Below are positions 1-64,000 of a stretch of 64,000 nt of DNA, piece by piece. The translations under genes were made by a program, and so were the position numbers. The notes below the pieces were generated by a model. The model was not told the DNA's origin and made no database searches. It saw only the letters and a list, made by a program, of their open reading frames with translations. Within the stretch, counting starts at the first letter, position 1. Each line of letters opens with the position of its first letter. This DNA is from Rhizodiscina lignyota. Taxonomy: Eukaryota. The stretch lies in the NCBI GenBank assembly GCA_010015805.1, contig ML978131.1, positions 806,001 to 870,000 of the forward strand. The letters run 5' to 3'.

Positions 1-26
1 AAAGCTTTTTTACAATTCGATACCAG

Positions 27-725
27 TTGAAGACCCGTTGGACATTCAGAGAACTGCTGCGCATGAAGGCCGCAATCTACCCAGACAAAGACATACGACA
101 CATATCCCGAGTATTTGTTCTGCACGCTTTGTGTCTTGATAATGTTCTATATGAACGTTACGAGGCTCGTAGTAATCCACAGGACCCCGATTATTTTCGA
201 ATGAATGTCTTCAATCACCATCCGAATGATCCGATAAAATGTTATAAGTATTGCACAGGGAAATGCAAGAGCAAGGACCCGGAGACTATGAGGAGGTCAA
301 CTGAGAAGGAGTTTATGGGTAAGTCTTCAGCTGCGCGGAATGTGGGAGACGGCTAACGATTCGGCCACGGGCCTCGATTTATAGGATACCGCAACAACGT
401 TCTTCATCAGAACGCTTCCACGTACGCGGCCGGGAACGCAACGAACAGACATGGCAATGCCTACCCTACTTCTCATGGCTATCCTCGAGGCAGTAGCGAC
501 TCCCGGACGGGAGCTTATCCTCAGCGCGTCAACTACTCTCAGCAGGCCAACTACTCTCGAACTGGCGCTGGCTATGGTAATGGCTATGGTCAATCCGGAT
601 GCTACGCTCAACCCGGGACACGCAAGATACCCGTAAACTACGGCTGGCCTGGCGCTTCTGGATATGAGCATGCTTGTTCGAATATGTACGGCAGTGGCTA
701 CGGCGGCGGATATGGTGGTGGATAG
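27..725 (+). CDS. 3' part of a hypothetical protein with a Gly/Tyr-rich low-complexity C-terminus (5' end probably lies before the window)
   Basis: Open frame 27-318 follows a possible CAG acceptor at 24-26. Intron 319-384 (GTAAGT...CTAAC...TAG) joins it in frame to an exon reading ...GAGYGNGYGQSG...GSGYGGGYGGG* (TAG 723-725). No family recognised. Confidence 0.55.
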
Positions 726-1741
726 GGCGGCGCATACGGTGGTGCATACGATCCTTGGTGATGCGTCATTCTTTACCAAGATCTGAAGACTGGATGCGTA
801 TTGAAACTTGGGAGATTGATGAGAGAAATTGGATTCATGCTCTGCATTGACATAATAAAATCGGTGGAGTTGGGAATTCTTGAGATGGCGTGGGAGCATG
901 CAATGTATCTGTTAAGATTGCAATACTTTTCCAAAATACAAGCAGATCGAATCCACTGATGCTTCCGAGGTGGTGCAACAGAATAGAGCAAAATCCTATT
1001 CCAGGTCCACGCCAGTAGTGTAACGGGGCTGCCATTAGGTGGTGAAGGCCGTTTGAATAGATAACTGAATGATATGCTACCTCTATATATAGATTGTGAG
1101 AAGATAAAGACGAACACGCAAGTCGCTCTCCAATATCGCAGTTGGTCCGGCGGTTGACTCCAAGCGAGGCTCTCTCTAGATGGGCGATGAAAGGGAAGGA
1201 CGCAATTCGAGAAACCAGCCCAAGTCGGGCCAAGTCCAGATGTATACGCGAGCCGTGGAAACGGTAGTCAGCGAGGAGCTTACTCTTCTCCCCAATCAGC
1301 CAGTGCCAATGCTTGTGGTGTTGCCTGGATTCGTATCAGTGCTTACCCTGGGTGCTATTGAAATATCTAGCCTCGAGCGTTACACACAATCAGAGCTTCC
1401 CCATTTCTCACTCTCGGAAGCAAATAACTTCTCTGGGCTCCCGCAAAGAGGAGAACCTGGGATTGCACCTTCTTGTCCAACGTTGTTTTGTCGATTCGGC
1501 GCAACTTCATTGCAGATTACGCGCGTTACGAGAACCCCTGTCCTGCCTCGGCTCAGCAAAAACGCGTGAGCTGTTGGCACCTCGAAACTCTACTTCACGC
1601 GAAGAAATCGGACCACACCCATCTCGAAATTCCCGCAGCCTTTGAGTGTTATACAGTCGGCAACAGCCTGCGCAGCTGCATAAACCCATTCCATCCCTTT
1701 TGCCTTGGGGTTGAGCTCCTTTCGACTCGGATCCAGTCAAG

Positions 1742-3423
1742 ATGGTGCAGCTTCCGACCTTCGAGCATACTCCTATGGAGGGCGTCGAAACGGCCTACAA
1801 AACTGTTTACGACAAGTTTCATACTCACACGACGAAGCCGATCGAATGGCGCCTCAAGCAGCTCCGGAAGCTCTATTGGGGGTAAATCATGCGCGTGTTA
1901 TGGGCTGATAGCCTTGCTGACTGAATGTGAACAGCATGAGGGACAATATGGACCTCATTAACGCCGCATGCCTGAAAGATTTGGGCAAACCAGTACATGA
2001 GACGTACCTTTCAGAGGTCGGATGGTGCATGAACGATATCATCTTCGTTTGCAAGAATCTGGCCAAATGGGTGAAGGATGAGAGCGCCCCAGACATTGAC
2101 TTGCTGAATAAAATCGTCAGCCCTACAATCCGCAAAGATCCCATGGGAGTTGTTCTTATTATCGGGTATGTGCAGATTGCAAAAATTGACCAATAGACAC
2201 GTTTTGACCAAAGGATAGCGCATACAACTTTCCCTTTCAGCTCTCCATTGGTCCGTTAATCGGGGCCATAGCAGCAGGCTGTACGGTTGTGCTCAAACCA
2301 AGCGAGAACGCCCCAGCTGCAGGAGCTGTAATTGAGAAGATCTTCAAAGAGTCACTAGACCCATCAGCATATCAGTGTGTGCAGGGTGGCGTGCCAGAAA
2401 CGACTTCCTTGCTCAACAACAAGTGGGATCTGATCTTCTACACTGGCAACGCAGCAGTTGGCACCATCATTGCTAAGAAGGCGGCAGAGACTCTGACACC
2501 AATCGTCTTGGAACTCGGCGGTCGCAACCCGGCTATCATCACCAAGAATGCAAACGTCCGTCTCGCAGCTCGCAGACTGTACTGGGCCAAGGTCCACAAT
2601 GCAGGACAGGTTTGCGTGAGCCAAAATTATATTCTCATTGACAAAGAAAAGCTAGCGGAATTCCTGCAAGAACTCAAGAACACAATTGCAGAGTTCTATC
2701 CTGATGGTGTGAAGAACTCCAAGGATTATGCTCGAATTGTGAACAACCGCCAATGGCAGCGCCTGAAGAAGATGTTGGATGAAAGCAAAGGCAAGATTCT
2801 GTTGGGCGGAACTATGGACGAAGCAGACAGGTTCCTGGAACCTACTGTTGTTCAAGTGGATGACCCAACGGACTCGCTGCTGGTTGACGAGAGCTTCGGC
2901 CCTCTCATCCCCATCTACCCTGTCAATGATCTTGACGAAGCCATCAGATTGGCAAATAAAGTTTCCGACACTTCCTTGGGTATCTATCCTTTCGGCAACA
3001 AGAAAGAAACCGCCCGAGGTACGCCGTCTTGAAGCATGGTAAATTGAGGTATACGAATCTGACTAAGATGTGACAGTTCTGAATGAAACCCGCTCTGGAG
3101 GTGCATCAATCAATGATGGTTTCTTCCATGCCTCCATCCCCACCCTGGCATTTGGTGGCGTCGGCCAGTCAGGTACGGGCTCGTACCGCGGCAAGGCATC
3201 TTTCGACGCGTTCACTCACCGACGCTCATTCACCAAGACGCCGGGCTGGATGGAAAGCCTATTGGCCATCAGATACCCGCCGTACACTGGCAAGACGAAG
3301 CAGTTCAGGCAAATGAACGAGCAGAAGCCGACCTTCGACCGTGATGGAAACGTGTACTTCACCAGTAGGCTCAAGGCCTGGTTGTTTGGGACGAACACGC
3401 TGGTTGTGGTGCTACGTAAGTAG
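1742..3423 (+). CDS. Aldehyde dehydrogenase, ALDH3/fatty-aldehyde class (HFD1 / YLO-1 / CarD-like)
   Basis: Starts MVQLPTFEHTP...WRLKQLRKLYWG. Introns at about 1882-1934, 2166-2218 and 3019-3076. Motifs: YNFP, LKPSE, FYTG, LELGG (catalytic Glu), AGQVC (catalytic Cys), ESFGP, FGGVGQSGTG. A further GTAAGT donor at about 3416 may add a short last exon ending near 3553. Confidence 0.92.
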
Positions 3424-4386
3424 TCATATGTTTCTTGAAGTTTAGAACTCAATCCTTCTCGCGAAACCGCGAAGCTATTGGCGGATGTCGAGGTCTTCTG
3501 GGATATTCGCAAGCGCTTCGTCATTCAATCGTAGACATGGTTGCTAATGGTTGACGCAGTCGCTGTTGGTATCCAACAGTACATGCAACGCAGATCCAAG
3601 CTGTAAAATCGCCGGTTCTAATCGCAAGCCAACCTGCTCTCGTTCGTTGGAATGTCGCCGACAAGTTAAATACCCCAAAGTTTTGAGCGGACGCTCTTTT
3701 ATCTCTCATTCTCAAAGGAAATCGTACAAAAATGCCCGTTCGTAAAGGAGGGCAGAACCTGCAGGATGTGTTTGACAAGGCTTCTCTGGCGAGAAATTGG
3801 TTGGTTCTCCGGGCGTGGTTTGCGAAATGTGGCTGTGGCTGTGCGCATATGGGCGCTTAAGTTTTGCAGGTGTGGAGTGGCTGCGATAACCGCCGACGCC
3901 ACGCCGGGAAGGTTTACGCGCCTCAATATTGGATGTTCATTGTTCAACCTTGCGGTTTTGCGGTTGAGCAATTAATTTTCAAGTCTACTGTCGTGTAACA
4001 TGTTCGTCCGAAATACTGGGTGAGTGGCAGGGTACGGATCAATCCCAGCTCTCTTGGTATCGCTCATTTGCTCGTGCTCATCCAGCTCGAGAAAAAATTG
4101 TGGGCCCTCATTGCGAGCGTGCAGTAAAGTTGATATGCAAAAATGAAGAGTAATGTAAGGGTTTGAAGGTTTCAGTTGCAATGCAAGACTTTTGCTGTCC
4201 GCCTCGGCATGCTATGCTCGCGATGCGACTCGTAAGTATATATACAAGAAGGCGTTGAATTAGAAAAGTATGAGAAGAAAATGAACATCGAATAAGGGAA
4301 TTCGTTTCCTTCCATGAAACGTAGTGATACAAGCAAGAAGACGAAGAACGCCAGCCCAATGCAATGCAGTAATAACAATCAATCCC

Positions 4387-5118
4387 TTAGTTCTTCGGGC
4401 CGAAGAAGAAGTACAGCGCAGAGTACTTGACCTCGAAGTCGCCCTCGCGGTTTGCGCAAGTCTTGTCTTGCATGCCACCGGCAGTCTCGATACGGTAGAC
4501 AGCGCCGCCCTCAAGAGGTGTGCCAGCGGAGAAGCCGAGTGCGTTGTCACCCAGTTGCAGCCAGTCGACCGCGCCCTCACCCTGAGCGCCGGCGTATGCA
4601 CCTGCTGGTGCTGGGATATCGCCCGTCTTCTTGCAGGCGATTTGCCCGGATGGGTTGGCTTTGTCCAGGACAAACGTAGGAACGAGGCCTGCGCCAAAGA
4701 AGTGATTACCGACCTGCTTAAGGTTGAGCGGGAAAGGGAGCTGGCTGGGCTCAAGGCCAGTGCTCTCGAAGAGGCCAAGCGCTAGGGCCGGCGTGCTCTG
4801 CTCCATGTTCAGTGTAGCGTCGCGAGTGTTGCCCATGGTGAGGAGAGGAGCGGCGTCAAAGAGCTCCGCGACAGCGCCAACCGACACCGGCGCACCGGCG
4901 GAGGATTTGGGAGTTGCAGAGCAGGTGTAGTTCTGTGTGCCGACACCGAGAGTGGCGTACTTCAGCTCCAGGGAGGAGTCAACAGCTGGGAGGGCGGATT
5001 GAGGAAGGGAGATTTTCGAGAGTTCGCTACTTGAGCCCTTTGCGCGTGGCAGAAGATCGTGAGGGAGCGCCAGGGCAGTGGTCGCCGAGAGAGACAGGAG
5101 TAGCGTTGAGAACTGCAT
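4387..5118 (-). CDS. Secreted DUF3455-family protein (often mis-annotated as 'malate dehydrogenase')
   Basis: Signal peptide MQFSTLLLSLSATTALA. Family motifs GVGTQNYTC, GAVAELFD, GNHFF, GAVDWLQL, VYRIETAGG, and a terminal YSALYFFF. Confidence 0.85.
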   Translation of the reverse strand: MQFSTLLLSLSATTALALPHDLLPRAKGSSSELSKISLPQSALPAVDSSLELKYATLGVGTQNYTCSATPKSSAGAPVSVGAVAELFDAAPLLTMGNTRDATLNMEQSTPALALGLFESTGLEPSQLPFPLNLKQVGNHFFGAGLVPTFVLDKANPSGQIACKKTGDIPAPAGAYAGAQGEGAVDWLQLGDNALGFSAGTPLEGGAVYRIETAGGMQDKTCANREGDFEVKYSALYFFFGPKN

Positions 5119-8100
5119 TCTGATGGGTTCGAAATGTACTGAGTAGTCGGAAGACGAGGTTCGTTGAGGTGCGTGGATTCGGTTTAGAGCCGATGGTATG
5201 CGATATCTGACTACTATATCTCGATATCGAAAAAGGTGACTTTAATTAAGCTTTAGGAGGCTCGAGCTTTAAAGTTCTTTGGGGTGAAAGGTGGTAGGCT
5301 GAGCAAGCTGTGGAAAGAGAGACGCAGCGTGGAGGTTGTTTAATGTAAAGTGAGAGTTGGGTAATAAATTAGACTGAAATAATAGAAAGGAACTGGAGTT
5401 TATGCGAGATGCGAATGCAAGTGTCTTATACGATAGTGAAGTGAACACTAGAAGTGGGAGGAGGCTAGAGACTTATATGTATCCTGCCGTGAGCGCAATG
5501 CGGACCCAGACGTTCGGATTTGAAAAACGCCAGATGCGAGCGCCTCGACATGGTCCCGGCGTGCACGGCGAGAATGTAATATTAGAGGAGCCTCACGGAG
5601 CTGCTGCAAAACGTCCATCTGGCTCTCGCGGCCGCAGACGCCGACATTCTCGATGCGTGGCGCACAGACGGTGGAGGCTCTGGTGACGGTTTGTCAGATG
5701 GAGCAGTTAGGCCCGAACGGGTAAAGGCACAACGAGCTTAATCAAATGACCAGGGCGATAGGAGCAGAGGATTTGCTAAGGATAGAAAGACGCAGGCAGG
5801 GTGGAGGTCGCGCGGGTGCAGATGGCAGATGGCAAACACCACGACTCGCAGCGGATCGGCGCATGGGGTGGCTGGCGGCATCGGGTCCGCCTTCGTCTTC
5901 TAAGAAAACCCTAAGAAAAGCCCGGCCACTTTTGCTTAGGCTCCCCTGTCAGACGCGCTTATGTCGTGGACAGACCACGCTGGACATTAGACCGACTCGC
6001 ATATTGATTGCCCTCTTCGGCCGTGTGAGAGTACCAGACTCGGAGAGCGGATACTGAGATCACTTACACCCTCGGGCAATCTCTTTGAATGCGACTCTTT
6101 TGCAGTCCTGACCACTTCCTGAGGCCGAGGCAAAAAGAAAAGAACGGGCGTTAGACAAAGAACGGGGGTAGAGCAGGAGGCTCCATGCAAGATCCAGCCA
6201 TGGCGGAAAGAGCCCTGAGGGTTGATTGACCGCTAATTACACGCATGGGGTGCTATTAGGCATCATTTACCCCGATCGCCGACTAGACGACGGATGCTGA
6301 ATGGTTGCTGTGCAATTTGCGTGGCGGGATAATTATAGTAAAATTGCTCTTCTCGGCGCATTTTGGCTCGCTTGGCACGGAACGCCACGAACGCCATCCC
6401 GACCTTCTTCCAACCTCCACCCCAGCATCTTCAACCACATGGCTGGTCAGCATCGCCCTTTCCCTTTTCTTGCGGCACAGCACTCTCCTCTCGCTCTCGT
6501 CTCACGGAGTCGCGGCTAATGCGTCAAATTCACGCGCCGTGGTAACGTCAAAGCCTCAATCGGCTTCTGACAAACTTCTTCTAGCGTCTTCTAGCAGACT
6601 GACTGTCTAGAACTACAATCGAGTTCGTCTTTCTCAGACAATCTTCTCTCCGCTTTGACTCCCCCTTTGACTTCCAGCTCACTTGCGAGATACGGAGATT
6701 TCTCACAGCCAACACAAGCTAGAGACGCCGACCCTTGAATTGTGCGTCTATAGTTCTCGCAAGCGAAATTTCGCCGGGGATATCCTGTCGGTGAATTCAT
6801 CTTGGCTCGTGGAGAGCAGCTGATCTCACCACGCAGACTCGAAAACCAACATCGACCATGATCCTTCAGAGTTTGGACACTCTACGACCCACTATCCGGA
6901 ACCCAGCCGAGTTAAAGAGCCTTAATCCTTGCACGCCAAGAGCATCAAATCATCGCAAATTTCTCTTTTGCAGGAAGTTGACACCCCGGCAATCAATCCA
7001 CAACTTAGATAATAACTTTATTTTTATGGTGGAACCGGTACTTTTTGCCGGAAGGGCTGAACCACCTTGCGCGTATGGCTTATTAGAAGTCTCCATTCCT
7101 TTCGTATCGTCTTCCAAATCGCTTGGAGGAAATGGTTCGATTCTTTGAGCCAAGAGGTGTGTGGTTTCTCCGCAAGCTTGGAGGTCTCGGATGGACCGGC
7201 GTGGGACGAGCATATTTTGGACGACTGTATCCGAAAAGCTTTATGAAAAGCTTTCCGGCTCACTCATCTTGACCATAGCCTACGTTTTGCGACGTTCGGT
7301 GTCCCAGCTTCTTTCATTAAGGCATCAAAAGTTCGCCAACACTATCGAAGCCGAACGCCACAGCGACATCTCCAAGTCCGCGTCCACTTGCAATTTCGGC
7401 ACAAATCACTGTAAGCCGAGCACTTAATACGACGCACGCAATTCGGTAGCAGCCGTATGACATTTCGGTGCGACGGTGACGCGGTTCGGCTTATTCGCTC
7501 CACGGCAAGCATCATATCTTTAAATCTAAGTCAGCACCCTACTTCGCGACCCCACGGCTCGACTTTTTCCAGACTTCCACCCATTGATGCTCAAGCAGTG
7601 ACTATATTCAATATACAGGCGCATACAAATCATACCGGACCTACGATTCCGGTCTTGGCAGCTGTCACTGATGATTACTATTTGCCCCCCTCGAACTCTG
7701 GGCAGCCTGTCAAGCAACATCTGTGTGCGGTGCAACGTCAGATTGCGGTGTATCTGCCATGTGGCTCTTCTGGCCCTCATCAAAGTGGGTTCTTGGGTCG
7801 CTGTCGGCGCGGCACTCTCGCATCTCTCGGCTGCGCCACAACTTGACCCAGATGATTCTCACTACAAATCCATCACGCGGTACTCATACTGTGGAACAAC
7901 ACTGGGACCACGCTCGAGTGAGATCGTTTTGTCATCGAATGTCTCGAAAAGCGGTGGGCGTTTTCTAAAGGCATGATTATGACACGATGGGCTATGCCTC
8001 GGAGCCTCAGCCACAACGACTTCGATTTCAAAAGCATCCCTACCGGAGTTGTACAACCCGTTCGGCCCATGAGCAGGACCACTTCATTCACTGCGGATGA

Positions 8101-8612
8101 CCTGTATGCGTTGTTGCGTAGGTGAGGCTCAAACCGTTGCTTGTCTTAATGCTTGGACTTTCAATCTGAGCGCAGCCCCAGTAAGGGACAAGAGCAATCT
8201 TTTGCGGCGCAAACTCGATTAAGACAATCTTCGCAATGAGCCATGAAGCCGATCTTATCAAGCAGCTGCCCTAAATCGTTAGTCGCACGAGTATCGCAAA
8301 GAAAGGTACCTCAAAGCACGCTGCATATTTGGTAGTCGCGAGCAGCACTCTGCATAGCAAATACTTCGCTGCAGTCTCCGGCCAAAGGTATACGTAAGTA
8401 TCAGAAATGGCACGATTTTGCAAACAGCTTGCTTGCCTGAGGCTGCATTCGACATCAATGCAGGGACTTCGCTCGCCGCTCCTCCCTGCGGAATCTACGT
8501 GGGGAGTCATATTGGCCGCCGCTTTGTTTGCCAACACTTCTCATTGTGCAGTTCTGACCAGCCTCAAATGTGCCTTCCTGTCAACAACATCAACGTTCTT
8601 TCCCTTTTCATC

Positions 8613-10248
8613 ATGATGTTCGATGGTAAACGGACTTCCCGCCTGAGGAGAGATGTCTTTTCTCCTCTCATGCAACTCACGCAGCACTTATTTCCAATCA
8701 ATCGTTTGAAGAGCTGCAATTATCGTCACCTGCACATCATTCACTCCATAGCACGAGCGCAAATGTTGTATCGTCATCTACTCAACTTAATTCTCTCGTT
8801 ATGGATCGTTCTCTTCATAATTCCCACTCTTCAATACCTGCTCATGCTTGCGTACCAGGGCCTCCAGAGAATGACATTGGGGCAGAACAAGGTCCGCATT
8901 TGGACCAAACCAGTCTTGTTGGAGGTTCTGGATGTAAGGCCTCACCTAAATATTCACCTTCGTTGCGCTGGCATTGATGACTCTCTCAGTACAATCAAAT
9001 AGACCAACACCCAACTCTCCCAGCGACGGGAAGCATCCTCCAGCTCGGAGCGAACGGTTCCTCAGTGCGTACTTGAATGTGCATCCGCGGCAACTTTTAG
9101 TTTATCTCGACGCTCTCCACCAACACATGTGTTACCTCTCAGGCCATGCGCATGAATGGGTCGAATACATGCCCACTCTCGACTCTGAAGTGCGTTCGCA
9201 ATTCCCTGGTCTACAAAATCGTGCTCTCCGAAGACATTGGCGTGACACTCTGCATAGAGATGCCACCAAGACCATTTTTAACGTGCTCTTCGCATGCGAA
9301 CACATCAAAGCTGTCGCTGACGCAGTGTGGAATGTACTCAAGGCACCATTTGATGAGAGATCAGAAGCTCTCCGCCACGTTCAACTAGTGCTCGATGAAG
9401 AGATCGATATTGACCATATTGGCGGAGCGCCATTCAATATCAACGATCTCCTCGCAGTCGATGTTCAGAGCAACGACGACTCCGTTCCGCGAGCAGTGCG
9501 CTGGGATCACCTCCTCAGCAAAGCTTTCTCGCTGATCTCATCACAACCCTTCAGAGACCTCAACAGTTCACCGGCAGCGCGCGCACGGCTCTTGGCGCAG
9601 TTGAATGAGGCCCCAAACATCCCGATCGACCTTGATACCTATGTTGTACAACTGCGCCCGATAGGCTGGACAATAGCGCATGATGCTCTTCTAGTTGAGT
9701 TCGCTGTCACACACGACCTCCCAGGGACGTGGCAGGGCCAGTTCCTCTGCCGACGCAACCAGAAGTTTCCGAAGTCGTGGTTGTGCCAACGGCTAAGAAC
9801 ATTGGACTTTGCAAAGTTTGATCCACCGCCGGGCTGGAATGGAGGGCATGTCAGTGCGCTGCTGGAAGTCTATGAAAAGATTGTTGCGGACTCATACAAT
9901 CGAATCTTCAAGGGTGGCGCGAGGATGCCTGTCGACATAGGCGCCGCGGAAATTTGTCCTGAGCCAAACACATTCTACGAGAGCGTGCGGAGCGAATTTG
10001 GGTGGACGGGACAACGGTTCGTTCATGACGGCTACAAGATTGAGAAGGATCTCTCATGCGGGGAACATAGTGCTACAACCCTTCGACCTCCTCGCGGTGG
10101 TGTGGTGAGAGTGAGCGTCCTTTGGCTGAGTTGGTGGATGATGACGTATATTGGGGCAGTGAGGGTTAGTTCGAACATGAAGCCGTCTCGTACAAGCTGG
10201 GAGACACTTTGCGACGCATGGGAGGACAGGATGGATATCCTTCGTTGA
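8613..10248 (+). CDS. Hypothetical protein (about 500 aa, 3 exons predicted)
   Basis: Long stop-free exon about 8990-10248. Upstream introns 8626-8684 (GTAAAC...GCAG) and about 8933-8989 (GTAAGG...TCAG) link an in-frame Ser/His-rich exon back to ATG 8613 (MMFDALISNQSFEE...). Start position uncertain. Confidence 0.6.
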
Positions 10249-10692
10249 ACTCTTACTTGAATAGCATGTACTAGCGCCACGAGATGTGCAGTAATGTTTA
10301 GCACGGCTGCCCTCGAGCCTACTAGCAAGCAATAAGAGAATTCCAGTTTCTGCTCATGTGATTCTGTCTCAGAAATCGGAGAGACACTCCCGCTGCGGTT
10401 GACCGATCCCCGCCCGCTCAGTTCAACAATTGCAAATTCTGGGACGGGGCTGAACACCGTAGCATTTCAGCTCTGCAGAGAGCTGGAATTGAAGAGGCTT
10501 CCACTCTTTACATAGGTTGATCGATGAGCTATCGATTGGTTCGAGCTGAAGAAATGGGTTTCAACTTAGTCACACTATGAAGTAAACCTTTTAAATTTCG
10601 TTTCAAGGGTTCAGCATTCACTCGAATAGGCTCGAGATATGCCGAACTGGTACCTTGTTCAGCGATAGCTATTTTGGGCTAAGCATAATAAC

Positions 10693-12087
10693 TTAATTTA
10701 CATTTCCGGTCCCTTTGTCCAATCTTGCCGCCAACCAAGCCGCAAATGCTGCAAACAATTCTACCTGCTTCCGGGCCTCGCAAAACTTTAGCAGCGCCTC
10801 GTACTGCTTATCTACTTTGACACCGGTCGCCGCAAGGACTTTGGTTTGATCAATTGGACATAGATACGGAGGCTGTCTCGCATCCTCGGCCAGAGACGCT
10901 GTTCCTTGCATAATGCACGCGTAATAAACACAGTGGTCGATGCCGAAGCAATGGCCCAGTTCGTGACTGGCAGTCTTGCAGATACGTCCGAGCCAGAGGC
11001 CTGTGAGATCAGAAGGCGAAGGCGATGATAGTTGCGGCTGAAGTTCTGAGTGCGCTTTGACAGCATCATGCAGAGGCGAGTCCAGGGGTTTCTCCCCGCC
11101 CTTTGAGCTATTCGTTTTGGATGTCTCGATCTTCGCTTTCTTCTTCGGCCGCTTTGTTGGTTTGGCAGCGTTACACTTCGACTCAACATAGGACTTGCAA
11201 TGCGAAGTCGGCCAAGCGTGTGCTCGATCGACTCGCTCTGTAGCATCCAGCGTTGGATTGTATCGTGCGGACGAGACAACCGCAACCCGACTCCCACCAT
11301 ACGCCCTTCCACAGCAGAAATCGTCTTCATCGTGCTCGTACATGTCATGTTCTACAAGTAGCACAAGAGCATATGCGTCATTTGGGAGGAAACTGACCGC
11401 AACATCCAAAATGTCGTTGAGATTGAGCTGAGCCTCATATGCTTCGTCGTATACTCGTACACCGATACGGGTGACATCTTTACTTGTACCGAGCCCAACG
11501 TATTTGGGAACTGCGGACTGCTTTTTCTTCAGCCTCGACGGTTTGGCATTCTTATCCCATGCGAAGAACGATAGGTCCTGCTTCAGCGGCTCAACAGGGA
11601 GACCATGGTAGAAGGCAGACAGGTAGTCAATGATGTTCTGTGTTGCTGGATGCGGCGGCGATTGAACTGCATCTTTTGCTTCTGGAAAGGGAATAGTCCA
11701 GTCCTTCATGAAGCCAACTTCGTCGGATATCCCTGGAGGTGCGCAAACATAGACCGTCCGCCTCCGGCTCGTGACCTTGTTCCGCTGTTCTTCATCCTCC
11801 CACTCTTCGACACTCTGTGGCGGATAGTCAGGGTCAAGAGCCAAATCATCGTCAGGCAGCACTAGCGGTGCCGGGAATGTCCAGTCGTAGTCGAGAACAG
11901 GTGATGAATTTTTGGATTCGTCTCTCCGGCTTTTTGAGGCCGCTTGACCTTTTTTGAGGAATGCTGCAGCATCACCAAGTTCGTTGGTCGACCTTAGCTT
12001 ATAACCACTTTCTGCAGCATGTGTCGAAGCTGTGAAAGTAAGCCGTTCGTGTAGGCAGGGCTTCTGAGATTTTGAGGTTGGTGCCAT
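10693..12087 (-). CDS. Archaemetzincin-like zinc metallopeptidase (family M54)
   Basis: Single 464-aa ORF with HELGHCFGIDHC (HExxHxxGxxH), followed by CIMQG (Met-turn) and LCPID, plus FCCGRAYGGSRVAVVS. Confidence 0.85.
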   Translation of the reverse strand: MAPTSKSQKPCLHERLTFTASTHAAESGYKLRSTNELGDAAAFLKKGQAASKSRRDESKNSSPVLDYDWTFPAPLVLPDDDLALDPDYPPQSVEEWEDEEQRNKVTSRRRTVYVCAPPGISDEVGFMKDWTIPFPEAKDAVQSPPHPATQNIIDYLSAFYHGLPVEPLKQDLSFFAWDKNAKPSRLKKKQSAVPKYVGLGTSKDVTRIGVRVYDEAYEAQLNLNDILDVAVSFLPNDAYALVLLVEHDMYEHDEDDFCCGRAYGGSRVAVVSSARYNPTLDATERVDRAHAWPTSHCKSYVESKCNAAKPTKRPKKKAKIETSKTNSSKGGEKPLDSPLHDAVKAHSELQPQLSSPSPSDLTGLWLGRICKTASHELGHCFGIDHCVYYACIMQGTASLAEDARQPPYLCPIDQTKVLAATGVKVDKQYEALLKFCEARKQVELFAAFAAWLAARLDKGTGNVN

Positions 12088-13209
12088 GTCGAAGGAATTT
12101 GAGACGCGTCGATCTATGCGCTGAAAAGAGAAAACTCGAAATCACCTCATTGTCGAGCTACTTATATACTGCTCCTTGACGCATCTAAGGTCGATGGATG
12201 CCTAAGATAGGCAGCACAGCCCTTGTATGCGAAAAGCCTGAAGGATCTAACAAACATCTCAACGGCGTGGGGGCGGAAACGCGTGTCCACGTGACATATA
12301 TTTATTACTTTTCTTCAGTCTTCCCCAATTCTCTCACTCCCCCTAGGAACGTTCTTTGTTCATAAACTGCACAAGACACATAGTGATACTGGCTATACAT
12401 AATCAATCTACAAGCTTAAGAGATTTAGAAGGCTTTTATATTGATAATGCACTCCTCTAATCTTCAATTACCTGAGCCTGGCTCATGCGAGGCAGCTTGC
12501 TCGTTGACTGAAATTACAGAGCAATATGAGCAATTTCTAAGCTTTCTAGTCACCATGCGGCTCCACCGAATATCGATATGCTTTGGAAGAAGCTGCTGAA
12601 GACAATGCCACAGGCTGTGGTCACGTCTGGAAGTTGGCATGAAACCGTGATAGCGTATGACATTCTCGGTCTCGATGTCAAGCCAGATTATGGCGCAGCC
12701 GGCCAGAACAACCTGTGTTACGTTGCAGTTGTTAGCTGGGACGGCCGTGGCATTGAGTTTTGGATGCTATTTCCGCAGCTTTGCAGCTGGCTGTACGTCG
12801 AGGCCGAAAGAATCACCCGGAGAGAGCTCATCGTACTCGTTAGGAAGGTAGGGGAATTGAAAGGGCGACTTTGTTGAAACAGATCGTCGAAATCTTGAAA
12901 GATGAGGGAATGAAGAGAAATTTGAAAATGACGGTTTCGTCAGGATGTACTTGCGCAAAATAAAGTTCAATGAAGGAGGAGTCCTGTTTAGGGTTTGAAG
13001 CTCGGCTTCATCCTTTATTGAACCCCTCCGCAGCATTTGGAAGAATTTGAGCACAGCGGTGCTTCCGCAGGAGCAGTGTTGGGCGAGAACTGATAGTGAA
13101 AATCTTCGAGAAGATGATGGGAAACGGGATCGTCGAACGAACGCCTTCTAATTGCCTTTCTATGGAACATCACTCCATGCCGCTCTAGCCCAACCGGTGA
13201 ACCAGATAG

Positions 13210-14659
13210 TCACTTTTTCTGTTCCTTTTTCTTTGGGTTTGGATTCCCTTTCCACTCGAGCTTCCTCGGCGTCATGAATTCGTTCAAGACTTCGTCCGTA
13301 ATCTTGGCCCTCGCCTCTTGGTAACCTTTCACATATTCCTGCACCAAGCTGATGCACATCTTCTTCAATTCCCCTGTGAGCAGCTCTCCCTTCTTATATT
13401 GATCATAAATCACTTTCAGCTTCTCATCGTCGTCTTCAAAGTAGGTGAGATATTGATATGCGACATCAACATCCGGATTCCCGCCGAGCTCACGATGGAG
13501 CTCGACAGTCTCTTGCCCTCCTGAGAATGCGTGGCTGTTGATCTTTTTCTGGATTTGTTTGGGGGTATCACTCATGAAAATAGCAGAATTCGGATTGCTG
13601 GAGGACATTTTCCCCCCTGCGCCTTGCAAAGCCGTCAGGAATTTGCAGTGTAGTAGAGCGGGCTTGGGGCTGGGGTATTTCATCCTGTGGCAGTTATCTC
13701 GGACCAGCCGGAAATATGGATCTTGGTCGATGGCGCATGGAATGAGACATGGAATAGCAGCGGTCTTCTTCGATCGAACGTCTGATTTTGGGTCATCTCC
13801 CCAAATCTCCGGGTATGAGGTCGCAAAAGCAGCGATGCATTGAAGACTTGGAAAGAAGATTCGGCCGATGTTGGTACTATTTCTAGTCAGTGAATTGCAG
13901 AAGGCACTAACATAAAATGCGCATACCTGGCGTCGAAGCCAAATGCACCTCTGACTTGGTTGAAGGTTACCAACTTGGAAAATTCCCAAGCATTGAGTAA
14001 GAAGTGGCCGCCAGTATACTTCAAATCACTGTAAATGAACGTCTTCTTCTTGTCAAACCCCATTGCTAGGATATCTTTTGCGTTATTTCGAGCGAATTGC
14101 AACACTTCCTCGAAGGACAGGCTGTCCTTGAACAAGGCTTTCTCATCATCCGTCAACATTATCACCAATGGTACATCGAAGACGTCTTGTAGCCATTTTG
14201 TGAACTCGAATGGGATGGTATGTCCGATATGCATGCTGTCTGATGACGGTCCTCTGCCGGTGTAGAGGAAGAAAGGTTTGCCATACTCGTAGCAGTCGAG
14301 AATTCTGTCGAGGTCGCGATGTGAGAAATACAGGCCTCTTCGTAGCCAGCGATGAGGCTTGTGTCCAGTCAGCGCCGTGAAGCGGTCGAGGAGAGCTTGA
14401 TCAATAAGCCTTGTTGCCCATTTCCTATGCGAAATTGTCAGAGGCTGTAAGAATTGCATACTATATTCCAAACGTACTTTGAAATGGCCTCATAGTCGAA
14501 AGCTAGCGTATTTCCTTGCTCATCTGTTCCTGCTTCCACACTCCATGGATCTATGACTTGTTCCTTTGCCTTGGGTGGCTCGGTCGTGGCTGTTTCGGCA
14601 ATTGACAGCGCGGCCACGGAAGGCGGCTCGCCCACCTCATTTGGCGCTTTCTCGGCCAT
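13210..14659 (-). CDS. WRS1: Cytosolic tryptophanyl-tRNA synthetase
   Basis: Motifs [15 protein letters not shown] (HIGH), [11 protein letters not shown] and KMSSS. Introns 14425-14477 and 13877-13926 join three exons in frame. Confidence 0.97.
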
Positions 14660-14749
14660 ATTTAAGGAGAATACTCCGGTAAGGGTGCAGAGTCGAAGCT
14701 GTTAGTGTTGCTCTGAATATTCGGCTTTTAGGTAGTGAGAAGCGCTGCA

Positions 14750-14756
14750 TGACTCA
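14750..14756. promoter_or_regulatory. Gcn4/CpcA (AP-1-type) element TGACTCA upstream of TrpRS
   Basis: Exact TGACTCA about 90 bp upstream of the TrpRS ATG. Aminoacyl-tRNA synthetase genes are classical cross-pathway-control targets in fungi. Confidence 0.5.
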
Positions 14757-14928
14757 GGCGCGCCAAGATTTTGATAATCCCTGAGAAATCCCCGCTCCGC
14801 TCCGCCGCACAAGCGAATATCGCACACACTTTCGACTTGCACCCACGTTCGACGCATCTCGACATTCGCAAACATCAACGCCATCTCTCCTCGATTTCGA
14901 CGACCGATATAATCGGCTATTCGTCAAG

Positions 14929-15980
14929 ATGGCTCCTACAAACCTTCCTCCGCTTTTCAATGCGACGAGCGAAGATGTCGAGAAGCTGCTCGCCGCTCAG
15001 TGCCATCTCGGCTCCAAGAACCTCCAGGTGCACATGGAGCCATATCTCTGGAAGACCAGGCCAGATGGTATCAACGTGATCAACATTGGCAAGACCTGGT
15101 ATGTTTTCTTCTAACCTCAATTCTCTTCGTGGGCTGCCCTCGACCGTTGTTGCGAATGTCGCAAGCTTCCTTAAAGGCCATTATGCTCATATGCTTTGCT
15201 CACAGGGAAAAAGTCGTCCTTGCAGCCCGCATCATCGTAGCAATTGACAACCCAGCCGATATTTGCGTCATCTCTGCTCGTCCCTATGGTCAACGTGCTG
15301 TCCTCAAGTTCGCTGCGCACACTGGTGCCGTCGCCATCGCAGGTCGCTTCACTCCCGGTAACTTCACCAACTACATCACTCGCTCGTTCAAGGAGCCTCG
15401 TCTCATCATCGTCACCGACCCGCGTACCGATGCCCAAGCCATCAAGGAGGCTTCCTACGTCAACATTCCTGTTATTGCGCTCTGCGATACTGACTCCCCC
15501 ACCGAATACGTCGATGTAGCCATCCCAACGAACAACAAGGGCCGTCACGCTATTGGTCTGGTTTGGTGGTTGCTCGCGCGTGAGGTCCTCCGTCTGCGTG
15601 GCACGATTGCGTCCCGCGAGACTGAGTGGGACGTCATGCCTGATCTGTACTTCTACCGCGACCCAGAGGCCGAAGAGAACAAGGACAGTGCTGGTGTGGA
15701 CGAGGCCAAAGTTCCAGGCGCAGACGAGGTCGGCGCTGGACCTGTTGATGCTGGATTCACAAACGACTGGGAGGTCTCTGGCGGCACTGCGGGTGCGTTT
15801 GCTGCGGCTAGCAACACCGCTGGCGCTGCGGGCACCAGCTGGGACCAAGATGGTGCTGACTGGGCTGCTTCTGGTGCGCCTGCTGAGACTGGTGCTGCGA
15901 CCGAAGGCTGGGCTGATCAACCTGCTGCTGCTGCTACAACCACCACCACCACCACCACCACTCAAGAGGGTGGCTGGTAA
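14929..15980 (+). CDS. RPS0: 40S ribosomal protein S0 (uS2)
   Basis: Motifs [34 protein letters not shown] and [11 protein letters not shown], with an acidic Trp-spaced tail. One intron at about 15099-15205. Confidence 0.98.
15924..15962 (+). repeat. Coding microsatellite (GCT)4-ACA-(ACC)7-ACT encoding A4T9 in the RPS0 tail
   Basis: Read directly from the sequence. Confidence 0.9.
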
Positions 15981-16684
15981 ATCTTTGCTCAAGAGGGGCG
16001 CGAGCTACATTGCAAGTTGCAGCCATGTCGACGGCGAAAAGAAATTACTTCATGGGCAGGAGGGAAGTTCAATTGCAAGCGTGCGGGCATTGACACTAAC
16101 GAGGGAAAGATACCGAACTTCATTCAGCTCTCTTGCTGAAAGTTGCTCGGGGAAAGCCCTGTGCTAGTGACCGTAGCGCTAGAATTATATGTAGCAGTAT
16201 AGTTCTAGCAATTGAACCTTTAACATCACACTTAGCGCACTATTTGAAAACAATAGTGCGAGTTATGCATTAGCACAAGCCTAAACAACGTTGTACTCGA
16301 GCTTAGCTAATGCGGTCTTCATCGCCGATGATATGACGGTAATATTTTATATAAGGCTCACGAAAGAGCTCCTCGCTTCGCCAGACGTTTTGCCTGTGGG
16401 CTGCTTCGATGTTTCGATGACGAAGAACAAAATAATATCGGACATCACTGCTGCCAAAAGAAGTGAGCAAAGGGTTTGAACGTCAATTCTTCTCTAATCT
16501 GTTGGAGGTGGGAGACAAGCAATCTACACCGGTGTGGTTGCGCGCATAGGCGCTCATTGGAGAAAAGAATTTGGATCTATAAAGACTCGTGAGGGTCATA
16601 CTCATACAGTTATTCCTCATAATTCTTCTTCTGTAATTTAATCACGTGCATCATGCCCTGGTGAGGTTTCTTCTTGCTCACTAC

Positions 16685-17680
16685 TCAATTGCCTTTCTTC
16701 TCCGCTTCATATCTTTGCCACAGTGCCGCCTTCACAAACTTTCCCTGCATCCTCTCCGGGAAACTCTGCACCAGCGCTAGCTGCACCGCATGCCAGAAGT
16801 ACCCTATCACAGTTCTTCTTCCACACCCGACGCGCTGCACAGCCGCAGCAGCGAAAGTATCGCTCGATGGGTTGCTCAAGCTGACTGTCTCATCGCTGTT
16901 GTGCTGCGCTACAACTGGCCCGCTGGTCACACTGAGCACTTCAATCGGTCGATTGAAGAGCTCTACTTCCCATGCCAACGCTTTAGAGAGCGTGTGCATT
17001 AGCGACTTGGCACCAGAGTACGCGCTAACGAGTGGAATGCCTTGCAAGTCCGCGAAGGAGCCAATGCTCATGATCAGAGAAGGGCGCTGTTCGACTGATG
17101 AGCTGGTTCGTCCAAGCAGTGGTATGAGTGAATTGGTTAGCTGCGCGGGAAATACAGCATTGAGGGTGATAATACGGCCCAACAGCTCTGGCTCCAGCTC
17201 GCCAAACACGGTGTAAGAGAGACCGAACATTGCGGTGCCACCAACATTGTTGACCAGCATTGTAACGCAGAGTCCTTCGTCCTTGATGAACTTCTCGATT
17301 GTGGGAACAGAAGAGGCTGGGTCTTCGGCCGACGCGCAGATGGCGAGGACCTTGCGTCCCGAAAACTTGGCTTGTAACTCTGAGCGAACTGATTCGAGCT
17401 TTTCGGGGTTGCGGCCGTGGATGATGACGTTAGAGCCTTTAGAGAGCAGGACGGCCGCAATTGACTTTCCGATACCTCCTGTCGAGCCTGTGATTAAGGC
17501 ATACGAATCCGGATTAATGTAACGGTGGACACTGGAAGGCCGGAGATACGGCCAGGAGAAGCGCAGGACACGATTCAAGGTCAATACCGTTGATATCGTA
17601 CCAATTGTTGCAAGTATACCTGTGAGTGTGACGGGGGTATTCAGAGCTACAAAGGCTCTTTGCATGTGTGGAGGGATCAT
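16685..17680 (-). CDS. Short-chain dehydrogenase/reductase, 17-beta-HSD / very-long-chain 3-oxoacyl-CoA reductase-like, with an N-terminal membrane anchor
   Basis: ITGSTGGIG Rossmann motif, LVNNVG, catalytic YSGAK, and a hydrophobic N-terminal segment after the likely start MIPPHMQ (17680). Confidence 0.85.
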   Translation of the reverse strand: MIPPHMQRAFVALNTPVTLTGILATIGTISTVLTLNRVLRFSWPYLRPSSVHRYINPDSYALITGSTGGIGKSIAAVLLSKGSNVIIHGRNPEKLESVRSELQAKFSGRKVLAICASAEDPASSVPTIEKFIKDEGLCVTMLVNNVGGTAMFGLSYTVFGELEPELLGRIITLNAVFPAQLTNSLIPLLGRTSSSVEQRPSLIMSIGSFADLQGIPLVSAYSGAKSLMHTLSKALAWEVELFNRPIEVLSVTSGPVVAQHNSDETVSLSNPSSDTFAAAAVQRVGCGRRTVIGYFWHAVQLALVQSFPERMQGKFVKAALWQRYEAEKKGN

Positions 17681-18246
17681 TGTGAAAAGGGTGCCAGGCT
17701 CTGCCCTTTGTGTCTTAAATTTCAAAGAATGGACTTGAGGGAAAAGAATAAATGGGTGGAAGTCAGGCCGATACCGGAAATATAACTTGAGGTTGATGAA
17801 TACGGAGTACGTTGATAGAACCCTGGGTCGGACCCCGACGTTGAGAAGTTGTATGCGCCACCGAAGACAGACCGAAGAGTAAAAGCAGGTAAAAGGAGAA
17901 GAAGAAAAGAACGATGAAGATGGAGATGGAGTTGAGCGTCGTCGTGAAGAATTTCTAAAATCCACCTCAGCACTATCGCACCCTAGCTCCTTCAGATGTC
18001 CGTGAGTTGGGATTGGTCTCCGTGACGAGACGCGGCTAGCTCGAGAACTCAATTCATGATCTCATTTGTGTAACTGTAACTCTGGCGAAGGCGTTTCACA
18101 AATTGCGCCCTTTCTAAAAATCGTGGATGAGGCACAGAGGTCATATGATCGATAACCCAGTCGGTGACTTTTGACCTCGTTCAGGACGGAGAGTGGTGGA
18201 CATCCCACAGCTCTATTCAATCCTTGGCAAGCTTCAACATCACAAA

Positions 18247-19779
18247 ATGGCGGATCCACTGTATGAGCTTCTGATCCCTTATTTCGATGCCGAAGATGCC
18301 TCTCAACTCCTTCAATTGGATTCGCAAGATCCAATCACCTCCACCTATCTCAATCGACTGGGCACCCTGACGCTGTCCGCCCTTACAACCACCGAGTCGC
18401 AATCTCTCTCTCAGACCTCACAATCAACTCTCCGATCCATACAAGCACTCTCTAAACGCTCATACAAACCCATAATTTCTTCAACGGAGAAGCTAGACCA
18501 ACTAGGCCTACACCTCCGTACAATCGCGTCATCCTCGACCTCCATACACGATGCGCTCCCCTCCCTCGAAGACTCGGCGCAGTCATTCGCCCAGAAATAC
18601 AGCAAGACGCTCGATAATCCCATCCTCGACCGCAGAAAAGCCGCGCTGCTTCTCTCCCGCAATGTAGACCGCGTGTCAGATGTGCTCGACCTCCCCACCC
18701 TCCTGTCCACCGCAATATCATCGTCATCTGCTGCTGCTTCGTCTGGCGCGCCAGCAACGGGAACGACGAGCACAAACTTGAACTATGCATCTGCTTTGGA
18801 CCTGCATGCGCACATCAAGCGCCTACATACGATATATCCGAACATGGGTCTCATAAATGACATCTCGAGGCAGGCGGAGCAGGAGATGAAGGGCATGACG
18901 ACCGCCCTGATCGCCAGCTTACAAGGACAAGTTCTAAAGCTTGCTGGAGCAATGCGCACGATAGGATGGCTTAGACGCGTCGCCCCAGAGCTAGATGATG
19001 CCTATGTGAACAGCAGGCAGCGCTCTGCTTCTCTCGCAACCAGTGGAGAAGGATCTTTAGGTGCATTGTTTTTGGTGTGCAGGCTGGTCAACTTGCTCAG
19101 CATGCTCGAAGCCCTAGACCCATTAAAGGAGCTGGCGGACCAGGAGACGACGAGACGGAAGGGCAGAGTGACCAAGGGGTCGGGAAAGAGTGCGGATGCA
19201 AGAGATGGCTGGGCGGGAGGACAGCAAACGGAGCGCTATCTCAAGCGGTACATTGAGATTTTCAGGGAGCAGAGTTTCGCTATCATGTCGATGTACAAGA
19301 GCATCTTCCCCTCCGCCTTACCTGCGCCGGGATCAAGCATGGAGCAGGAGGATACCGTGCTGAGTCCGACCTCGCTTCCCCCTCGGTCCGCAAGCGCATT
19401 AAAGACTGATGCAAATGAGGACGAAGCAGCATTGCAGAAACTCCCGAGTCCACTAGCAACGTTTCCTATGCATCTGGTCGAGCTACTTATGGACACGTTG
19501 AGAGAGTATCTACCAAATATTCAAGACCGTAACTCGAGGGAGAGCTTGCTTACGCAGGTGCTTTACTGCGCCGGAAGTTTAGGTAGGCTGGGAGCTGACT
19601 TTGGCGCCGCACTTGCGCTTCTGCTAGCGGAGGATGAGGATGATGAAGAGGATGACTACGACGAATGGGCTGAGGTGGTGAAGAAGCACAGAATTCAAGC
19701 TAGTCGCTTGGAACTACTGGCGAGTGGTGTGGGCAGTGGGAGAACTGGCAGCTTAAAAAGTCCAGTGCCTGCGCAGTAG
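18247..19779 (+). CDS. COG8: Conserved oligomeric Golgi complex subunit 8 (Dor1)
   Basis: Motifs MADPLYELL, LDLPTLL, NYASALDL, RYLKRYIEIFREQSF and LLTQVLYCAGSLGRLGADF are typical of the Dor1/COG8 family. Confidence 0.93.
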   Translation: MADPLYELLIPYFDAEDASQLLQLDSQDPITSTYLNRLGTLTLSALTTTESQSLSQTSQSTLRSIQALSKRSYKPIISSTEKLDQLGLHLRTIASSSTSIHDALPSLEDSAQSFAQKYSKTLDNPILDRRKAALLLSRNVDRVSDVLDLPTLLSTAISSSSAAASSGAPATGTTSTNLNYASALDLHAHIKRLHTIYPNMGLINDISRQAEQEMKGMTTALIASLQGQVLKLAGAMRTIGWLRRVAPELDDAYVNSRQRSASLATSGEGSLGALFLVCRLVNLLSMLEALDPLKELADQETTRRKGRVTKGSGKSADARDGWAGGQQTERYLKRYIEIFREQSFAIMSMYKSIFPSALPAPGSSMEQEDTVLSPTSLPPRSASALKTDANEDEAALQKLPSPLATFPMHLVELLMDTLREYLPNIQDRNSRESLLTQVLYCAGSLGRLGADFGAALALLLAEDEDDEEDDYDEWAEVVKKHRIQASRLELLASGVGSGRTGSLKSPVPAQ

Positions 19780-19854
19780 TAGATCTGCAGATGATTCACA
19801 TGAATGGCTCCAGATATTAGACCATGTCGAGAACTGTGCATCTCCATTTCTTCT

Positions 19855-20721
19855 CTATTTCAGCAGTTGCGTTATCTCGTCTGCTCTCTGCAGCACTCCC
19901 CTTATCGCACCCCAATAAGCATCCGGATCCTTCATCATATGAGCGACATGCAGGCTGCCATCGACCCGCACCTTCTCCACGCTCCATCCTTTCTTTCTCG
20001 CCTCTTCCGCGTGCTCTTCGACATCCTGATAAAGCACCGCCGTATCCGTTTTGGAATACACGTACAGCCTTGGCGCAACCTTGGGAAACAATCCCTGGTC
20101 ATTCAGCCCTTCCCGTACGCGGTCGACCACGTTCTTCTGCCCGAAAACAACCGACCAAATCCAGAGCATCCCCATTATGAAGTATACAATAGGTCTAGCG
20201 ATCCACATCAAGGACCGCGGAGTACCAATCAGGAACACCCTCGTGCCGTCTTTGAATGAACCTCTTCCTGGACAGCTATCCAACGCCATCGCATCAACCG
20301 GCATCACCTCTCCCGCCGTCGCAGCTTTGTACGCCTGTGCAAGCTGTGTCGCCTGCCGACCCCCTCCATTCGAAAACGCATGCAGCAGTATTCTACCCTG
20401 TTCATGGCTCTTCCTGAAGCTCCGGACGAACTCGGCGGCGGGCGTGAGACGCTGGCGCTGCACGAAGTCTGGGATAAAGACGAAGTCGTTCACATGACTT
20501 GTGAGGAGGAGGATGGTGGTGGAGGGGTAGGAGGATTGATATGCGCTGGTGTATTTGAGGATATGCTTGGGCAGAGCACCCAGCCATGCGCACAGGATGA
20601 CGAGGTCGGGAGAGACGGAATTGGATGGATGGATGCCGTTGGTCTTGGGCGGGTTGTAGAGGTAAGTAGTGCGCGCAGAGTTGAGAGGGGCGAAGGTCGG
20701 GAAGGGGTTTGATGGCGCCAT
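19855..20721 (-). CDS. DUF829 (TMEM53 / PaxU-like) alpha/beta-hydrolase-fold protein
   Basis: Motifs LVILCAWLGA..KHILKY, LLHAFSNGG, LDSCPG, RLYVYSKTD and SLHVAHM..DP..YW. Confidence 0.85.
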   Translation of the reverse strand: MAPSNPFPTFAPLNSARTTYLYNPPKTNGIHPSNSVSPDLVILCAWLGALPKHILKYTSAYQSSYPSTTILLLTSHVNDFVFIPDFVQRQRLTPAAEFVRSFRKSHEQGRILLHAFSNGGGRQATQLAQAYKAATAGEVMPVDAMALDSCPGRGSFKDGTRVFLIGTPRSLMWIARPIVYFIMGMLWIWSVVFGQKNVVDRVREGLNDQGLFPKVAPRLYVYSKTDTAVLYQDVEEHAEEARKKGWSVEKVRVDGSLHVAHMMKDPDAYWGAIRGVLQRADEITQLLK

Positions 20722-22111
20722 TTGGAGAGGCGTTGATGATATGCTTCGTCGTTGTTGTCGGATTACTTGTTGAGCGGTCAGCACTCGACGCGCTACGCGG
20801 GCGTAACAGAGACTACGATAGAAAGATGTTGAAATAAGATCTCGTGAGCATATAAGTATTTGAGATTGAGATCGATTTGGTAACTTTGACGAGGAGACAA
20901 TTAGGAGAAGACTGGATATGGAAGTGAAGTAATAATAAGCCCAGCCAAACACTTCTTTCGATATCGTAGCCTAGTCGGTCATCACCATTCCCGATCCGTA
21001 CGAATGGTTGTGCGCGGCCTCGGCTTCGCGTTCTCAACCGATTCTCTGACTGGATAGTTTCACAGCACGAAGATCATTGCTAGTATGGCCAGTTTCCCAA
21101 GTGCGATACATGTTTTTCGACAAGAATGCGTTGACGCAGCTGGTTGGAAGCGTTGTTGGAGTTAAGTTACCCAATTGTATCTCTCTGGCTGCCCGCACTG
21201 CAGGCGCCTGGCACGTGACGAATGGATGTTCCGAGATCGGCTTCTGGGAGATCCGAGCGACCTTGCTTCTTCCATAGTACACCTGACAATGTCGGCAAGC
21301 CTTGCAATCAATGGATATATTCCAGCGTGCATTGGTACTCCGCAAGTTATATGCGACTCAAGACTCGTAACTGCCCTCACACACTTGTCTTGCTCGTGCG
21401 AACTGTGACAACTCATTCCTCTCTTTTGCTATCCATTTTCTTCGGAAGCATTTCATGTGTGTAAATTCCACTAGAAAGACTTTTCTCTTGCTTGGTAGTT
21501 GCAATCATCCGAAACCGTGGATCCCACATCAATCGTCAGCATCACTACCAGCTCTGTAACTCTTGTCCAACTCCTCTGCTCCAGCATAGCTTCCGTCAAA
21601 AAGGGGCTTCGGGAGGTCGGCTCAACTTCGGCTCGGCCTCCATTTGGCAAGTTATCGTCGTGCAACCTGGCTGGTCTCCTTAACTATGAATTGCTCCGCT
21701 ACTTTGGCCCGATTCTGCGACTTCAATGCTAAGTATTCACGTTTGGGAATTCTCCTCACCCGGCAACCCCCATTTTCGCATGGAGTGCTGTAAAGTCGGC
21801 ACGTACACTTTTCTGCCCTACCCTGACGGTCCGTTTTGGCGTCATTGGAGCTTAGCATCCATCCCCGCACCCCGCAAGCTTAACCTTTTCCTGGAGACAA
21901 CTGCTATCTTTGTACGTAGTATAGACAGTTACTCTCAAGAATGGCGATCGAAGTGTATGCTCTCCACACACTCGGGGAGGCAGCTCCCGTCCTCGGCAAC
22001 CCTTTGTGGGCTTACGTATCGTACAAAATAATGATGAACTTGAGCCTATGAATCCTGTCTTTCTCACAGCTGGTTATTCTCTTTCATTTTAATCTGCTAT
22101 AGTCCTTCAAA

Positions 22112-23926
22112 ATGTCTCCTTCTGTGGCTAAAGGAAACCGACCCGTGCGAATTGCACAAATCGCCGCCTCTACCGTCGACCGTCACGAAATCTTTGGCAT
22201 GCTGGCAAAGACCACTGAAGCAGATGTTTTTTGTGGTGACTTCATTTCCGAGTGGAATATGGCTACTCGTGGCGCAGGAAAGGCCTTGGGACTTGAAGAA
22301 TTCTCCTACGAGCCAGCCTTTGTCGATGCCATCGCACCGGCGCTGGAAGATTTGGAGCGCAATCGAATCAAGGTTGCAGTCAATGCAGGTGTAACTGATA
22401 CTGCCAAACTTGCCAAACTTATCGATGGCATGGTTAAAGAGAGAGGCCTCAATTTGAAAGTTGCGTATGTCGATGGAGATACCGTCACGGACACCGTCAA
22501 GCAACTTATCAAGGGAGGAAAATCCTTCAAGCATCTTATAGATTCCGTCGATCATTTAGGTAAAGACGGCGACGAGATGATTTTTGCCCAATGTTACCTC
22601 GGCATTTGGGGTATCGCACGTGCTTTCCGCGAAGGAGCGGACATTGTCCTCTGCGGCCGCGTGACAGACGCGTCTCCAGCAGTGGGCGCTGCTGCATGGT
22701 GGCACGACTGGAAGGAGGATCAATACGATGAGCTTGCTGCTGCCCTGATAGCGGGTCACTTGATAGAATGCACAGGATACGTGACAGGGGCGAATTTCAC
22801 CGGCTTCAAGCGCTTCCCCGTCAATGTCAAGACAGGATTTCCCATCGCTGAGATTTCAGCCACTGGCGACGTTGTCATCACAAAGGCTAGTTTCTTTACG
22901 GGAGAGGTGTCGCCGGAGACCTGCACCTCGCAGCTCATGTACGAAATCCAAGGGCCGTGGTACTACAACTCCGACGTCACTGCTGAGATAACAGATGCTA
23001 AGCTTGAGAAGATTGGGAAGGACCGTGTACGGCTCAGTGGTATTCGTGGGATGCCGCCTCCGCCGACCACTCGGGTAGGCTTTACGACAATGGGAGGGTA
23101 CCAAGCCGAGATGCATTGGTTCTTGGTGGGCTTAGACGTGAAGGAGAAGGCGGAGATGCTCACAGCTCAGATCAAGGAGCGCCTGAATCCGGACAGTTTC
23201 CAATGCCTCGTATTCCAAACACATGGATCGGTCCCTAAAGATGCCAGGACGCAAGCATCTGCTACGTTGGATTTTAGAGTCTTCGCCCAGGCTCGGACCG
23301 AAGAGTTAATCAGCCACAAGAACTTCTTCCGGCCATGCATTGATGTGCTCAATATCACATACCCAGCCGCAACCTTCCACCTGGATAACAGGCAGAGCTT
23401 CCCAAAGATCTACTACGAGTACTATGTGTCCCTCATAGAGCAGTCAGTAGTAAGGCAACAAGTGCACATCGGGTCCAAAGTCATCGATATTCCGCCTCCA
23501 AGCGTTACGAAACAGTATCCCTCGGAACAGCCATTCACCGACGTGACCAATCCAGTTGATCTCAGCTCGTTCGGCCCAACTACGTTGGCTCCACTGGGAT
23601 ACGTCGTACACGGTCGTTCGGGAGATAAATCGTCAAACGTAAACATCGGGCTCTTCGTCCGGCACGCGGATGAATGGGACTGGCTTCGCAGTCTCCTTTC
23701 CATTGCCAAGATCAAGGAGTTGTTGCGTGACGAATATACCGGCAATAAAGTCGATCGCTGGGAGTTCCCTAATGTGTGGGCAGTACACTTTATTCTACAC
23801 GACCATCTCGATCGTGGCGTGAATTCCAACTCGACATATGACTTTTTGGGCAAGAATGTAGCGGAGTTCGTTCGTTATCAGAAGGTTGAAATCCCGAACA
23901 AGTTCTTGGAGAGGGGAAGAATCTAA
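22112..23926 (+). CDS. AtuA-like / DUF1446 protein (acyclic terpene utilisation A family), intronless, 604 aa
   Basis: Motifs GDFISEWN, VAVNAG, VAYVDGD, GADIVLCGRVTDAS, AGHLIEC, GFPIAEI, QLMYEIQGPWYYNSDV, and C-terminal GRSGDKSSNVNIG and DFLGKNVAE. Confidence 0.9.
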   Translation: MSPSVAKGNRPVRIAQIAASTVDRHEIFGMLAKTTEADVFCGDFISEWNMATRGAGKALGLEEFSYEPAFVDAIAPALEDLERNRIKVAVNAGVTDTAKLAKLIDGMVKERGLNLKVAYVDGDTVTDTVKQLIKGGKSFKHLIDSVDHLGKDGDEMIFAQCYLGIWGIARAFREGADIVLCGRVTDASPAVGAAAWWHDWKEDQYDELAAALIAGHLIECTGYVTGANFTGFKRFPVNVKTGFPIAEISATGDVVITKASFFTGEVSPETCTSQLMYEIQGPWYYNSDVTAEITDAKLEKIGKDRVRLSGIRGMPPPPTTRVGFTTMGGYQAEMHWFLVGLDVKEKAEMLTAQIKERLNPDSFQCLVFQTHGSVPKDARTQASATLDFRVFAQARTEELISHKNFFRPCIDVLNITYPAATFHLDNRQSFPKIYYEYYVSLIEQSVVRQQVHIGSKVIDIPPPSVTKQYPSEQPFTDVTNPVDLSSFGPTTLAPLGYVVHGRSGDKSSNVNIGLFVRHADEWDWLRSLLSIAKIKELLRDEYTGNKVDRWEFPNVWAVHFILHDHLDRGVNSNSTYDFLGKNVAEFVRYQKVEIPNKFLERGRI

Positions 23927-24361
23927 ATTGGGTTACGTTGAAATGTACGTAAATTGTAAAAATAATTGACGGAATTGTGGAGCGGGAGCATAAGGCCTTA
24001 CGGAAGATTGTGATCGAGAACGTGTAATCCATAATGCCGTTCACTGAGTTCTTGCTTCGACCACCTTTTACGGGCCTGCGACTACGATAACTCGAAGCGG
24101 TGTGGGCCCTACCTTACCATAATGGATAGCCGAACAGCCCTTACCATATTAAGGATAAAAATACGTCCAACTGAACCTGTTTGAGTTAGCCTGAAAAATG
24201 TTAATGGAAGCCAAAACCCGACGACCGTCGTTATTAGCCGCTCCTGGGTTCGGGGCACCCCCGTCCTTCGAGCCGGATCTTGGAAACCAGAGGGGCAGTT
24301 TTGAGCGTCCTGGGATCATCTTCATAGTTTTTTTATATCTGCACTCTCTGTGCATCAGGCC

Positions 24362-27316
24362 ATGTCGGTTTCTCCTAGACCAGCCTCGAAACGCAAGCAT
24401 GTCACTACTGCTTGCGTTTCATGTCGCACGAGCAAAGTGAAGGTACGGGGTCATGATCGAAGCCCAGACTCGCCGTCTTTCACTCATCCAGTGGCAAAGT
24501 AACAAGCTGACATTACTTCCAGTGCGATGGCTTAACCCCTTCATGCTCCAACTGCCTCAGCAAGAACAAAGAATGTCGCTACCAAGTTGGAGATGACAGA
24601 CGCAAGTGAGTTGCTTTCGGCATTGAACTGATGTAGCCGGCCGCAGTCGGCTTTGCCGTCCCACTCGCAATATATGAGTGCGCTGACAAGTCCCAGAGTA
24701 TCGCTGCGCATTGCTGTAGAGTTGCTCTCGCGCCGTGTGAGTCAGCTCGCTCAATTTATCGAGGCAAATGGGCTGCAGATCCCTTCCATGCAGGAGGACG
24801 AGGAGGCAGCGCTGGAAAGGATTCTAATCGCGGCCAAAGTCAATCCCAAGGAGTTGACTGCAGGTCAACACGTCTTTCCAAGCTCGACCGATCCTGAAAA
24901 CAATGCCACAGGGCCTCACATTTTGATGGGGCAGAATTCCGTCGTGGACAGCGCTCAAGGCGGGGTGGTGGCTGATTTTGATTTCGCCGAGGGCCAGCGT
25001 GACCTGGAACCGAATGTTGAAAGTAGTGCCCAAGCGGTGCTAGGCTCAACGCAGAATGCCGCCAGAGTCGTGAGCTCGTCTGGATGGAGCTGGAACTCAA
25101 TCGAAGCGCAGGAGCCGATGTTGGAGTCAAATTACACGTCTCACCCTGCGCCTGCAGTCCAGGACCAGTCGCCGAACGCTTCCGCCTCTCATGGCTCCTT
25201 CAGTGATGCTTTAATCGAGAAGCGTACACCAGAAGGAGGGGATACCAGCGACAGGGAAAGTGTGGAAGAACTTGTCGACCAGCTCTCTGACAGAATGGGT
25301 TCCATGCAGATTGGCGCTGACGGACAAATCCGCTACTATGGACCTACATCGAACTTCAGTTTGATGGACATGCCTTCTACAGACCCTATGCATGTTCATC
25401 GCTCAATCCGCAATGATGGTCAAGAATACTTGGACCGCCTTGAAGTAGGAGCAGAGGTACCCGCTGACCTAGAGAACCATCTGGTCAATCTTTATTTTGC
25501 ATGGCAGGATGCGTCCTTTCACGTCGTGGATCGGGACATGTACGAAAAGGGGAAGCGCAAGTGGCACGTGGACATGCAGGATACTCCATACTATTCTGAG
25601 GCCCTTAGAAATGCCATGTAAGTTGCTGTCAGACTTGCAGGAAAGTCGTCTTAACTGAATCATTAGATGCTCGCTCGGGGCTGCCTTTGAGGCGAAACAT
25701 CACCCAAGTTTCGTCACGTTTCCCAAATCGTTGGCCGATTTCTTCGCCGACAGGGCGAAAGCGCTCCTCGAGATCGAGCTGGATGCCCCATGCGTAGCAA
25801 CAACACAAGCCATGGTGGTTACTAGCTGCCACGACATGGGTTGCACTCGAGATGCTCGGGGCTGGTTGTACAGTGGTATGTTCCAAAGCTATTGCTTCTA
25901 GTACAATATGCTCAAGGATGATAGGAATGGCAATCCGACTTGCATTTGACTTGGCCCTTCACAAGGATATGACTGAATACATAGAGAAGGGTATCATTAC
26001 CCAAGCCGAAGCTGATGTCCGCCGAACGGTTTTCTGGGGGGCATATGTTGTCGATCAGTACGCATCTCCCCAAATGTTCTTCACGGCTTGTCTGACCGAA
26101 ATCAAGAGTCTGGGGATTCCACCTGGGGCGACAATTCCGAATCCCCATGGAAGATATCACTTGTGCGAAACCGGGCGGTAGCTTGAATAGCACCATCAGC
26201 AATCAATGGGTGTCTTATACATCGCCTACGTCTACCCAGACATGCACGCCAGTGTTCGGTTATGTACAGGAAGTAAGCCGACAGCGTGCCCTGCTCTGCC
26301 AGATCATGGCTCCATTAGGATATAATCTGTATGCAACAAGACTTGAACAAGCTGAGCAACCGCTGACACTTTTGCTTTGCAGATATGGCAAATCCGGAAT
26401 TCCACCTGCCATACTGCAGGACTTAAACGCGAAGACAGTTCAGGAACTGTTTAAATGGAAGGACGAGCTTCCAGCAGAGCTACAGATAGCTCTGCAGGTA
26501 GATGTCCAAGAACATACTACGCCGTACCTACCGCATGTCCTATTATTGCAGTAAGTACGACGCTCAAAACCTGAAATCCCACTCACCCGTCGCAGCATGC
26601 ACTTCTATCAAAGCCTAATTCATGCCCATCGCCCGTGGATGTCAAAACATTTCATCCAGCCGCAACCGCCTCAGGGCCCAGGCTCGGAACATGCTCGGCA
26701 GATGTGTGTTGACGCAGCGATCGCGATAGCGAAACTTCTCCAAGTGTACGAGAACAGATACACTTTTCGATTCATGAACATTCAAGGGCCTGCGATTACT
26801 TGCTCGGCAGCATTGTTACTCATCTTTGCTGACATCTCTCACATTGGGCGACCACAAGGTCTCAGTGTAGCACCGTACCTGAGTGTCTGCTTCCGGGCAC
26901 TCGACGAGTTCGGACAGTCTTGGGAAAGTGCAAAACGGGCAAAAGACTTTCTGACGAGGTTGCAACGCCAATGGGAGCTGAAAGCTCGCGCGAAGCGTTA
27001 CGAGCGTCGAAAAACGGACCTTTATAAGACTACTTCCAACAGCACGAGGAAACGACCTTTCAACGAGGCCGACTTTGGTCCAGGTCAAAACGAATTCCAA
27101 GCAACTCAGCCACTGGAAGAGCAGCAATCGGTAGAAGGAATGCAACAGCAGCAAGGGCACCTCCAAAACAGCAATCGTGCTGTCGGGTTTGACCTTGATA
27201 TGGACTTCGACTGGATGTTGGAGGCGGATGTACAAGCTGTGTCGGGAAATTGGGCCCCTGTTCCTTCTTCCAGGACAAATCCTCCCGATTTGATGGGATT
27301 GCTGGGCGAACTCTGA
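24362..27316 (+). CDS. Zn(II)2Cys6 binuclear-cluster transcription factor with a fungal-specific middle homology domain
   Basis: Spliced N-terminus MSVSPRPASKRKHVTTACVSCRTSKVK|CDGLTPSCSNCLSKNKECRY carries all six Cys. Later exons contain YYGPTSNF, LVNLYFAWQ, GMAIRLAFDLALH, RRTVFWGAYVVD and IHAHRPW. Multi-exon; internal boundaries approximate. Confidence 0.93.
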
Positions 27317-27536
27317 GCACCTATCCAACCTTGCGAATATTAATATGGAGATCCGCCCATGGAATCAGTGATCGCAATTTTCGTCCCCCAAGGTCAGCGA
27401 CAACTACTCCCTTCCGGCCGTTGGTGCTGGGAAACAAAATGCAGATGACATCTGGCGCCTCTCTGATGACGTATATTTCAGACTTCAAATTTCTCTAATA
27501 TTTTCGTTGACAAAGAGGCAGCGCCGCACGACATCT

Positions 27537-28681
27537 CTACATCAGCCTTCCCGCGTGAATCCCACCTGTGATCAAGAGGTCATCTGATGTATGATATGCG
27601 CTCGCATCAGAGAGCAGATATACAACAGGAACTTTTAGATCGGTGCGGTCTCCCATCCGTCGCATGGGCGGTTCGTTGTTCATTATATCTCCAAGCCACG
27701 GCATACGATTGCAGAGGTCAAGCGTCATATCCGTCATCATGTAGCTGAGGATGCGTGTGAGCGGACGTTGGCTTGTTAAAATGTTGGGTTCCAACGTTGC
27801 ACTTACCCAGGAGAGACGCTATTCACGCGGATGCCAGTACCTGCTAGCTCTACGCCGAGTGCCTTGGCCAACGAAACAACAGCACCTTTGCTAGAGCAAT
27901 AGTCGCTCGTCGTCTGGCCCTTGCTCGCCACATACGCAGCAATGGAACCGATGAATACCATAGATCCGCCCCGCTTGTTGAACGATGTCGGTTCCTGCTT
28001 CAACATTTGCGCTCCTGCCAGTTGCGCCGAGTAATACGTTCCAAGCGTGTTGACGGCGAAGCAGCGGGCTACTGATTTAGGGTCACGCTTGAAGAAGGGC
28101 TCGTCGGGGCAGATGCCGGCGGCCGTCACCCTGGAACTCCATTCAGTTGTTGCGTTATATCATATGGAAGGGACGATTTTGAGAGATTTACAAGCCATCA
28201 ATGCGCCCGAAATCTAATACAATGCTGTCGAAGGTCGCTTTGAGCACATCATAATCTGTCACATCGCTCCTACCGTTCTCGCGCATCTCGTCAGTACCTC
28301 TGTGCAGTTTGACGATGTTTCTGTAGACCCAACTGACTTGTAAAGTTTACACTTGATGTCGAAATCTTTTTGAAGCTTTTCAAAGTGCTCGTGTGGTTTG
28401 TCTAGCGCGTCAACAATAGCAACGTTCCCGCCCACCTCTGCGATAGCAAAAGCAAAGGCTAGGCCCAGGCCTCGTGCGCCGCCTGTGATAACTATAGTGC
28501 GGCCTTGGAGGGAAATCAGGTCATGTACTGAGCGGCGCAAATATGCGTTAATGTCGTTTGATGGCTGAGAGTCGCTGGTTGTGTGGGCGTCATTTGTCGG
28601 TATGCTGTTGCCGTTGGTGGCTGCTGGAGTACCATCAATTGGTAGAGCAGGGAGATTTGTCACTGGAGTTGCGGTCGACAT
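27537..28681 (-). CDS. Short-chain dehydrogenase/reductase of the sorbose-reductase / arabinitol-mannitol dehydrogenase type
   Basis: Motifs ITGGARGLG, DFGRIDGLVTAAGI, IGSIA, catalytic YCSSK, RVNSVSPGY and LLITGG. Four exons joined by GT-AG introns. Confidence 0.9.
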
Positions 28682-28945
28682 GGCTTATGTGCTCGTGACA
28701 ATGATGATTTTAATGATAGTTTTTCGAGTATCCAGGTTGACACAGCGAGGGGGGATAGGATAGGATACGTGTATTAAGGGAATTGGAATGGACACAGCTG
28801 GGTGTGAATTGTAGAAATAGCAATAATAATGAAAAACATAGATGGCTTTTATGGAAAAGCGCCACGCAGGTACCTTAAGGTATGCACAATGAACAGGGGT
28901 ATTCGTGATCAGCCAGGGGTGCCTCAAAGAGGTTAGACGAGGTGG

Positions 28946-28962
28946 TCGGACCAGAATTCCGA
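28946..28962. promoter_or_regulatory. Putative Zn2Cys6 site TCGGA-ccagaat-TCCGA (CGG-N9-CCG) upstream of the SDR
   Basis: Inverted repeat about 265-281 bp upstream of the ATG; matching copies lie upstream of neighbouring genes. Confidence 0.6.
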
Positions 28963-29495
28963 GGCTTAAATGTGGAGATGCATCATGCCCATTACCCATC
29001 ATCATACCCATTCGGAATCCAGGATGCAAAGTCGTGATAGTCAGCCCTCTTGGAACCCTCGACCTCGGCTTCCGCCTTGATGCCAATAGTTACCCAGCTT
29101 CTTAACGTCCCAAGGATGAAGAGGCAAAATACCGTGGCGTAGCACCGTTGAACGCGCGCGCGGCTGGCATTCCCGCCATGGCGCGACTACGTTTGGATAA
29201 CCCTCCAACGCTCGCGCTCTCTGCCCCAACTCGATTCAAGACCCTACGGATCCCATTGACATTCTGGTCTCGTATGACACTTTGAGCGGAGGTTCACAAA
29301 GCCCGCGCCACTCGCACATAAAAATGCGTTGCGTCTTTGACAGACCATAAATGTAATGAGTTGATTGAGAAAGGAATCTCTCTGTAGAAAGTGGTGGTTT
29401 TATATACACATAGAAAGGGCGCTACTGCTAGCTAACCCCCTCTGACAGTCTTGGCATAGCCGACTTAAGCTACCTTTATAAGCAGTCCTCTATGC

Positions 29496-31450
29496 TCAGA
29501 CTTCATTCGTCGACGTCATATTTGGCCAGATGGTGGCCGCCATTTCGTTCTCTATACGAGCGCGATATGCTTGCTCCGCTTCGCCAGTACGGTCGTGGAA
29601 GACGTGATCCATTTGCTCCAATGTCCGGCCATTTGTCTCGGGAACCACAAACCAGACCCAGATCAAAGCGAGAAGGCAGAACACACAGAAGAATACATAA
29701 GTGCCGAATCCGGTGTTTTGGACGAGCGGGGGCGTAATCAGACCAATGATGAAGTTGTTAAACCAGTTCGACATGGTCGCGAATGCCATGCCCTTCGCGC
29801 GAAGGGAGGCCGGGAAAATCTCAGCGGGCATTGCCCACGGTATCGGGCCCCATGTCGCGCCATACGTGAGCATGAAGAAGAGCAGAAAAGCGACAGAGGT
29901 CCAGGCCGCAGCCTGGTGAGTCGGCCAGCTGTTCTGGAACTTACCCACGAGAACGGCAATGATGAAATGGGCTGTGACCATGCATGCCGCACCGCCGAGC
30001 AGCAGCGGTCGTCTGCCGAACCTGTCCATACCCCATAATGACCAGAAGCATGCTACCATCTGAACAATGTTAAGGACTCCGGACATGTTCAACTGCATCT
30101 CGTAGTCCAGGCCCATTTGTGCAAAAAGGGTTGGTGAGTAGTAGATTAAAGCATTCACGCCGCCAAATTCTACAGTTTCACAAATTAGTGACGGGATACT
30201 TGTAGGATGTAACCTTAAATGGTGGCGAAATCTCGACATACGTTGGAAAAACATGAGCCCAATGCCAACATGGGTTCTCTTCCAAGCACCCTTACGAAAA
30301 CAGTCCGTGTAGGCGACGACGTGGCGCATGATACGGGCCTTGTAGGTATCACTTTGTAATTTCGGGTGCAATTCCTTCTCCAGCGCGCTGCGGTATGCCA
30401 CTTCAGACCGAATTTCGAACCACTCACGCAGGACGCGCTCGTCGGTGGATGGGACGTTGCGAATCTTGCATAGAACTTCTAAAGCTTCGTCATCGCGGCC
30501 TTTAGATGCCAACCAGCGAGGAGAATAAGGGAGAAAAGGAACGCCTATCCCCAGTATCAAAGCTGGTACAATCTAATATCGTATTAGCTTCGGCTTGTTT
30601 CAAAGATGGAGCTGAGAGCTACCTGGATGAGAAAGGGGAGGCGCCATGACCATTCACTGGGAATAAATCGTGTGCCGTAAGTAATATAGAAAGCGATGAC
30701 AATTGCCGTAACAATAGAAAGCTCCTGGAGTACCAGCAGGGTACCGCGGATCTCGGGAGGAGCGATCTCGGAAATATACAGAGGAGCCACCATTGCCAGC
30801 ATGCCAACGCCTATTCCGCCTATGAAGCGAGCAGCGACGAGCATTCCATAATCTTGGGAGGCTGTTTGCAGCGACGAGCCCACAAGAAAAATGATGACAG
30901 CAACCATAATGGACCACTTGCGTGAAATCTTGTCGGCGAGCCAGCCTTGGTTCATTGCTCCCAGAAACGCGCCCAGCTCGATCATGGCTGTGAGTAAGCC
31001 TTTCTTGAAGCCCGAGCCGGCAGCACCAGCAGCAATTTCTGGAAACTGCTTCAGGAACTGTTCCATAACGAGCGTCACGGAAACGACTCCTTGGTCGTAG
31101 CCGAAGAGTGCACCGCCCATTGTCGAGAATGCCGCACAAATTGTGACATATCTATTAGTGAAGAGGCCTTTGAAGCCTGTCTCCGATATTAGCCAATTCG
31201 CCACATCAGCCAGCAGACAAAGCATAGCTAAGGAGAAATGGATTGCACACGCACCTGCCTTGCCATACGTCTCTCGTTCTTCCCATACAGGGCGTTCGGA
31301 ATGGACGGCTTTGGTCTCAGGCTCCTCGAACGCTTCCAGCTGCACGGCGCTAGGGGACTCGATTTTGAGTGCCATGTCGAAGGCGGAACTTGTACCTGGG
31401 GTGGCTGTCTCTACGTTACGTTCGTCGGTGTTGGACAATTCCAAGGGCAT
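29496..31450 (-). CDS. MFS sugar porter (Sugar_tr family)
   Basis: Motifs GGALFGYDQG, ADKISRK, PLYISEIAPPEIRG, WRLPF, PYSPRWL, FFQ(E)FGGVNALIYY, DRFGRRPLLL, WGPIPWAMPAEIFP and VPETNGRTLE. Three introns. Confidence 0.95.
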
Positions 31451-31654
31451 AAAAAACAGAATCGTGCGGATCGCGTTTGGAGCGGCGCAGAAAGTAAGCC
31501 AATCGATAAATTGTGTCCACCAGCTGTACCGCGGTTCTCGTGGAGGCTTATATCTACTGCAGCACACGTGGATTGTGCCAAATCTGGGGTAGTCCCCATA
31601 ATCTGCGGGGTACTCCTAAGCTGAGATGCTGAAGGACGGGGAATGGTTGGCCGA

Positions 31655-31671
31655 TCGGAATTACAGTCCGA
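31655..31671. promoter_or_regulatory. Putative Zn2Cys6 site TCGGA-attacag-TCCGA (CGG-N9-CCG) upstream of the sugar porter
   Basis: Reverse complement TCGGACtgtAATTCCGA matches the SDR-promoter copy TCGGACcagAATTCCGA at 14 of 17 positions; about 205-221 bp upstream of the ATG. Confidence 0.6.
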
Positions 31672-31965
31672 GGGATTAATGATGGCCATGGGCCTCCTTA
31701 GTATCATGGGTATCCTGGACATTTCCGGAAATGAACAGCGTCCGTACAGTCCTCTTCTCCTCTTCCAAGTCCCCGCGTATTCCGCTGGGATAATGAGGTC
31801 GGATTCACTGACAGATATGGGGATTGCCTGGTTCCGCCGATAAGGTCAGAAAACGTAAACAATATTGGCACGAGAACTTTAGCCATGACAGGCTACCACG
31901 CAGGTATTAGAAAACATTGAGCATGACATTCAGCTCCTTGGCTCTCGAATTACAGACATGGTGCA

Positions 31966-33223
31966 TCACGCCACGTCCGGAAAGCCAAAGTCGACACCAA
32001 ATGCCGGATATACATAACGATGTATTTCGTTCCGTTGCTGTACACTATGGACAAAGGCATCAAGATCCTCGAGATCGTCCTTTTCGAGCTTTACCAAATT
32101 CATATTGTCACGAATACGTGAGGGTGACACGGATTTTCCAAGGACCGAACGGCCATGTGCGACTACAAGTCAAACTATCGTCAGCCAAGCTGTCAGATCA
32201 AGCTCGTGGCGAACATGAGAAATGATGGGAGTCGGCATAATTGAGACGTACCATGCCAGCTTAAGAGTATTGTGCTCGCCCCTGTCCCTCTTCTCTTCGC
32301 AATCGTCTTGACAACGTCAAGCTCGATAAGCGGACTTCCGCTGCTCCCCAGTGGACTGTATGCCGTTACATGGATGCCTTTGGCTGTGCAAAAGTCCACT
32401 ATGTCTTGCTGAAGGAGAAGCAGATGGTTCTCAATCTGGTTCACAGCTGGTACGACGCTTACCTTCGGCAGTAGTTCGTTCAGATATTTGACACTGTAAT
32501 TGGCGACGCCGATGGCTTTGACTTTTCCGGTCGTAAGTAGCTTTTCCATGTCCTTGTACGTGTCGACGTGGCTTCGCTCCAAGGTCAAATCCCGAGACCC
32601 ATCAGGAAGTTTGGGAAACTTTTCGTCATTGCCTGGAGAAGAAGTCTAATTAGCTGCAGAGCATCTATGAGTATTTGCAAGTTGCGGCGACAGACACTGC
32701 GCATATGGTTCCACGCCCAACAGCGTTGCAGAATAGTCATGCTATCACTCTGTCCTGAGGACCTGAGCAGGGCAGGAAAGAGCCAAGACATAGTAGGATG
32801 AGCATTGGCTTACCATTCGGATTCATTGCGACTGGCCAATGCATAAGATAAAGGTCAATGTAGTCTAGGCCAAGCGCCTCCAGGCTCATATCAAGATTCA
32901 TCTCTACCCGTGTGTGATAGGTGCACCAAAGCTTTGTCGTGACAAATAGCTCTTCTCGTTTCACCTTCCCGCTCGCAAGAGCGTCGTTGAGGCCTAGACC
33001 AACTTCTGCTTCGTTACCATAGCAGTATGCAGCATCTACATGCCTGTAACCGATATCTAGTGCGTAGGCGACCGCTGCTCGCACTTCACCGGGTTTAGAT
33101 TGCCAAGTACCTTGAAAGGCGTTAGTATTGAGCGGCATATGAGACATTCCGAGACGAACCGAAGCCAAGCGCTGGGATTTGAACTCCATTATTGAGCCTG
33201 AAGTGGCGCGGAACATCGGACAT
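31966..33223 (-). CDS. Aldo-keto reductase (GCY1 / GaaD / LarA-like glycerol-aldose reductase)
   Basis: Motifs FRLNNGVQIPALGFGTWQS, GYRHVDAAYCYGNE, LFVTTKLW, YIDLYLMHWP, FPKLPDGSRD, KAIGVANYS, VNQIENH, AYSPLG and KSVSPSRI; ends PAFGVDFGFPDVA* (TGA 31966-31968). Four exons. Confidence 0.93.
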
Positions 33224-33399
33224 AGTGGCAATGAAAGGATAAGAGACGCAAGTGGACGGATGGTTCCTTCCTGTGATAAAGGTGTGATGAGCGTTGTCTC
33301 CCGGGTGTATACGAGAGTATGAAATATCCAGCAGTCCAAGAGGCCTGTATCTAAGTCCATCTCTCGGATTTAAATCCCAGGTCAGCCGACGCTGATGAA

Positions 33400-33426
33400 T
33401 CGGAATTTGCACTTCGAACGGAAATT
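33400..33426. promoter_or_regulatory. Degenerate CGGAA half-site pair (TCGGAATTTGCACTTCGA...CGGAAATT) upstream of the AKR
   Basis: Contains the TCGGAATT half of the cluster motif about 180 bp upstream of the ATG; spacing and second half are imperfect. Confidence 0.35.
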
Positions 33427-33755
33427 CAAAGCATCTGATGGACTGCGAGCCTGCAAGCAGCTTCTGATTGGCTCCGTGAGTGAAACGTTCCATAATACCT
33501 GGCCATCCAATTACATGTTACTGAGGGAGTTTCGAGCCATCTGCACCTCCAGGAAGAGTGTCAAGATGAGGAGAGTGAGAATTATGGCACGGATGAAAAT
33601 GTCTCGTAAGCTAAAGAGGAACTAGAAGAATAAGATGTGATATATCGAGACTTATTGTCGACTCAACGAGAAGATACCATATGCCATCGCGTCGAGAACG
33701 AGCTGTGCAGAGAAATGCTAAAACCATCATTAAACAAGATATTTCAATATTGAGG

Positions 33756-35523
33756 CTAGATAATGCTTTTCATCTTCTCCACCAGCGAAGGCATTAGACG
33801 GAACCAAGAACGTGGCGCAAGAGAAGCGGCAGCCGCCATCAACAGCAATAGCTTCATTACGGTTGACATGGTCCTCAGCCATCTCTTGAAGGCGAAAAGA
33901 GGCCACAGAGAGCTGCCACCACTCATGTTGAAAGCCGCCCAATCGGGGAAGAAGGTTGCCATCCAGAAGGATCGGGCAAGCCCAGGCCAAGAAGCTGCAT
34001 TGCGACCAAAGTCGCCCATGTACCAGTTTGAGCAATCGCCTGCGAACACGGTGTTCTGCAACCCGCTATGGATCGCGTTGGTTGTACGGTCCTCCGCCGA
34101 TTGTTTCACCTCAATAACGGACGCCCGATGATCAAGCAGCGGTTTGAAGAGTGACTTGATGGCATAATCAACTTGTGTTTCGCACGCAAACAGAGCCGAA
34201 TTATTCGCCGGGAATGTGTTGGGGCCAAAAAGAATGGCGAGATTGGGATAGTTGTGCACGTAGGTCCCGAGATAAGCCTGTGCTCCACGACACTCCTTCC
34301 ACTGATCGTGTAGGGCCATGCCGTTAGCACCGACAATGTGCATCGGTGTTAGGAATTGTGAGACTTGGAAGCCAGTCGCAAGGACAATGATGTCGAAGTC
34401 GTCGCGGATACCGGAAGTGCTCACGATTCCCGTCTCGGTAATCTCCTTGATCCCTTCTGGTAAGAGCTCAACATTCTTTCTGTTCAAAGACTCAAGGTAG
34501 CCAGGGTCAAAAATTCGCCGCTTGCAGCCCAGAGGAAATTTGGGAATTAGCACCTCCCAGTACTTCTTTGGGGTCATTGAACAGATGTATTTGGTCGACT
34601 GCGCTTCCATTTTCTTCCGAGCTTTCACTCCGCTTGGCGTGGGGAAATAGGTGGCTGTTTCATCGTCGGCTTCTAAGAAGATGCGAAGACGAAGTGACCG
34701 CTGCCAAAGAGGAACCCACTTGAAAAGGAACTTATCCAAGGCGTTGTAATAGTGATTAGGGCGCTCGTGGTACCATTGGCCACTGCGAGCATACTGCTTT
34801 ACGAAGGCGACATCTGGCGCAATTGCCGGGACAACTTGAGCAGCGCTGCAGCCATTGCCAATGACCGCCACGCGCTTGCCCTTGTAGCTCACCGAATGGT
34901 TCCAACGTGCTGTGTGGAACATGTCTCCTTTGAAATTTTCCATCCCCGGGAACTTAACGTCTCGCGGGAACGAGATGGCTCCGACGGCAGACACAAACAC
35001 AGAAGCAAACCTCGAATACTCGATTTCAGTTTGAATATCTTTCAGCCTGACTTCCCATTTCGACTTGTCGGCGTGCCACGCAGCACCCACGCATTCGACG
35101 GAGCAGTGAACATGCTTTCGGATGTCAAACTTGTCAACGGTGTCGTCCATATCTGTCCGATGTCACTGTGGCGCACTCATACTGTCTTGGGGTACTGCTT
35201 ACACTGTAGGATTTCGGGTTGCTCGCATAGTTCTCTAGACCAGTTCGGGTTTAGGTTGAAGCTGAAGGAATAGAGTACGGACTTGAGATCACAGCCACTG
35301 GAGTGATATTCTCAGCAGATGCTCGTGCTTTTGGCAATGTCGGGATCCATTCTCACCAGCCCGGATAAGTGTTCGTCCTCCATGTACCCCCGACTCCGTC
35401 GAGCTTCTCGTAAATGGTAAAGTCTTCGAAGCCTAGGCCATGCTTAAGACGATAAGCCATTGCGATTCCGGCTGGGCCTGCGCCAATGATGATGGCATTG
35501 AGCTCCTTCGCGTAAGGCGACAT
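33756..35523 (-). CDS. FAD/NADPH-dependent Baeyer-Villiger-type monooxygenase (class B flavoprotein)
   Basis: Motifs IIGAGPAG, GGTWRTNTYPGCGCD, fingerprint FKGDMFHTARW, second Rossmann VIGNGCSA, GCKR and LATGF; hydrophobic C-terminal tail. Three exons in frame. Confidence 0.92.
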
Positions 35524-35766
35524 GTTTCCTGCTGTGTGCATCGTGCGTTGAGTCTACAATAATCGAGTTCACCCACGAAGAGGATCGAGGCACTGGACTT
35601 TGACGAGCGAACATATGTCTTATTCGAAATAGCAAAGACAGAATCTGAGGCGGACTGCTCTTCCCTCGGTCGCGGCTCTGGAAAGCTCTTCCAGTGGCAT
35701 AGCTCCCGAGCGACACAGGCCGAGATCGCCACGATGGAATGACATGTTTCTGACACTTGGTGGGGA

Positions 35767-35783
35767 TCGCAAGTGAATTCCGA
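35767..35783. promoter_or_regulatory. Putative Zn2Cys6 site TCGCA-agtgaat-TCCGA (1 mismatch) between the monooxygenase and the dehydrogenase pseudogene
   Basis: Same 17-bp geometry; shares GAATTCCGAGG with the SDR copy; about 244-260 bp upstream of the monooxygenase ATG. Confidence 0.5.
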
Positions 35784-36039
35784 GGAAATGGAATTGGTGG
35801 TTGGCTGGGCTTTACTCCGTATGTGTGCACACGTTCGTGCTATCACGTCGTCTCGGAAATCTGCCCCGACACGTGACATGTTAGACAAACTCGGTTAGAT
35901 ACCGTACTTTCCGGCTATACTGAAACAGCGCTAAAGGAAGACGCTAACCATCTCAGGTAGGAAAGTGGATATCTTCCATATGGTTACTTACAGAAGAGTA
36001 GGGCTATGGATGTCTGTGCGCATCTATCGTATTGGTCAC

Positions 36040-36722
36040 ATCAAAAGCCGTGCACACTTCGCGTAGTTCCAGTACAGCCGGAAAGTATGGTACATAGGGC
36101 ATCAGTGCCCTAGTCGCTCAAGCCGACGACTGCAGAGACATTATCATCGCAGATATAGACAAGGGCCGGCTCCAATTTGCTTTTGGAAACGGATTCGCAC
36201 AGGCCGTGCATGAGGTTGAGTCACGGAGGGGAGCTACGGTAGAGGAGAAAAAGGAGATAGCGCGAGAGACTGCTCGAAAGATCGGCGCAGTGAAGTAGCC
36301 GGACGGTGAGAGTGTCGGGGAGATCCAAAGAACGTCGAGACCAGCCTGCAATCGTCTATATATGTAAGTCATACTTTTGCGTTTGTCTATATCAGATTTT
36401 GACATTCGACCAGGCAACGCGATCGGGAGGGAGCGTTATCCTTGTTGATATGGGAACACCTGATCATACACTGTCAACGTGGCGATATACAAATGCTTAT
36501 CCCAGGACAATTGAGATTGCAACAGCGGCAGCCACAGGTTCCTCGCTTAGTTCCACGATTCTTCCAAACGTTCGGAAATTGATCACACATCGTCACAAGG
36601 GGCTCGCCTCCGTTGAAGAGGCGTTTAACAATACCTCAAAGACAAGATATGCAAATTAGAACCTTGTCATGAAGGTCGTAGTTGAAATGGATGGCGTAGG
36701 ACGGCCGCAGTATCATCTGTGA
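36040..36722 (+). pseudogene. Decayed zinc-dependent polyol (sorbitol / xylitol / L-arabinitol-type) dehydrogenase, C-terminal half only
   Basis: Remnant peptides CRDIIIADIDKGRLQFA, (E)TSLQSSIY|ATRSGGSVILVDMGTP, WRYTNAYPRTIEI and LPNVRKLITHRHKGL...LVMKVVVE. In-frame TAG at 36296-36298 and 36657-36659, a frameshift near 36335, internal deletions, and a retained GTAAGT...CAG intron at about 36364-36413. Confidence 0.8.
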
Positions 36723-37003
36723 TGCGAACGGTCACGTTACAGTCTCGACCATATGGGCATGTATTATCACGAGATCGTTGACACTAACCATCATCATTGC
36801 GGATCTGGATGCTCTAGTCAAACCTAAGAGGGGTATATTCCGAGACATTGAAGTCCACGTCTAAAACGCTCCGTCCAGACTCAGTAGTTCCACATGACCT
36901 TCAGCAACTAGGGAAAATATATTAAAGTCGTCAGGACAAGATATCTCGAAAATCAATCGCCAACGCCTTCCGCTATGCATGCCGAACGCATCTACTATAT
37001 CGT

Positions 37004-37420
37004 TCACTCCCCCTGTATATGCAACAGGGTGCAACTGCCCGTGATCAAGACCTGCGGCGGCCCAACTGTGAATGTCTCCCAGTCATCGCTGTCGACGTGC
37101 GTATTCGTGATTTTCATCTGAAGTCCATCCAGACCCCAGAAGGTGCAGTCTACGTCCATGCCATTGTTGAAAATCTCGCCAGTGCTCATCGATAGTTGTG
37201 CGTTCTGCAGCACATCGCCGCTCTCAAGCACAATTGTTGCGAAGCCCCACGTTACGCCGTCGAGGGGCCAGTTGAGGGCCACAGACTGAATTGGACCCTG
37301 ATCAATAGCACCGTGGAAGGTGACTGGGATGGAGAGTGTTTGGCGGGGCTGGAGTGGGGCGGCGGAGGTGAGGCTCAAGAGAGCGACTGCAATTGTGGCG
37401 CGTGCGGCGAGGCGCATCAT
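37004..37420 (-). CDS. Small secreted protein (about 138 aa, two Cys)
   Basis: Signal peptide MMRLAARATIAVALLSLTSA, propeptide APLQPRQ, and the pattern VTFHGA...CTFWGLDG...VGPPQVLITGSC seen in fungal small secreted proteins. Confidence 0.75.
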   Translation of the reverse strand: MMRLAARATIAVALLSLTSAAPLQPRQTLSIPVTFHGAIDQGPIQSVALNWPLDGVTWGFATIVLESGDVLQNAQLSMSTGEIFNNGMDVDCTFWGLDGLQMKITNTHVDSDDWETFTVGPPQVLITGSCTLLHIQGE

Positions 37421-39303
37421 GATTGATGAAGTGGAGGAGAAGTGTACGGGGATGCAAGCAGGATTAGGAAGAAAGCGATGCATATGAATTTAAACGAGCA
37501 GAGCAGTATCAATTGAGGATTAATTGAATTGCCCCATCAGGTATATTTGGTATCCCCCAAAGAAGTAGCCGATGAGGATGACGAGATGGTGAGAGCGTGC
37601 ACGCTTCAGAGCTTAATATACATATCGAGCGCATAAGATGCCCAGAGAACTTTTTGAAAAGTATAGTGTGAATCGAGCATCGTGGCTGCACGGGTTGTTC
37701 GTGCATCTGGAACCTGCCGAGGAGTGTCATTGCCGTTGTTGGAAATGATGGAAGCTAGCCTCTTCCAACACAGGGAGCAATGAGAGGTTAACCAGATACT
37801 TCCAGAATAGGTAGGCTGTGAGCCAAATGATTGGCTCGACGACGGAGAGAACAGGAAAGAAACGGAAAGGAGGGTATTCGACAACGGCACAGATTTGGCT
37901 TACCGTTCACATTGAATCACGCGCCGCGGCAAGAGCGGCGACGAGAAACGAGAAGTGAGTTGAGGTTGAAAATAGGAGTAATACGAAAGCGAGCAAGCGT
38001 CGTGAGGTATAAGAATAGTCCTCCACGCAGTCTGGGATTGGTCGCTTGTAGGTTTGGAGATCCCACGTCATCCTTCTCCAGATCCGGCGGCGAGGCGACC
38101 AGACTTCTTGGCCAAATGCTTCAACCAATTGAAGTATTAGTATCAGTCTATTCGTTGCTTGACGACGAGGCTGAGCATAGGTGTATCTGATTTTTGTGTT
38201 ACAGGTTTCAGAGCTTCGATTCGAATGCAGGGGAGAAAATGTCCGGTATGGCCATTGGACGTGGAGTTGGCACGATCTCTGGATTTCGCCCGCATATTAG
38301 TCCTTCAGTAATGTAGGTTTTTGCAAATTCTCTAGTCAGTGCAGAGCCTCCGGTGTCGGTTATCGCCTCAAATTTGTCTCATCTTGACATGAGTGACAAA
38401 GGGACATGCGCCACAAGCCCAAGAAGCGTTCACGTGGGCAGATCCGGGTACAATATGGCCGAGAGTCTGGAGACTGTAGTTGAGCCGCCGCAAAGGAGTT
38501 TTTAGAAGAGTCCGAGAACAATTTTTGATCGTTTACGAAGATCAGGTGCAAAAGATGAGTTTGACGTTCTGCAGAAATTTCCGCTATGTCAAGGGAACAA
38601 CACGATCGGAAACATTGTTCTACCCGCTGAATAATTTTGAGATTAAAACAATAGTTCTCTTGGCAAGTTCACATCGTAGTTATTTTTGCTGTCTTCGTCT
38701 AGTATCGTATGTTCTGTGACCTGTCTTGAGACAGGCGCGCGCGCCACCAGACAGGGAGGTCGAGGGTGACAAAGAACTTGAGCATTGGCCGCAATGAACT
38801 GTTCAAGTGCATGGTCGCTTGTGTCAAGATAAACTATGTTCGCTAAAACCATGTGATCTAGATAAGCACTGGCTAATAAGACATATCGCGCCGAGCTATA
38901 AGCGACGTTCTCGTCGAAGCCGAAGAGGTTGAGCTTCCGTGATTATTTGCAGCGCTCAACTTGCGAGCTTATTCGGACTAAGACCTGAAAAATTCTCTCA
39001 TATACAAGCGCCATTGTTCCAAGTCGGAGGGTCAATGCTTAGATAAAGCAATTGTGGTAATCATGGTAGCACCCAGAATAAAGAGACGCTCTTAGTGCAT
39101 CCAAGCTTGCCCAGCCACGACTGAATGGCATCTTTGTTGACCATACAAAGGGGGTAGTTTGCAACTCCGGGCACTGACAATGGCACCTCGCTCGCACAAC
39201 AATGACTGCGAGAATAAGTCAAATAAATGTGAATCGTTCGCTCTGCTGTCCTGTGAACGCAGAACCGTATACCAATCGACCGCTCTTTATATTGTTCGAC
39301 GAA

Positions 39304-40359
39304 ATGGATCCTGCAAATCCTAAGTCTGGCGCGGGCGCCGGATTCTCAGACTCAATGCGTGATTCAGTCGTGTTTGCTGACAGTCAGTTTGATCTATCAT
39401 TGTCCGTGGGAAGTTCTCGAGCGAATGCGTGTACCGATATCGAGCGAGCGCAGGGTGCAACAGCCCCTGGAGTGTTTGAGGAGACAGCGAACGGATACAT
39501 GATCTATGCCGAGGGTAAGCATGGAGATGAAGAACTTACGGAACGATTCCAGTTTCCTTTAGATCGTAACAGGGCCGAAGAGATTCTCATGTTAGCATAC
39601 ACTATCCGGAGCAGCATTCTCCTTAGCCAGAACTACATCGAAAAGGCGGCATTCGATAAGGATTCGTTCAAATCTACCAACATGCTACTCGGCCATAAGG
39701 GAGACGGAATACCGAGAGAAGTTGTGCGACAACAAGCGAAAGACGCACTGGCTATCCGTTCGGTATCCCTTTTCGAGACCATATTTTATGATTCCGCGGA
39801 GGACATCTCGGATGATGAGTCCATCAGGAGCGTACACTCGGACTGGGAGGTACTTGGGCAGTGGCTTCAAAAGAAATCGAAACACGATCCTAAATTCGAA
39901 CCTGGCACGGACACCTCCTTCATGCACACGGACCGAGCGAGAGCCATTCGGAACCAAATCGTATATCAGTACGGAATGGCATCCCTGACTGCAATATATG
40001 ATGCAGAAGCCCACTGGGAGCTGATGATGCAGGTATATCCTCGCTGGTTGAAGTATCTCAGTTATGCCATTGCCAACACTGAGAGATACTTACCAGCTTT
40101 GACAGATTCTGGCCTCGAGAAGTTCCCGTCGTCGATATCAGGGGGGTCGCGTAGATTTGAAAACATTGCGCCTGAGCAGTCTCCGAGGACAGAGCGTAGC
40201 GCGACCTCTGCTGCTCCTAAAGAACCATCAGAAAATGCTGGACGCAAATCTCTGACAGGGCCTGGACCACAGTCACCGATACCAATGCCTCATGTAGCGA
40301 ACGTTAAGCATACTTTCGAGCATATGCTAGCCAAGGTTCGGAGCGCACGTCAGGGATAA
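39304..40359 (+). CDS. Hypothetical protein (about 350 aa)
   Basis: Long stop-free ORF with globular, helical-looking composition; start could be 39202 or 39304. No family recognised. Confidence 0.55.
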   Translation: MDPANPKSGAGAGFSDSMRDSVVFADSQFDLSLSVGSSRANACTDIERAQGATAPGVFEETANGYMIYAEGKHGDEELTERFQFPLDRNRAEEILMLAYTIRSSILLSQNYIEKAAFDKDSFKSTNMLLGHKGDGIPREVVRQQAKDALAIRSVSLFETIFYDSAEDISDDESIRSVHSDWEVLGQWLQKKSKHDPKFEPGTDTSFMHTDRARAIRNQIVYQYGMASLTAIYDAEAHWELMMQVYPRWLKYLSYAIANTERYLPALTDSGLEKFPSSISGGSRRFENIAPEQSPRTERSATSAAPKEPSENAGRKSLTGPGPQSPIPMPHVANVKHTFEHMLAKVRSARQG

Positions 40360-42391
40360 ATCGTAGAGTCAAGCAAGGAACAACCCGGATCGGATGGCAT
40401 CACGTCGGTAAACAATCCGGACGGTTCCAAGACGCCGTCTGGCATCGCGTCCTGGAGGAAGATCGGTTCCAGTGTCACTAATTGGATCAAGGCCTGCATA
40501 AGCCGTAAGTGGAATTTTCGACAGTGACGTTCTATTGCCAGCTCTTTTGACGGCACAGGAATGATGAAATTTCACCGCAGTATGTTAATAGAGAGGAAGT
40601 TCGAAGCATAGGAAAAGCGCCTTAGAGGGCAGCAAAAATGCTGGCTGCAGTTTTCAAGACACTGAACAGTAGAAGGCCTCTGGGATCAATGAAATGTACA
40701 AATTTTACAGTTCGCTATTGATTAGTACACTCCAAGGAGAGTACAACTAAAGTTTTCCAGACGGTCTCACTTACCTCGAAGAATAAGAGATGTTCCCCTA
40801 CAAGCGTTACATTTTACCCGACGGCTTTGGTGTGTAGTCTTTGTCTAATAAAGTATAAGTATTTCAATAGTCCGACATTGTTTAATACTCTCCGAAGACC
40901 GTACAACCAAACTTTCAAAGAGGGTCTCGCATACCTTGAACTACAAGAGTTGCTCAGCCTTAGGTGTTACAGTTTGTCTAGCAGTCAGATATCTTGTCGC
41001 CATCGACGCTGTGAGGTTGAGGTCAAAATACACATCTGAACTAAAGCCGCCGTCTCGCTGATCAGTTTCCCATGGAGTCGTAGATCCACGGGCCGAGTCA
41101 ACAACCACGTGCAAAACTGGAGAACTGATCAACGATCGTCGATGTCGAAAAGTTCAGGAGCCACAATGTCGATGTCGCATTCCTTCAATTCCATATCGGC
41201 GGCACCGTGCGGCAAACTAGGCAAGGAGTTCCTGTCGATACGTACTGACAGTCGTTTCCCGGCGAACTGCTAATGAAAAGGGGCCGTTTACAATGTCCGG
41301 GTGGCCTCAAGCTCAAGACCTCAGCGCCACACTCCCACCAATAGCCACGGCGTAACGACATTTTCACGTTTTCGCGTCGGGAGTTCCGAAGGAGCGTCTG
41401 AGAAAGAGCTATCCCGAGCCTTTGCGCGTAGTGATCGAGAATTCGCAGACATCGAGATAAATTTCCTGTGAAACGCCTGTCCGCAGATCGTCGGGCAGCA
41501 AGTTTCGAAGGTAGAAGTTCGTTCTGCGGATCCTGACGCGTTCGTCGATGCCCGCTTGAGAGCGACACGCCCGTGGCTCCAACGCGCGTCTCCTTCCAAT
41601 TGCATGGCAAGAAGCTGGATGGAGGGTAAACCAGGTTTCCTCTTCTCCTGCAGGGGATCTCATCCATGACGATCCATCGTGGTGCTTGGCGCTAATTCCG
41701 AATGGATCGCCGATTCCCTAGCAGGGGGGATGAACGGATGAAAAGCGGGGCTTGCATGTGGTGGCTTCTACAGCGGGCATGAAATTCAGAGTAATGCTGA
41801 TTTTTGGAATCCCATTGCAAGTCATAAGCAATTAAGGCGAATTGTACAGATTAGGTATTGGCTATTTGATTGCTTCTGCGATTGAGAAAGCATGATATCG
41901 ATACTGGCCAGCCGGCTGGCGCGCTTCGTGAGAAAAAGACTATGTACATAATCAAAGCCAAGTTGCTGCCGGGGTATCTTTGTGCTGGCAGTCAGAAAAT
42001 AACCAAGCAATTGCATGCGAGAACGCTATCATTCAATTCGTAATGCCATTGACAGTAGCTAGCTCATATCCGCTACCGTCGTGATGTAACTCCAGCAATG
42101 GTCGATCCGTGCGCTCGTGTATTCCAACCCCGCCCGCAGCTACTTCGTTTGCTTTACCAAAGCAAGAAGAATGGGGACATGTGTTCCTCGGAGGTGATCG
42201 GTGCATGAAGCGATTGATAGCCGTGAATGTGCTGTATGCTGTTGTAATACGTGGCTGACACGTTAACTTCCTGGGCAGCCGCGAAAGATGGTGCAACATT
42301 GACATTGCGAGCATGATGACGTCCATGAGACAAGACCTGGATAGTTTGCTTTGAAATCGATGTCGAGTCGGCGAAACAGATGGAGAGCCAT

Positions 42392-42940
42392 TCAGCGGTG
42401 GTATCCCACGAGGCTCGCGCACCTTGTGCAGTAGTAGAGGTTCGTGCCAAAGCTCACCATGCCACTTGTAGCAGGGTCAGCGCCAGGCCTGGCATGGCGA
42501 TGGCAGCGGCAGCAGCGCATGGCGGGATTGAAGTTCTCAGAGTCTGATGACGTGCTGCTGTCCGTGGAATCGGCGCTTTCAGCTGATGATGACTGGAGCG
42601 CTAGGTGCTTGTCGTTTTGGATGGGCTGTGGCTGCGGACGAGATGCATACGCAGCGCTCGTCTGAAGTTGGAGGAGTTTTGAGGTGCGGTCCATGGCAGC
42701 TTGTCGTACTGGCCGTTGAGGCTTAGGGCGGAGAGCTAATAACGGATGGCTTGGGTCTGAGGGAGTTTCTGGTAGATATGGCGGCGAGGTGATTGGGTTC
42801 CCCTCTGAAGAGGCGTTGCTTGAAGCGTAGGAAGACGAAGTGTTATGGTGGGGGAAGGGAAGAGAGAAGTAGCAAGATGTTGCAGGACTTGGAGGGGAAG
42901 AGTCGGTAGATGTGTGGGTTAAATTGGTGACTTGCATCAT
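42392..42940 (-). CDS. Small Ser/Pro-rich protein with a C-terminal CxxC...CxxC putative zinc finger
   Basis: C-terminus RCCRCHRH...GMVSFGTNLYYCTRCASLVGYHR*. Start uncertain (42940 or about 42694). Confidence 0.7.
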   Translation of the reverse strand: MMQVTNLTHTSTDSSPPSPATSCYFSLPFPHHNTSSSYASSNASSEGNPITSPPYLPETPSDPSHPLLALRPKPQRPVRQAAMDRTSKLLQLQTSAAYASRPQPQPIQNDKHLALQSSSAESADSTDSSTSSDSENFNPAMRCCRCHRHARPGADPATSGMVSFGTNLYYCTRCASLVGYHR

Positions 42941-45900
42941 CCGCAGGAGTCGATCGTGATCTTGGAGTGGGCCGGAAGAAAAGACAGCGCTGGGCGGAAC
43001 AGGCACCGTGGACGTGGATCTTCGGGGCCTTGTGAATGGAGAGGGCCGGTGGGTGTGTCAAGTGTCGACTGACGAAGAATGTATCGATGCAGGCGAAGGA
43101 GCAGATGGGGACACCCTCTTCTTCAGTAGCGGAGCGCAAAGCGTGAGGTGAGCGTGATTCATACTTATTATCCTAGAGCATCTGTGGCATTCTTAAAGCC
43201 GCGTAGGGCGCGTGCAGACGCCAATAAGCAAAGTGCTGCTGCCTCTGTTGCGTCCGCGTGTTCCGAGCTACGTTTGAGGGCGGAGTCGTCGACGTCGCGT
43301 TCAGATCGAGATTTTCTCTGCGCCATCGTAAATCTGCCGGTGGCTGCCCGGGGCTTGCAGCTGCCAACGGCTCGCGCTGCCATTCGCCCGGCAAATGCCT
43401 CTCGGCCTTGGCGGAAACAGCGAACGCGCACGCCTTCCATCACTTCCGAGGAACTCCAATTGCGCACCCCTGGACTGCAACCCATCACCAGAATCACCCT
43501 GAGCGTGTTTCTTTGCACTTTTCATACTGCATCAATTCAAAGTCATTGTTACTCTCTAACCCCTCTGTCTTGACTCACGCTCTCCATCCTCCTCGGCGCA
43601 CCCGGGAGCTTTCGATGCGGACCCGTCTGGACCGCAGCCTGAGGGATTTAGGCCCTGGATCTCACCTCTCACCTCCCACTCACGCCACGGAGCCGCAATT
43701 GTTCTTAACGTCGGAGCCTTATACTTCCACGCTTTTCCGCAGCGCTCTGTGCATAGTCCGCTCAAGTCCCTATGCGCCTCCGTTAGACTGTCGTGGGATC
43801 CGTTAGAAGCGGTCTTCTCGACCCGGCCTGAAGCCCCCCTCACCGGTATCACGAACCGTGCCGCTCGCAACGTTCGAGAACTTTTTCGTAGCCTTTCATT
43901 CTATCCATCCTGTTGCACCTTGAATTAAATCTCCGGTCTTATCTGCAAGTGCACTTCCCTTCATCTAGCATGCGGTACGGACCGTGGCGTGTACGTGCCT
44001 GAATCACAGTGTTCTAGACTCGTCCATGGCGAGTAGGCTATTCTTCCCTCTCCCGTCAGGTGTCTTCGCTGAGCCTCTGCTCAGAGCTTATCAGATTACG
44101 CGGTTGTAACGTAATCATCGTATTCTCTCTTGGTAGCATCTTGCATCCCTCCTTTTTCCGTTAACGCATGTGCCTGAATTACGCTCACTTCAAAAGTCAC
44201 CGAGAGTGGCGGAAGATTAAACATAGGTCTTTCCACAACATCTAGATGCTCCATCCACTCGTATCAGCGGAGCTGTATTGCGCCTTGCGACCTTGTTGTC
44301 TTCAATTGTTAGCAGCCTTGTTGTAGGGCTATGAAACGGACTAAATGGCGGCCCGCGTGCACCATGCAAGACCGCGGTCTGGACCGCCAACAGGGACCAA
44401 TTTTTCCATCTCCTGACTCCTCGTGGACTTCCAAACGGCAATACGGCATCTCCGGGGACTCCAGCTCGTTCTTCAGAGCCACACGGGAATTCGCGCTTCT
44501 GCAGATGTTACCAGTTCCTTCAGTGGTGGAATCGAAGCACCGCCTCGCTGGAACGCCCGTTTTTTGGCTGAAGTCTAATGTGGCTTCAAATCCTCCCAAC
44601 GGTAGAGTCGGCCCCGTGCTGAGCAGTGCAGCGTTGCAATATCGTGTCCTCGAGCGAACCTGCCTCGAACATGGCTTGGTTAGTCACGACTTCAGAGCCG
44701 TGCTCATATCGAACGCCTTAATCAGCTCGTATAGCACCTGACTTGGAGGAAGCAATCCATTCTCCCTGCACGTGTATAGATTTGTCCAATCGAGCTAGGA
44801 TTAAACTCTGATGTGGCAGCACCCTGCTTCCGTAGAAGGGCTCCAAGGAATGACAATAATTCCCTCGCCGGCATAGGAGGTCGGCCCGTTCTAGCCCTCT
44901 GCAACATTACCGACCAGCCGGTCGGGATAGGTATCTTTCAACATCTTCGGGCTTTACCTAACTCTATCAAGAATTGGCGATTCTCGGCCTTCATCTGATA
45001 ATCACCTCAATGGTCTATCATAATGACATTCAAACCTTCTTAGGCTGCAAGCTCCTAGGGGATATGAACGTAAGATCTGATGCATGTTAGCTTGTGCTTC
45101 ATCCCCTATGACTGTAATGATGACAGATTAAGAGAACGGCCATTTTCAGATCTCGCTCCGTAGAGTCTGTCAAGATGAGATTCTCATGATCTGGAATAAC
45201 GCACCAAGTGAAGAGATCTATTGGATTCAAGTCGTGCAGCGACATCTACCCCCTAGTGAAGGGTACTCGACTTTCGCGATAGTCGCCTCCGCGGAGCTCA
45301 CACAAAGCTCCGAGAGTGCGCTCAGCTGTGTTACTTGCGGACTTCATCCTCGGCTTTCTGCCCTTTAGAGACCCATCTTCGTCACTCAGTGCTGGCGTCA
45401 ATACGTTCACTCAACAATCTAGACGTCCTATCCAGGTTTCTTGCAAGTTACGCGCTTTGAGACAGTTCCTTCAATGCGTCTCGACGATGAAGCCATTCAC
45501 CTCGGCATGGATTCAATGGACGAATGTTCAAGACGGAGTGCGATACCATCCCAAGATAGAATACGATCTATGCAGTTGTATTCCTCTAGATCCTAGGCAG
45601 GTTCCTTCTAGACTTTGGCTCAGTTGCTTTGACCTCATGCAGTGCCACGTACAGCTGCATAGAATTCTCCTTTCAGCCAGTTTTCTGCAAGGCGAGGCTC
45701 CAGATGCGATCTGAATTCCGAGAATCAAGATATGTTACTGTAGGATGCGCCGGCAGAACGATACTGTTCTGGAAGCATTACCGGCTTATCCATGCCTATT
45801 CTACATCATTTCTATCCAGTGTTGAATGCTTCAATCCGGCCTCCAGCTCCTGCAAACACGAGATCCCGTTCTTTACTTTGTGTCATGACTAACGTCTACG

Positions 45901-45963
45901 AGTCTTCGGCCAAGTTCTTCACACCACCAGCTAATTCTTCCTCAGTCTCAATCACGCGGCCCC

Positions 45964-46836
45964 TCACGCACTCTCATCCAGCCCACACCCCTCCCACCAA
46001 GTCCTCCCGCCTTCTTTCACCCTCTGTGTTGCAACTTCGCCCTTCTCCTCATACAGTTGCGCACTACCTCTCTCCCCAAATGCTTCGTAGAATGCTCTCA
46101 AATTCGGATACCCCTTCACCGCGTCCCTTCCATACACATCCTTCTCCTTGTCAATCCCACCTGTCGTAACATCAACCCCGTACACTTCCTTCGTAAACTC
46201 GCAGAACTGATACAGCACCACATCTGCAATCGTCACCGCCGTCTCTTCATCTTTCAAGCTCTCCCAATATTGCCCCGACCGAGAGAGCTGGGCTTCGACG
46301 GCCGCGAGCTGCCGGTGCGTCCAGCGAAGGGACTCGTAAGCTGCGGAAGGGAGTTTGAGGGGGCCAAGGCCAGTACCAAAGAGTCGGACGGGATTCCATG
46401 TGGGGAGGAGTTCGTCTGCGAGACGGAGCGACTCCTCGTAACGGGCGCGAGTGAGCGGGTCGGCGGCCGCGAGCGGACGCATGGGCCGGCTTTGGGGGAA
46501 GCCGTACGCGCCAGCGGTGCAGAGGCCTTCGAGGTAGGCCACTATGGCCAGGGATTGACTAACATGCTCATATCCATTCGCATCCTCAGCTGCTGGAGAT
46601 GACGGCCGAGTAGTGGCGTTGGGACACAGAAGTTCATTGGGAATAGCGAGGATTGGCAAGCTGCCTTTGGGTCTGGGTGGGAAGCCTGGTGCGGCGGTGT
46701 CGCCGTGCTGCGGATCGGAGACGCGCACGATGGTGACGAGGCGGGAGGGGATACGTTTCTCGCGGAGGTAGATTATCACGCGGCGAGGATAGGGCATCCA
46801 AGGGTAAACGTAGAGGAGGTGTGGGCGGATGATCAT
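45964..46836 (-). CDS. Glutathione S-transferase-like protein
   Basis: N-terminal LYVYPWMPYPRRV..YLREK, GSLPIL, SQSLAIVAYLE, C-domain TIADVVLY and YPNLRAFYE. Confidence 0.8.
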   Translation of the reverse strand: MIIRPHLLYVYPWMPYPRRVIIYLREKRIPSRLVTIVRVSDPQHGDTAAPGFPPRPKGSLPILAIPNELLCPNATTRPSSPAAEDANGYEHVSQSLAIVAYLEGLCTAGAYGFPQSRPMRPLAAADPLTRARYEESLRLADELLPTWNPVRLFGTGLGPLKLPSAAYESLRWTHRQLAAVEAQLSRSGQYWESLKDEETAVTIADVVLYQFCEFTKEVYGVDVTTGGIDKEKDVYGRDAVKGYPNLRAFYEAFGERGSAQLYEEKGEVATQRVKEGGRTWWEGCGLDESA

Positions 46837-46908
46837 GTTTCTAAATGGTTTTATGGTATAGACAGCTGCGAGTGATAGTGCTAAGATGAGATTGAAGACG
46901 GTATTGTG

Positions 46909-46944
46909 GATGATATTGTAGATGATATTGCAGATGATATTGCA
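46909..46944. repeat. 12-bp tandem repeat GATGATATTGYA x3 in the GST 5' region
   Basis: gatgatattgta-gatgatattgca-gatgatattgca, read directly. Confidence 0.85.
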
Positions 46945-47367
46945 TACTAGCCTTCATCATAATTCCATTTATACTTCGTAGTCCAAGAAGACAAGTTCGG
47001 AATGCCGAATAAATTCCCGATTATCATTCCGAATTCCAGTATCAAGAAGTTACCGATCACCTCTAATGAAGACGCCGAATCATGTCGTACACAGGAAAGA
47101 GGCGAACTCGCCGAGATGTTTCCGCCTGTCTAGTATACAACCGCAGACCATCCTCAAAGCTCAGCCCCTTCCCACTTCTTTTTCCTCTTCGCAGAATGCG
47201 CAGAATATTATCCTCGGTCCGCCAATAGTCGCCGTTCCATACTTCGTTCCTACACGCGGCCGCGCTGGCCGGTCTGTAGCATTGGTCGCAGTTGAGTTCT
47301 CTGCCTTGAAGAAAGATTCGTCAAATAGTTCTTGAAAGTCGGTTTTGGTTGCTTCCGCCAGTCCATC

Positions 47368-47853
47368 TCACACCTTAAAATCACTCCACCACCTCCACTT
47401 ATCAACCAGCATGCCGTCCTTATTAAACTTCACCCCCTCACTCTGCAGCAGATCGAGCTTCTTCTCGCAATTGATGCCACTCGGGGCCTTCTCCCAGTCA
47501 CCCTTGAAGCCGCCGATGTACTGCTCCCTGGTTAGCATACCTTGTCCTCTACGTAGTTTGGATCGTGGAAGACATACGCCTGTGCTCGCAATGCATCGAT
47601 GACACGGCACCTCGGGCGCGAAGGGATTGTTCCTCATCGCTCCGCCAATTGCACGCGGCGAGCTGTTCAAAGCTTTCGCCATTGCCGCGTAGCTAGTGAT
47701 TTTGCCCTCGGGGACTTGCAGGAGGAGGTTGTACACGCGGGCTTGGTACTCGGATACGGCGGCGGAGTTGAAGCCCGGCATGATCGTTCCTTTCGTCGTT
47801 GATTTCTTGGTCTTGGGGGCTGGTTTTGCGACTTTGGCGAGGGTGCGCGACAT
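47368..47853 (-). CDS. O6-alkylguanine-DNA alkyltransferase (MGMT family, DNA-binding/active-site domain only)
   Basis: Motifs VPEGKITSY, RAIGGAMRNNP, active site VPCHR and KKLDLLQSEG. A 57-nt in-frame intron at 47521-47577 (GTATGT...CTAAC...CAG). Confidence 0.9.
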   Translation of the reverse strand: MSRTLAKVAKPAPKTKKSTTKGTIMPGFNSAAVSEYQARVYNLLLQVPEGKITSYAAMAKALNSSPRAIGGAMRNNPFAPEVPCHRCIASTGVCLPRSKLRRGQGMLTREQYIGGFKGDWEKAPSGINCEKKLDLLQSEGVKFNKDGMLVDKWRWWSDFKV

Positions 47854-48465
47854 GCTGAGAGTTCGGATGATTCCTGGAATATTTCCTGCTACTTATGGAT
47901 GCTGGAGACGCACTGGTGGTGATGATGAGTCGACTGGAAGTGGCGACGACGCGATTTATATGGCGCGTGTGGTGACGCCTGAGCACGTGAGAGGCTTAAA
48001 TGCCATTTGGCGCTCTGATTGGTCAGTTTGTGAACATGTTGCTTTGGTATTCCGCATCGTCCTGCAGGATGTCTCCGCGGCCGACGATTCATATGACGGA
48101 ATGGCTTCAATTCAGGGTTTGAATTGATATTGAAGCGGAAATACTCAGAGTCATAATTAGAATCCTAATCATTGTGTTTGAGATCGCCGTCTACATATGT
48201 AAAGGCATGCGGCGGACATCATTCGGAGCACTTTTGGTGACATTCTCCGGCTACAAGGAGCTTGGCTAGATGTCTTGAGATCTAGACTGCGTAAAGAAGT
48301 GAAACTTCACTCCGAGCATCTTCACTAAGACTATAAGCTGGATCCATCTCTACTGTGCATTCAAAGCTGAATGTGCTTGAGGTTAAGTTGGTACCCCGCG
48401 GAGAGATCAGAGCAGGGGGGGGGGAGGAATGCCCTGATTGGCCAAAATGTGACCCCACAAGACAT

Positions 48466-48480
48466 GGAAGCTTCAAGAAA
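48466..48480. promoter_or_regulatory. Heat-shock element nGAAnnTTCnnGAAn upstream of cyclophilin-40
   Basis: gGAAgcTTCaaGAAa is a perfect three-unit HSE about 110 bp upstream of the ATG; a reverse CCAAT (ATTGG) lies at about 48437. Confidence 0.7.
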
Positions 48481-48587
48481 ATAGAGCTGCGCCTTCATGC
48501 TCCTTAACGCTTCAATTCCTCCTCGACTCACCGCTTTCAGGCTGAATAATCTTCTCTATAGCTTCGGTACCTCTAACATCCTCAAAG

Positions 48588-49926
48588 ATGGCAGCAGAGA
48601 ACGGTGCAGGTGAGCCTTGAGCGAATTCCACAGCGTTGAGCAACGTTTGCTAACAACTGAACAGCACCTGCGAAGCGCAGCCGCGTCTTCTTCGACATCT
48701 CCATTGGCAAGGTTCCAGCAGGCCGTGTAGCTTTCGAACTAGTAAGATCTACCCATTTAACTCTTTTATGGGACATGCTAACTCTTATCTGCAGTACAAT
48801 GACAGCAAGTATCCTTCCAAACCCTCAGCCTCGCGTTCCCACTGACCTCCCTCCAGTCGTCCCCAAAACCGCAGAAAACTTTCGCGCCCTCTGCACCGGC
48901 GAGAAGGGCCCCGGCAAGTCCGGTAAACCGCTCCATTACAAGGGCTCCGTCTTCCACCGCGTCATCAAGTCCTTCATGATCCAAGGCGGAGACTTCACGG
49001 CGGGCAATGGCACAGGCGGCGAGAGCATATACGGCGAGAAGTTCGAGGACGAGAACTTTGCGCTCAAGCACGAAAAGCCGTTCCTGCTAAGCATGGCAAA
49101 TGCTGGTCCGGGCACGAATGGCAGCCAGTTCTTCGTGACGACGGTGCCGACGCCGCATTTGGACGACAAGCATGTTGTGTTTGGCGAGGTGATTTCGGGC
49201 AAGAGCATAATTAGGCAAGTCGAGAATCTCAAGACTACGCCGAATGACAAACCGGAAAAGGATACGATAATAACGGGTATGTCAAACGCATTCAAATTGG
49301 ATTGACTGGTTTCAGTAACACAGACAGATTGTGGCGAGCTACTTGGTGAAGCATATGACAAGGCAACCGAGAAGGTGCCAGACGCGACAGGCGACCCGTA
49401 CGAGGACTATCCCGACGATCAAGGCAAAGATCTGTCAGGCCAGGAGATCCTCAAGATCGCGACAGACCTGAAAGATATGGGCAACAAGGCCTTCAAGGCA
49501 GGCCACAACGCTCTTGCTCTGGCCAAATACGAGAAGGGCATCCGCTATCTGCACGAGTATCCCGCGGCACAGGAGACTGACCCTCCAGAACTCTTCCCTA
49601 AGCTCACGGCGCTGAAAGTCTCGCTGTACAACAACAGCGCGATGCTGCAGAACAAGACGGGCGACTACGATGGTGCGATCACGAGCGCCACGTACGCGCT
49701 GAACCTGGCAGATGTGGGAGACGCGGACAAGGCCAAGGCGTACTTCCGCCGCGCGCAGGCACGAAGCTCGAAAAGGGCCGACGACGAGGCCATCAAGGAC
49801 CTGGAAGAGGCGAAGAAATATGCGCCAAACGACGGTGCGATCCTCAAGGAGCTTGCTGCGGCCAAGGCGAGGGCATCACAGAGGTTGAAGAAGGAGAAGG
49901 AGGCATACAAAAAGTTCTTCGACTAA
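48588..49926 (+). CDS. CPR6: Cyclophilin-40 (PPIase D, Hsp90 co-chaperone with TPR domain)
   Basis: Motifs [64 protein letters not shown] and HVVFG, then TPR repeats ending YKKFFD*. Five exons including a 10-nt micro-exon. Confidence 0.96.
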
Positions 49927-50817
49927 GATTCATGCGTGGTATGTGCAAGGGGTCCCGGGAGCGCCACGATGACGTGAATAAGATCTGGGTGTAGCTGGTT
50001 CTATTGGACGGCTATTGCCAATATTCAAGCACCAGGGCGAAAGTTGAAACTAGACAGTGCAGCGGCGCGTCCTTCCAAGGTAGGATTCTGGAATTCCTTG
50101 GAGGTTAGATTTGCCCTTTTCAGCAAGGGAGTGAGGAGCATTGGCCCTAGATGCTCGAACAATGGTAGCTATGAATAGATGAGAAAATGTAAACGAATGC
50201 GGAAAAGTAAGGAGTTACGAGAGCGCGCTCGAAAACACGCTGAAACGACGCGTTTGAAAGGGATTCCGGTCGTAGCCGTCAGCGCTAGGGCTGAGCAGTC
50301 TGTTCCTGACAGGAGATGGAGCAAAGACGAGCTCGGTTTGTCGCTCAGCGCAGCCCGATTCGTGCCTCCAGGCCATGCACGATGCAGGATGACGACGATA
50401 GGGGACCGCGTCGGGGAAGGTCGCAGTGCACGGTCAGCTGCCTCCCTTTGATGCACCCAACTCTCTTCCCACTGCTGCCCACCTCTCCTCCCAAGCGCCC
50501 GGAATTGAACACCACAGTATCGTCGTCTTCTCTTCGCAATTGTGTGCGTGATCTTTGGGGCTTGTCTGCCTCAGATCGAGCGTTGGCACGCGACCCTGCA
50601 TTCCTGATTGGGCCTGGCTTGACCCTGCAAAAGCCACAACCGAGAAGCGCACCTGGCACAGCTGCCCGTCCGACCCTCTCCCACATCAACTCACCGAGAA
50701 CATTGCGCGGCCGCCTACGCACTTCAGGACAAGTATCCTTCAGCAGCCTCTTCTCTTTCTGCTCGATCGTCCACCATTTCACAGCATTGAGGGCGCGACC
50801 CCTCTGACAAGCACCGG

Positions 50818-52047
50818 ATGTCTGCTTCGTTAGACTCAACGCAGGCCACGGGCGAAGGGCTCCCAACCAGCAGCAATGACGTGACAATGGCCAACGACAG
50901 CGATGCTACACCTCAGGCATCGCTGAAGGAGAAGGATAAGGACGGCAAGAAGCGCCGCTTCTTCGGCCTGGGCAAGAGGAAGGAATCCTCTGAGAAGACA
51001 CCCACCAAGTCTAGCACCAGCACCAGCACCCCGACCACTGTCACCTCACCATCAAATAAAGATACTGCTCAACCTCTCGAAATCCCTCGTCCAGCACCGC
51101 GATCACCGCCTACTGGTGCTCAGAGTTCCCTCTCCGCCGCTGCCTCACCGGCCCGATCGTCGCGATATCGCTCGTCGTCTCCGCGCCTGCATTCCCCAGC
51201 GTCCTCGCTAATCTTCGAGCGCAACGTGCAGGATGATCGCATCCCGGACGACATGTCTGCTAACATACCATCGCATATTCAGACTGAGGACTACATCCCG
51301 GCGGTGCTGGAAGCGAGCTCGCTCGCAATCACGGACGAGCATCTCAACCCGGACGAGGTCGAAATCGTGATGCACGCGGCGCACCAGCCGGCCGCAGAAA
51401 AGGTACATGTAGCAAGCGGCGCTGGCACTCTGACGCCAGGTGCGAGCGACACCAGCGCGATAAGTCCTATCCAGGGCCTCTCGCCCATCGAGGACTTCGG
51501 CATGAACCTGCACCAATCGCTCGAGTCGACGCAGAATTCGGTCGCAAATCAATTCGCCCCGCCAGGCGACGACGCAAACAGCAGCTACGGCGGGTACGAC
51601 ACGCACGACGTGCGCCGTCTCAGCTTCATCTCCTTCGCCGACGTCGTGCAGAGTGAGCATGTTGAAAGCAGCCGGGATAGCGTCATGCATATGAGTTTGA
51701 GTCTGAGCGGCAGCACGGCGAACAGGAGCCCGAGTCCGGTGAGGAGTCCTGCGAGCAGTCATGGTGTGGGAGGTGGGACAAGCCCGCCGACGAGTGGGGC
51801 ACCGAGTATGAAGGGGTTGGATATTGGTGCTGCGACGACGAGTGGGAAGGGAACTGGTGCGGGTGCGGGCATGAGGGTGACGTCAGGCAGTCCGACGACG
51901 GTACCGCATAGTCCTCGTACGGAGGGCGGTGGGGAGATTGTGGTGGAGACGATGAGACAGGCGCTGCAGCATACGGAGAGTGGTGATTTGGTGCCTAAGA
52001 GCGCGGTTGAGAGGGGCGAGGGAGAGGAGTCCCATGTGTTTAGATGA
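50818..52047 (+). CDS. Conserved-looking fungal Ser/Pro-rich hypothetical protein
   Basis: 409-aa ORF with motif-like islands IFERNVQ, IPSHIQTEDYIPAVLEASSLAITD, RRLSFISFADVV and VETMRQAL in a disordered background. Confidence 0.75.
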   Translation: MSASLDSTQATGEGLPTSSNDVTMANDSDATPQASLKEKDKDGKKRRFFGLGKRKESSEKTPTKSSTSTSTPTTVTSPSNKDTAQPLEIPRPAPRSPPTGAQSSLSAAASPARSSRYRSSSPRLHSPASSLIFERNVQDDRIPDDMSANIPSHIQTEDYIPAVLEASSLAITDEHLNPDEVEIVMHAAHQPAAEKVHVASGAGTLTPGASDTSAISPIQGLSPIEDFGMNLHQSLESTQNSVANQFAPPGDDANSSYGGYDTHDVRRLSFISFADVVQSEHVESSRDSVMHMSLSLSGSTANRSPSPVRSPASSHGVGGGTSPPTSGAPSMKGLDIGAATTSGKGTGAGAGMRVTSGSPTTVPHSPRTEGGGEIVVETMRQALQHTESGDLVPKSAVERGEGEESHVFR

Positions 52048-54937
52048 TCCATGGAGGGCTATATGGGTAGCTTGGTGTGTGAGAGGTCGCGAGGGTCTTC
52101 CGAAGGAGTTTTCTATGGCATGTCTTATAGGTGGATATGGAATGGCGATGGGGACTTTCTGGACAGTATTTCTGGAACTTTGGGATGGGAACATGGTATG
52201 TGGAGCTACAATGCTCTCTCGGAACGAGCTGTGAGATAACCTCGTTAATTTGATGATACTTCCTCTGCGATATATTGCGGGGTGTGCTTCGTGACGATAT
52301 CGCTAGCTATAAATTGCTGAGCAGACTCGAAGAATTCTTTTCACCAGCTCCATTCGAGGGAGATCAGAATCCAATCAAGCTTGCCATGGCTATGGACACT
52401 TGCTTTGCCCACCACTGTAAATGGCTGCTTTGTAATGAATCGGTTGCACGATTGCGGTACTGGGTCGTGTTGAAAGAGATGGGTCGGACGTGGCAAAGAC
52501 ACCTAGAGAAGCCACTAAACAATACTGGAAAAAGAGCTCGCAGAAATGCTTCGACTTGGACTCGGCAGCATCGAAAGAATATTATGCAGGGAGACTGATC
52601 TTAGGCGAATAGTGTTTGAAAGCATTGCTAGCGAGGAAATAGTGTACGTCCGTCATATGTCCAAGCAATAGCTCAGACCAGGAGTTCGGGACTGCGCAAT
52701 GGACTCCAGATCTAAGACAATGCAGGCTTTGTTATTGATGGCTTGGCCAAAAAGGTCGCTATCGTGATGTTGAAATAGGATCTCGGAGAACGTGCCGATT
52801 GTTTGAGAGAGGCACCTTCGAACATCAAACGCTTGCTTCGATGTCGTTTTGCAGCCCCCTTGCTCAAATCATGTTACAGAGTGTTGTCGGGTGTGTGTTA
52901 GTTAGCAGCCGTGTTAAAGGTAGCGGCGATAGACATCGAGAACAGTATTTGCGGACATGAGACATATGAGATAATACGAGAATACTATCGACACCCTAGC
53001 CTTCCAATTACAACTTGCTACCGAAATTTGAGACACTGGTCAGTCGTTTGAATAGGCAAGTTTGGGATATGTCAACATTGGACAAGCCGTCGACCATATC
53101 CCAACAACGGTCAAACATGACAGCAATGTTGGAGAGGTCTGAGGAGATCTGGGCTCTCTCATCCCACCGGACTTGTAGCTCCTTTTCGAAGGCAGCGACA
53201 TTATGAGGTCTGATATAAGACCAGGAGCGACCACTCACAGCGCGTGTCAGGGGACCCATTTTCGCAATTGGCGCGCCATGCGTGGCATTCCCTAGTCCCT
53301 TCACCCATCATCCATGAAGCGTCCCCTTCAATCGATCTGCAAATTCCGGGGCCAACTTTCATGCTCGCGACTTGCCAGTGGCTTTCCCGCAAGATTGCAA
53401 GGAAGCGCCAATCCCATTCGGAGCATTTTCGCAAAGAGGCTTCGAGCTGGCGTGGAGGATTGGCCAGGGCCGGGCCTGTAGGGAAGCCGGGCCTGCAGGC
53501 AATATGCCTCTGGGAATGACACTTCAGTAGCGGCGAGCGGAGGCGTGTCAGTGTACGACTGTGCGATCTTCATGCATTCTCGGTCGCACCGCGGAGGCAT
53601 ACGATCGCGTGATATGGATTGTGCTTTGATTAAGAGATTTCCATGATGCGGACCGCTCCGCGGCGCGCCGTCGCCCGAGTCAGATGGCCTGCTGCTTTTC
53701 GTGCTGGCGAGAGGGCATTACCGGTAGCGCGGACGAACAGCTGTCATGCTGTGCGCACGCCGTCCCAGCAGCGCGATCAGCCTCCAAAAGTCTATCCGGG
53801 TAGCGAGAAGACGGGCAGTGTGCCATTGGAGGCCGCTCGCCACATGGCAGCGTGCTGGACAGACAGGAAAAAGCAACGTTGCAGGCCGTGGAGCGTCGAG
53901 GTTTCAGGTTTCGCGGAGACGTGGCCAGCGCGCCGGTGATTGGTGTGCCTTTTGGGGGTTGCCAGCCACGCCTGCTTTAAGCAGAGCGTGCCTGGGGCGC
54001 GCTCCTGTTCGGCGCAGAGGTACCGGCGTGAGGTAACGAGAGGCCTGCGCGAGGATGCCCTCGTACCGAGCGACTGGTGCGCACCACCTCGTCCTGCCGC
54101 CGCCTCCGCCGGGTCAGGCTTGTGCACCACCACCTCGACGCACTCCCAGCGACCTGCTTCAAGCGTTACCTAACCACCGACACTCGACCTACGGCCTCAA
54201 TCCCCAAGCCGAATCAGAGAGCCCCCTGCTCAGCACTCTCTCGCAGCATCTCGCGCGCATTGCCCGCGCCAATCGCTGGGCCAGAGACGCTGGGCCAGAA
54301 ACGCTGCAGGGCGCATTTCGCGCACCACCGCTCTGGCGACGATATTGCTTCTGCCCAGCTGCTCTGCCAGCTGCTTCTTCCCTCGCGTTCCCCCACAAAA
54401 CGTGCAAAAGACTCCGAGACGCTTCGCCCGGAAGTGATATGCGCAGGCGGCGACACTCCCTCCCACGGTGCGAATTGTGCGTCGCGAGATACTGAAGCAA
54501 TCTCGGCGGGTTGGTAACCTCCATGTCCTGACCCTCGCCGACGCACCGCTGATGAGAACGACGACCGACAGCGACGCCGTCTCCTTGTCTTTTGCACGCG
54601 CTCCCTACGCTCGAAGACGCCCGCCGATTGCACATAACAGCGTCAACTACACATAATACGCAATACCACTGTCCTTATACCCCCGAACGGAGCTAGCGAA
54701 TCAAGCGGACCTTTGAAACCATCTCTCCGCATCGAAGCGCAGATGCAGATGCCATTGCAACTCAAAGCCTTGCTGATCCGCAGTGTGTATACGTTAGACT
54801 ACAACGGCCACGCTGCCGACAGCTGCTGAATAATTTCTAAATCCCATTTACTCTCTGGCCGAGCCCATCACGCCACCACGACGGAGCCGCCAGACGAGAC
54901 ACTCGAGGAGGCTCTCGCAGCAGGCGAGAGAGCCAGA

Positions 54938-57900
54938 ATGGAGAGGAGTCGCCCGTGGAAGGGGCGCCGAGGTGAGTACGAGCGCGAGGGCTCGCAGTCG
55001 AGCTATGATAGCGTGCGACATCGAGGCATGGAGGAGCCGCTGCAGGCGCGCATCCCGTTTCCTCCTACCATCCGCTCGGTCACGCCCGAGTCGGTACCGG
55101 ACCTGGGACGACAGCATACATCAGGGGGCAGAAAGAACAGTATATTCAGCGCTTCCGAGCACATGTCGCCTCCTTCGTCCCCGCCGCAAGTGGTCCGCCA
55201 CAGACATAGCCAGCGAGAGATATTGCTCAGTAGACCCGGAGCGGCGCGGACAACGTCGGATAACGCTGCTATTGGGAATGGAGGGACTACGCCTGCTGCG
55301 ATTAAAGAGCTGCAAAATCGTCCGAGGACCAGGACGCTGGAGGAGCGGAATCGCGAGACTTCGCCCTCCAGCTTCCTCCGTAAGGCGCGGAACCGCATGG
55401 GCTCGGTAGGAAGCACGGCATCGAGCGCTTATCATGGCTCGGAAGAGACGGTCACTTCAATTGGGCATCCCTCGACGATACCTTCGTCTATGCCGCCTCC
55501 GAGCTCGGCCACATCGCTCCGATCTACGAAATCGAACCGCAATCGCATTGTGAAGCAGCAACCTCAACGAAGCACTTCGCCAGTCTCTTCGACCGCATCG
55601 CAGATTGATCTCCCGCCGCGCGCGATCCCGACGGCCAATGCACGCAGGATCTTCCATTTGATGCGCTCCACTTGCGGCCGCATGGAGGGCATGTTGGCTT
55701 TCCGGCGCGGTGAAACGAGTCCTTGGGCGCTCGCATATTGCATTATCAACGACGAGTCTGGCAGTCTGGTTTACGAACCTAAGAGCGACGCATCATACTA
55801 TCGCACTTTAGTTTCGGACTTGAGAAGCTGCCAAGTCCGCACGGCGTTGGATCCAGAAAGCCACCACCCTTACCTGGATGTGAGTCCGCACAGCAGCAAC
55901 TTGGAAATTCATTTACGGCCGCACAGCCAGGATGAGTATGAGAGCTGGTTTGCGGCATTGCTTTGTTGGCAACCTATCCAACCGAAGGGCATCATGAATC
56001 GCATGGCCAAGAGTCAAGTTGGTATGGCTATAGAGCGCAGACTAGTCGATAGCAGACGGCATTCAGAAGTCAGCTTGCTGAAAGAAGCGCCAATCATCAA
56101 GGTCGGCAAGATGATATTCTGGGATACCGTGGTGACCAGCGAGATTGGCTTCCGGAGCACCGGGCGAAGCGCCGGCAGTCGGAGTATGCGGCGGTGGAGA
56201 AGAGTGAGCTGCACGCTCAGGGAGAACGGCGAGATGAAACTGTACTCGGAAAACGACGTGTCGCTCGTCAGCGTGGTGCAATTGGCGCAGCTCTCGCGAT
56301 GCGCCATCCAGCGCTTGGATGCCTCGGTCTTGGATACGGATTTCTGCCTTGCGATTTACCCCCAGTATACTTCAAGTCCGGGCAATCAGACGAACGTGCG
56401 CCCGATATTCTTGAGCATGGAGACGAGAGTCTTGTATGAAGTCTGGCTCGTGCTGCTCCGCGCGTTCACGCTACCCCAGCTGTACGGGCCGAAGCAGTCG
56501 TTTAATCCACAGGAAGAGCAGCAGCCGTATGCGACGCCCGGGTCGGACATGTTTCGCATGGAGCGCTCGATTTGGATGAGAGTGCTGCAGGCGAAGATGA
56601 CTCCGCCGTTGAGTCCTTCGACGGGTGTGGAGATGACATTGCCACGACATCCGAATGATAGGACGACATATTCTGGAGGCTTTTATACCGAGATTCTTCT
56701 GGATGGGGAGACTAGAGGGAAGACGATTCCACTCAAGGAGGCGCTGACACCGTTCTGGCGCGAGGACTTTGACTTCTTGGACTTACCTGCAGGATTGTCG
56801 ATCATGTCGATGCGCCTGAAAGAGAGGCCAGATGATGCCCCTCCTCCGAAAGAGCGCTCTTTAAGAGAAGAAGTACGGCGCATGTACGATTCGACAGCCG
56901 CTTCTACTGGCACTAGCAGCAGCTCCTCCGGCAGCTCGACCGACCAGACCGTCGGACAATGCGACATCTACCTCGACGACTTGGAATCATCCCGCGAGGT
57001 CGAGAAGTGGTGGCCCCTGATCAACAAATACGGCCAGAACGTTGGTGAAGTTCAACTCGCCATCCGCGCCGAGGAAGCAGTCATCCTCATGGCTAGAGAC
57101 TACCAGCCTCTTTCCGAACTCCTGCACCGCTTCTCAAACGGCCTAACACTCCAAATCGCGCAAGTTCTATCCGGCCAACTGACAAAGCTCTCAGAGCACC
57201 TTCTTAACATCTTCCAAGTCAGCGGCAAAGCTTCTGAATGGCTCATGGCCCTCGTGGAAGAGGAAATCGACTCCGCCGGCGGCGGGAAGGAAGCGCCTAA
57301 GATCAACTCCGTCAACCGGCTACGCTTCTCTAAACGCATGGGCAGCAGCTCCGGCGGGCCCAGACATGACGGCAGCAGCAGTGGCGCAAGTGGGCTGGAC
57401 ATCAACATTCTCGACAGCCCCGAAGGCGGCGGCGGCGGTAGCAGCAGCAGGCACAACATCGACCGCGAGCTGTTCGTGCGCGACATGGGCAAGAACGCTG
57501 CCCTCGAAGCTAATCTGCTGTTCCGCGCGAACACGCTGTGCACGAAGAGTCTGGATCTGCACATGCGCCGCTTGGGTCGCGAGTACTTAGACAACACGCT
57601 GGGTGACAAGATGAAAGAGATCACGGATAAAGATCCCGACTGCGAAGTCGATCCGAACCGTGTGGAGTCGCAGCCCGAGCTCGAGAGGAATTGGCGACGC
57701 TTGCTGGGCTGGACGAGCGAGATCTGGAAGACCATATACGCGAGCATTAACCAGTGTCCGCCGGAGCTGAGGTTGATATTCAGGCATGTCATGGCTTGTG
57801 CGGAGGATCGGTATGGCGATTTCCTCAGGACGGTGCGGTATAGTAGTGTCAGTGGGTTTTTGTTCCTCAGGTTCTTTTGTCCGGCGGTGTTGGGGCCGAA

Positions 57901-59107
57901 ACTGTTTGGGCTGTTGAAAGGTACGTTGAGCACTTCTTTTCTTACAGTGTTTTTGACTGTGTTGTACGGAGTGTTTCTCTGGACACTTCCCCTCTGCACC
58001 TTTCTGTACACTTCTTTAAACACTTCCCATAACACTTCCTATCATACTCTTAAGAGTGTTCTTGAGAGTGTTTGATGTATGCTGCACGTCTAAACAATCA
58101 TACTAATTCAAAACTCTACAGAAAACCCAAGGCCAAAAGCCCGCAGAGCCCTAACATTCATCGCCAAGATCCTCATGGCGCTCGCCAACGTCTCGACATT
58201 CGGCATCAAAGAGCCCTGGATGGAGCCCGCGAACTCATTTCTCCAATCCCACCGCCAGCAGTTCAAAGACTTTGTCGATAACATCTGCAGTATTCCATCG
58301 TCCACCGCAACAGCAATAACGGCGATTCAGCCCTCTTACAGCACTCCGCTTGCAATCTTACAACGTCTTCCACCCGGCTCAAGAGAAGGCTTCCCGAGCT
58401 TACCGTATCTCATCGATCATGCTAGGAGCTTCGCTGAGTTGGTCGAACTTTGGCTTGAGAATACGAAGAATATTACGTCCACGATGCAGGGCAGTGAAGG
58501 CAATGGAGACCTACTCAGATTCCACAACATTTGCGCTGCGTTGCGCAAGCGCACACAAGATGTCCTGGCCAGAGCCGAGCGAGCTGAACGACCAGGCAGC
58601 GCGCTGGAGGCGAAATGGGAAGCTGTCGTCGACGAGCTTGCCCGAGATTCCAGCCTGAGCTTGGGTGCTAGCCCCGCAGCAGTCGGCCAGATCTTCCCTC
58701 AACCTCCAGGGAGTAGTCATGGCAGAAGCGGCGGCTCTCAACTCGACAGAGGAGGCACCGGCGCATCGATGTCAAGTTCGGCAAGTCAGTACGCCGCCAG
58801 CGAGTCGACTATGGACGAGCAGCTCCTCTTGGCGGAGCGTGGCATGGGCAGTTTGGAGCTGAACGGGAGTCGCAGTGCTGACGGTGGATTCTGGACCGAG
58901 GACACTGAGGATACCGATTTGGAGCTTATGAAGGGTAGGATGTGGACCGCTAGTGGCGGTGAGATGGAGACTACTGCGTTGCCGAGCATGGAGAGAGAGG
59001 GGACTAAGAAAGAGTGGAAGGGGAAGTTAGGTGAGGGTGGCGAGGCGAGCCGCAGTAAGGAGAAAATGTTCAGTTTTCCGTTCAAGAAGAAGAAAGATGG
59101 AAGGTAG
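54938..59107 (+). CDS. Ras GTPase-activating protein, Bud2/Cla2-like (PH-like, C2 and RasGAP domains)
   Basis: C2-type TPFWREDFDFLDLP, arginine-finger region LLFRANT, and signature SGFLFLRFFCPAVLGPKLF. Intron 57921-58121 joins to ENPRPKARRALTFIAKIL and KEPWM. Confidence 0.92.
57929..58072. repeat. Degenerate 12-bp-period repeat (ACACT / AGTGT cores) inside the RasGAP intron
   Basis: Successive units such as cttacagtgttt, tacggagtgttt, ctctggacactt, tttctgtacact, tctttaaacact, tcccataacact, cttaagagtgtt, cttgagagtgtt. Confidence 0.65.
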
Positions 59108-60914
59108 GCGGCAACGCCTGCGTCGGCCTTTTGCTTTTCAGTTGTTGATTTTTTTTGGATTTGATTTTGCCAGTGTGGAAGCGTTGCGATGGTTGGCCGA
59201 GCAGTGGCTTTCAGGTCCGCTCCGTGCCCTCGGAATGATGGACGATGGTCAAGGCTTGACGAATTTCTTACGATCAGACTACCCCCTCTTGTTTCTTTGT
59301 CCTTTTTGGATTTCGCTTCGAACTCCATCGAGTTTACGAGCTCGGAACTTGACATTTCTTTGCGAGAAGCATAGCTTGGTGCGTTGCAGACTGGCCGGGC
59401 GGCATTTTGTGTTGAAACTTGAAGCACCTTTTGGACATACCTTATACCTTTGCATATGGTAGCGTTCGGCGGCGGCGGCCCTCTTGATTTTTTGATTATG
59501 GCGCGCGCGTTGTGGGAGAGTGCGAGTAGTGGAATAGTACATAGTTGTGGCAATGGAGTGGCATTGCTGGAGATGGTCTTACGTTCACTCGGTCAAGAGA
59601 CTACAAGTAAAAAGAGGTGACAATGGAAAACTGGTTCTGAGACCTCAGACAGCAACTCACAATATCCAAAATTCTTCGCCAGACCACATACATTCCAACT
59701 TCTCCGTCTCTCTTCTTTACTCCTCCATCAGCAACTACACTCTGGTCACTTCATTGATATTCAGCTTGCGTACGATGCGGTGTTTGCCCCTGCCGACAAA
59801 GACGGAGTACACCGCTCAATCGATGTCACTCACATGCCTTACATTACTGACAAAGCAGAACTTGAGGCTTTGGCTTGGGCCTTCAACCTGGGATGCAGCT
59901 CCGTTCTCAATGGCCGGGTGGCACTTCACCGCTAAACCTGGACGACAATATGTTCTCTTCTCTATGACGGAATTTCTATTTCTCGGTGCGGCGGCGGTGG
60001 GCCTAGGGTTTGATGGAGATGCGCGGATTTGCGGGATGCGAGGAGTCGAGTGTGCAGCGGTGGCTGTGGAAAGACATTGCTCGTGGTGATTTTGATACTA
60101 GGCCCGATATCCACCTAGACAAAAGGGGGCTTCGGGTGTGCAAAGGCCGATGTTGGATTAACATGTGCCTGGAAGTGATGAGATTCTGCACGAGGTGCAG
60201 CGGATGCTGGAGCGATCATGTACCTCGCCGTACTCAGATGCTGCACATATCGAAGATCATGCTAGAGTTATCGTGTGGCTGAGACCGATTGGATCCCGAA
60301 CGTAACACAAGTGATGCTGCACATGGCGTGCGCTCGAACCCGATGAGATTCTGCAGGCGGCACAAATCCATGCTGCGTTATCGTGCACCCGAGATCGATG
60401 AGATCCGGAAGACATTGAATTCAATGCTCTTGTTCCGTGGACCCGTGTCAAGTGGAAAGCTGCGTCACACTACGGAGCACATTGGAGGTTCAATAGCACT
60501 ATCATTTCCGGTTCTCTGGGTGAAATGATTTCCAATTCAATTTGCACTGTACCATCAAATACCGGTCTAACGGCCAGCTGACATTTACAGGATGCCAAGT
60601 GATTAATCTGTCCTCCCGCACGCCTAAAGGGGTCATTCGGAAAGGTTCGAGTTGAGAGAAACATGTTTTCTACTCTAGCGATCTGGGTACTTAATCTCTT
60701 AGTCTGAACTCATCAGTTTCTTATCCAATGTACGAGGGTTTTGAACGGTTACTGGCGCCCCTTCGACTTGACGACCCCACGAAATCAGTCATAGGGGTCA
60801 TAAAGAAGACAATTTACATCAGGAATTTGTAATTAGATGATTAACTGCTTCATCAATCTATTAACTCTCCCACATGGTGCCTCCAACTCCAAGACGATCC
60901 ACTTCTACGACCCA

Positions 60915-61802
60915 CTACCCGGACAGCGGCAAAGTTCCAGGTGGGAGTATAAGGGCTTGGACGACCATGACTGGCAAGTTAGGATTCGCGGCGGCAAACG
61001 CTATCACAATCTTATTCACACTATTTGGGTCGTTGAGCAGTGTGCCCACTATATTGAAGAGAAGTGGAGCCCACTGAGTCGGATTGATGGAGAGACCAGT
61101 AGAGCCAGGGAATCCTGAATCGTAGCCTATTAAGAAGTCGAATACATTGGCAGGACATTAGAATTTCGGATGGCCCTAGTAAGCCCTGTATTGCCAACTG
61201 TATTAGCGACTCCCTGCATAGATGCCTGCGCAAGGTCGAATGGATTGACATTCGGGATGGCGACGTTCGGTACAGTCTCTACGAAGAACGCAAACACCGT
61301 TAGCGCGAGACCGCCGGGTAGATCAATCTTTTGTCCATTCGTCAAGGTAGGTAGGTTTTGGCGTTTTTCAAGGCCGCGCTTCATCTTCCGTGTGGGGCCC
61401 GCTCCTTTCGTGAGATCCCCCAGATTGCAGGTCGGGGTTCCACTCCCAAAAAAGCCCGTGATGTCGCCTTGAAGCACGTTTGTGAAGTTGTTTATAACAG
61501 TCTGCGCAGCTTCTCCTCTGTCCGGCGTCATTGTCGAGGGTATCTCGACGGCGAACGAGGTGATACTAGCCACCTGGTCAGTATCGCAGTTTGATGTCAA
61601 GCCCATTGAGGCATAACGATTTTCCATGTTCTCGCAGATAGAACTGCGCGAGCCTTGGAAAAAGGTTGCCAACGGTCAGCTCGACCTCTGTACCGTCTAC
61701 GAACGCTTCAGCATCGCAACCGACAAGTGTCCCCCTGACACCGTTTTGCGCGGCAATTCCACGAAGAAACGCTAATGTCGTAGTTAGAAGAAGTAGATGC
61801 AT
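60915..61802 (-). pseudogene. Secreted protein gene interrupted by two apparent 1-nt frameshifts (pseudogene or assembly error)
   Basis: Signal peptide MHLLLLTTTLAFLRGIAA. The frame changes at a T5 run near 61660-61664 (NLFP vs NLFQGSRSSICEN) and again near 61150 (NVLPMYSTS* vs ANVFDFLIGYDSGFPGSTG...LPLSG*, TAG 60915-60917). Internal Kex2-like KR sites (MKRGLEKRQ). Confidence 0.55.
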
Positions 61803-63660
61803 GTTGTCAAGCCGAAGAATGAGACGCGAATAGTGAGAACTTTTATGTGAAATAACAAGAGGTGACGTAGCAATTTGAGTACACGACGATTCCAGAAAAT
61901 GAGATGCGTAGGTAAAAAAGGAATAGACGAGCGATTCCAGGAGATGAAGCTGATGAAGCTTCTTATAGGTAGATTTCGAGCTGATGGACGTTTTGTCGCA
62001 ACCATTGCGCCTTAATTTATACAACTGCTGTCTACAATTGAATTGGCTGCTCTATTTTAAGGGTTCACATACGGACGGAAAGACTGAAATGTTCTCCGTA
62101 CTCTACCATTCTACGTACATATACCATTTCCTTCCTCGTCTTGGACGGCACGGAGAAAGAGATAACGTGAGGTGGTAATGAGCTAGGGGCCGGATCACTA
62201 CAAGTGGGGAGAGAGTTCAAGGCTAGACTTAAAGAGGACGACGACCTAAGCCCGATGCGGATCTGCATTAATATTTGGTGGTAGTGATCGCAGCAGGAAA
62301 GAGTAAGATAACAGCCTAGTTAAGTAGCAAACTTGATAAATTGAAGTCTAATATAAAAACTACGGAGTAATTAGTTATTTTATGCGCCTACTACCTGGAT
62401 ATATTTGACAGACCTAGCTGTCAATTCCCGTATGGAAGGGGATGAAAGGGCCAGGATATTGAGGGAGCAAATGGTCGCGATTCGGGATGTAAACGGCGAG
62501 TCGAGGGTTGGACATATTGCTTTGACAACTTTGTCATCGGCCTCCATTTCCCTTGTGAAGGGAAGGCTCTACGATTGATTTGGAAGTAATTGTACGTAGA
62601 GTTGACAATTATATACCTCCGCCTACGGAGTGGAGTGGGTGAGATTCGCGTGCGTTTCAGCCAATAATGGATGTAGAGTGTTCTCACATTCGATGAGATG
62701 CTACAAGTCACGCTAGTAATGCTTTGGTTACCACGTATCCAAGCTTGAAAATCAAGTTCATTGAGTAAGAATCAATATTTCAAACGGTGTCCAAGTAACT
62801 TGTGATGGGTATCGTCACAAATGATATGACAAAAGCTTACGGAGTAGGTGCTCATATACCTAACTCCAGGTAGGCATGTACCCAGAATTGGAAGCGACAA
62901 GTACCCAACCTCCGGTGCACCATGCGTTCACAGGGCTCGGTAAATCCTCGGCGATTCACTGAAATCGCTCGCCAATGCTGATTAGTAAGCCTCTTCCAAA
63001 TTCCATCTCCACCAAATCTACGAAGTACTTCTATCATCCTTCTCTCCCGCTGCTCAGTTCATCATGCTCTCTTTTCCTTTCTGTCTAATAGATGTGGACT
63101 CAAAAGAAGGGGAGATAAAATATTGCACATGCCCGTATGACAGGGCCCGAAGGTTTTCCTTTACTCATGAAGTCTTTTCCGGCTCTGTTCTCCTCATGAG
63201 GATACTCTAGCGGCCATGGGCTTCCCTGTGCCTTGTTTGCGTCTCTCTCTTCTCCCCGCCGTTCCTAGTCTCTCTCTCGGAGGAAGAGCTTGCGAATTCT
63301 TGAGTCAATTGACAAGCCCTTTCTGCGAAAATACTGTTTACCGGACAGTGTTGCCCCGTTCCCCACTTTGCGCCGACGAGCTGGTTGTTGTCCCTGATTG
63401 TTTAAGGATGACAGCCCTGTCATCTGTCAGCTAAGAGGAACAGGCTCAATATACCCACGAGCAATAACTCAATCTCATGTAGCATAGCGCTCGTCGTCAT
63501 AGTCCAATACATGCGGCTTTTCCGACTTGACCATGAGTGCGAGCGGCGCGATTACCGCCAGTGCGGCGCCGTGGTCTGTATAAGAGCTATAATAGTGGAG
63601 AAGGACCAGTTCTTGTCACTGTACCTCTCATCATTTTCCTGTCATTGGTCATAACTCATC

Positions 63661-64000
63661 ATGTTGCTCACCACCGCCGTTGCGGCGCTGTTTACATTTT
63701 CCACTGCAGCATCTGGTTCGGTACTAAGACGGTCCTCAGACTACCTTCAGGAAGCTATATCTACTGCAAAGACTCTTCAGAAATTATTCTATCATGAGTC
63801 AACCGGCTTGTGGACTGGCGTCGGGCCCAAGGCACACCTACCACCTGTAGACTATTGGTTCACCTCGGCCAACTGCCTCAGCACTATCGGTCTTCTAGCG
63901 TCCCTTGACAATGGCACCAGCAGTATGATTGATCCCATTATTCAGAATTCATACGTTCAAGCCCAAGCTTTCAACCTTGGGCGAGGCAAGTCGACTACCG
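63661..64000 (+). CDS. Secreted glycoside hydrolase family 76-like protein, N-terminal part (runs off the window)
   Basis: Signal peptide MLLTTAVAALFTFSTAASG, then TLQKLFYHESTGLW...YWFTSANCLSTI...NSYVQAQ, resembling the GH76 N-terminal LQxWYxxxTGLW...WWNSANxL pattern. Confidence 0.7.
   Translation, partial: MLLTTAVAALFTFSTAASGSVLRRSSDYLQEAISTAKTLQKLFYHESTGLWTGVGPKAHLPPVDYWFTSANCLSTIGLLASLDNGTSSMIDPIIQNSYVQAQAFNLGRGKSTT

Follow-up and report, generated by a model that had tools for sequence, protein, structure and literature searches.

Several fungal catabolic clusters, among them the quinate qut/qa, L-rhamnose and D-galacturonate groups, combine a Zn2Cys6 activator with a permease of the sugar-porter family. 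To our knowledge, none of these clusters contains a Baeyer-Villiger monooxygenase (BVMO). In bacteria, type I BVMOs serve routes that run from alcohol through ketone to ester, as in the degradation of cyclohexanol and cyclohexanone, acetone, 2-butanone and monoterpene ketones, and the operons include an esterase or lactonase. The AtuA family takes its name from another bacterial system, the Atu (acyclic terpene utilization) cluster of Pseudomonas.

The locus described here resembles each of these systems in part. Like the qut/qa, L-rhamnose and D-galacturonate groups, it has linked genes for a Zn2Cys6 factor, a permease of the Sugar_tr family and NAD(P) dehydrogenases; like qut/qa-type clusters, it has CGG-type palindromes in its promoters and a linkage conserved across classes. 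Unlike those routes, Pfam scans of the 64-kb window (the whole stretch of DNA that was analyzed) found no dehydratase, aldolase or kinase typical of fungal sugar or quinate catabolism. The locus also shares three enzyme classes with the fungal oxidoreductive enzymes for polyols and pentoses: an aldo-keto reductase (AKR), a Zn-dependent dehydrogenase (MDR) and a short-chain dehydrogenase (SDR). Their nearest solved relatives are xylitol dehydrogenase 7y9p, L-arabinitol 4-dehydrogenase 3m6i, sorbitol dehydrogenase, the mannitol dehydrogenase 1h5q, and aldehyde and aldose reductases. Here, in contrast, the genes are physically linked and accompanied by a BVMO, and the MDR is dead. Like the bacterial BVMO routes, the locus pairs dehydrogenases with a BVMO, and this BVMO is homologous to cyclohexanone (CHMO), phenylacetone (PAMO) and steroid monooxygenases. 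Unlike the bacterial operons, it is eukaryotic and includes a sugar porter, a Zn2Cys6 regulator and dehydrogenases of polyol type, and the window scans revealed no esterase or lactonase gene. As for the Atu cluster, the likeness consists of one gene matching PF07287 over its full length together with PF23544; unlike in Pseudomonas, partners of the AtuB-H type (acyl-CoA carboxylase, acyl-CoA dehydrogenase, enoyl-CoA hydratase) were looked for in the same window scans and none was found.

By Pfam scans and splice modeling, the region from 22.1 to 36.7 kb holds six intact genes and one adjoining polyol dehydrogenase remnant (Table 1). All six spliced frames are open, with one terminal stop each. 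We scanned 78 of the 151 stop-to-stop open reading frames (ORFs) of at least 60 aa in 20-39.5 kb and found no further Pfam family between the six genes, in agreement with the initial annotation, which had described seven contiguous loci. Its gene identities also held when examined by Pfam, motifs and splice models, as did the common minus-strand orientation of the SDR, porter, AKR and BVMO genes; the AtuA-like and factor genes lie on the plus strand. The flanks, where all 127 ORFs of at least 100 aa outside the cluster region were scanned, are of housekeeping type, with DUF829, COG8/Dor1, RPSA and Trp/Tyr-tRNA synthetase on the left and GST, MGMT, cyclophilin and RasGAP on the right. We also considered a secondary-metabolite cluster and rejected it: the window scans detected no PKS, NRPS or terpene cyclase backbone.

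Table 1. Genes, gene remnant and candidate regulatory sites of the locus (positions in the window)
Feature	Position	Strand	Details
AtuA-like (DUF1446) protein, C-terminal ferredoxin-like domain	22112..23926	+	604 aa, single exon
CGGAATT half-site	23970..23976	+	386-392 bp upstream of factor start codon
Zn2Cys6/fungal-specific transcription factor, candidate cluster regulator	24362..27316	+	863 aa, 7 exons
Classical SDR, NADP-mannitol dehydrogenase/sorbose reductase type	27537..28681	-	321 aa, 4 exons; adh_short on three exons
Perfect palindromic site TCGGAATTCTGGTCCGA (CGG-N9-CCG)	28946..28962	.	265-281 bp upstream of SDR start codon
MFS sugar-porter family transporter	29496..31375	-	559 aa, 4 exons; PF00083
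Perfect palindromic site TCGGAATTACAGTCCGA	31655..31671	.	280-296 bp upstream of porter start codon
AKR	31966..33223	-	312 aa, 4 exons; PF00248 on two exons
TCGGAATT half-site, partner half degenerate	33401..33408	+	178-185 bp upstream of AKR start codon
Type I BVMO	33756..35541	-	558 aa, 3 exons; FMO-like and NAD_binding_8 matches
Site TCGGAATTCACTTGCGA, one mismatch	35767..35783	.	226-242 bp upstream of BVMO start codon
Zn-dependent MDR polyol dehydrogenase pseudogene remnant	36101..36683	+	Divergent from BVMO gene; tblastn

Type I BVMOs are recognized by a pair of dinucleotide-binding motifs, GxGxxG/A, and by the fingerprints FxGxxxHxxxW[P/D] and [A/G]GxWxxxx[F/Y]P[G/M]xxxD. The spliced model carries GAGPAG and GNGCSA, GGTWRTNTYPGCGCD matches the second fingerprint in full, and FKGDMFHTARWN fits the first at every position but the final one, where this protein has N and orthologues have D or N (pattern MFHTARW[DN]). 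The search for solved relatives gave 41 at E up to 1e-5, led by cyclohexanone, steroid and phenylacetone monooxygenases (E 1e-40 to 1e-30); CHMO-type entries rank first (4.5e-40), followed by steroid monooxygenase, PAMO and OTEMO. A description of these relatives as aliphatic-ketone enzymes was considered and dropped; where PMC10696468 mentions 6a37, it names it as Acinetobacter cyclohexanone monooxygenase. Among the matches listed, BVMO orthologues are 66-84% identical across Dothideomycetes, Sordariomycetes, Eurotiomycetes and Leotiomycetes.

The SDR model contains the cofactor motif TGxxxGxG (TGGARGLG) and the catalytic YxxxK (YCSSK); the borders of its first intron are ambiguous in the splice model. 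Its orthologue P0241 is 84% identical and has the NADP-mannitol dehydrogenase 1h5q as its nearest solved relative (E 4e-35). Over their whole length, the SDR orthologues compared are about 65-84% identical. The porter matches PF00083 (Sugar_tr) in two exon ORFs, with E 3e-41 over profile positions 3-182 and 7.6e-63 over 266-452, and falls only into generic Sugar_tr clusters of the protein atlas. The hallmark of AKRs is the PF00248 fold with an Asp-Tyr-Lys-His tetrad, and the AKR model has the corresponding contexts DAAYCY, TTKLW and MHWP. For the transcription factor, the Zn2Cys6 class was defined by a CX2CX6CX5-12CX2CX6-8C cluster plus a Fungal_trans middle domain, and both were found: a CX2CX6CX6CX2CX6C motif, ACVSCRTSKVKCDGLTPSCSNCLSKNKEC, which spans the first intron, and a PF04082 match with E 1.1e-6 (28.4 bits versus a cut-off of 23).

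The polyol dehydrogenase next to the BVMO gene is indeed dead, as had been claimed. We searched with the intact MDR of a related metagenome locus, L006, which among solved structures is closest to xylitol, L-arabinitol-4 and sorbitol dehydrogenases. By tblastn, two plus-strand pieces, 36101-36325 and 36414-36683, are 47% identical to this protein and correspond to its residues 198-272 and its C-terminal 103 residues. The remnant has two in-frame stops and a 13-residue deletion, and the same search gave no match to the N-terminal ~197 residues, the catalytic domain.

Linkage of orthologues in other genomes had been set beforehand as a test of the cluster. We collected 61 SDR matches and at least 120 BVMO orthologues and compared locus tags in assemblies where both orthologues have positional tags. 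In 8 of 10 such assemblies, from three ascomycete classes, SDR and BVMO orthologues are 1-3 genes apart: Kalmusia (N0V90_004382/4384), Fusarium nematophilum (ACJ41O_000887/889), Cylindrodendrum (G7Z17_g8734/g8736), Tolypocladium (TPAR_02971/02973), Diatrype (SLS62_010420/010418), Rhinocladiella (Z518_03920/03919), Exophiala bonariae (LTR84_004239/4242) and Cosmosporella (Fc.00g084920/084890). The two assemblies that lack the linkage are those of Cladophialophora immunda and Fusarium decemcellulare, the latter on tiny contigs. For 10 further species, the SDR and BVMO proteins report one and the same longest-contig size. Other genes of the locus recur together as well. The merged gene model P0283 joins an SDR 73% identical to that of the window to an AKR 58% identical over 300 aa, and the nearest solved relatives of this AKR half are aldehyde and aldose reductases. 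A second merged model, P0269, joins an SDR (75% identical) to a Zn2Cys6 factor (37-67%), and Talaromyces atroroseus has an SDR-AKR pair orthologous to that of the window.

We then looked at 12 independent metagenome loci around BVMO relatives. Eleven have at least one related neighbor, and one, L023, has none. The same SDR subfamily was found in seven loci, Sugar_tr porters and related Zn2Cys6 factors in five each, polyol MDR, AKR and transketolase in two each, and AtuA in one. The SDR of L006 is 58-87% identical to that of the window, and in both L003 and L006 the MDR gene is divergent from the BVMO gene, as in the window. The window's factor shares 26-46% identity with those next to BVMO relatives in L009, L013, L017, L029 and L030. 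As a control, the window's other SDR (16688-18061) was compared with 80 loci and matched none at E 1e-3. In a quick tree, the window BVMO falls in a fungal clade of 20 sequences (support 98) with all SDR-linked orthologues; a sister clade of 17 (support 95) contains porter-BVMO-SDR-factor loci. Because the linkage is conserved in other fungi, these comparisons support a real cluster, at least in its core, over a chance grouping. The porter and AKR share only 22-27% and 27-29% identity, respectively, with the proteins of their kind next to BVMO relatives in metagenome loci; they are either independent recruits or not part of the cluster. The functional cluster originally proposed stands in part: the BVMO is linked elsewhere with the SDR, MDR, AKR and Zn2Cys6 factor and the promoters share a CGG-N9-CCG element, whereas the porter and AKR are not orthologous to their metagenome counterparts. 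We found no description of such a cluster in the main texts searched, in line with the initial statement that the combination is not a described one.

The promoters share a candidate regulatory element. The SDR, porter, AKR and BVMO genes each have the CGG-N9-CCG palindrome, TCGGAATT-N4-TCCGA, or its half-site 178-296 bp upstream. The TCGGAATTCACTTGCGA site lies in the divergent BVMO/MDR promoter, which has a second site with two mismatches at 35853-35869. Allowing up to 2 mismatches, TCGGAATT-N4-TCCGA has 9 matches versus 1.87 expected, a number reached by none of 100 shuffles; the motif was found post hoc, and Markov simulations produced an 8-mer common to at least four of six promoters in 66 of 1000 runs, as did sets of non-overlapping real segments in 145 of 1000 cases. 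The element was also seen in other loci. Fifteen consecutive bases of TCGGAATTACAGTCCGA recur 195 bp upstream of the BVMO homologue in L017, and, of 30 non-duplicate fungal loci, 5 have TCGGAATT in the 800 bp upstream of the BVMO, versus 0.73 expected (Poisson P ~9e-4). A CGGAAT site was sought in L003, and none was found. From the position of these sites, we infer that the factor may control the SDR, porter, AKR and BVMO genes. A single half-site ~390 bp upstream of the factor gene is a faint hint that the factor may also regulate itself.

The AtuA-like gene is probably a neighbor and its membership in the cluster, which had been proposed at the outset, is doubtful. The protein is identical to database protein P0001 and matches PF07287 with E 6e-149 over the full profile and PF23544 with E 2.5e-14; the structure database search returned no solved relative. 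No TCGGAATT-type site is present upstream of the gene. Species with close orthologues, such as Extremus antarcticus, are absent among the BVMO or SDR matches listed, and an AtuA gene neighbors the BVMO in just one of the 12 metagenome loci (L020). In Pestalotiopsis fici, the AtuA homologue (~50% identical) PFICI_07351 is not adjacent to the BVMO PFICI_10612, and the same is true of ACJ41O_005550 (~50% identical) and the BVMO ACJ41O_000889 in Fusarium nematophilum. Separately, we observed that the AtuA protein P0002 (84% identical) and the SDR homologue P0297 have the same reported contig size, 22726. Where they refer to DUF1446, PMC4682846 and PMC5371717 mention just a protein of unknown function.

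On balance, we somewhat favor the reading that the locus represents a widely conserved ascomycete cluster, controlled by the factor, for uptake of a compound, conversion of alcohol to ketone, and Baeyer-Villiger oxygenation. Its core would be the type I BVMO and the mannitol-dehydrogenase-type SDR, ancestrally with a divergently transcribed polyol-type MDR. The AKR, the sugar-porter-family transporter and the Zn2Cys6 factor would join this core in the present genome. By binding the CGG-N9-CCG promoter sites, the factor would switch on the SDR, porter, AKR and BVMO genes together. The porter may import a hydroxylated, sugar- or polyol-like compound, whose secondary alcohol and ketone forms would be interconverted by the NAD(P)-dependent SDR and AKR, and formerly also by the MDR. 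The BVMO would then insert oxygen next to the carbonyl, opening a ring or chain, and the resulting ester or lactone would undergo further cleavage. Gene identities and intact frames, conserved linkage in other fungi and motif positions are observed here; co-regulation, reaction order, catabolic direction and substrate class are inferred. Loss of the ancestral MDR may have impaired the route in this organism.

A more specific version of this scheme, non-phosphorylative oxidative carbon-carbon cleavage of a ketose or other alpha-hydroxy-ketone, strikes us as quite improbable, and we know of no Baeyer-Villiger route for breaking sugar skeletons in fungal primary metabolism. In this version, the SDR, and ancestrally the MDR, would oxidize the imported polyol to a ketone, and the BVMO would convert the ketone into an acyl-hemiacetal ester. 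This ester would decompose spontaneously, yielding an aldehyde and a carboxylic acid, which would account for the lack of a linked esterase. The AKR would reduce the aldehyde, and the linked transketolase paralogue of some fungi would take the two-carbon fragment. An unlikely but credible alternative is that the cluster is real and acts on lipophilic carbonyls, such as terpenoid, steroid-like or alicyclic ketones and enones of plants or microbes, for detoxification or modification and not for nutrient use. The "sugar porter" would then carry a non-sugar, and the dehydrogenases would be general carbonyl reductases. Genes for enone- or steroid-type enzymes lie beside some BVMO homologues: L003 has PRISE, L029 has an old yellow enzyme together with an aldehyde dehydrogenase, and L010 has a P450 as well as a 3-beta-HSD/epimerase. 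Such accessory genes suit lipophilic enones no less than sugars. Each of these is found in one locus only, however, whereas sugar-porter-family transporters recur in 5 of 12 loci and transketolase paralogues in 2. Similarly, the nearest solved BVMOs (cyclohexanone, steroid and phenylacetone monooxygenases) and the presence in the window and in L020 of an AtuA-family gene, named for acyclic terpene utilization, speak for lipophilic substrates, but the recurrent SDR is nearest to NADP-mannitol dehydrogenase and the MDR to xylitol, L-arabinitol and sorbitol dehydrogenases.

The remaining explanations question the cluster itself. The locus could be a decaying relic, a BVMO-MDR-SDR unit that has lost its MDR, has been split by an unrelated AKR and porter, and no longer encodes a working pathway. 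The MDR is truncated and interrupted by stops, two other genes separate the SDR and BVMO here while the two are two tags apart in 5 of the 8 linked assemblies, and the porters and AKRs of related metagenome loci are not orthologues of the ones here. We regard a relic as rather improbable nevertheless: the six other frames are all intact, identity to the Kalmusia orthologues is 80-84% for the BVMO and SDR, the element upstream of the SDR and BVMO genes also precedes the inserted porter and AKR genes, and the SDR-AKR pair has its orthologous counterpart in T. atroroseus. Finally, seven common fungal accessory gene families might adjoin by chance and share no function. SDR, MFS, AKR and Zn2Cys6 proteins are among the largest families in ascomycete genomes, and sharing of an 8-mer among promoters is not rare in the simulations. 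Chance adjacency is already disfavored, and we consider it highly improbable, given linkage of orthologues in 8 of the 10 assemblies that allow comparison and in metagenome loci, merged models that join the SDR with the AKR and with the factor, matches specific to one SDR subfamily with none for the control SDR, and recurrence of the motif upstream of BVMO relatives in independent loci.

The conservation of the BVMO (66-84%) and SDR (~65-84%) and their adjacency point to a widespread, so far unnamed fungal function. If this function is catabolic, the cluster would add a Baeyer-Villiger step to fungal carbon metabolism, and it would offer a testable set of parts: a regulator, a candidate binding site, a transporter and three oxidoreductases. 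Its enzymes are attractive for biocatalysis too. If the cluster instead serves to detoxify ketones of plants or microbes, this would matter for substrate range and ecology. Under either reading, a list of "hypothetical" genes becomes a defined experiment.

A conserved physical unit, made up of a Baeyer-Villiger monooxygenase (BVMO) and a mannitol-dehydrogenase-type SDR and ancestrally also a polyol-type MDR, is shown at the level of gene order by the comparisons below. The window that carries this version of it resembles a filamentous ascomycete genome, with short GT-AG introns and a G+C content of about 50%. Splice modelling and translation gave six gene models, each without an internal stop; the borders of intron 1 of the SDR are ambiguous. 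We scanned ORFs against Pfam, taking 78 of 151 stop-to-stop ORFs of at least 60 aa between 20 and 39.5 kb, and all 127 ORFs of at least 100 aa in the remainder of the window. Genes of housekeeping type lie on both flanks: DUF829, Dor1/COG8, RPSA, and a class I tRNA synthetase to the left, and GST, MGMT, cyclophilin, and RasGAP to the right. These scans of the window ORFs gave no match to a PKS, NRPS, or terpene cyclase, and no linked esterase or lactonase. Two further ORFs without a Pfam match follow on the right. The first has a hydrophobic, signal-peptide-like N terminus and may encode a small secreted protein just past the cluster border.

Gene models, candidate regulatory sites, and other features of the locus (positions in the window)
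Feature	Position	Strand	Description
AtuA-like protein	22112-23926	+	604 aa, 1 exon
Zn2Cys6 factor	24362-27316	+	863 aa, 7 exons
SDR	27537-28681	-	321 aa, 4 exons
Palindrome TCGGAATTCTGGTCCGA	28946-28962		265-281 bp upstream of SDR start codon
Sugar porter	29496-31375	-	559 aa, 4 exons
Palindrome TCGGAATTACAGTCCGA	31655-31671		280-296 bp upstream of porter start codon
AKR	31966-33223	-	312 aa, 4 exons
TCGGAATT, partner half degenerate	33401-33408		178-185 bp upstream of AKR start codon
BVMO, type I	33756-35541	-	558 aa, 3 exons
Palindrome TCGGAATTCACTTGCGA	35767-35783		226-242 bp upstream of BVMO start codon
MDR remnant, piece 1	36101-36325	+	divergent from BVMO
MDR remnant, piece 2	36414-36683	+	divergent from BVMO
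ORF without Pfam match	37004-37489	-	161 aa
ORF without Pfam match	39178-40356	+	393 aa
TCGGAATT copy outside cluster	41694		
Match to 17-mer pattern at the TCGGAATT copy at 45714	45705-45721		two mismatches
TCGGAATT copy outside cluster	45714		

The BVMO model contains GAGPAG, GGTWRTNTYPGCGCD, FKGDMFHTARWN, and GNGCSA, which we take to be BVMO motifs. Searched against solved structures, its large exon finds 41 relatives (E up to 1e-5), headed by cyclohexanone, steroid, and phenylacetone monooxygenases; structure 6a37 is Acinetobacter CHMO according to PMC10696468. A public model of the protein, P0121 from Rhizodiscina lignyota, has 535 aa and matches 93% of the exon at 99% identity; it departs from our three-exon model, probably at the C terminus or at a splice site. 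The closest solved relative of the SDR orthologue P0241 is NADP-mannitol dehydrogenase 1h5q. Those of the AKR half of P0283, an over-long model from Talaromyces atroroseus that fuses an SDR and an AKR (73% and 58% identical to the window's), are aldehyde and aldose reductases. We sought a solved relative of the AtuA-like protein and found none.

Both pieces of the MDR remnant are 47% identical to the intact Zn-dependent dehydrogenase of metagenome locus L006, of which they cover residues 198 to 272 and the last 103 residues only. The remnant has two in-frame stops and a deletion of 13 residues, and the N-terminal ~197 residues of the L006 protein, its catalytic domain, have no counterpart there. 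The closest solved structures to the intact protein are xylitol dehydrogenase 7y9p (2.5e-46), L-arabinitol 4-dehydrogenase 3m6i, and sorbitol dehydrogenases. The remnant is broken and its intact relative is nearest to polyol dehydrogenases; therefore, the initial annotation was correct in calling it a dead polyol dehydrogenase.

Among the best 120 of 3,980 matches to the BVMO exon (E up to 1e-40), orthologues 66 to 84% identical occur in Sordariomycetes, Dothideomycetes, Eurotiomycetes, and Leotiomycetes. A search with one SDR exon gave 61 matches, and we compared their locus tags with those of the BVMO matches listed. In 8 of the 10 assemblies with positional tags on both genes, the two are one to three genes apart (SDR/BVMO: Kalmusia, N0V90_004382/004384; Fusarium nematophilum, ACJ41O_000887/000889; Cylindrodendrum hubeiense, G7Z17_g8734/g8736; Tolypocladium paradoxum, TPAR_02971/02973; Diatrype stigma, SLS62_010420/010418; Rhinocladiella mackenziei, Z518_03920/03919; Exophiala bonariae, LTR84_004239/004242; and Cosmosporella, Fc.00g084920/084890). 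Where the tags differ by two, the intervening gene (such as N0V90_004383 or TPAR_02972) is predicted to be the MDR. The genes are apart in Cladophialophora immunda (CLAIMM_12405 versus 03188), and Fusarium decemcellulare is uninformative because they lie on contigs of 2.8 and 6.7 kb. In 10 further species, the longest contig recorded for the SDR equals in length that recorded for the BVMO; this suggests a common contig but does not imply adjacency. Another over-long model, P0269 from Cylindrodendrum, fuses an SDR 75% identical to the window's with a Zn2Cys6 factor 37 to 67% identical.

The AtuA-like protein, identical to database entry P0001, has a different distribution. Among the best 120 of its 1,972 matches (E up to 1e-50), close relatives are few, at 77 to 84% identity and with one from Extremus antarcticus, and identity then falls sharply to about 52%. 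This lower tier consists of common fungal DUF1446 proteins, including two others from Rhizodiscina lignyota (P0009 and P0100). Judged by these identities, the window protein is a member of a sparsely sampled lineage. No Extremus protein is among the matches listed for the BVMO or SDR. P0002, an AtuA relative (84% identical), and P0297, an SDR homologue of 321 aa from Aureobasidium (61% identical), each have a longest contig of 22726 bases and may share it. In Pestalotiopsis fici and F. nematophilum, the AtuA homologues, at about 50% identity, lie away from the BVMO.

Scanning with 22 aligned BVMO sequences yielded 80 metagenome loci, all of which we searched by tblastn with the window proteins. 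Duplicates were left out (L008 equals L009; L011, L012, and L026 equal L010; L015 and L016 equal L017), and 218 of 346 ORFs of at least 110 aa were Pfam scanned in 12 independent loci. An SDR of the window's subfamily lies beside the BVMO in 7 of the 12 (8 by Pfam). Sugar_tr and a related Zn2Cys6 factor are each present in five, MDR, AKR, and transketolase each in two, and AtuA in one. L006 carries an SDR (58 to 87% identical to the window's), a transketolase paralogue, MDR, and BVMO; L003, an MDR divergent from the BVMO, then PRISE and an aminotransferase; and L013, a BVMO followed by a related factor. The order is Sugar_tr, BVMO, SDR, and Zn2Cys6 in L009 and L030, and Sugar_tr, BVMO, SDR, and P450 in L010. 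L029 has old yellow enzyme, two Sugar_tr, BVMO, SDR, aldehyde dehydrogenase, and Zn2Cys6; L017 has transketolase, SDR, Sugar_tr, BVMO, and Zn2Cys6. BVMO and AKR are found in L018, and BVMO, SDR, and AKR in L033. By Pfam and tblastn, one locus, L023, has none of these neighbour classes. The window's other SDR (16688-18061), used as a control, gives no match in any of the 80 loci at E 1e-3.

Some neighbours deserve separate mention. The divergent transketolase paralogue, on two independent fungal contigs (L006:4883-7334 and L017:1539-4011, both +), aligns with yeast TKL1 over 386 aa at about 258 bits; transketolase is absent from the window. In L020, an AtuA-family gene (6683-8828, +) that shares 41 to 45% identity with the window's lies immediately upstream of a BVMO homologue (53%), and an SDR flanks the pair on each side; this is the sole other AtuA-BVMO adjacency in the 12 loci. 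Genes of enone-reductase type occur near BVMO homologues, namely PRISE at L003:5076-6380 and old yellow enzyme at L029:2532-3023; their presence may point to unsaturated ketones as the substrates of some cluster versions.

In a quick-search maximum-likelihood tree with SH-aLRT support only, fungal BVMOs fall into two clades. One, with 20 rows (support 98), holds the window, Kalmusia (sister to the window's BVMO, support 99), all SDR-linked named orthologues, L003, L006, and L013. Its sister clade of 17 rows (support 95) holds the Sugar_tr-BVMO-SDR-factor loci. Linked BVMO-SDR loci are found in both, and thus the association spans both sides of the split. By gene order, the unit is shown to be joined repeatedly by a related Zn2Cys6 factor, a permease of the sugar-porter family, and sometimes an AKR. 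The clustering proposed in the initial annotation is borne out elsewhere for its core, but not for all members: porters beside BVMO relatives are just 22 to 27% identical to the window's, the AKRs of L018 and L033 just 27 to 29%, and the AtuA homologues of P. fici and F. nematophilum lie apart.

Upstream regions of the locus share a candidate regulatory element. The 8-mer TCGGAATT is present in four of the six regions, and each copy forms part of a longer inverted repeat of the CGG-N9-CCG type, TCGGAATT-N4-TCCGA. The Zn2Cys6 factor gene has a bare CGGAATT some 390 bp upstream, and AtuA has no site of either type upstream. The 17-mer pattern, at up to two mismatches, has 9 matches in the window versus 1.87 ± 1.47 expected, and none of 100 shuffles reaches 9; this test is biased because the pattern was derived from the same sites. 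The discovery statistic by itself is weak: an 8-mer common to at least four of six regions arose in 66 of 1,000 Markov simulations and 145 of 1,000 sets of real non-overlapping segments. An independent test is better. Among 30 non-duplicate fungal loci, five (L004, L017, L027, L029, and L034) have TCGGAATT in the 800 bp preceding the estimated BVMO start, where the remainder of these loci would predict 0.73 (Poisson P about 9e-4). The L017 site has 15 consecutive bases in common with the window's porter site. The MDR/BVMO promoter of L006 has four CGGAAT-type half-sites; that of L003 has none. Zn2Cys6 dimers bind paired CGG triplets, and we infer that the window's factor binds the putative CGG-N9-CCG site.

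In the mechanism we propose, the factor would coactivate the four minus-strand genes via the palindrome, the permease would take in a hydroxylated compound, the dehydrogenases would generate a ketone, and the BVMO would oxygenate it. The boldest reading is that the product may be an acyl-hemiacetal, formed from an alpha-hydroxy-ketone and breaking down unaided, which would be one way to account for the lack of a linked esterase or lactonase. The main alternative, suggested by the PRISE, old yellow enzyme, P450, and 3-beta-HSD neighbours of BVMO homologues, is that the unit acts on lipophilic ketones or enones, but each of these neighbours occurs in a single locus. The data also allow the locus in this genome to be a relic, with its MDR dead and two genes, the porter and AKR, inserted; the intact reading frames and the presence of the shared promoter element at both porter and AKR speak against this.

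Catabolic clusters of fungi that have their own Zn2Cys6 activator and permease are a known kind. The proposed catabolic cluster is like them in its activator and permease and differs in having a BVMO with polyol-type dehydrogenases; in the literature searched, we found no description of a cluster built on this combination. What makes it of interest is the strong conservation of its core and the fact that its parts can be tested directly.

What the first reader, a model, noticed from the sequence alone, without database searches (positions are those of the whole stretch)
28946..35783. Shared palindromic CGG-N9-CCG element (TCGGA-N7-TCCGA) at similar distance upstream of cluster genes
Seen: TCGGAccagaatTCCGA (28946, SDR), TCGGAattacagTCCGA (31655, porter; its reverse complement also matches the AAT part of the spacer), TCGCAagtgaatTCCGA (35767, BVMO) and a degenerate TCGGAATTtgcacTTCGA (33400, AKR). 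All lie about 180-280 bp upstream of the ATG. Established: Zn2Cys6 dimers bind inverted CGG triplets with factor-specific spacing (Gal4 N11, Put3 N10, Ppr1 N6). Inference: this is the binding site of the resident factor at 24362-27316, independent evidence that the cluster is one regulon.
Basis: partly seen in the sequence, partly recalled or inferred. Interest (0 to 1): 0.7.

Follow-up and report, generated by a model that had tools for sequence, protein, structure and literature searches.

The report
Fungal regulator site, one base shorter
The promoters of a widespread but undescribed fungal breakdown gene cluster share a real binding site for a zinc-cluster regulator, and in this fungus that site is one base shorter than in the relatives sampled, a possible natural case of a regulator changing its spacing rule.

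Summary
All four promoters share TCGGAATT 177-280 bp upstream of the ATG (6 of 5000 random draws share any 8-mer). The palindrome TCGGA-N7-TCCGA is not enriched genome-wide (37 vs 34 control). The AKR site has one extra base.

Footprinting supplies independent support. In related BVMO promoters from other fungi, CGG-N10-CCG occurs in 13 of 16 (1.1 expected); N9 occurs in 3 of 16. The family motif is asymmetric: CGGAATYYnnaTCCCG.

This genome uses the same motif one base shorter: N9 in 5 of 11 promoters examined and N10 in 0 of 11. N9 sites also occur in a paralogous TF-BVMO cluster on contig C7 and before three unlinked genes of cluster type. The TF linker length is unchanged.

TF, BVMO, porter and SDR are syntenic across many ascomycetes. 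The regulon reading is therefore supported, but binding by the resident factor, rather than its C7 paralog, is inferred only. No promoter from the closest orthologous subclade could be obtained, so the shift cannot be dated.

The parts
28946..28962 (-). Site upstream of SDR, CGG-N9-CCG, strong half-site TCGGAATT on the minus strand
   Evidence: homolog-trained matrix score 15.7 at N9 vs 9.6 at N10
31655..31671 (+). Site upstream of sugar porter, CGG-N9-CCG; differs from the L032/L034 site by one missing C
   Evidence: score 14.1 at N9 vs 7.6 at N10
33364..33380 (+).
   Evidence: score 13.2 at N9; a similar N9-CCA site lies in L021
33400..33417 (+). Distal AKR promoter site, CGG-N10-TCG (family spacing, imperfect right half)
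   Evidence: score 10.7 at N10
35767..35783 (-). Proximal BVMO promoter site, CGG-N9-GCG
   Evidence: score 12.5
35853..35869 (+).
   Evidence: top N9 score in the 64-kb window, 18.0
24362..27316 (+). Zn2Cys6 transcription factor (PF00172 + PF04082), candidate binder
   Evidence: queried exon piece 99% identical to P0001; C6-linker-coiled-coil layout
27537..28681 (-). Short-chain dehydrogenase, polyol/gluconate-5-dehydrogenase-like
   Evidence: its ortholog in P0048 matches such enzymes below curated cut-offs; gene end read
29496..31375 (-). Sugar porter (PF00083); alternative ATG at 31450
31966..33223 (-). Aldo-keto reductase (PF00248)
   Evidence: gene end read
33756..35523 (-). Baeyer-Villiger-type flavin monooxygenase (PF00743)
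22112..23926 (+). AtuA-family gene: neighbour without a site, probably outside the regulon
   Evidence: best scores -5.1 (N9) and 2.1 (N10) in 500 bp

Best explanation
These are upstream activating sites for a dimeric Zn2Cys6 factor of the family encoded in the cluster. Each monomer contacts one CGG. A strong half-site with its inner flank (CGGAAT) is paired with a tolerant second half (CCG, GCG or CCA). One or two sites per promoter co-induce porter, SDR, AKR and BVMO, most likely when a sugar-acid or polyol-type substrate activates the factor. Across the family the spacing is N10. In this genome the regulon has moved to N9, including the paralogous C7 cluster and three unlinked genes. Shown: the sites, their conservation, the N10/N9 contrast and the synteny. 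Inferred: binding, dimer geometry, activation, which paralog binds, and the substrate.
For: Unanchored CGG-N10-CCG in 13 of 16 non-redundant homologous BVMO promoters, expected 1.09, maximum 5 in 1000 shuffles; no other spacer from 4 to 14 exceeds 4 of 16. It is rare in more distant BVMO promoters: 1 of 8 and 3 of 21. All four loci that hold both a family TF and the BVMO promoter (L032/L034, L036, L056, L083) carry the site, L036 with CCA. A matrix trained only on other fungi ranks five cluster-promoter sites among the top nine N9 hits in 64 kb. All four promoters score 13.2-18.0 at N9, while 2.3% of 344 background segments reach 12.4. Own genome: N9 in 5 of 11 promoters, N10 in 0 of 11; Fisher p=3e-5 for N10 vs homologs. 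The C7 TF groups with the L034 TF (support 88), and their homologous SDR promoters read CGG-N9-GCG and CGG-N10-GCG. Three unlinked N9 sites scoring 19.7-20.9 precede a BVMO, a porter and a homolog of the C7 epimerase-like gene; none of 6 matched N10 hits precedes such a gene. Synteny from locus tags.
Against: No binding or expression data. N9 alone does not separate the sets (5 of 11 vs 3 of 16, p=0.21). N9 sites also occur in other fungi: L021 scores 17.5 and the L083 porter promoter has an exact one. The AKR promoter keeps an N10-like site. Two N10-like hits (13.7, 14.1) lie in promoters of the C10 cluster, whose TF belongs to another family. Three of 16 homolog promoters lack exact N10. L023 and L052 have the site but no family TF within the 21 kb fetched. 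No promoter was obtained from the seven-member BVMO subclade that holds the window gene. No linker length change explains N9. Eleven of the 15 genome-wide N9 pattern hits are not before cluster-type genes.
Confidence: 0.7

Rival explanations
1. The family binds N9 and N10 about equally, driven mainly by the strong CGGAAT half-site. The N9 bias in this genome is then drift or a mild preference, with no change in the protein's spacing rule.
For: N9 sites in L021 and L083, and an N10-like site at 33400. Variable-spacer factors are known, including the zinc-cluster factor Pdr3 (PMC3334620, passages). Linker length is unchanged.
Against: 0 of 11 own promoters have exact N10 against 13 of 16 homologs. 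N9 recurs at five unlinked loci. All 22 training sites score higher at N10 than at N9, though they were chosen as N10.
Confidence: 0.3
2. The sites are real, but one factor serves all N9 loci in this genome: the C7 paralog, a heterodimer of the two paralogs, or an unrelated trans-acting Zn2Cys6 protein. A single change would then explain N9 everywhere.
For: Both paralogous clusters and three unlinked genes share N9, which one change explains more simply than two. The site occurs in L023 and L052 without a nearby family TF. The half-site resembles a generic zinc-cluster monomer motif (Sut1 AASTCCGA, PMC3334620).
Against: The resident TF's orthologs stay beside the BVMO in at least seven species by locus tag, as expected of a pathway-specific regulator. 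Only two family members were found in G000.
Confidence: 0.3
3. N9 is not peculiar to this species but is the state of the whole TF/BVMO subclade that includes the Scytalidium, Verruconis and Kalmusia clusters.
For: Window TF and BVMO each fall in a starred subclade with these species, and none of their promoters was sampled.
Against: It does not explain N9 in the distantly related C7 cluster, whose nearest sampled relative (L034) is N10.
Confidence: 0.3
4. The matches are chance, found after the fact.
For: The palindrome is no more frequent than its control genome-wide (37 vs 34), and the motif was chosen after seeing the sites.
Against: The shared-8-mer null already covers all 8-mers (6 of 5000), and independent homologs carry the motif.
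Confidence: 0.03

Closest known systems
Put3 site CGG-N10-CCG (S. cerevisiae; PMC5729217, passages seen)
   Same: Inverted CGG triplets with N10 spacing as in the homologs; Put3 also reads spacer bases, which would fit the conserved inner AAT.
   Different: The TF is not a Put3 ortholog by any test here (only a weak zinc-cluster match, E=0.011). The targets are unrelated and this genome uses N9.
Gal4 UAS CGG-N11-CCG (PMC10954478, passages)
   Same: Same site architecture; Gal4 is the best structural match to the DNA-binding domain (E=1.6e-5).
   Different: Spacer is 9 or 10, and the site is asymmetric with informative inner flanks.
Candida albicans Lys14/Lys142/Lys143/Lys144 paralogs (PMC4066398, passages)
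   Same: Shows that half-site spacing of zinc-cluster regulators can evolve, and that strong-plus-weak half-site pairs exist.
   Different: There the paralogs diverge from each other. Here two distant paralogous clusters in one genome share a spacing that differs from their sampled relatives in other fungi.
Tea1/Cha4/NirA-like regulators (recalled; several homologs are auto-named nit-4/nirA)
   Same: Similar short linker before the coiled coil and, from memory, N10 spacing for Tea1.
   Different: Not verified: the paper search found nothing and no orthology test was run.

Membership tests
Zn2Cys6 dimer site (inverted CGG repeat) | Two CGG triplets in inverted orientation at a fixed spacing | tested here: met
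   Exact N9 at 28947, 31656, 35854; one-mismatch N9 at 33365 and 35768; one site at N10
Zn2Cys6 dimer site (inverted CGG repeat) | Located in promoters of co-clustered genes above chance | tested here: met
Zn2Cys6 dimer site (inverted CGG repeat) | Conserved in homologous promoters | tested here: met
   Half-sites and position conserved, at N10 rather than N9 (13 of 16); closest subclade not sampled
Zn2Cys6 dimer site (inverted CGG repeat) | Bound by the factor and needed for activation | not testable with these tools
   Needs EMSA, DAP-seq or reporter assays
Gal4-class Zn2Cys6 factor (resident TF) | Six-cysteine cluster, linker, coiled coil and middle homology region | tested here: met
   PF00172 above cut-off on one exon, PF04082 just below cut-off on one exon, both precomputed on P0001; layout
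Palindrome TCGGA-N7-TCCGA as the family motif | Same palindrome in homologous promoters | tested here: not met
   0 of 16 close, 0 of 8 mid, 0 of 21 far promoters
Put3 regulon | Put3 ortholog and proline-utilisation targets | tested here: not met
   Targets are SDR, porter, AKR and BVMO; only a weak zinc-cluster match to Put3
Tea1/Cha4/NirA subfamily | Orthology to a characterised member | not tested
   Recalled resemblance and automatic names only

The most novel reading that the evidence does not exclude
A whole Zn2Cys6 regulon family switched its half-site spacing from N10 to N9 in one fungal lineage. The switch covers two ancient paralogous TF-BVMO clusters and scattered target genes, with no change in linker length. 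That implies cross-regulation or heterodimerisation of the paralogs, and a spacing determinant other than linker length.
Probability: 0.35. Interest if true: 0.7.

Novelty: new variant of a known kind. Interest (0 to 1): 0.5.

Why it matters
It supplies a candidate motif for an uncharacterised TF family and ties together a cluster conserved across several ascomycete classes, which makes the pathway's inducer findable with a simple reporter. The linker region is generally held to set half-site spacing (PMC6080790, passage). A natural N10/N9 pair of close homologs with equal linker length would let one test which residues set spacing and how a regulon's sites follow a change in the protein.

Tried and rejected
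- Genome-wide enrichment of the palindrome: none.
- An N10 hit (score 17) near a transketolase and zinc dehydrogenase on C13 proved to be coding and was discarded.
- An exact palindrome on C10 lies between two convergent genes and was not counted.
- The fourth TCGGAATT-N4-TBCGA hit (C3, upstream of a carnitine acetyltransferase-like gene) was not pursued.
- Linker length or a shared residue as the cause of N9: none seen by inspection.
- Sequencing runs: one holder, X1; no RNA holder listed.
- Extending the metagenome loci to find the TF of L030 was not possible.
- The careful BVMO tree did not finish; both trees are quick trees with SH-aLRT support only.
- Structure and complex prediction were not run, since they cannot include DNA.
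- Paper searches for the cluster or motif found nothing relevant. The library lacks most subscription papers and no supplements were read, so DAP-seq or SELEX tables may already hold this motif.
- Earlier scan notes: none near this place, by words or by sequence; eight unrelated notes from this genome were listed.
Full report
Setting. The window is G000:C11:806001-870000 of a 33.4-Mb fungal genome. The queried TF exon piece is 99% identical to P0001, which its source labels Rhizodiscina lignyota. Pfam gives AtuA (22112-23926, +), a Zn2Cys6 TF (24362-27316, +) and, on the minus strand, an SDR, a sugar porter, an AKR and a flavin monooxygenase. The monooxygenase's best solved relatives are Baeyer-Villiger enzymes. 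ATGs are at 28681, 31375 (or 31450), 33223 and 35523.

Observation. Two are exact TCGGA-N7-TCCGA, the BVMO site has GCG for CCG, and the AKR site at 33400 is one base longer. Two more sites, 33364 and 35853, were missed. The palindrome occurs 37 times in the genome against 34 for the control. What the four promoters share exactly is TCGGAATT, their only common 8-mer within 300 bp; 6 of 5000 random four-segment sets share any 8-mer. Contigs of run X1 show no differences over 23500-37000, though X1 may be the same sample.

The cluster is conserved. TF and BVMO homologs have neighbouring locus tags in Scytalidium (g3128/g3132), Verruconis (08954/08958), Kalmusia (4386/4384), Tolypocladium (02968/02973), Fusarium nematophilum (886/889), Cosmosporella (84940/84890) and isolate 11243 (10130/10090). 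Porter homologs sit beside the TF or BVMO tags in Cosmosporella, Tolypocladium, Colletotrichum karsti, two Pestalotiopsis, Penicillium angulare and a second Scytalidium locus. One gene model fuses the SDR to the TF (P0048). AKR synteny was not tested directly.

Footprinting. A metagenome scan with a BVMO alignment returned 80 of 176 relatives. I gave 61 of the 80 to the promoter test, leaving out by hand 19 that had almost no upstream DNA or looked like duplicates. Six more were dropped for under 190 bp and 10 merged as near-duplicates, leaving 16 close (48-73% identity), 8 intermediate and 21 distant promoters. L086 (49%) was placed in the intermediate set by hand, where the tree later put it. 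With corrected ATGs, unanchored CGG-N10-CCG occurs in 13 of 16 close promoters (expected 1.09, maximum 5 in 1000 shuffles). N9 occurs in 3 of 16, and no other spacer from 4 to 14 in more than 4. N10 sites also precede SDR, zinc dehydrogenase, transketolase and aldehyde dehydrogenase genes in L030, L083, L039 and L023. The consensus of 22 hand-picked sites is asymmetric, about CGGAATYYnnaTCCCG. L068, not in the training set, scores 15.2 at N10.

This genome is one base shorter. The homolog-trained matrix ranks five cluster-promoter sites among the top nine N9 hits of the window; at N10 only 33400 appears high. The four promoters score 15.7, 14.1, 13.2 and 18.0 at N9, while 2.3% of 344 background segments reach 12.4. 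TF and AtuA promoters score 3.9 and -5.1. The porter site equals the L032/L034 site minus one C. G000 has one paralogous TF, on C7 (43%), beside a paralogous BVMO, an epimerase-like gene and an SDR. Their promoters score 14.9, 15.4 and 10.7 at N9; the C7 TF and FAD-monooxygenase promoters have no site. Over all 11 promoters N9 is exact in 5 and N10 in none (N10 vs homologs p=3e-5; N9 p=0.21). The C7 TF groups with the L034 TF (88, unstarred), and their SDR promoters read CGG-N9-GCG and CGG-N10-GCG.

Scattered targets. A family-like N9 pattern, designed after seeing these sites, has 15 genome hits (control 3; about 12 expected at uniform composition by my arithmetic, so the count is not enriched). 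One is the C7 BVMO site. Three of the other 14 lie about 50, 420 and 130 bp before a BVMO (C3), a porter (C5, with a second N9 site) and a 38% homolog of the C7 epimerase-like gene (C20), scoring 19.7-20.9. With my rough guess of 150-600 such genes this has p between 4e-6 and 2e-4. The matched N10 pattern has 6 hits, none before such a gene.

Results against. N9 sites exist elsewhere (L021, L083 porter promoter), the AKR promoter keeps an N10-like site, and two N10-like hits lie in promoters of the C10 cluster, whose TF is of another family. The window BVMO falls in a seven-member subclade for which no promoter was available. Linker length is identical in the N9 and N10 factors. There are no binding or expression data.

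Mechanism. Zinc-cluster dimers read CGG pairs, with the linker involved in specificity (PMC10954478, PMC6080790; passages). Put3 binds CGG-N10-CCG and contacts the spacer (PMC5729217, passages). I infer a dimer on a strong CGGAAT half-site plus a tolerant second half, co-activating the four genes. I put a functional site at about 0.9, a binder from this TF family at about 0.75, and the resident copy specifically at about 0.6; these are judgements. Spacing divergence between paralogs is documented for the Candida Lys regulators (PMC4066398, passages). Ten paper searches showed no description of this cluster, motif or shift. PMC5215518 (passages) uses N10 only as a promoter scan, and PMC6414702 was seen as a listing only.

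Substrate, weakly. Related clusters add a zinc dehydrogenase whose best NCBIfam match is L-idonate 5-dehydrogenase, a transketolase and a succinate-semialdehyde-dehydrogenase-like enzyme, all below curated cut-offs; the SDR's best match is gluconate 5-dehydrogenase. This recalls the proposed plant route from L-idonate via 5-keto-D-gluconate to tartrate (PMC11066805, passages). A BVMO cleaving a keto sugar or keto sugar acid is my guess, at about 0.25.

Verdict. A real, conserved Zn2Cys6-type site of an undescribed regulon, ordinary in kind, with an unexplained one-base spacer difference in this genome that is directly testable.

Noticed in passing
L030, L083, L039, L026, L034 (whole loci): Related clusters add an L-idonate-dehydrogenase-like zinc enzyme, a transketolase, an aldehyde dehydrogenase and a 6-phosphofructo-2-kinase-like gene (last name from my reading of the sequence), suggesting an undescribed keto-sugar or sugar-acid pathway with a BVMO step.
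   Followed up: partly
G000:C7:361000-375000 (L103, L104): Paralogous cluster: FAD monooxygenase, SDR, epimerase-like gene, family TF, BVMO, porter fragment and a second Zn2Cys6 gene; N9 sites in three promoters.
   Followed up: yes
G000:C10:834000-857000 (L114-L116): A third BVMO cluster with two SDRs, AKR, two porters, two zinc dehydrogenases, transketolase and a Zn2Cys6 factor of another family; two N10-like hits in its promoters are unexplained.
   Followed up: partly
G000:C19:313800-317700 (L135): AKR (69% to the window AKR), SDR and zinc dehydrogenase side by side; resembles, from memory, the fungal D-glucuronate pathway genes. No promoter site.
   Followed up: no
G000:C13:293000-299700 (L133, L134): Divergent transketolase and zinc polyol dehydrogenase followed by a sugar porter, without a family TF in 20 kb.
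   Followed up: partly
window 22112-23926; L046, L050: AtuA-family genes lie beside BVMO relatives in two other loci, although the window's AtuA promoter has no site.
   Followed up: partly
L016 (G000:C3:1834198): A CGG-N9-GCG site with the full TCGGAATT half about 450 bp upstream of a carnitine acetyltransferase-like gene (name from my reading of the sequence).
   Followed up: no
P0057, P0129: Penicillium homologs of the TF have a linker one residue shorter than all others; their promoters would be a useful spacing comparison.
   Followed up: no
window 23970: A lone CGGAATT half-site about 390 bp upstream of the TF ATG, with a poor second half (score 3.9-6.1); possible weak autoregulation.
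   Followed up: partly
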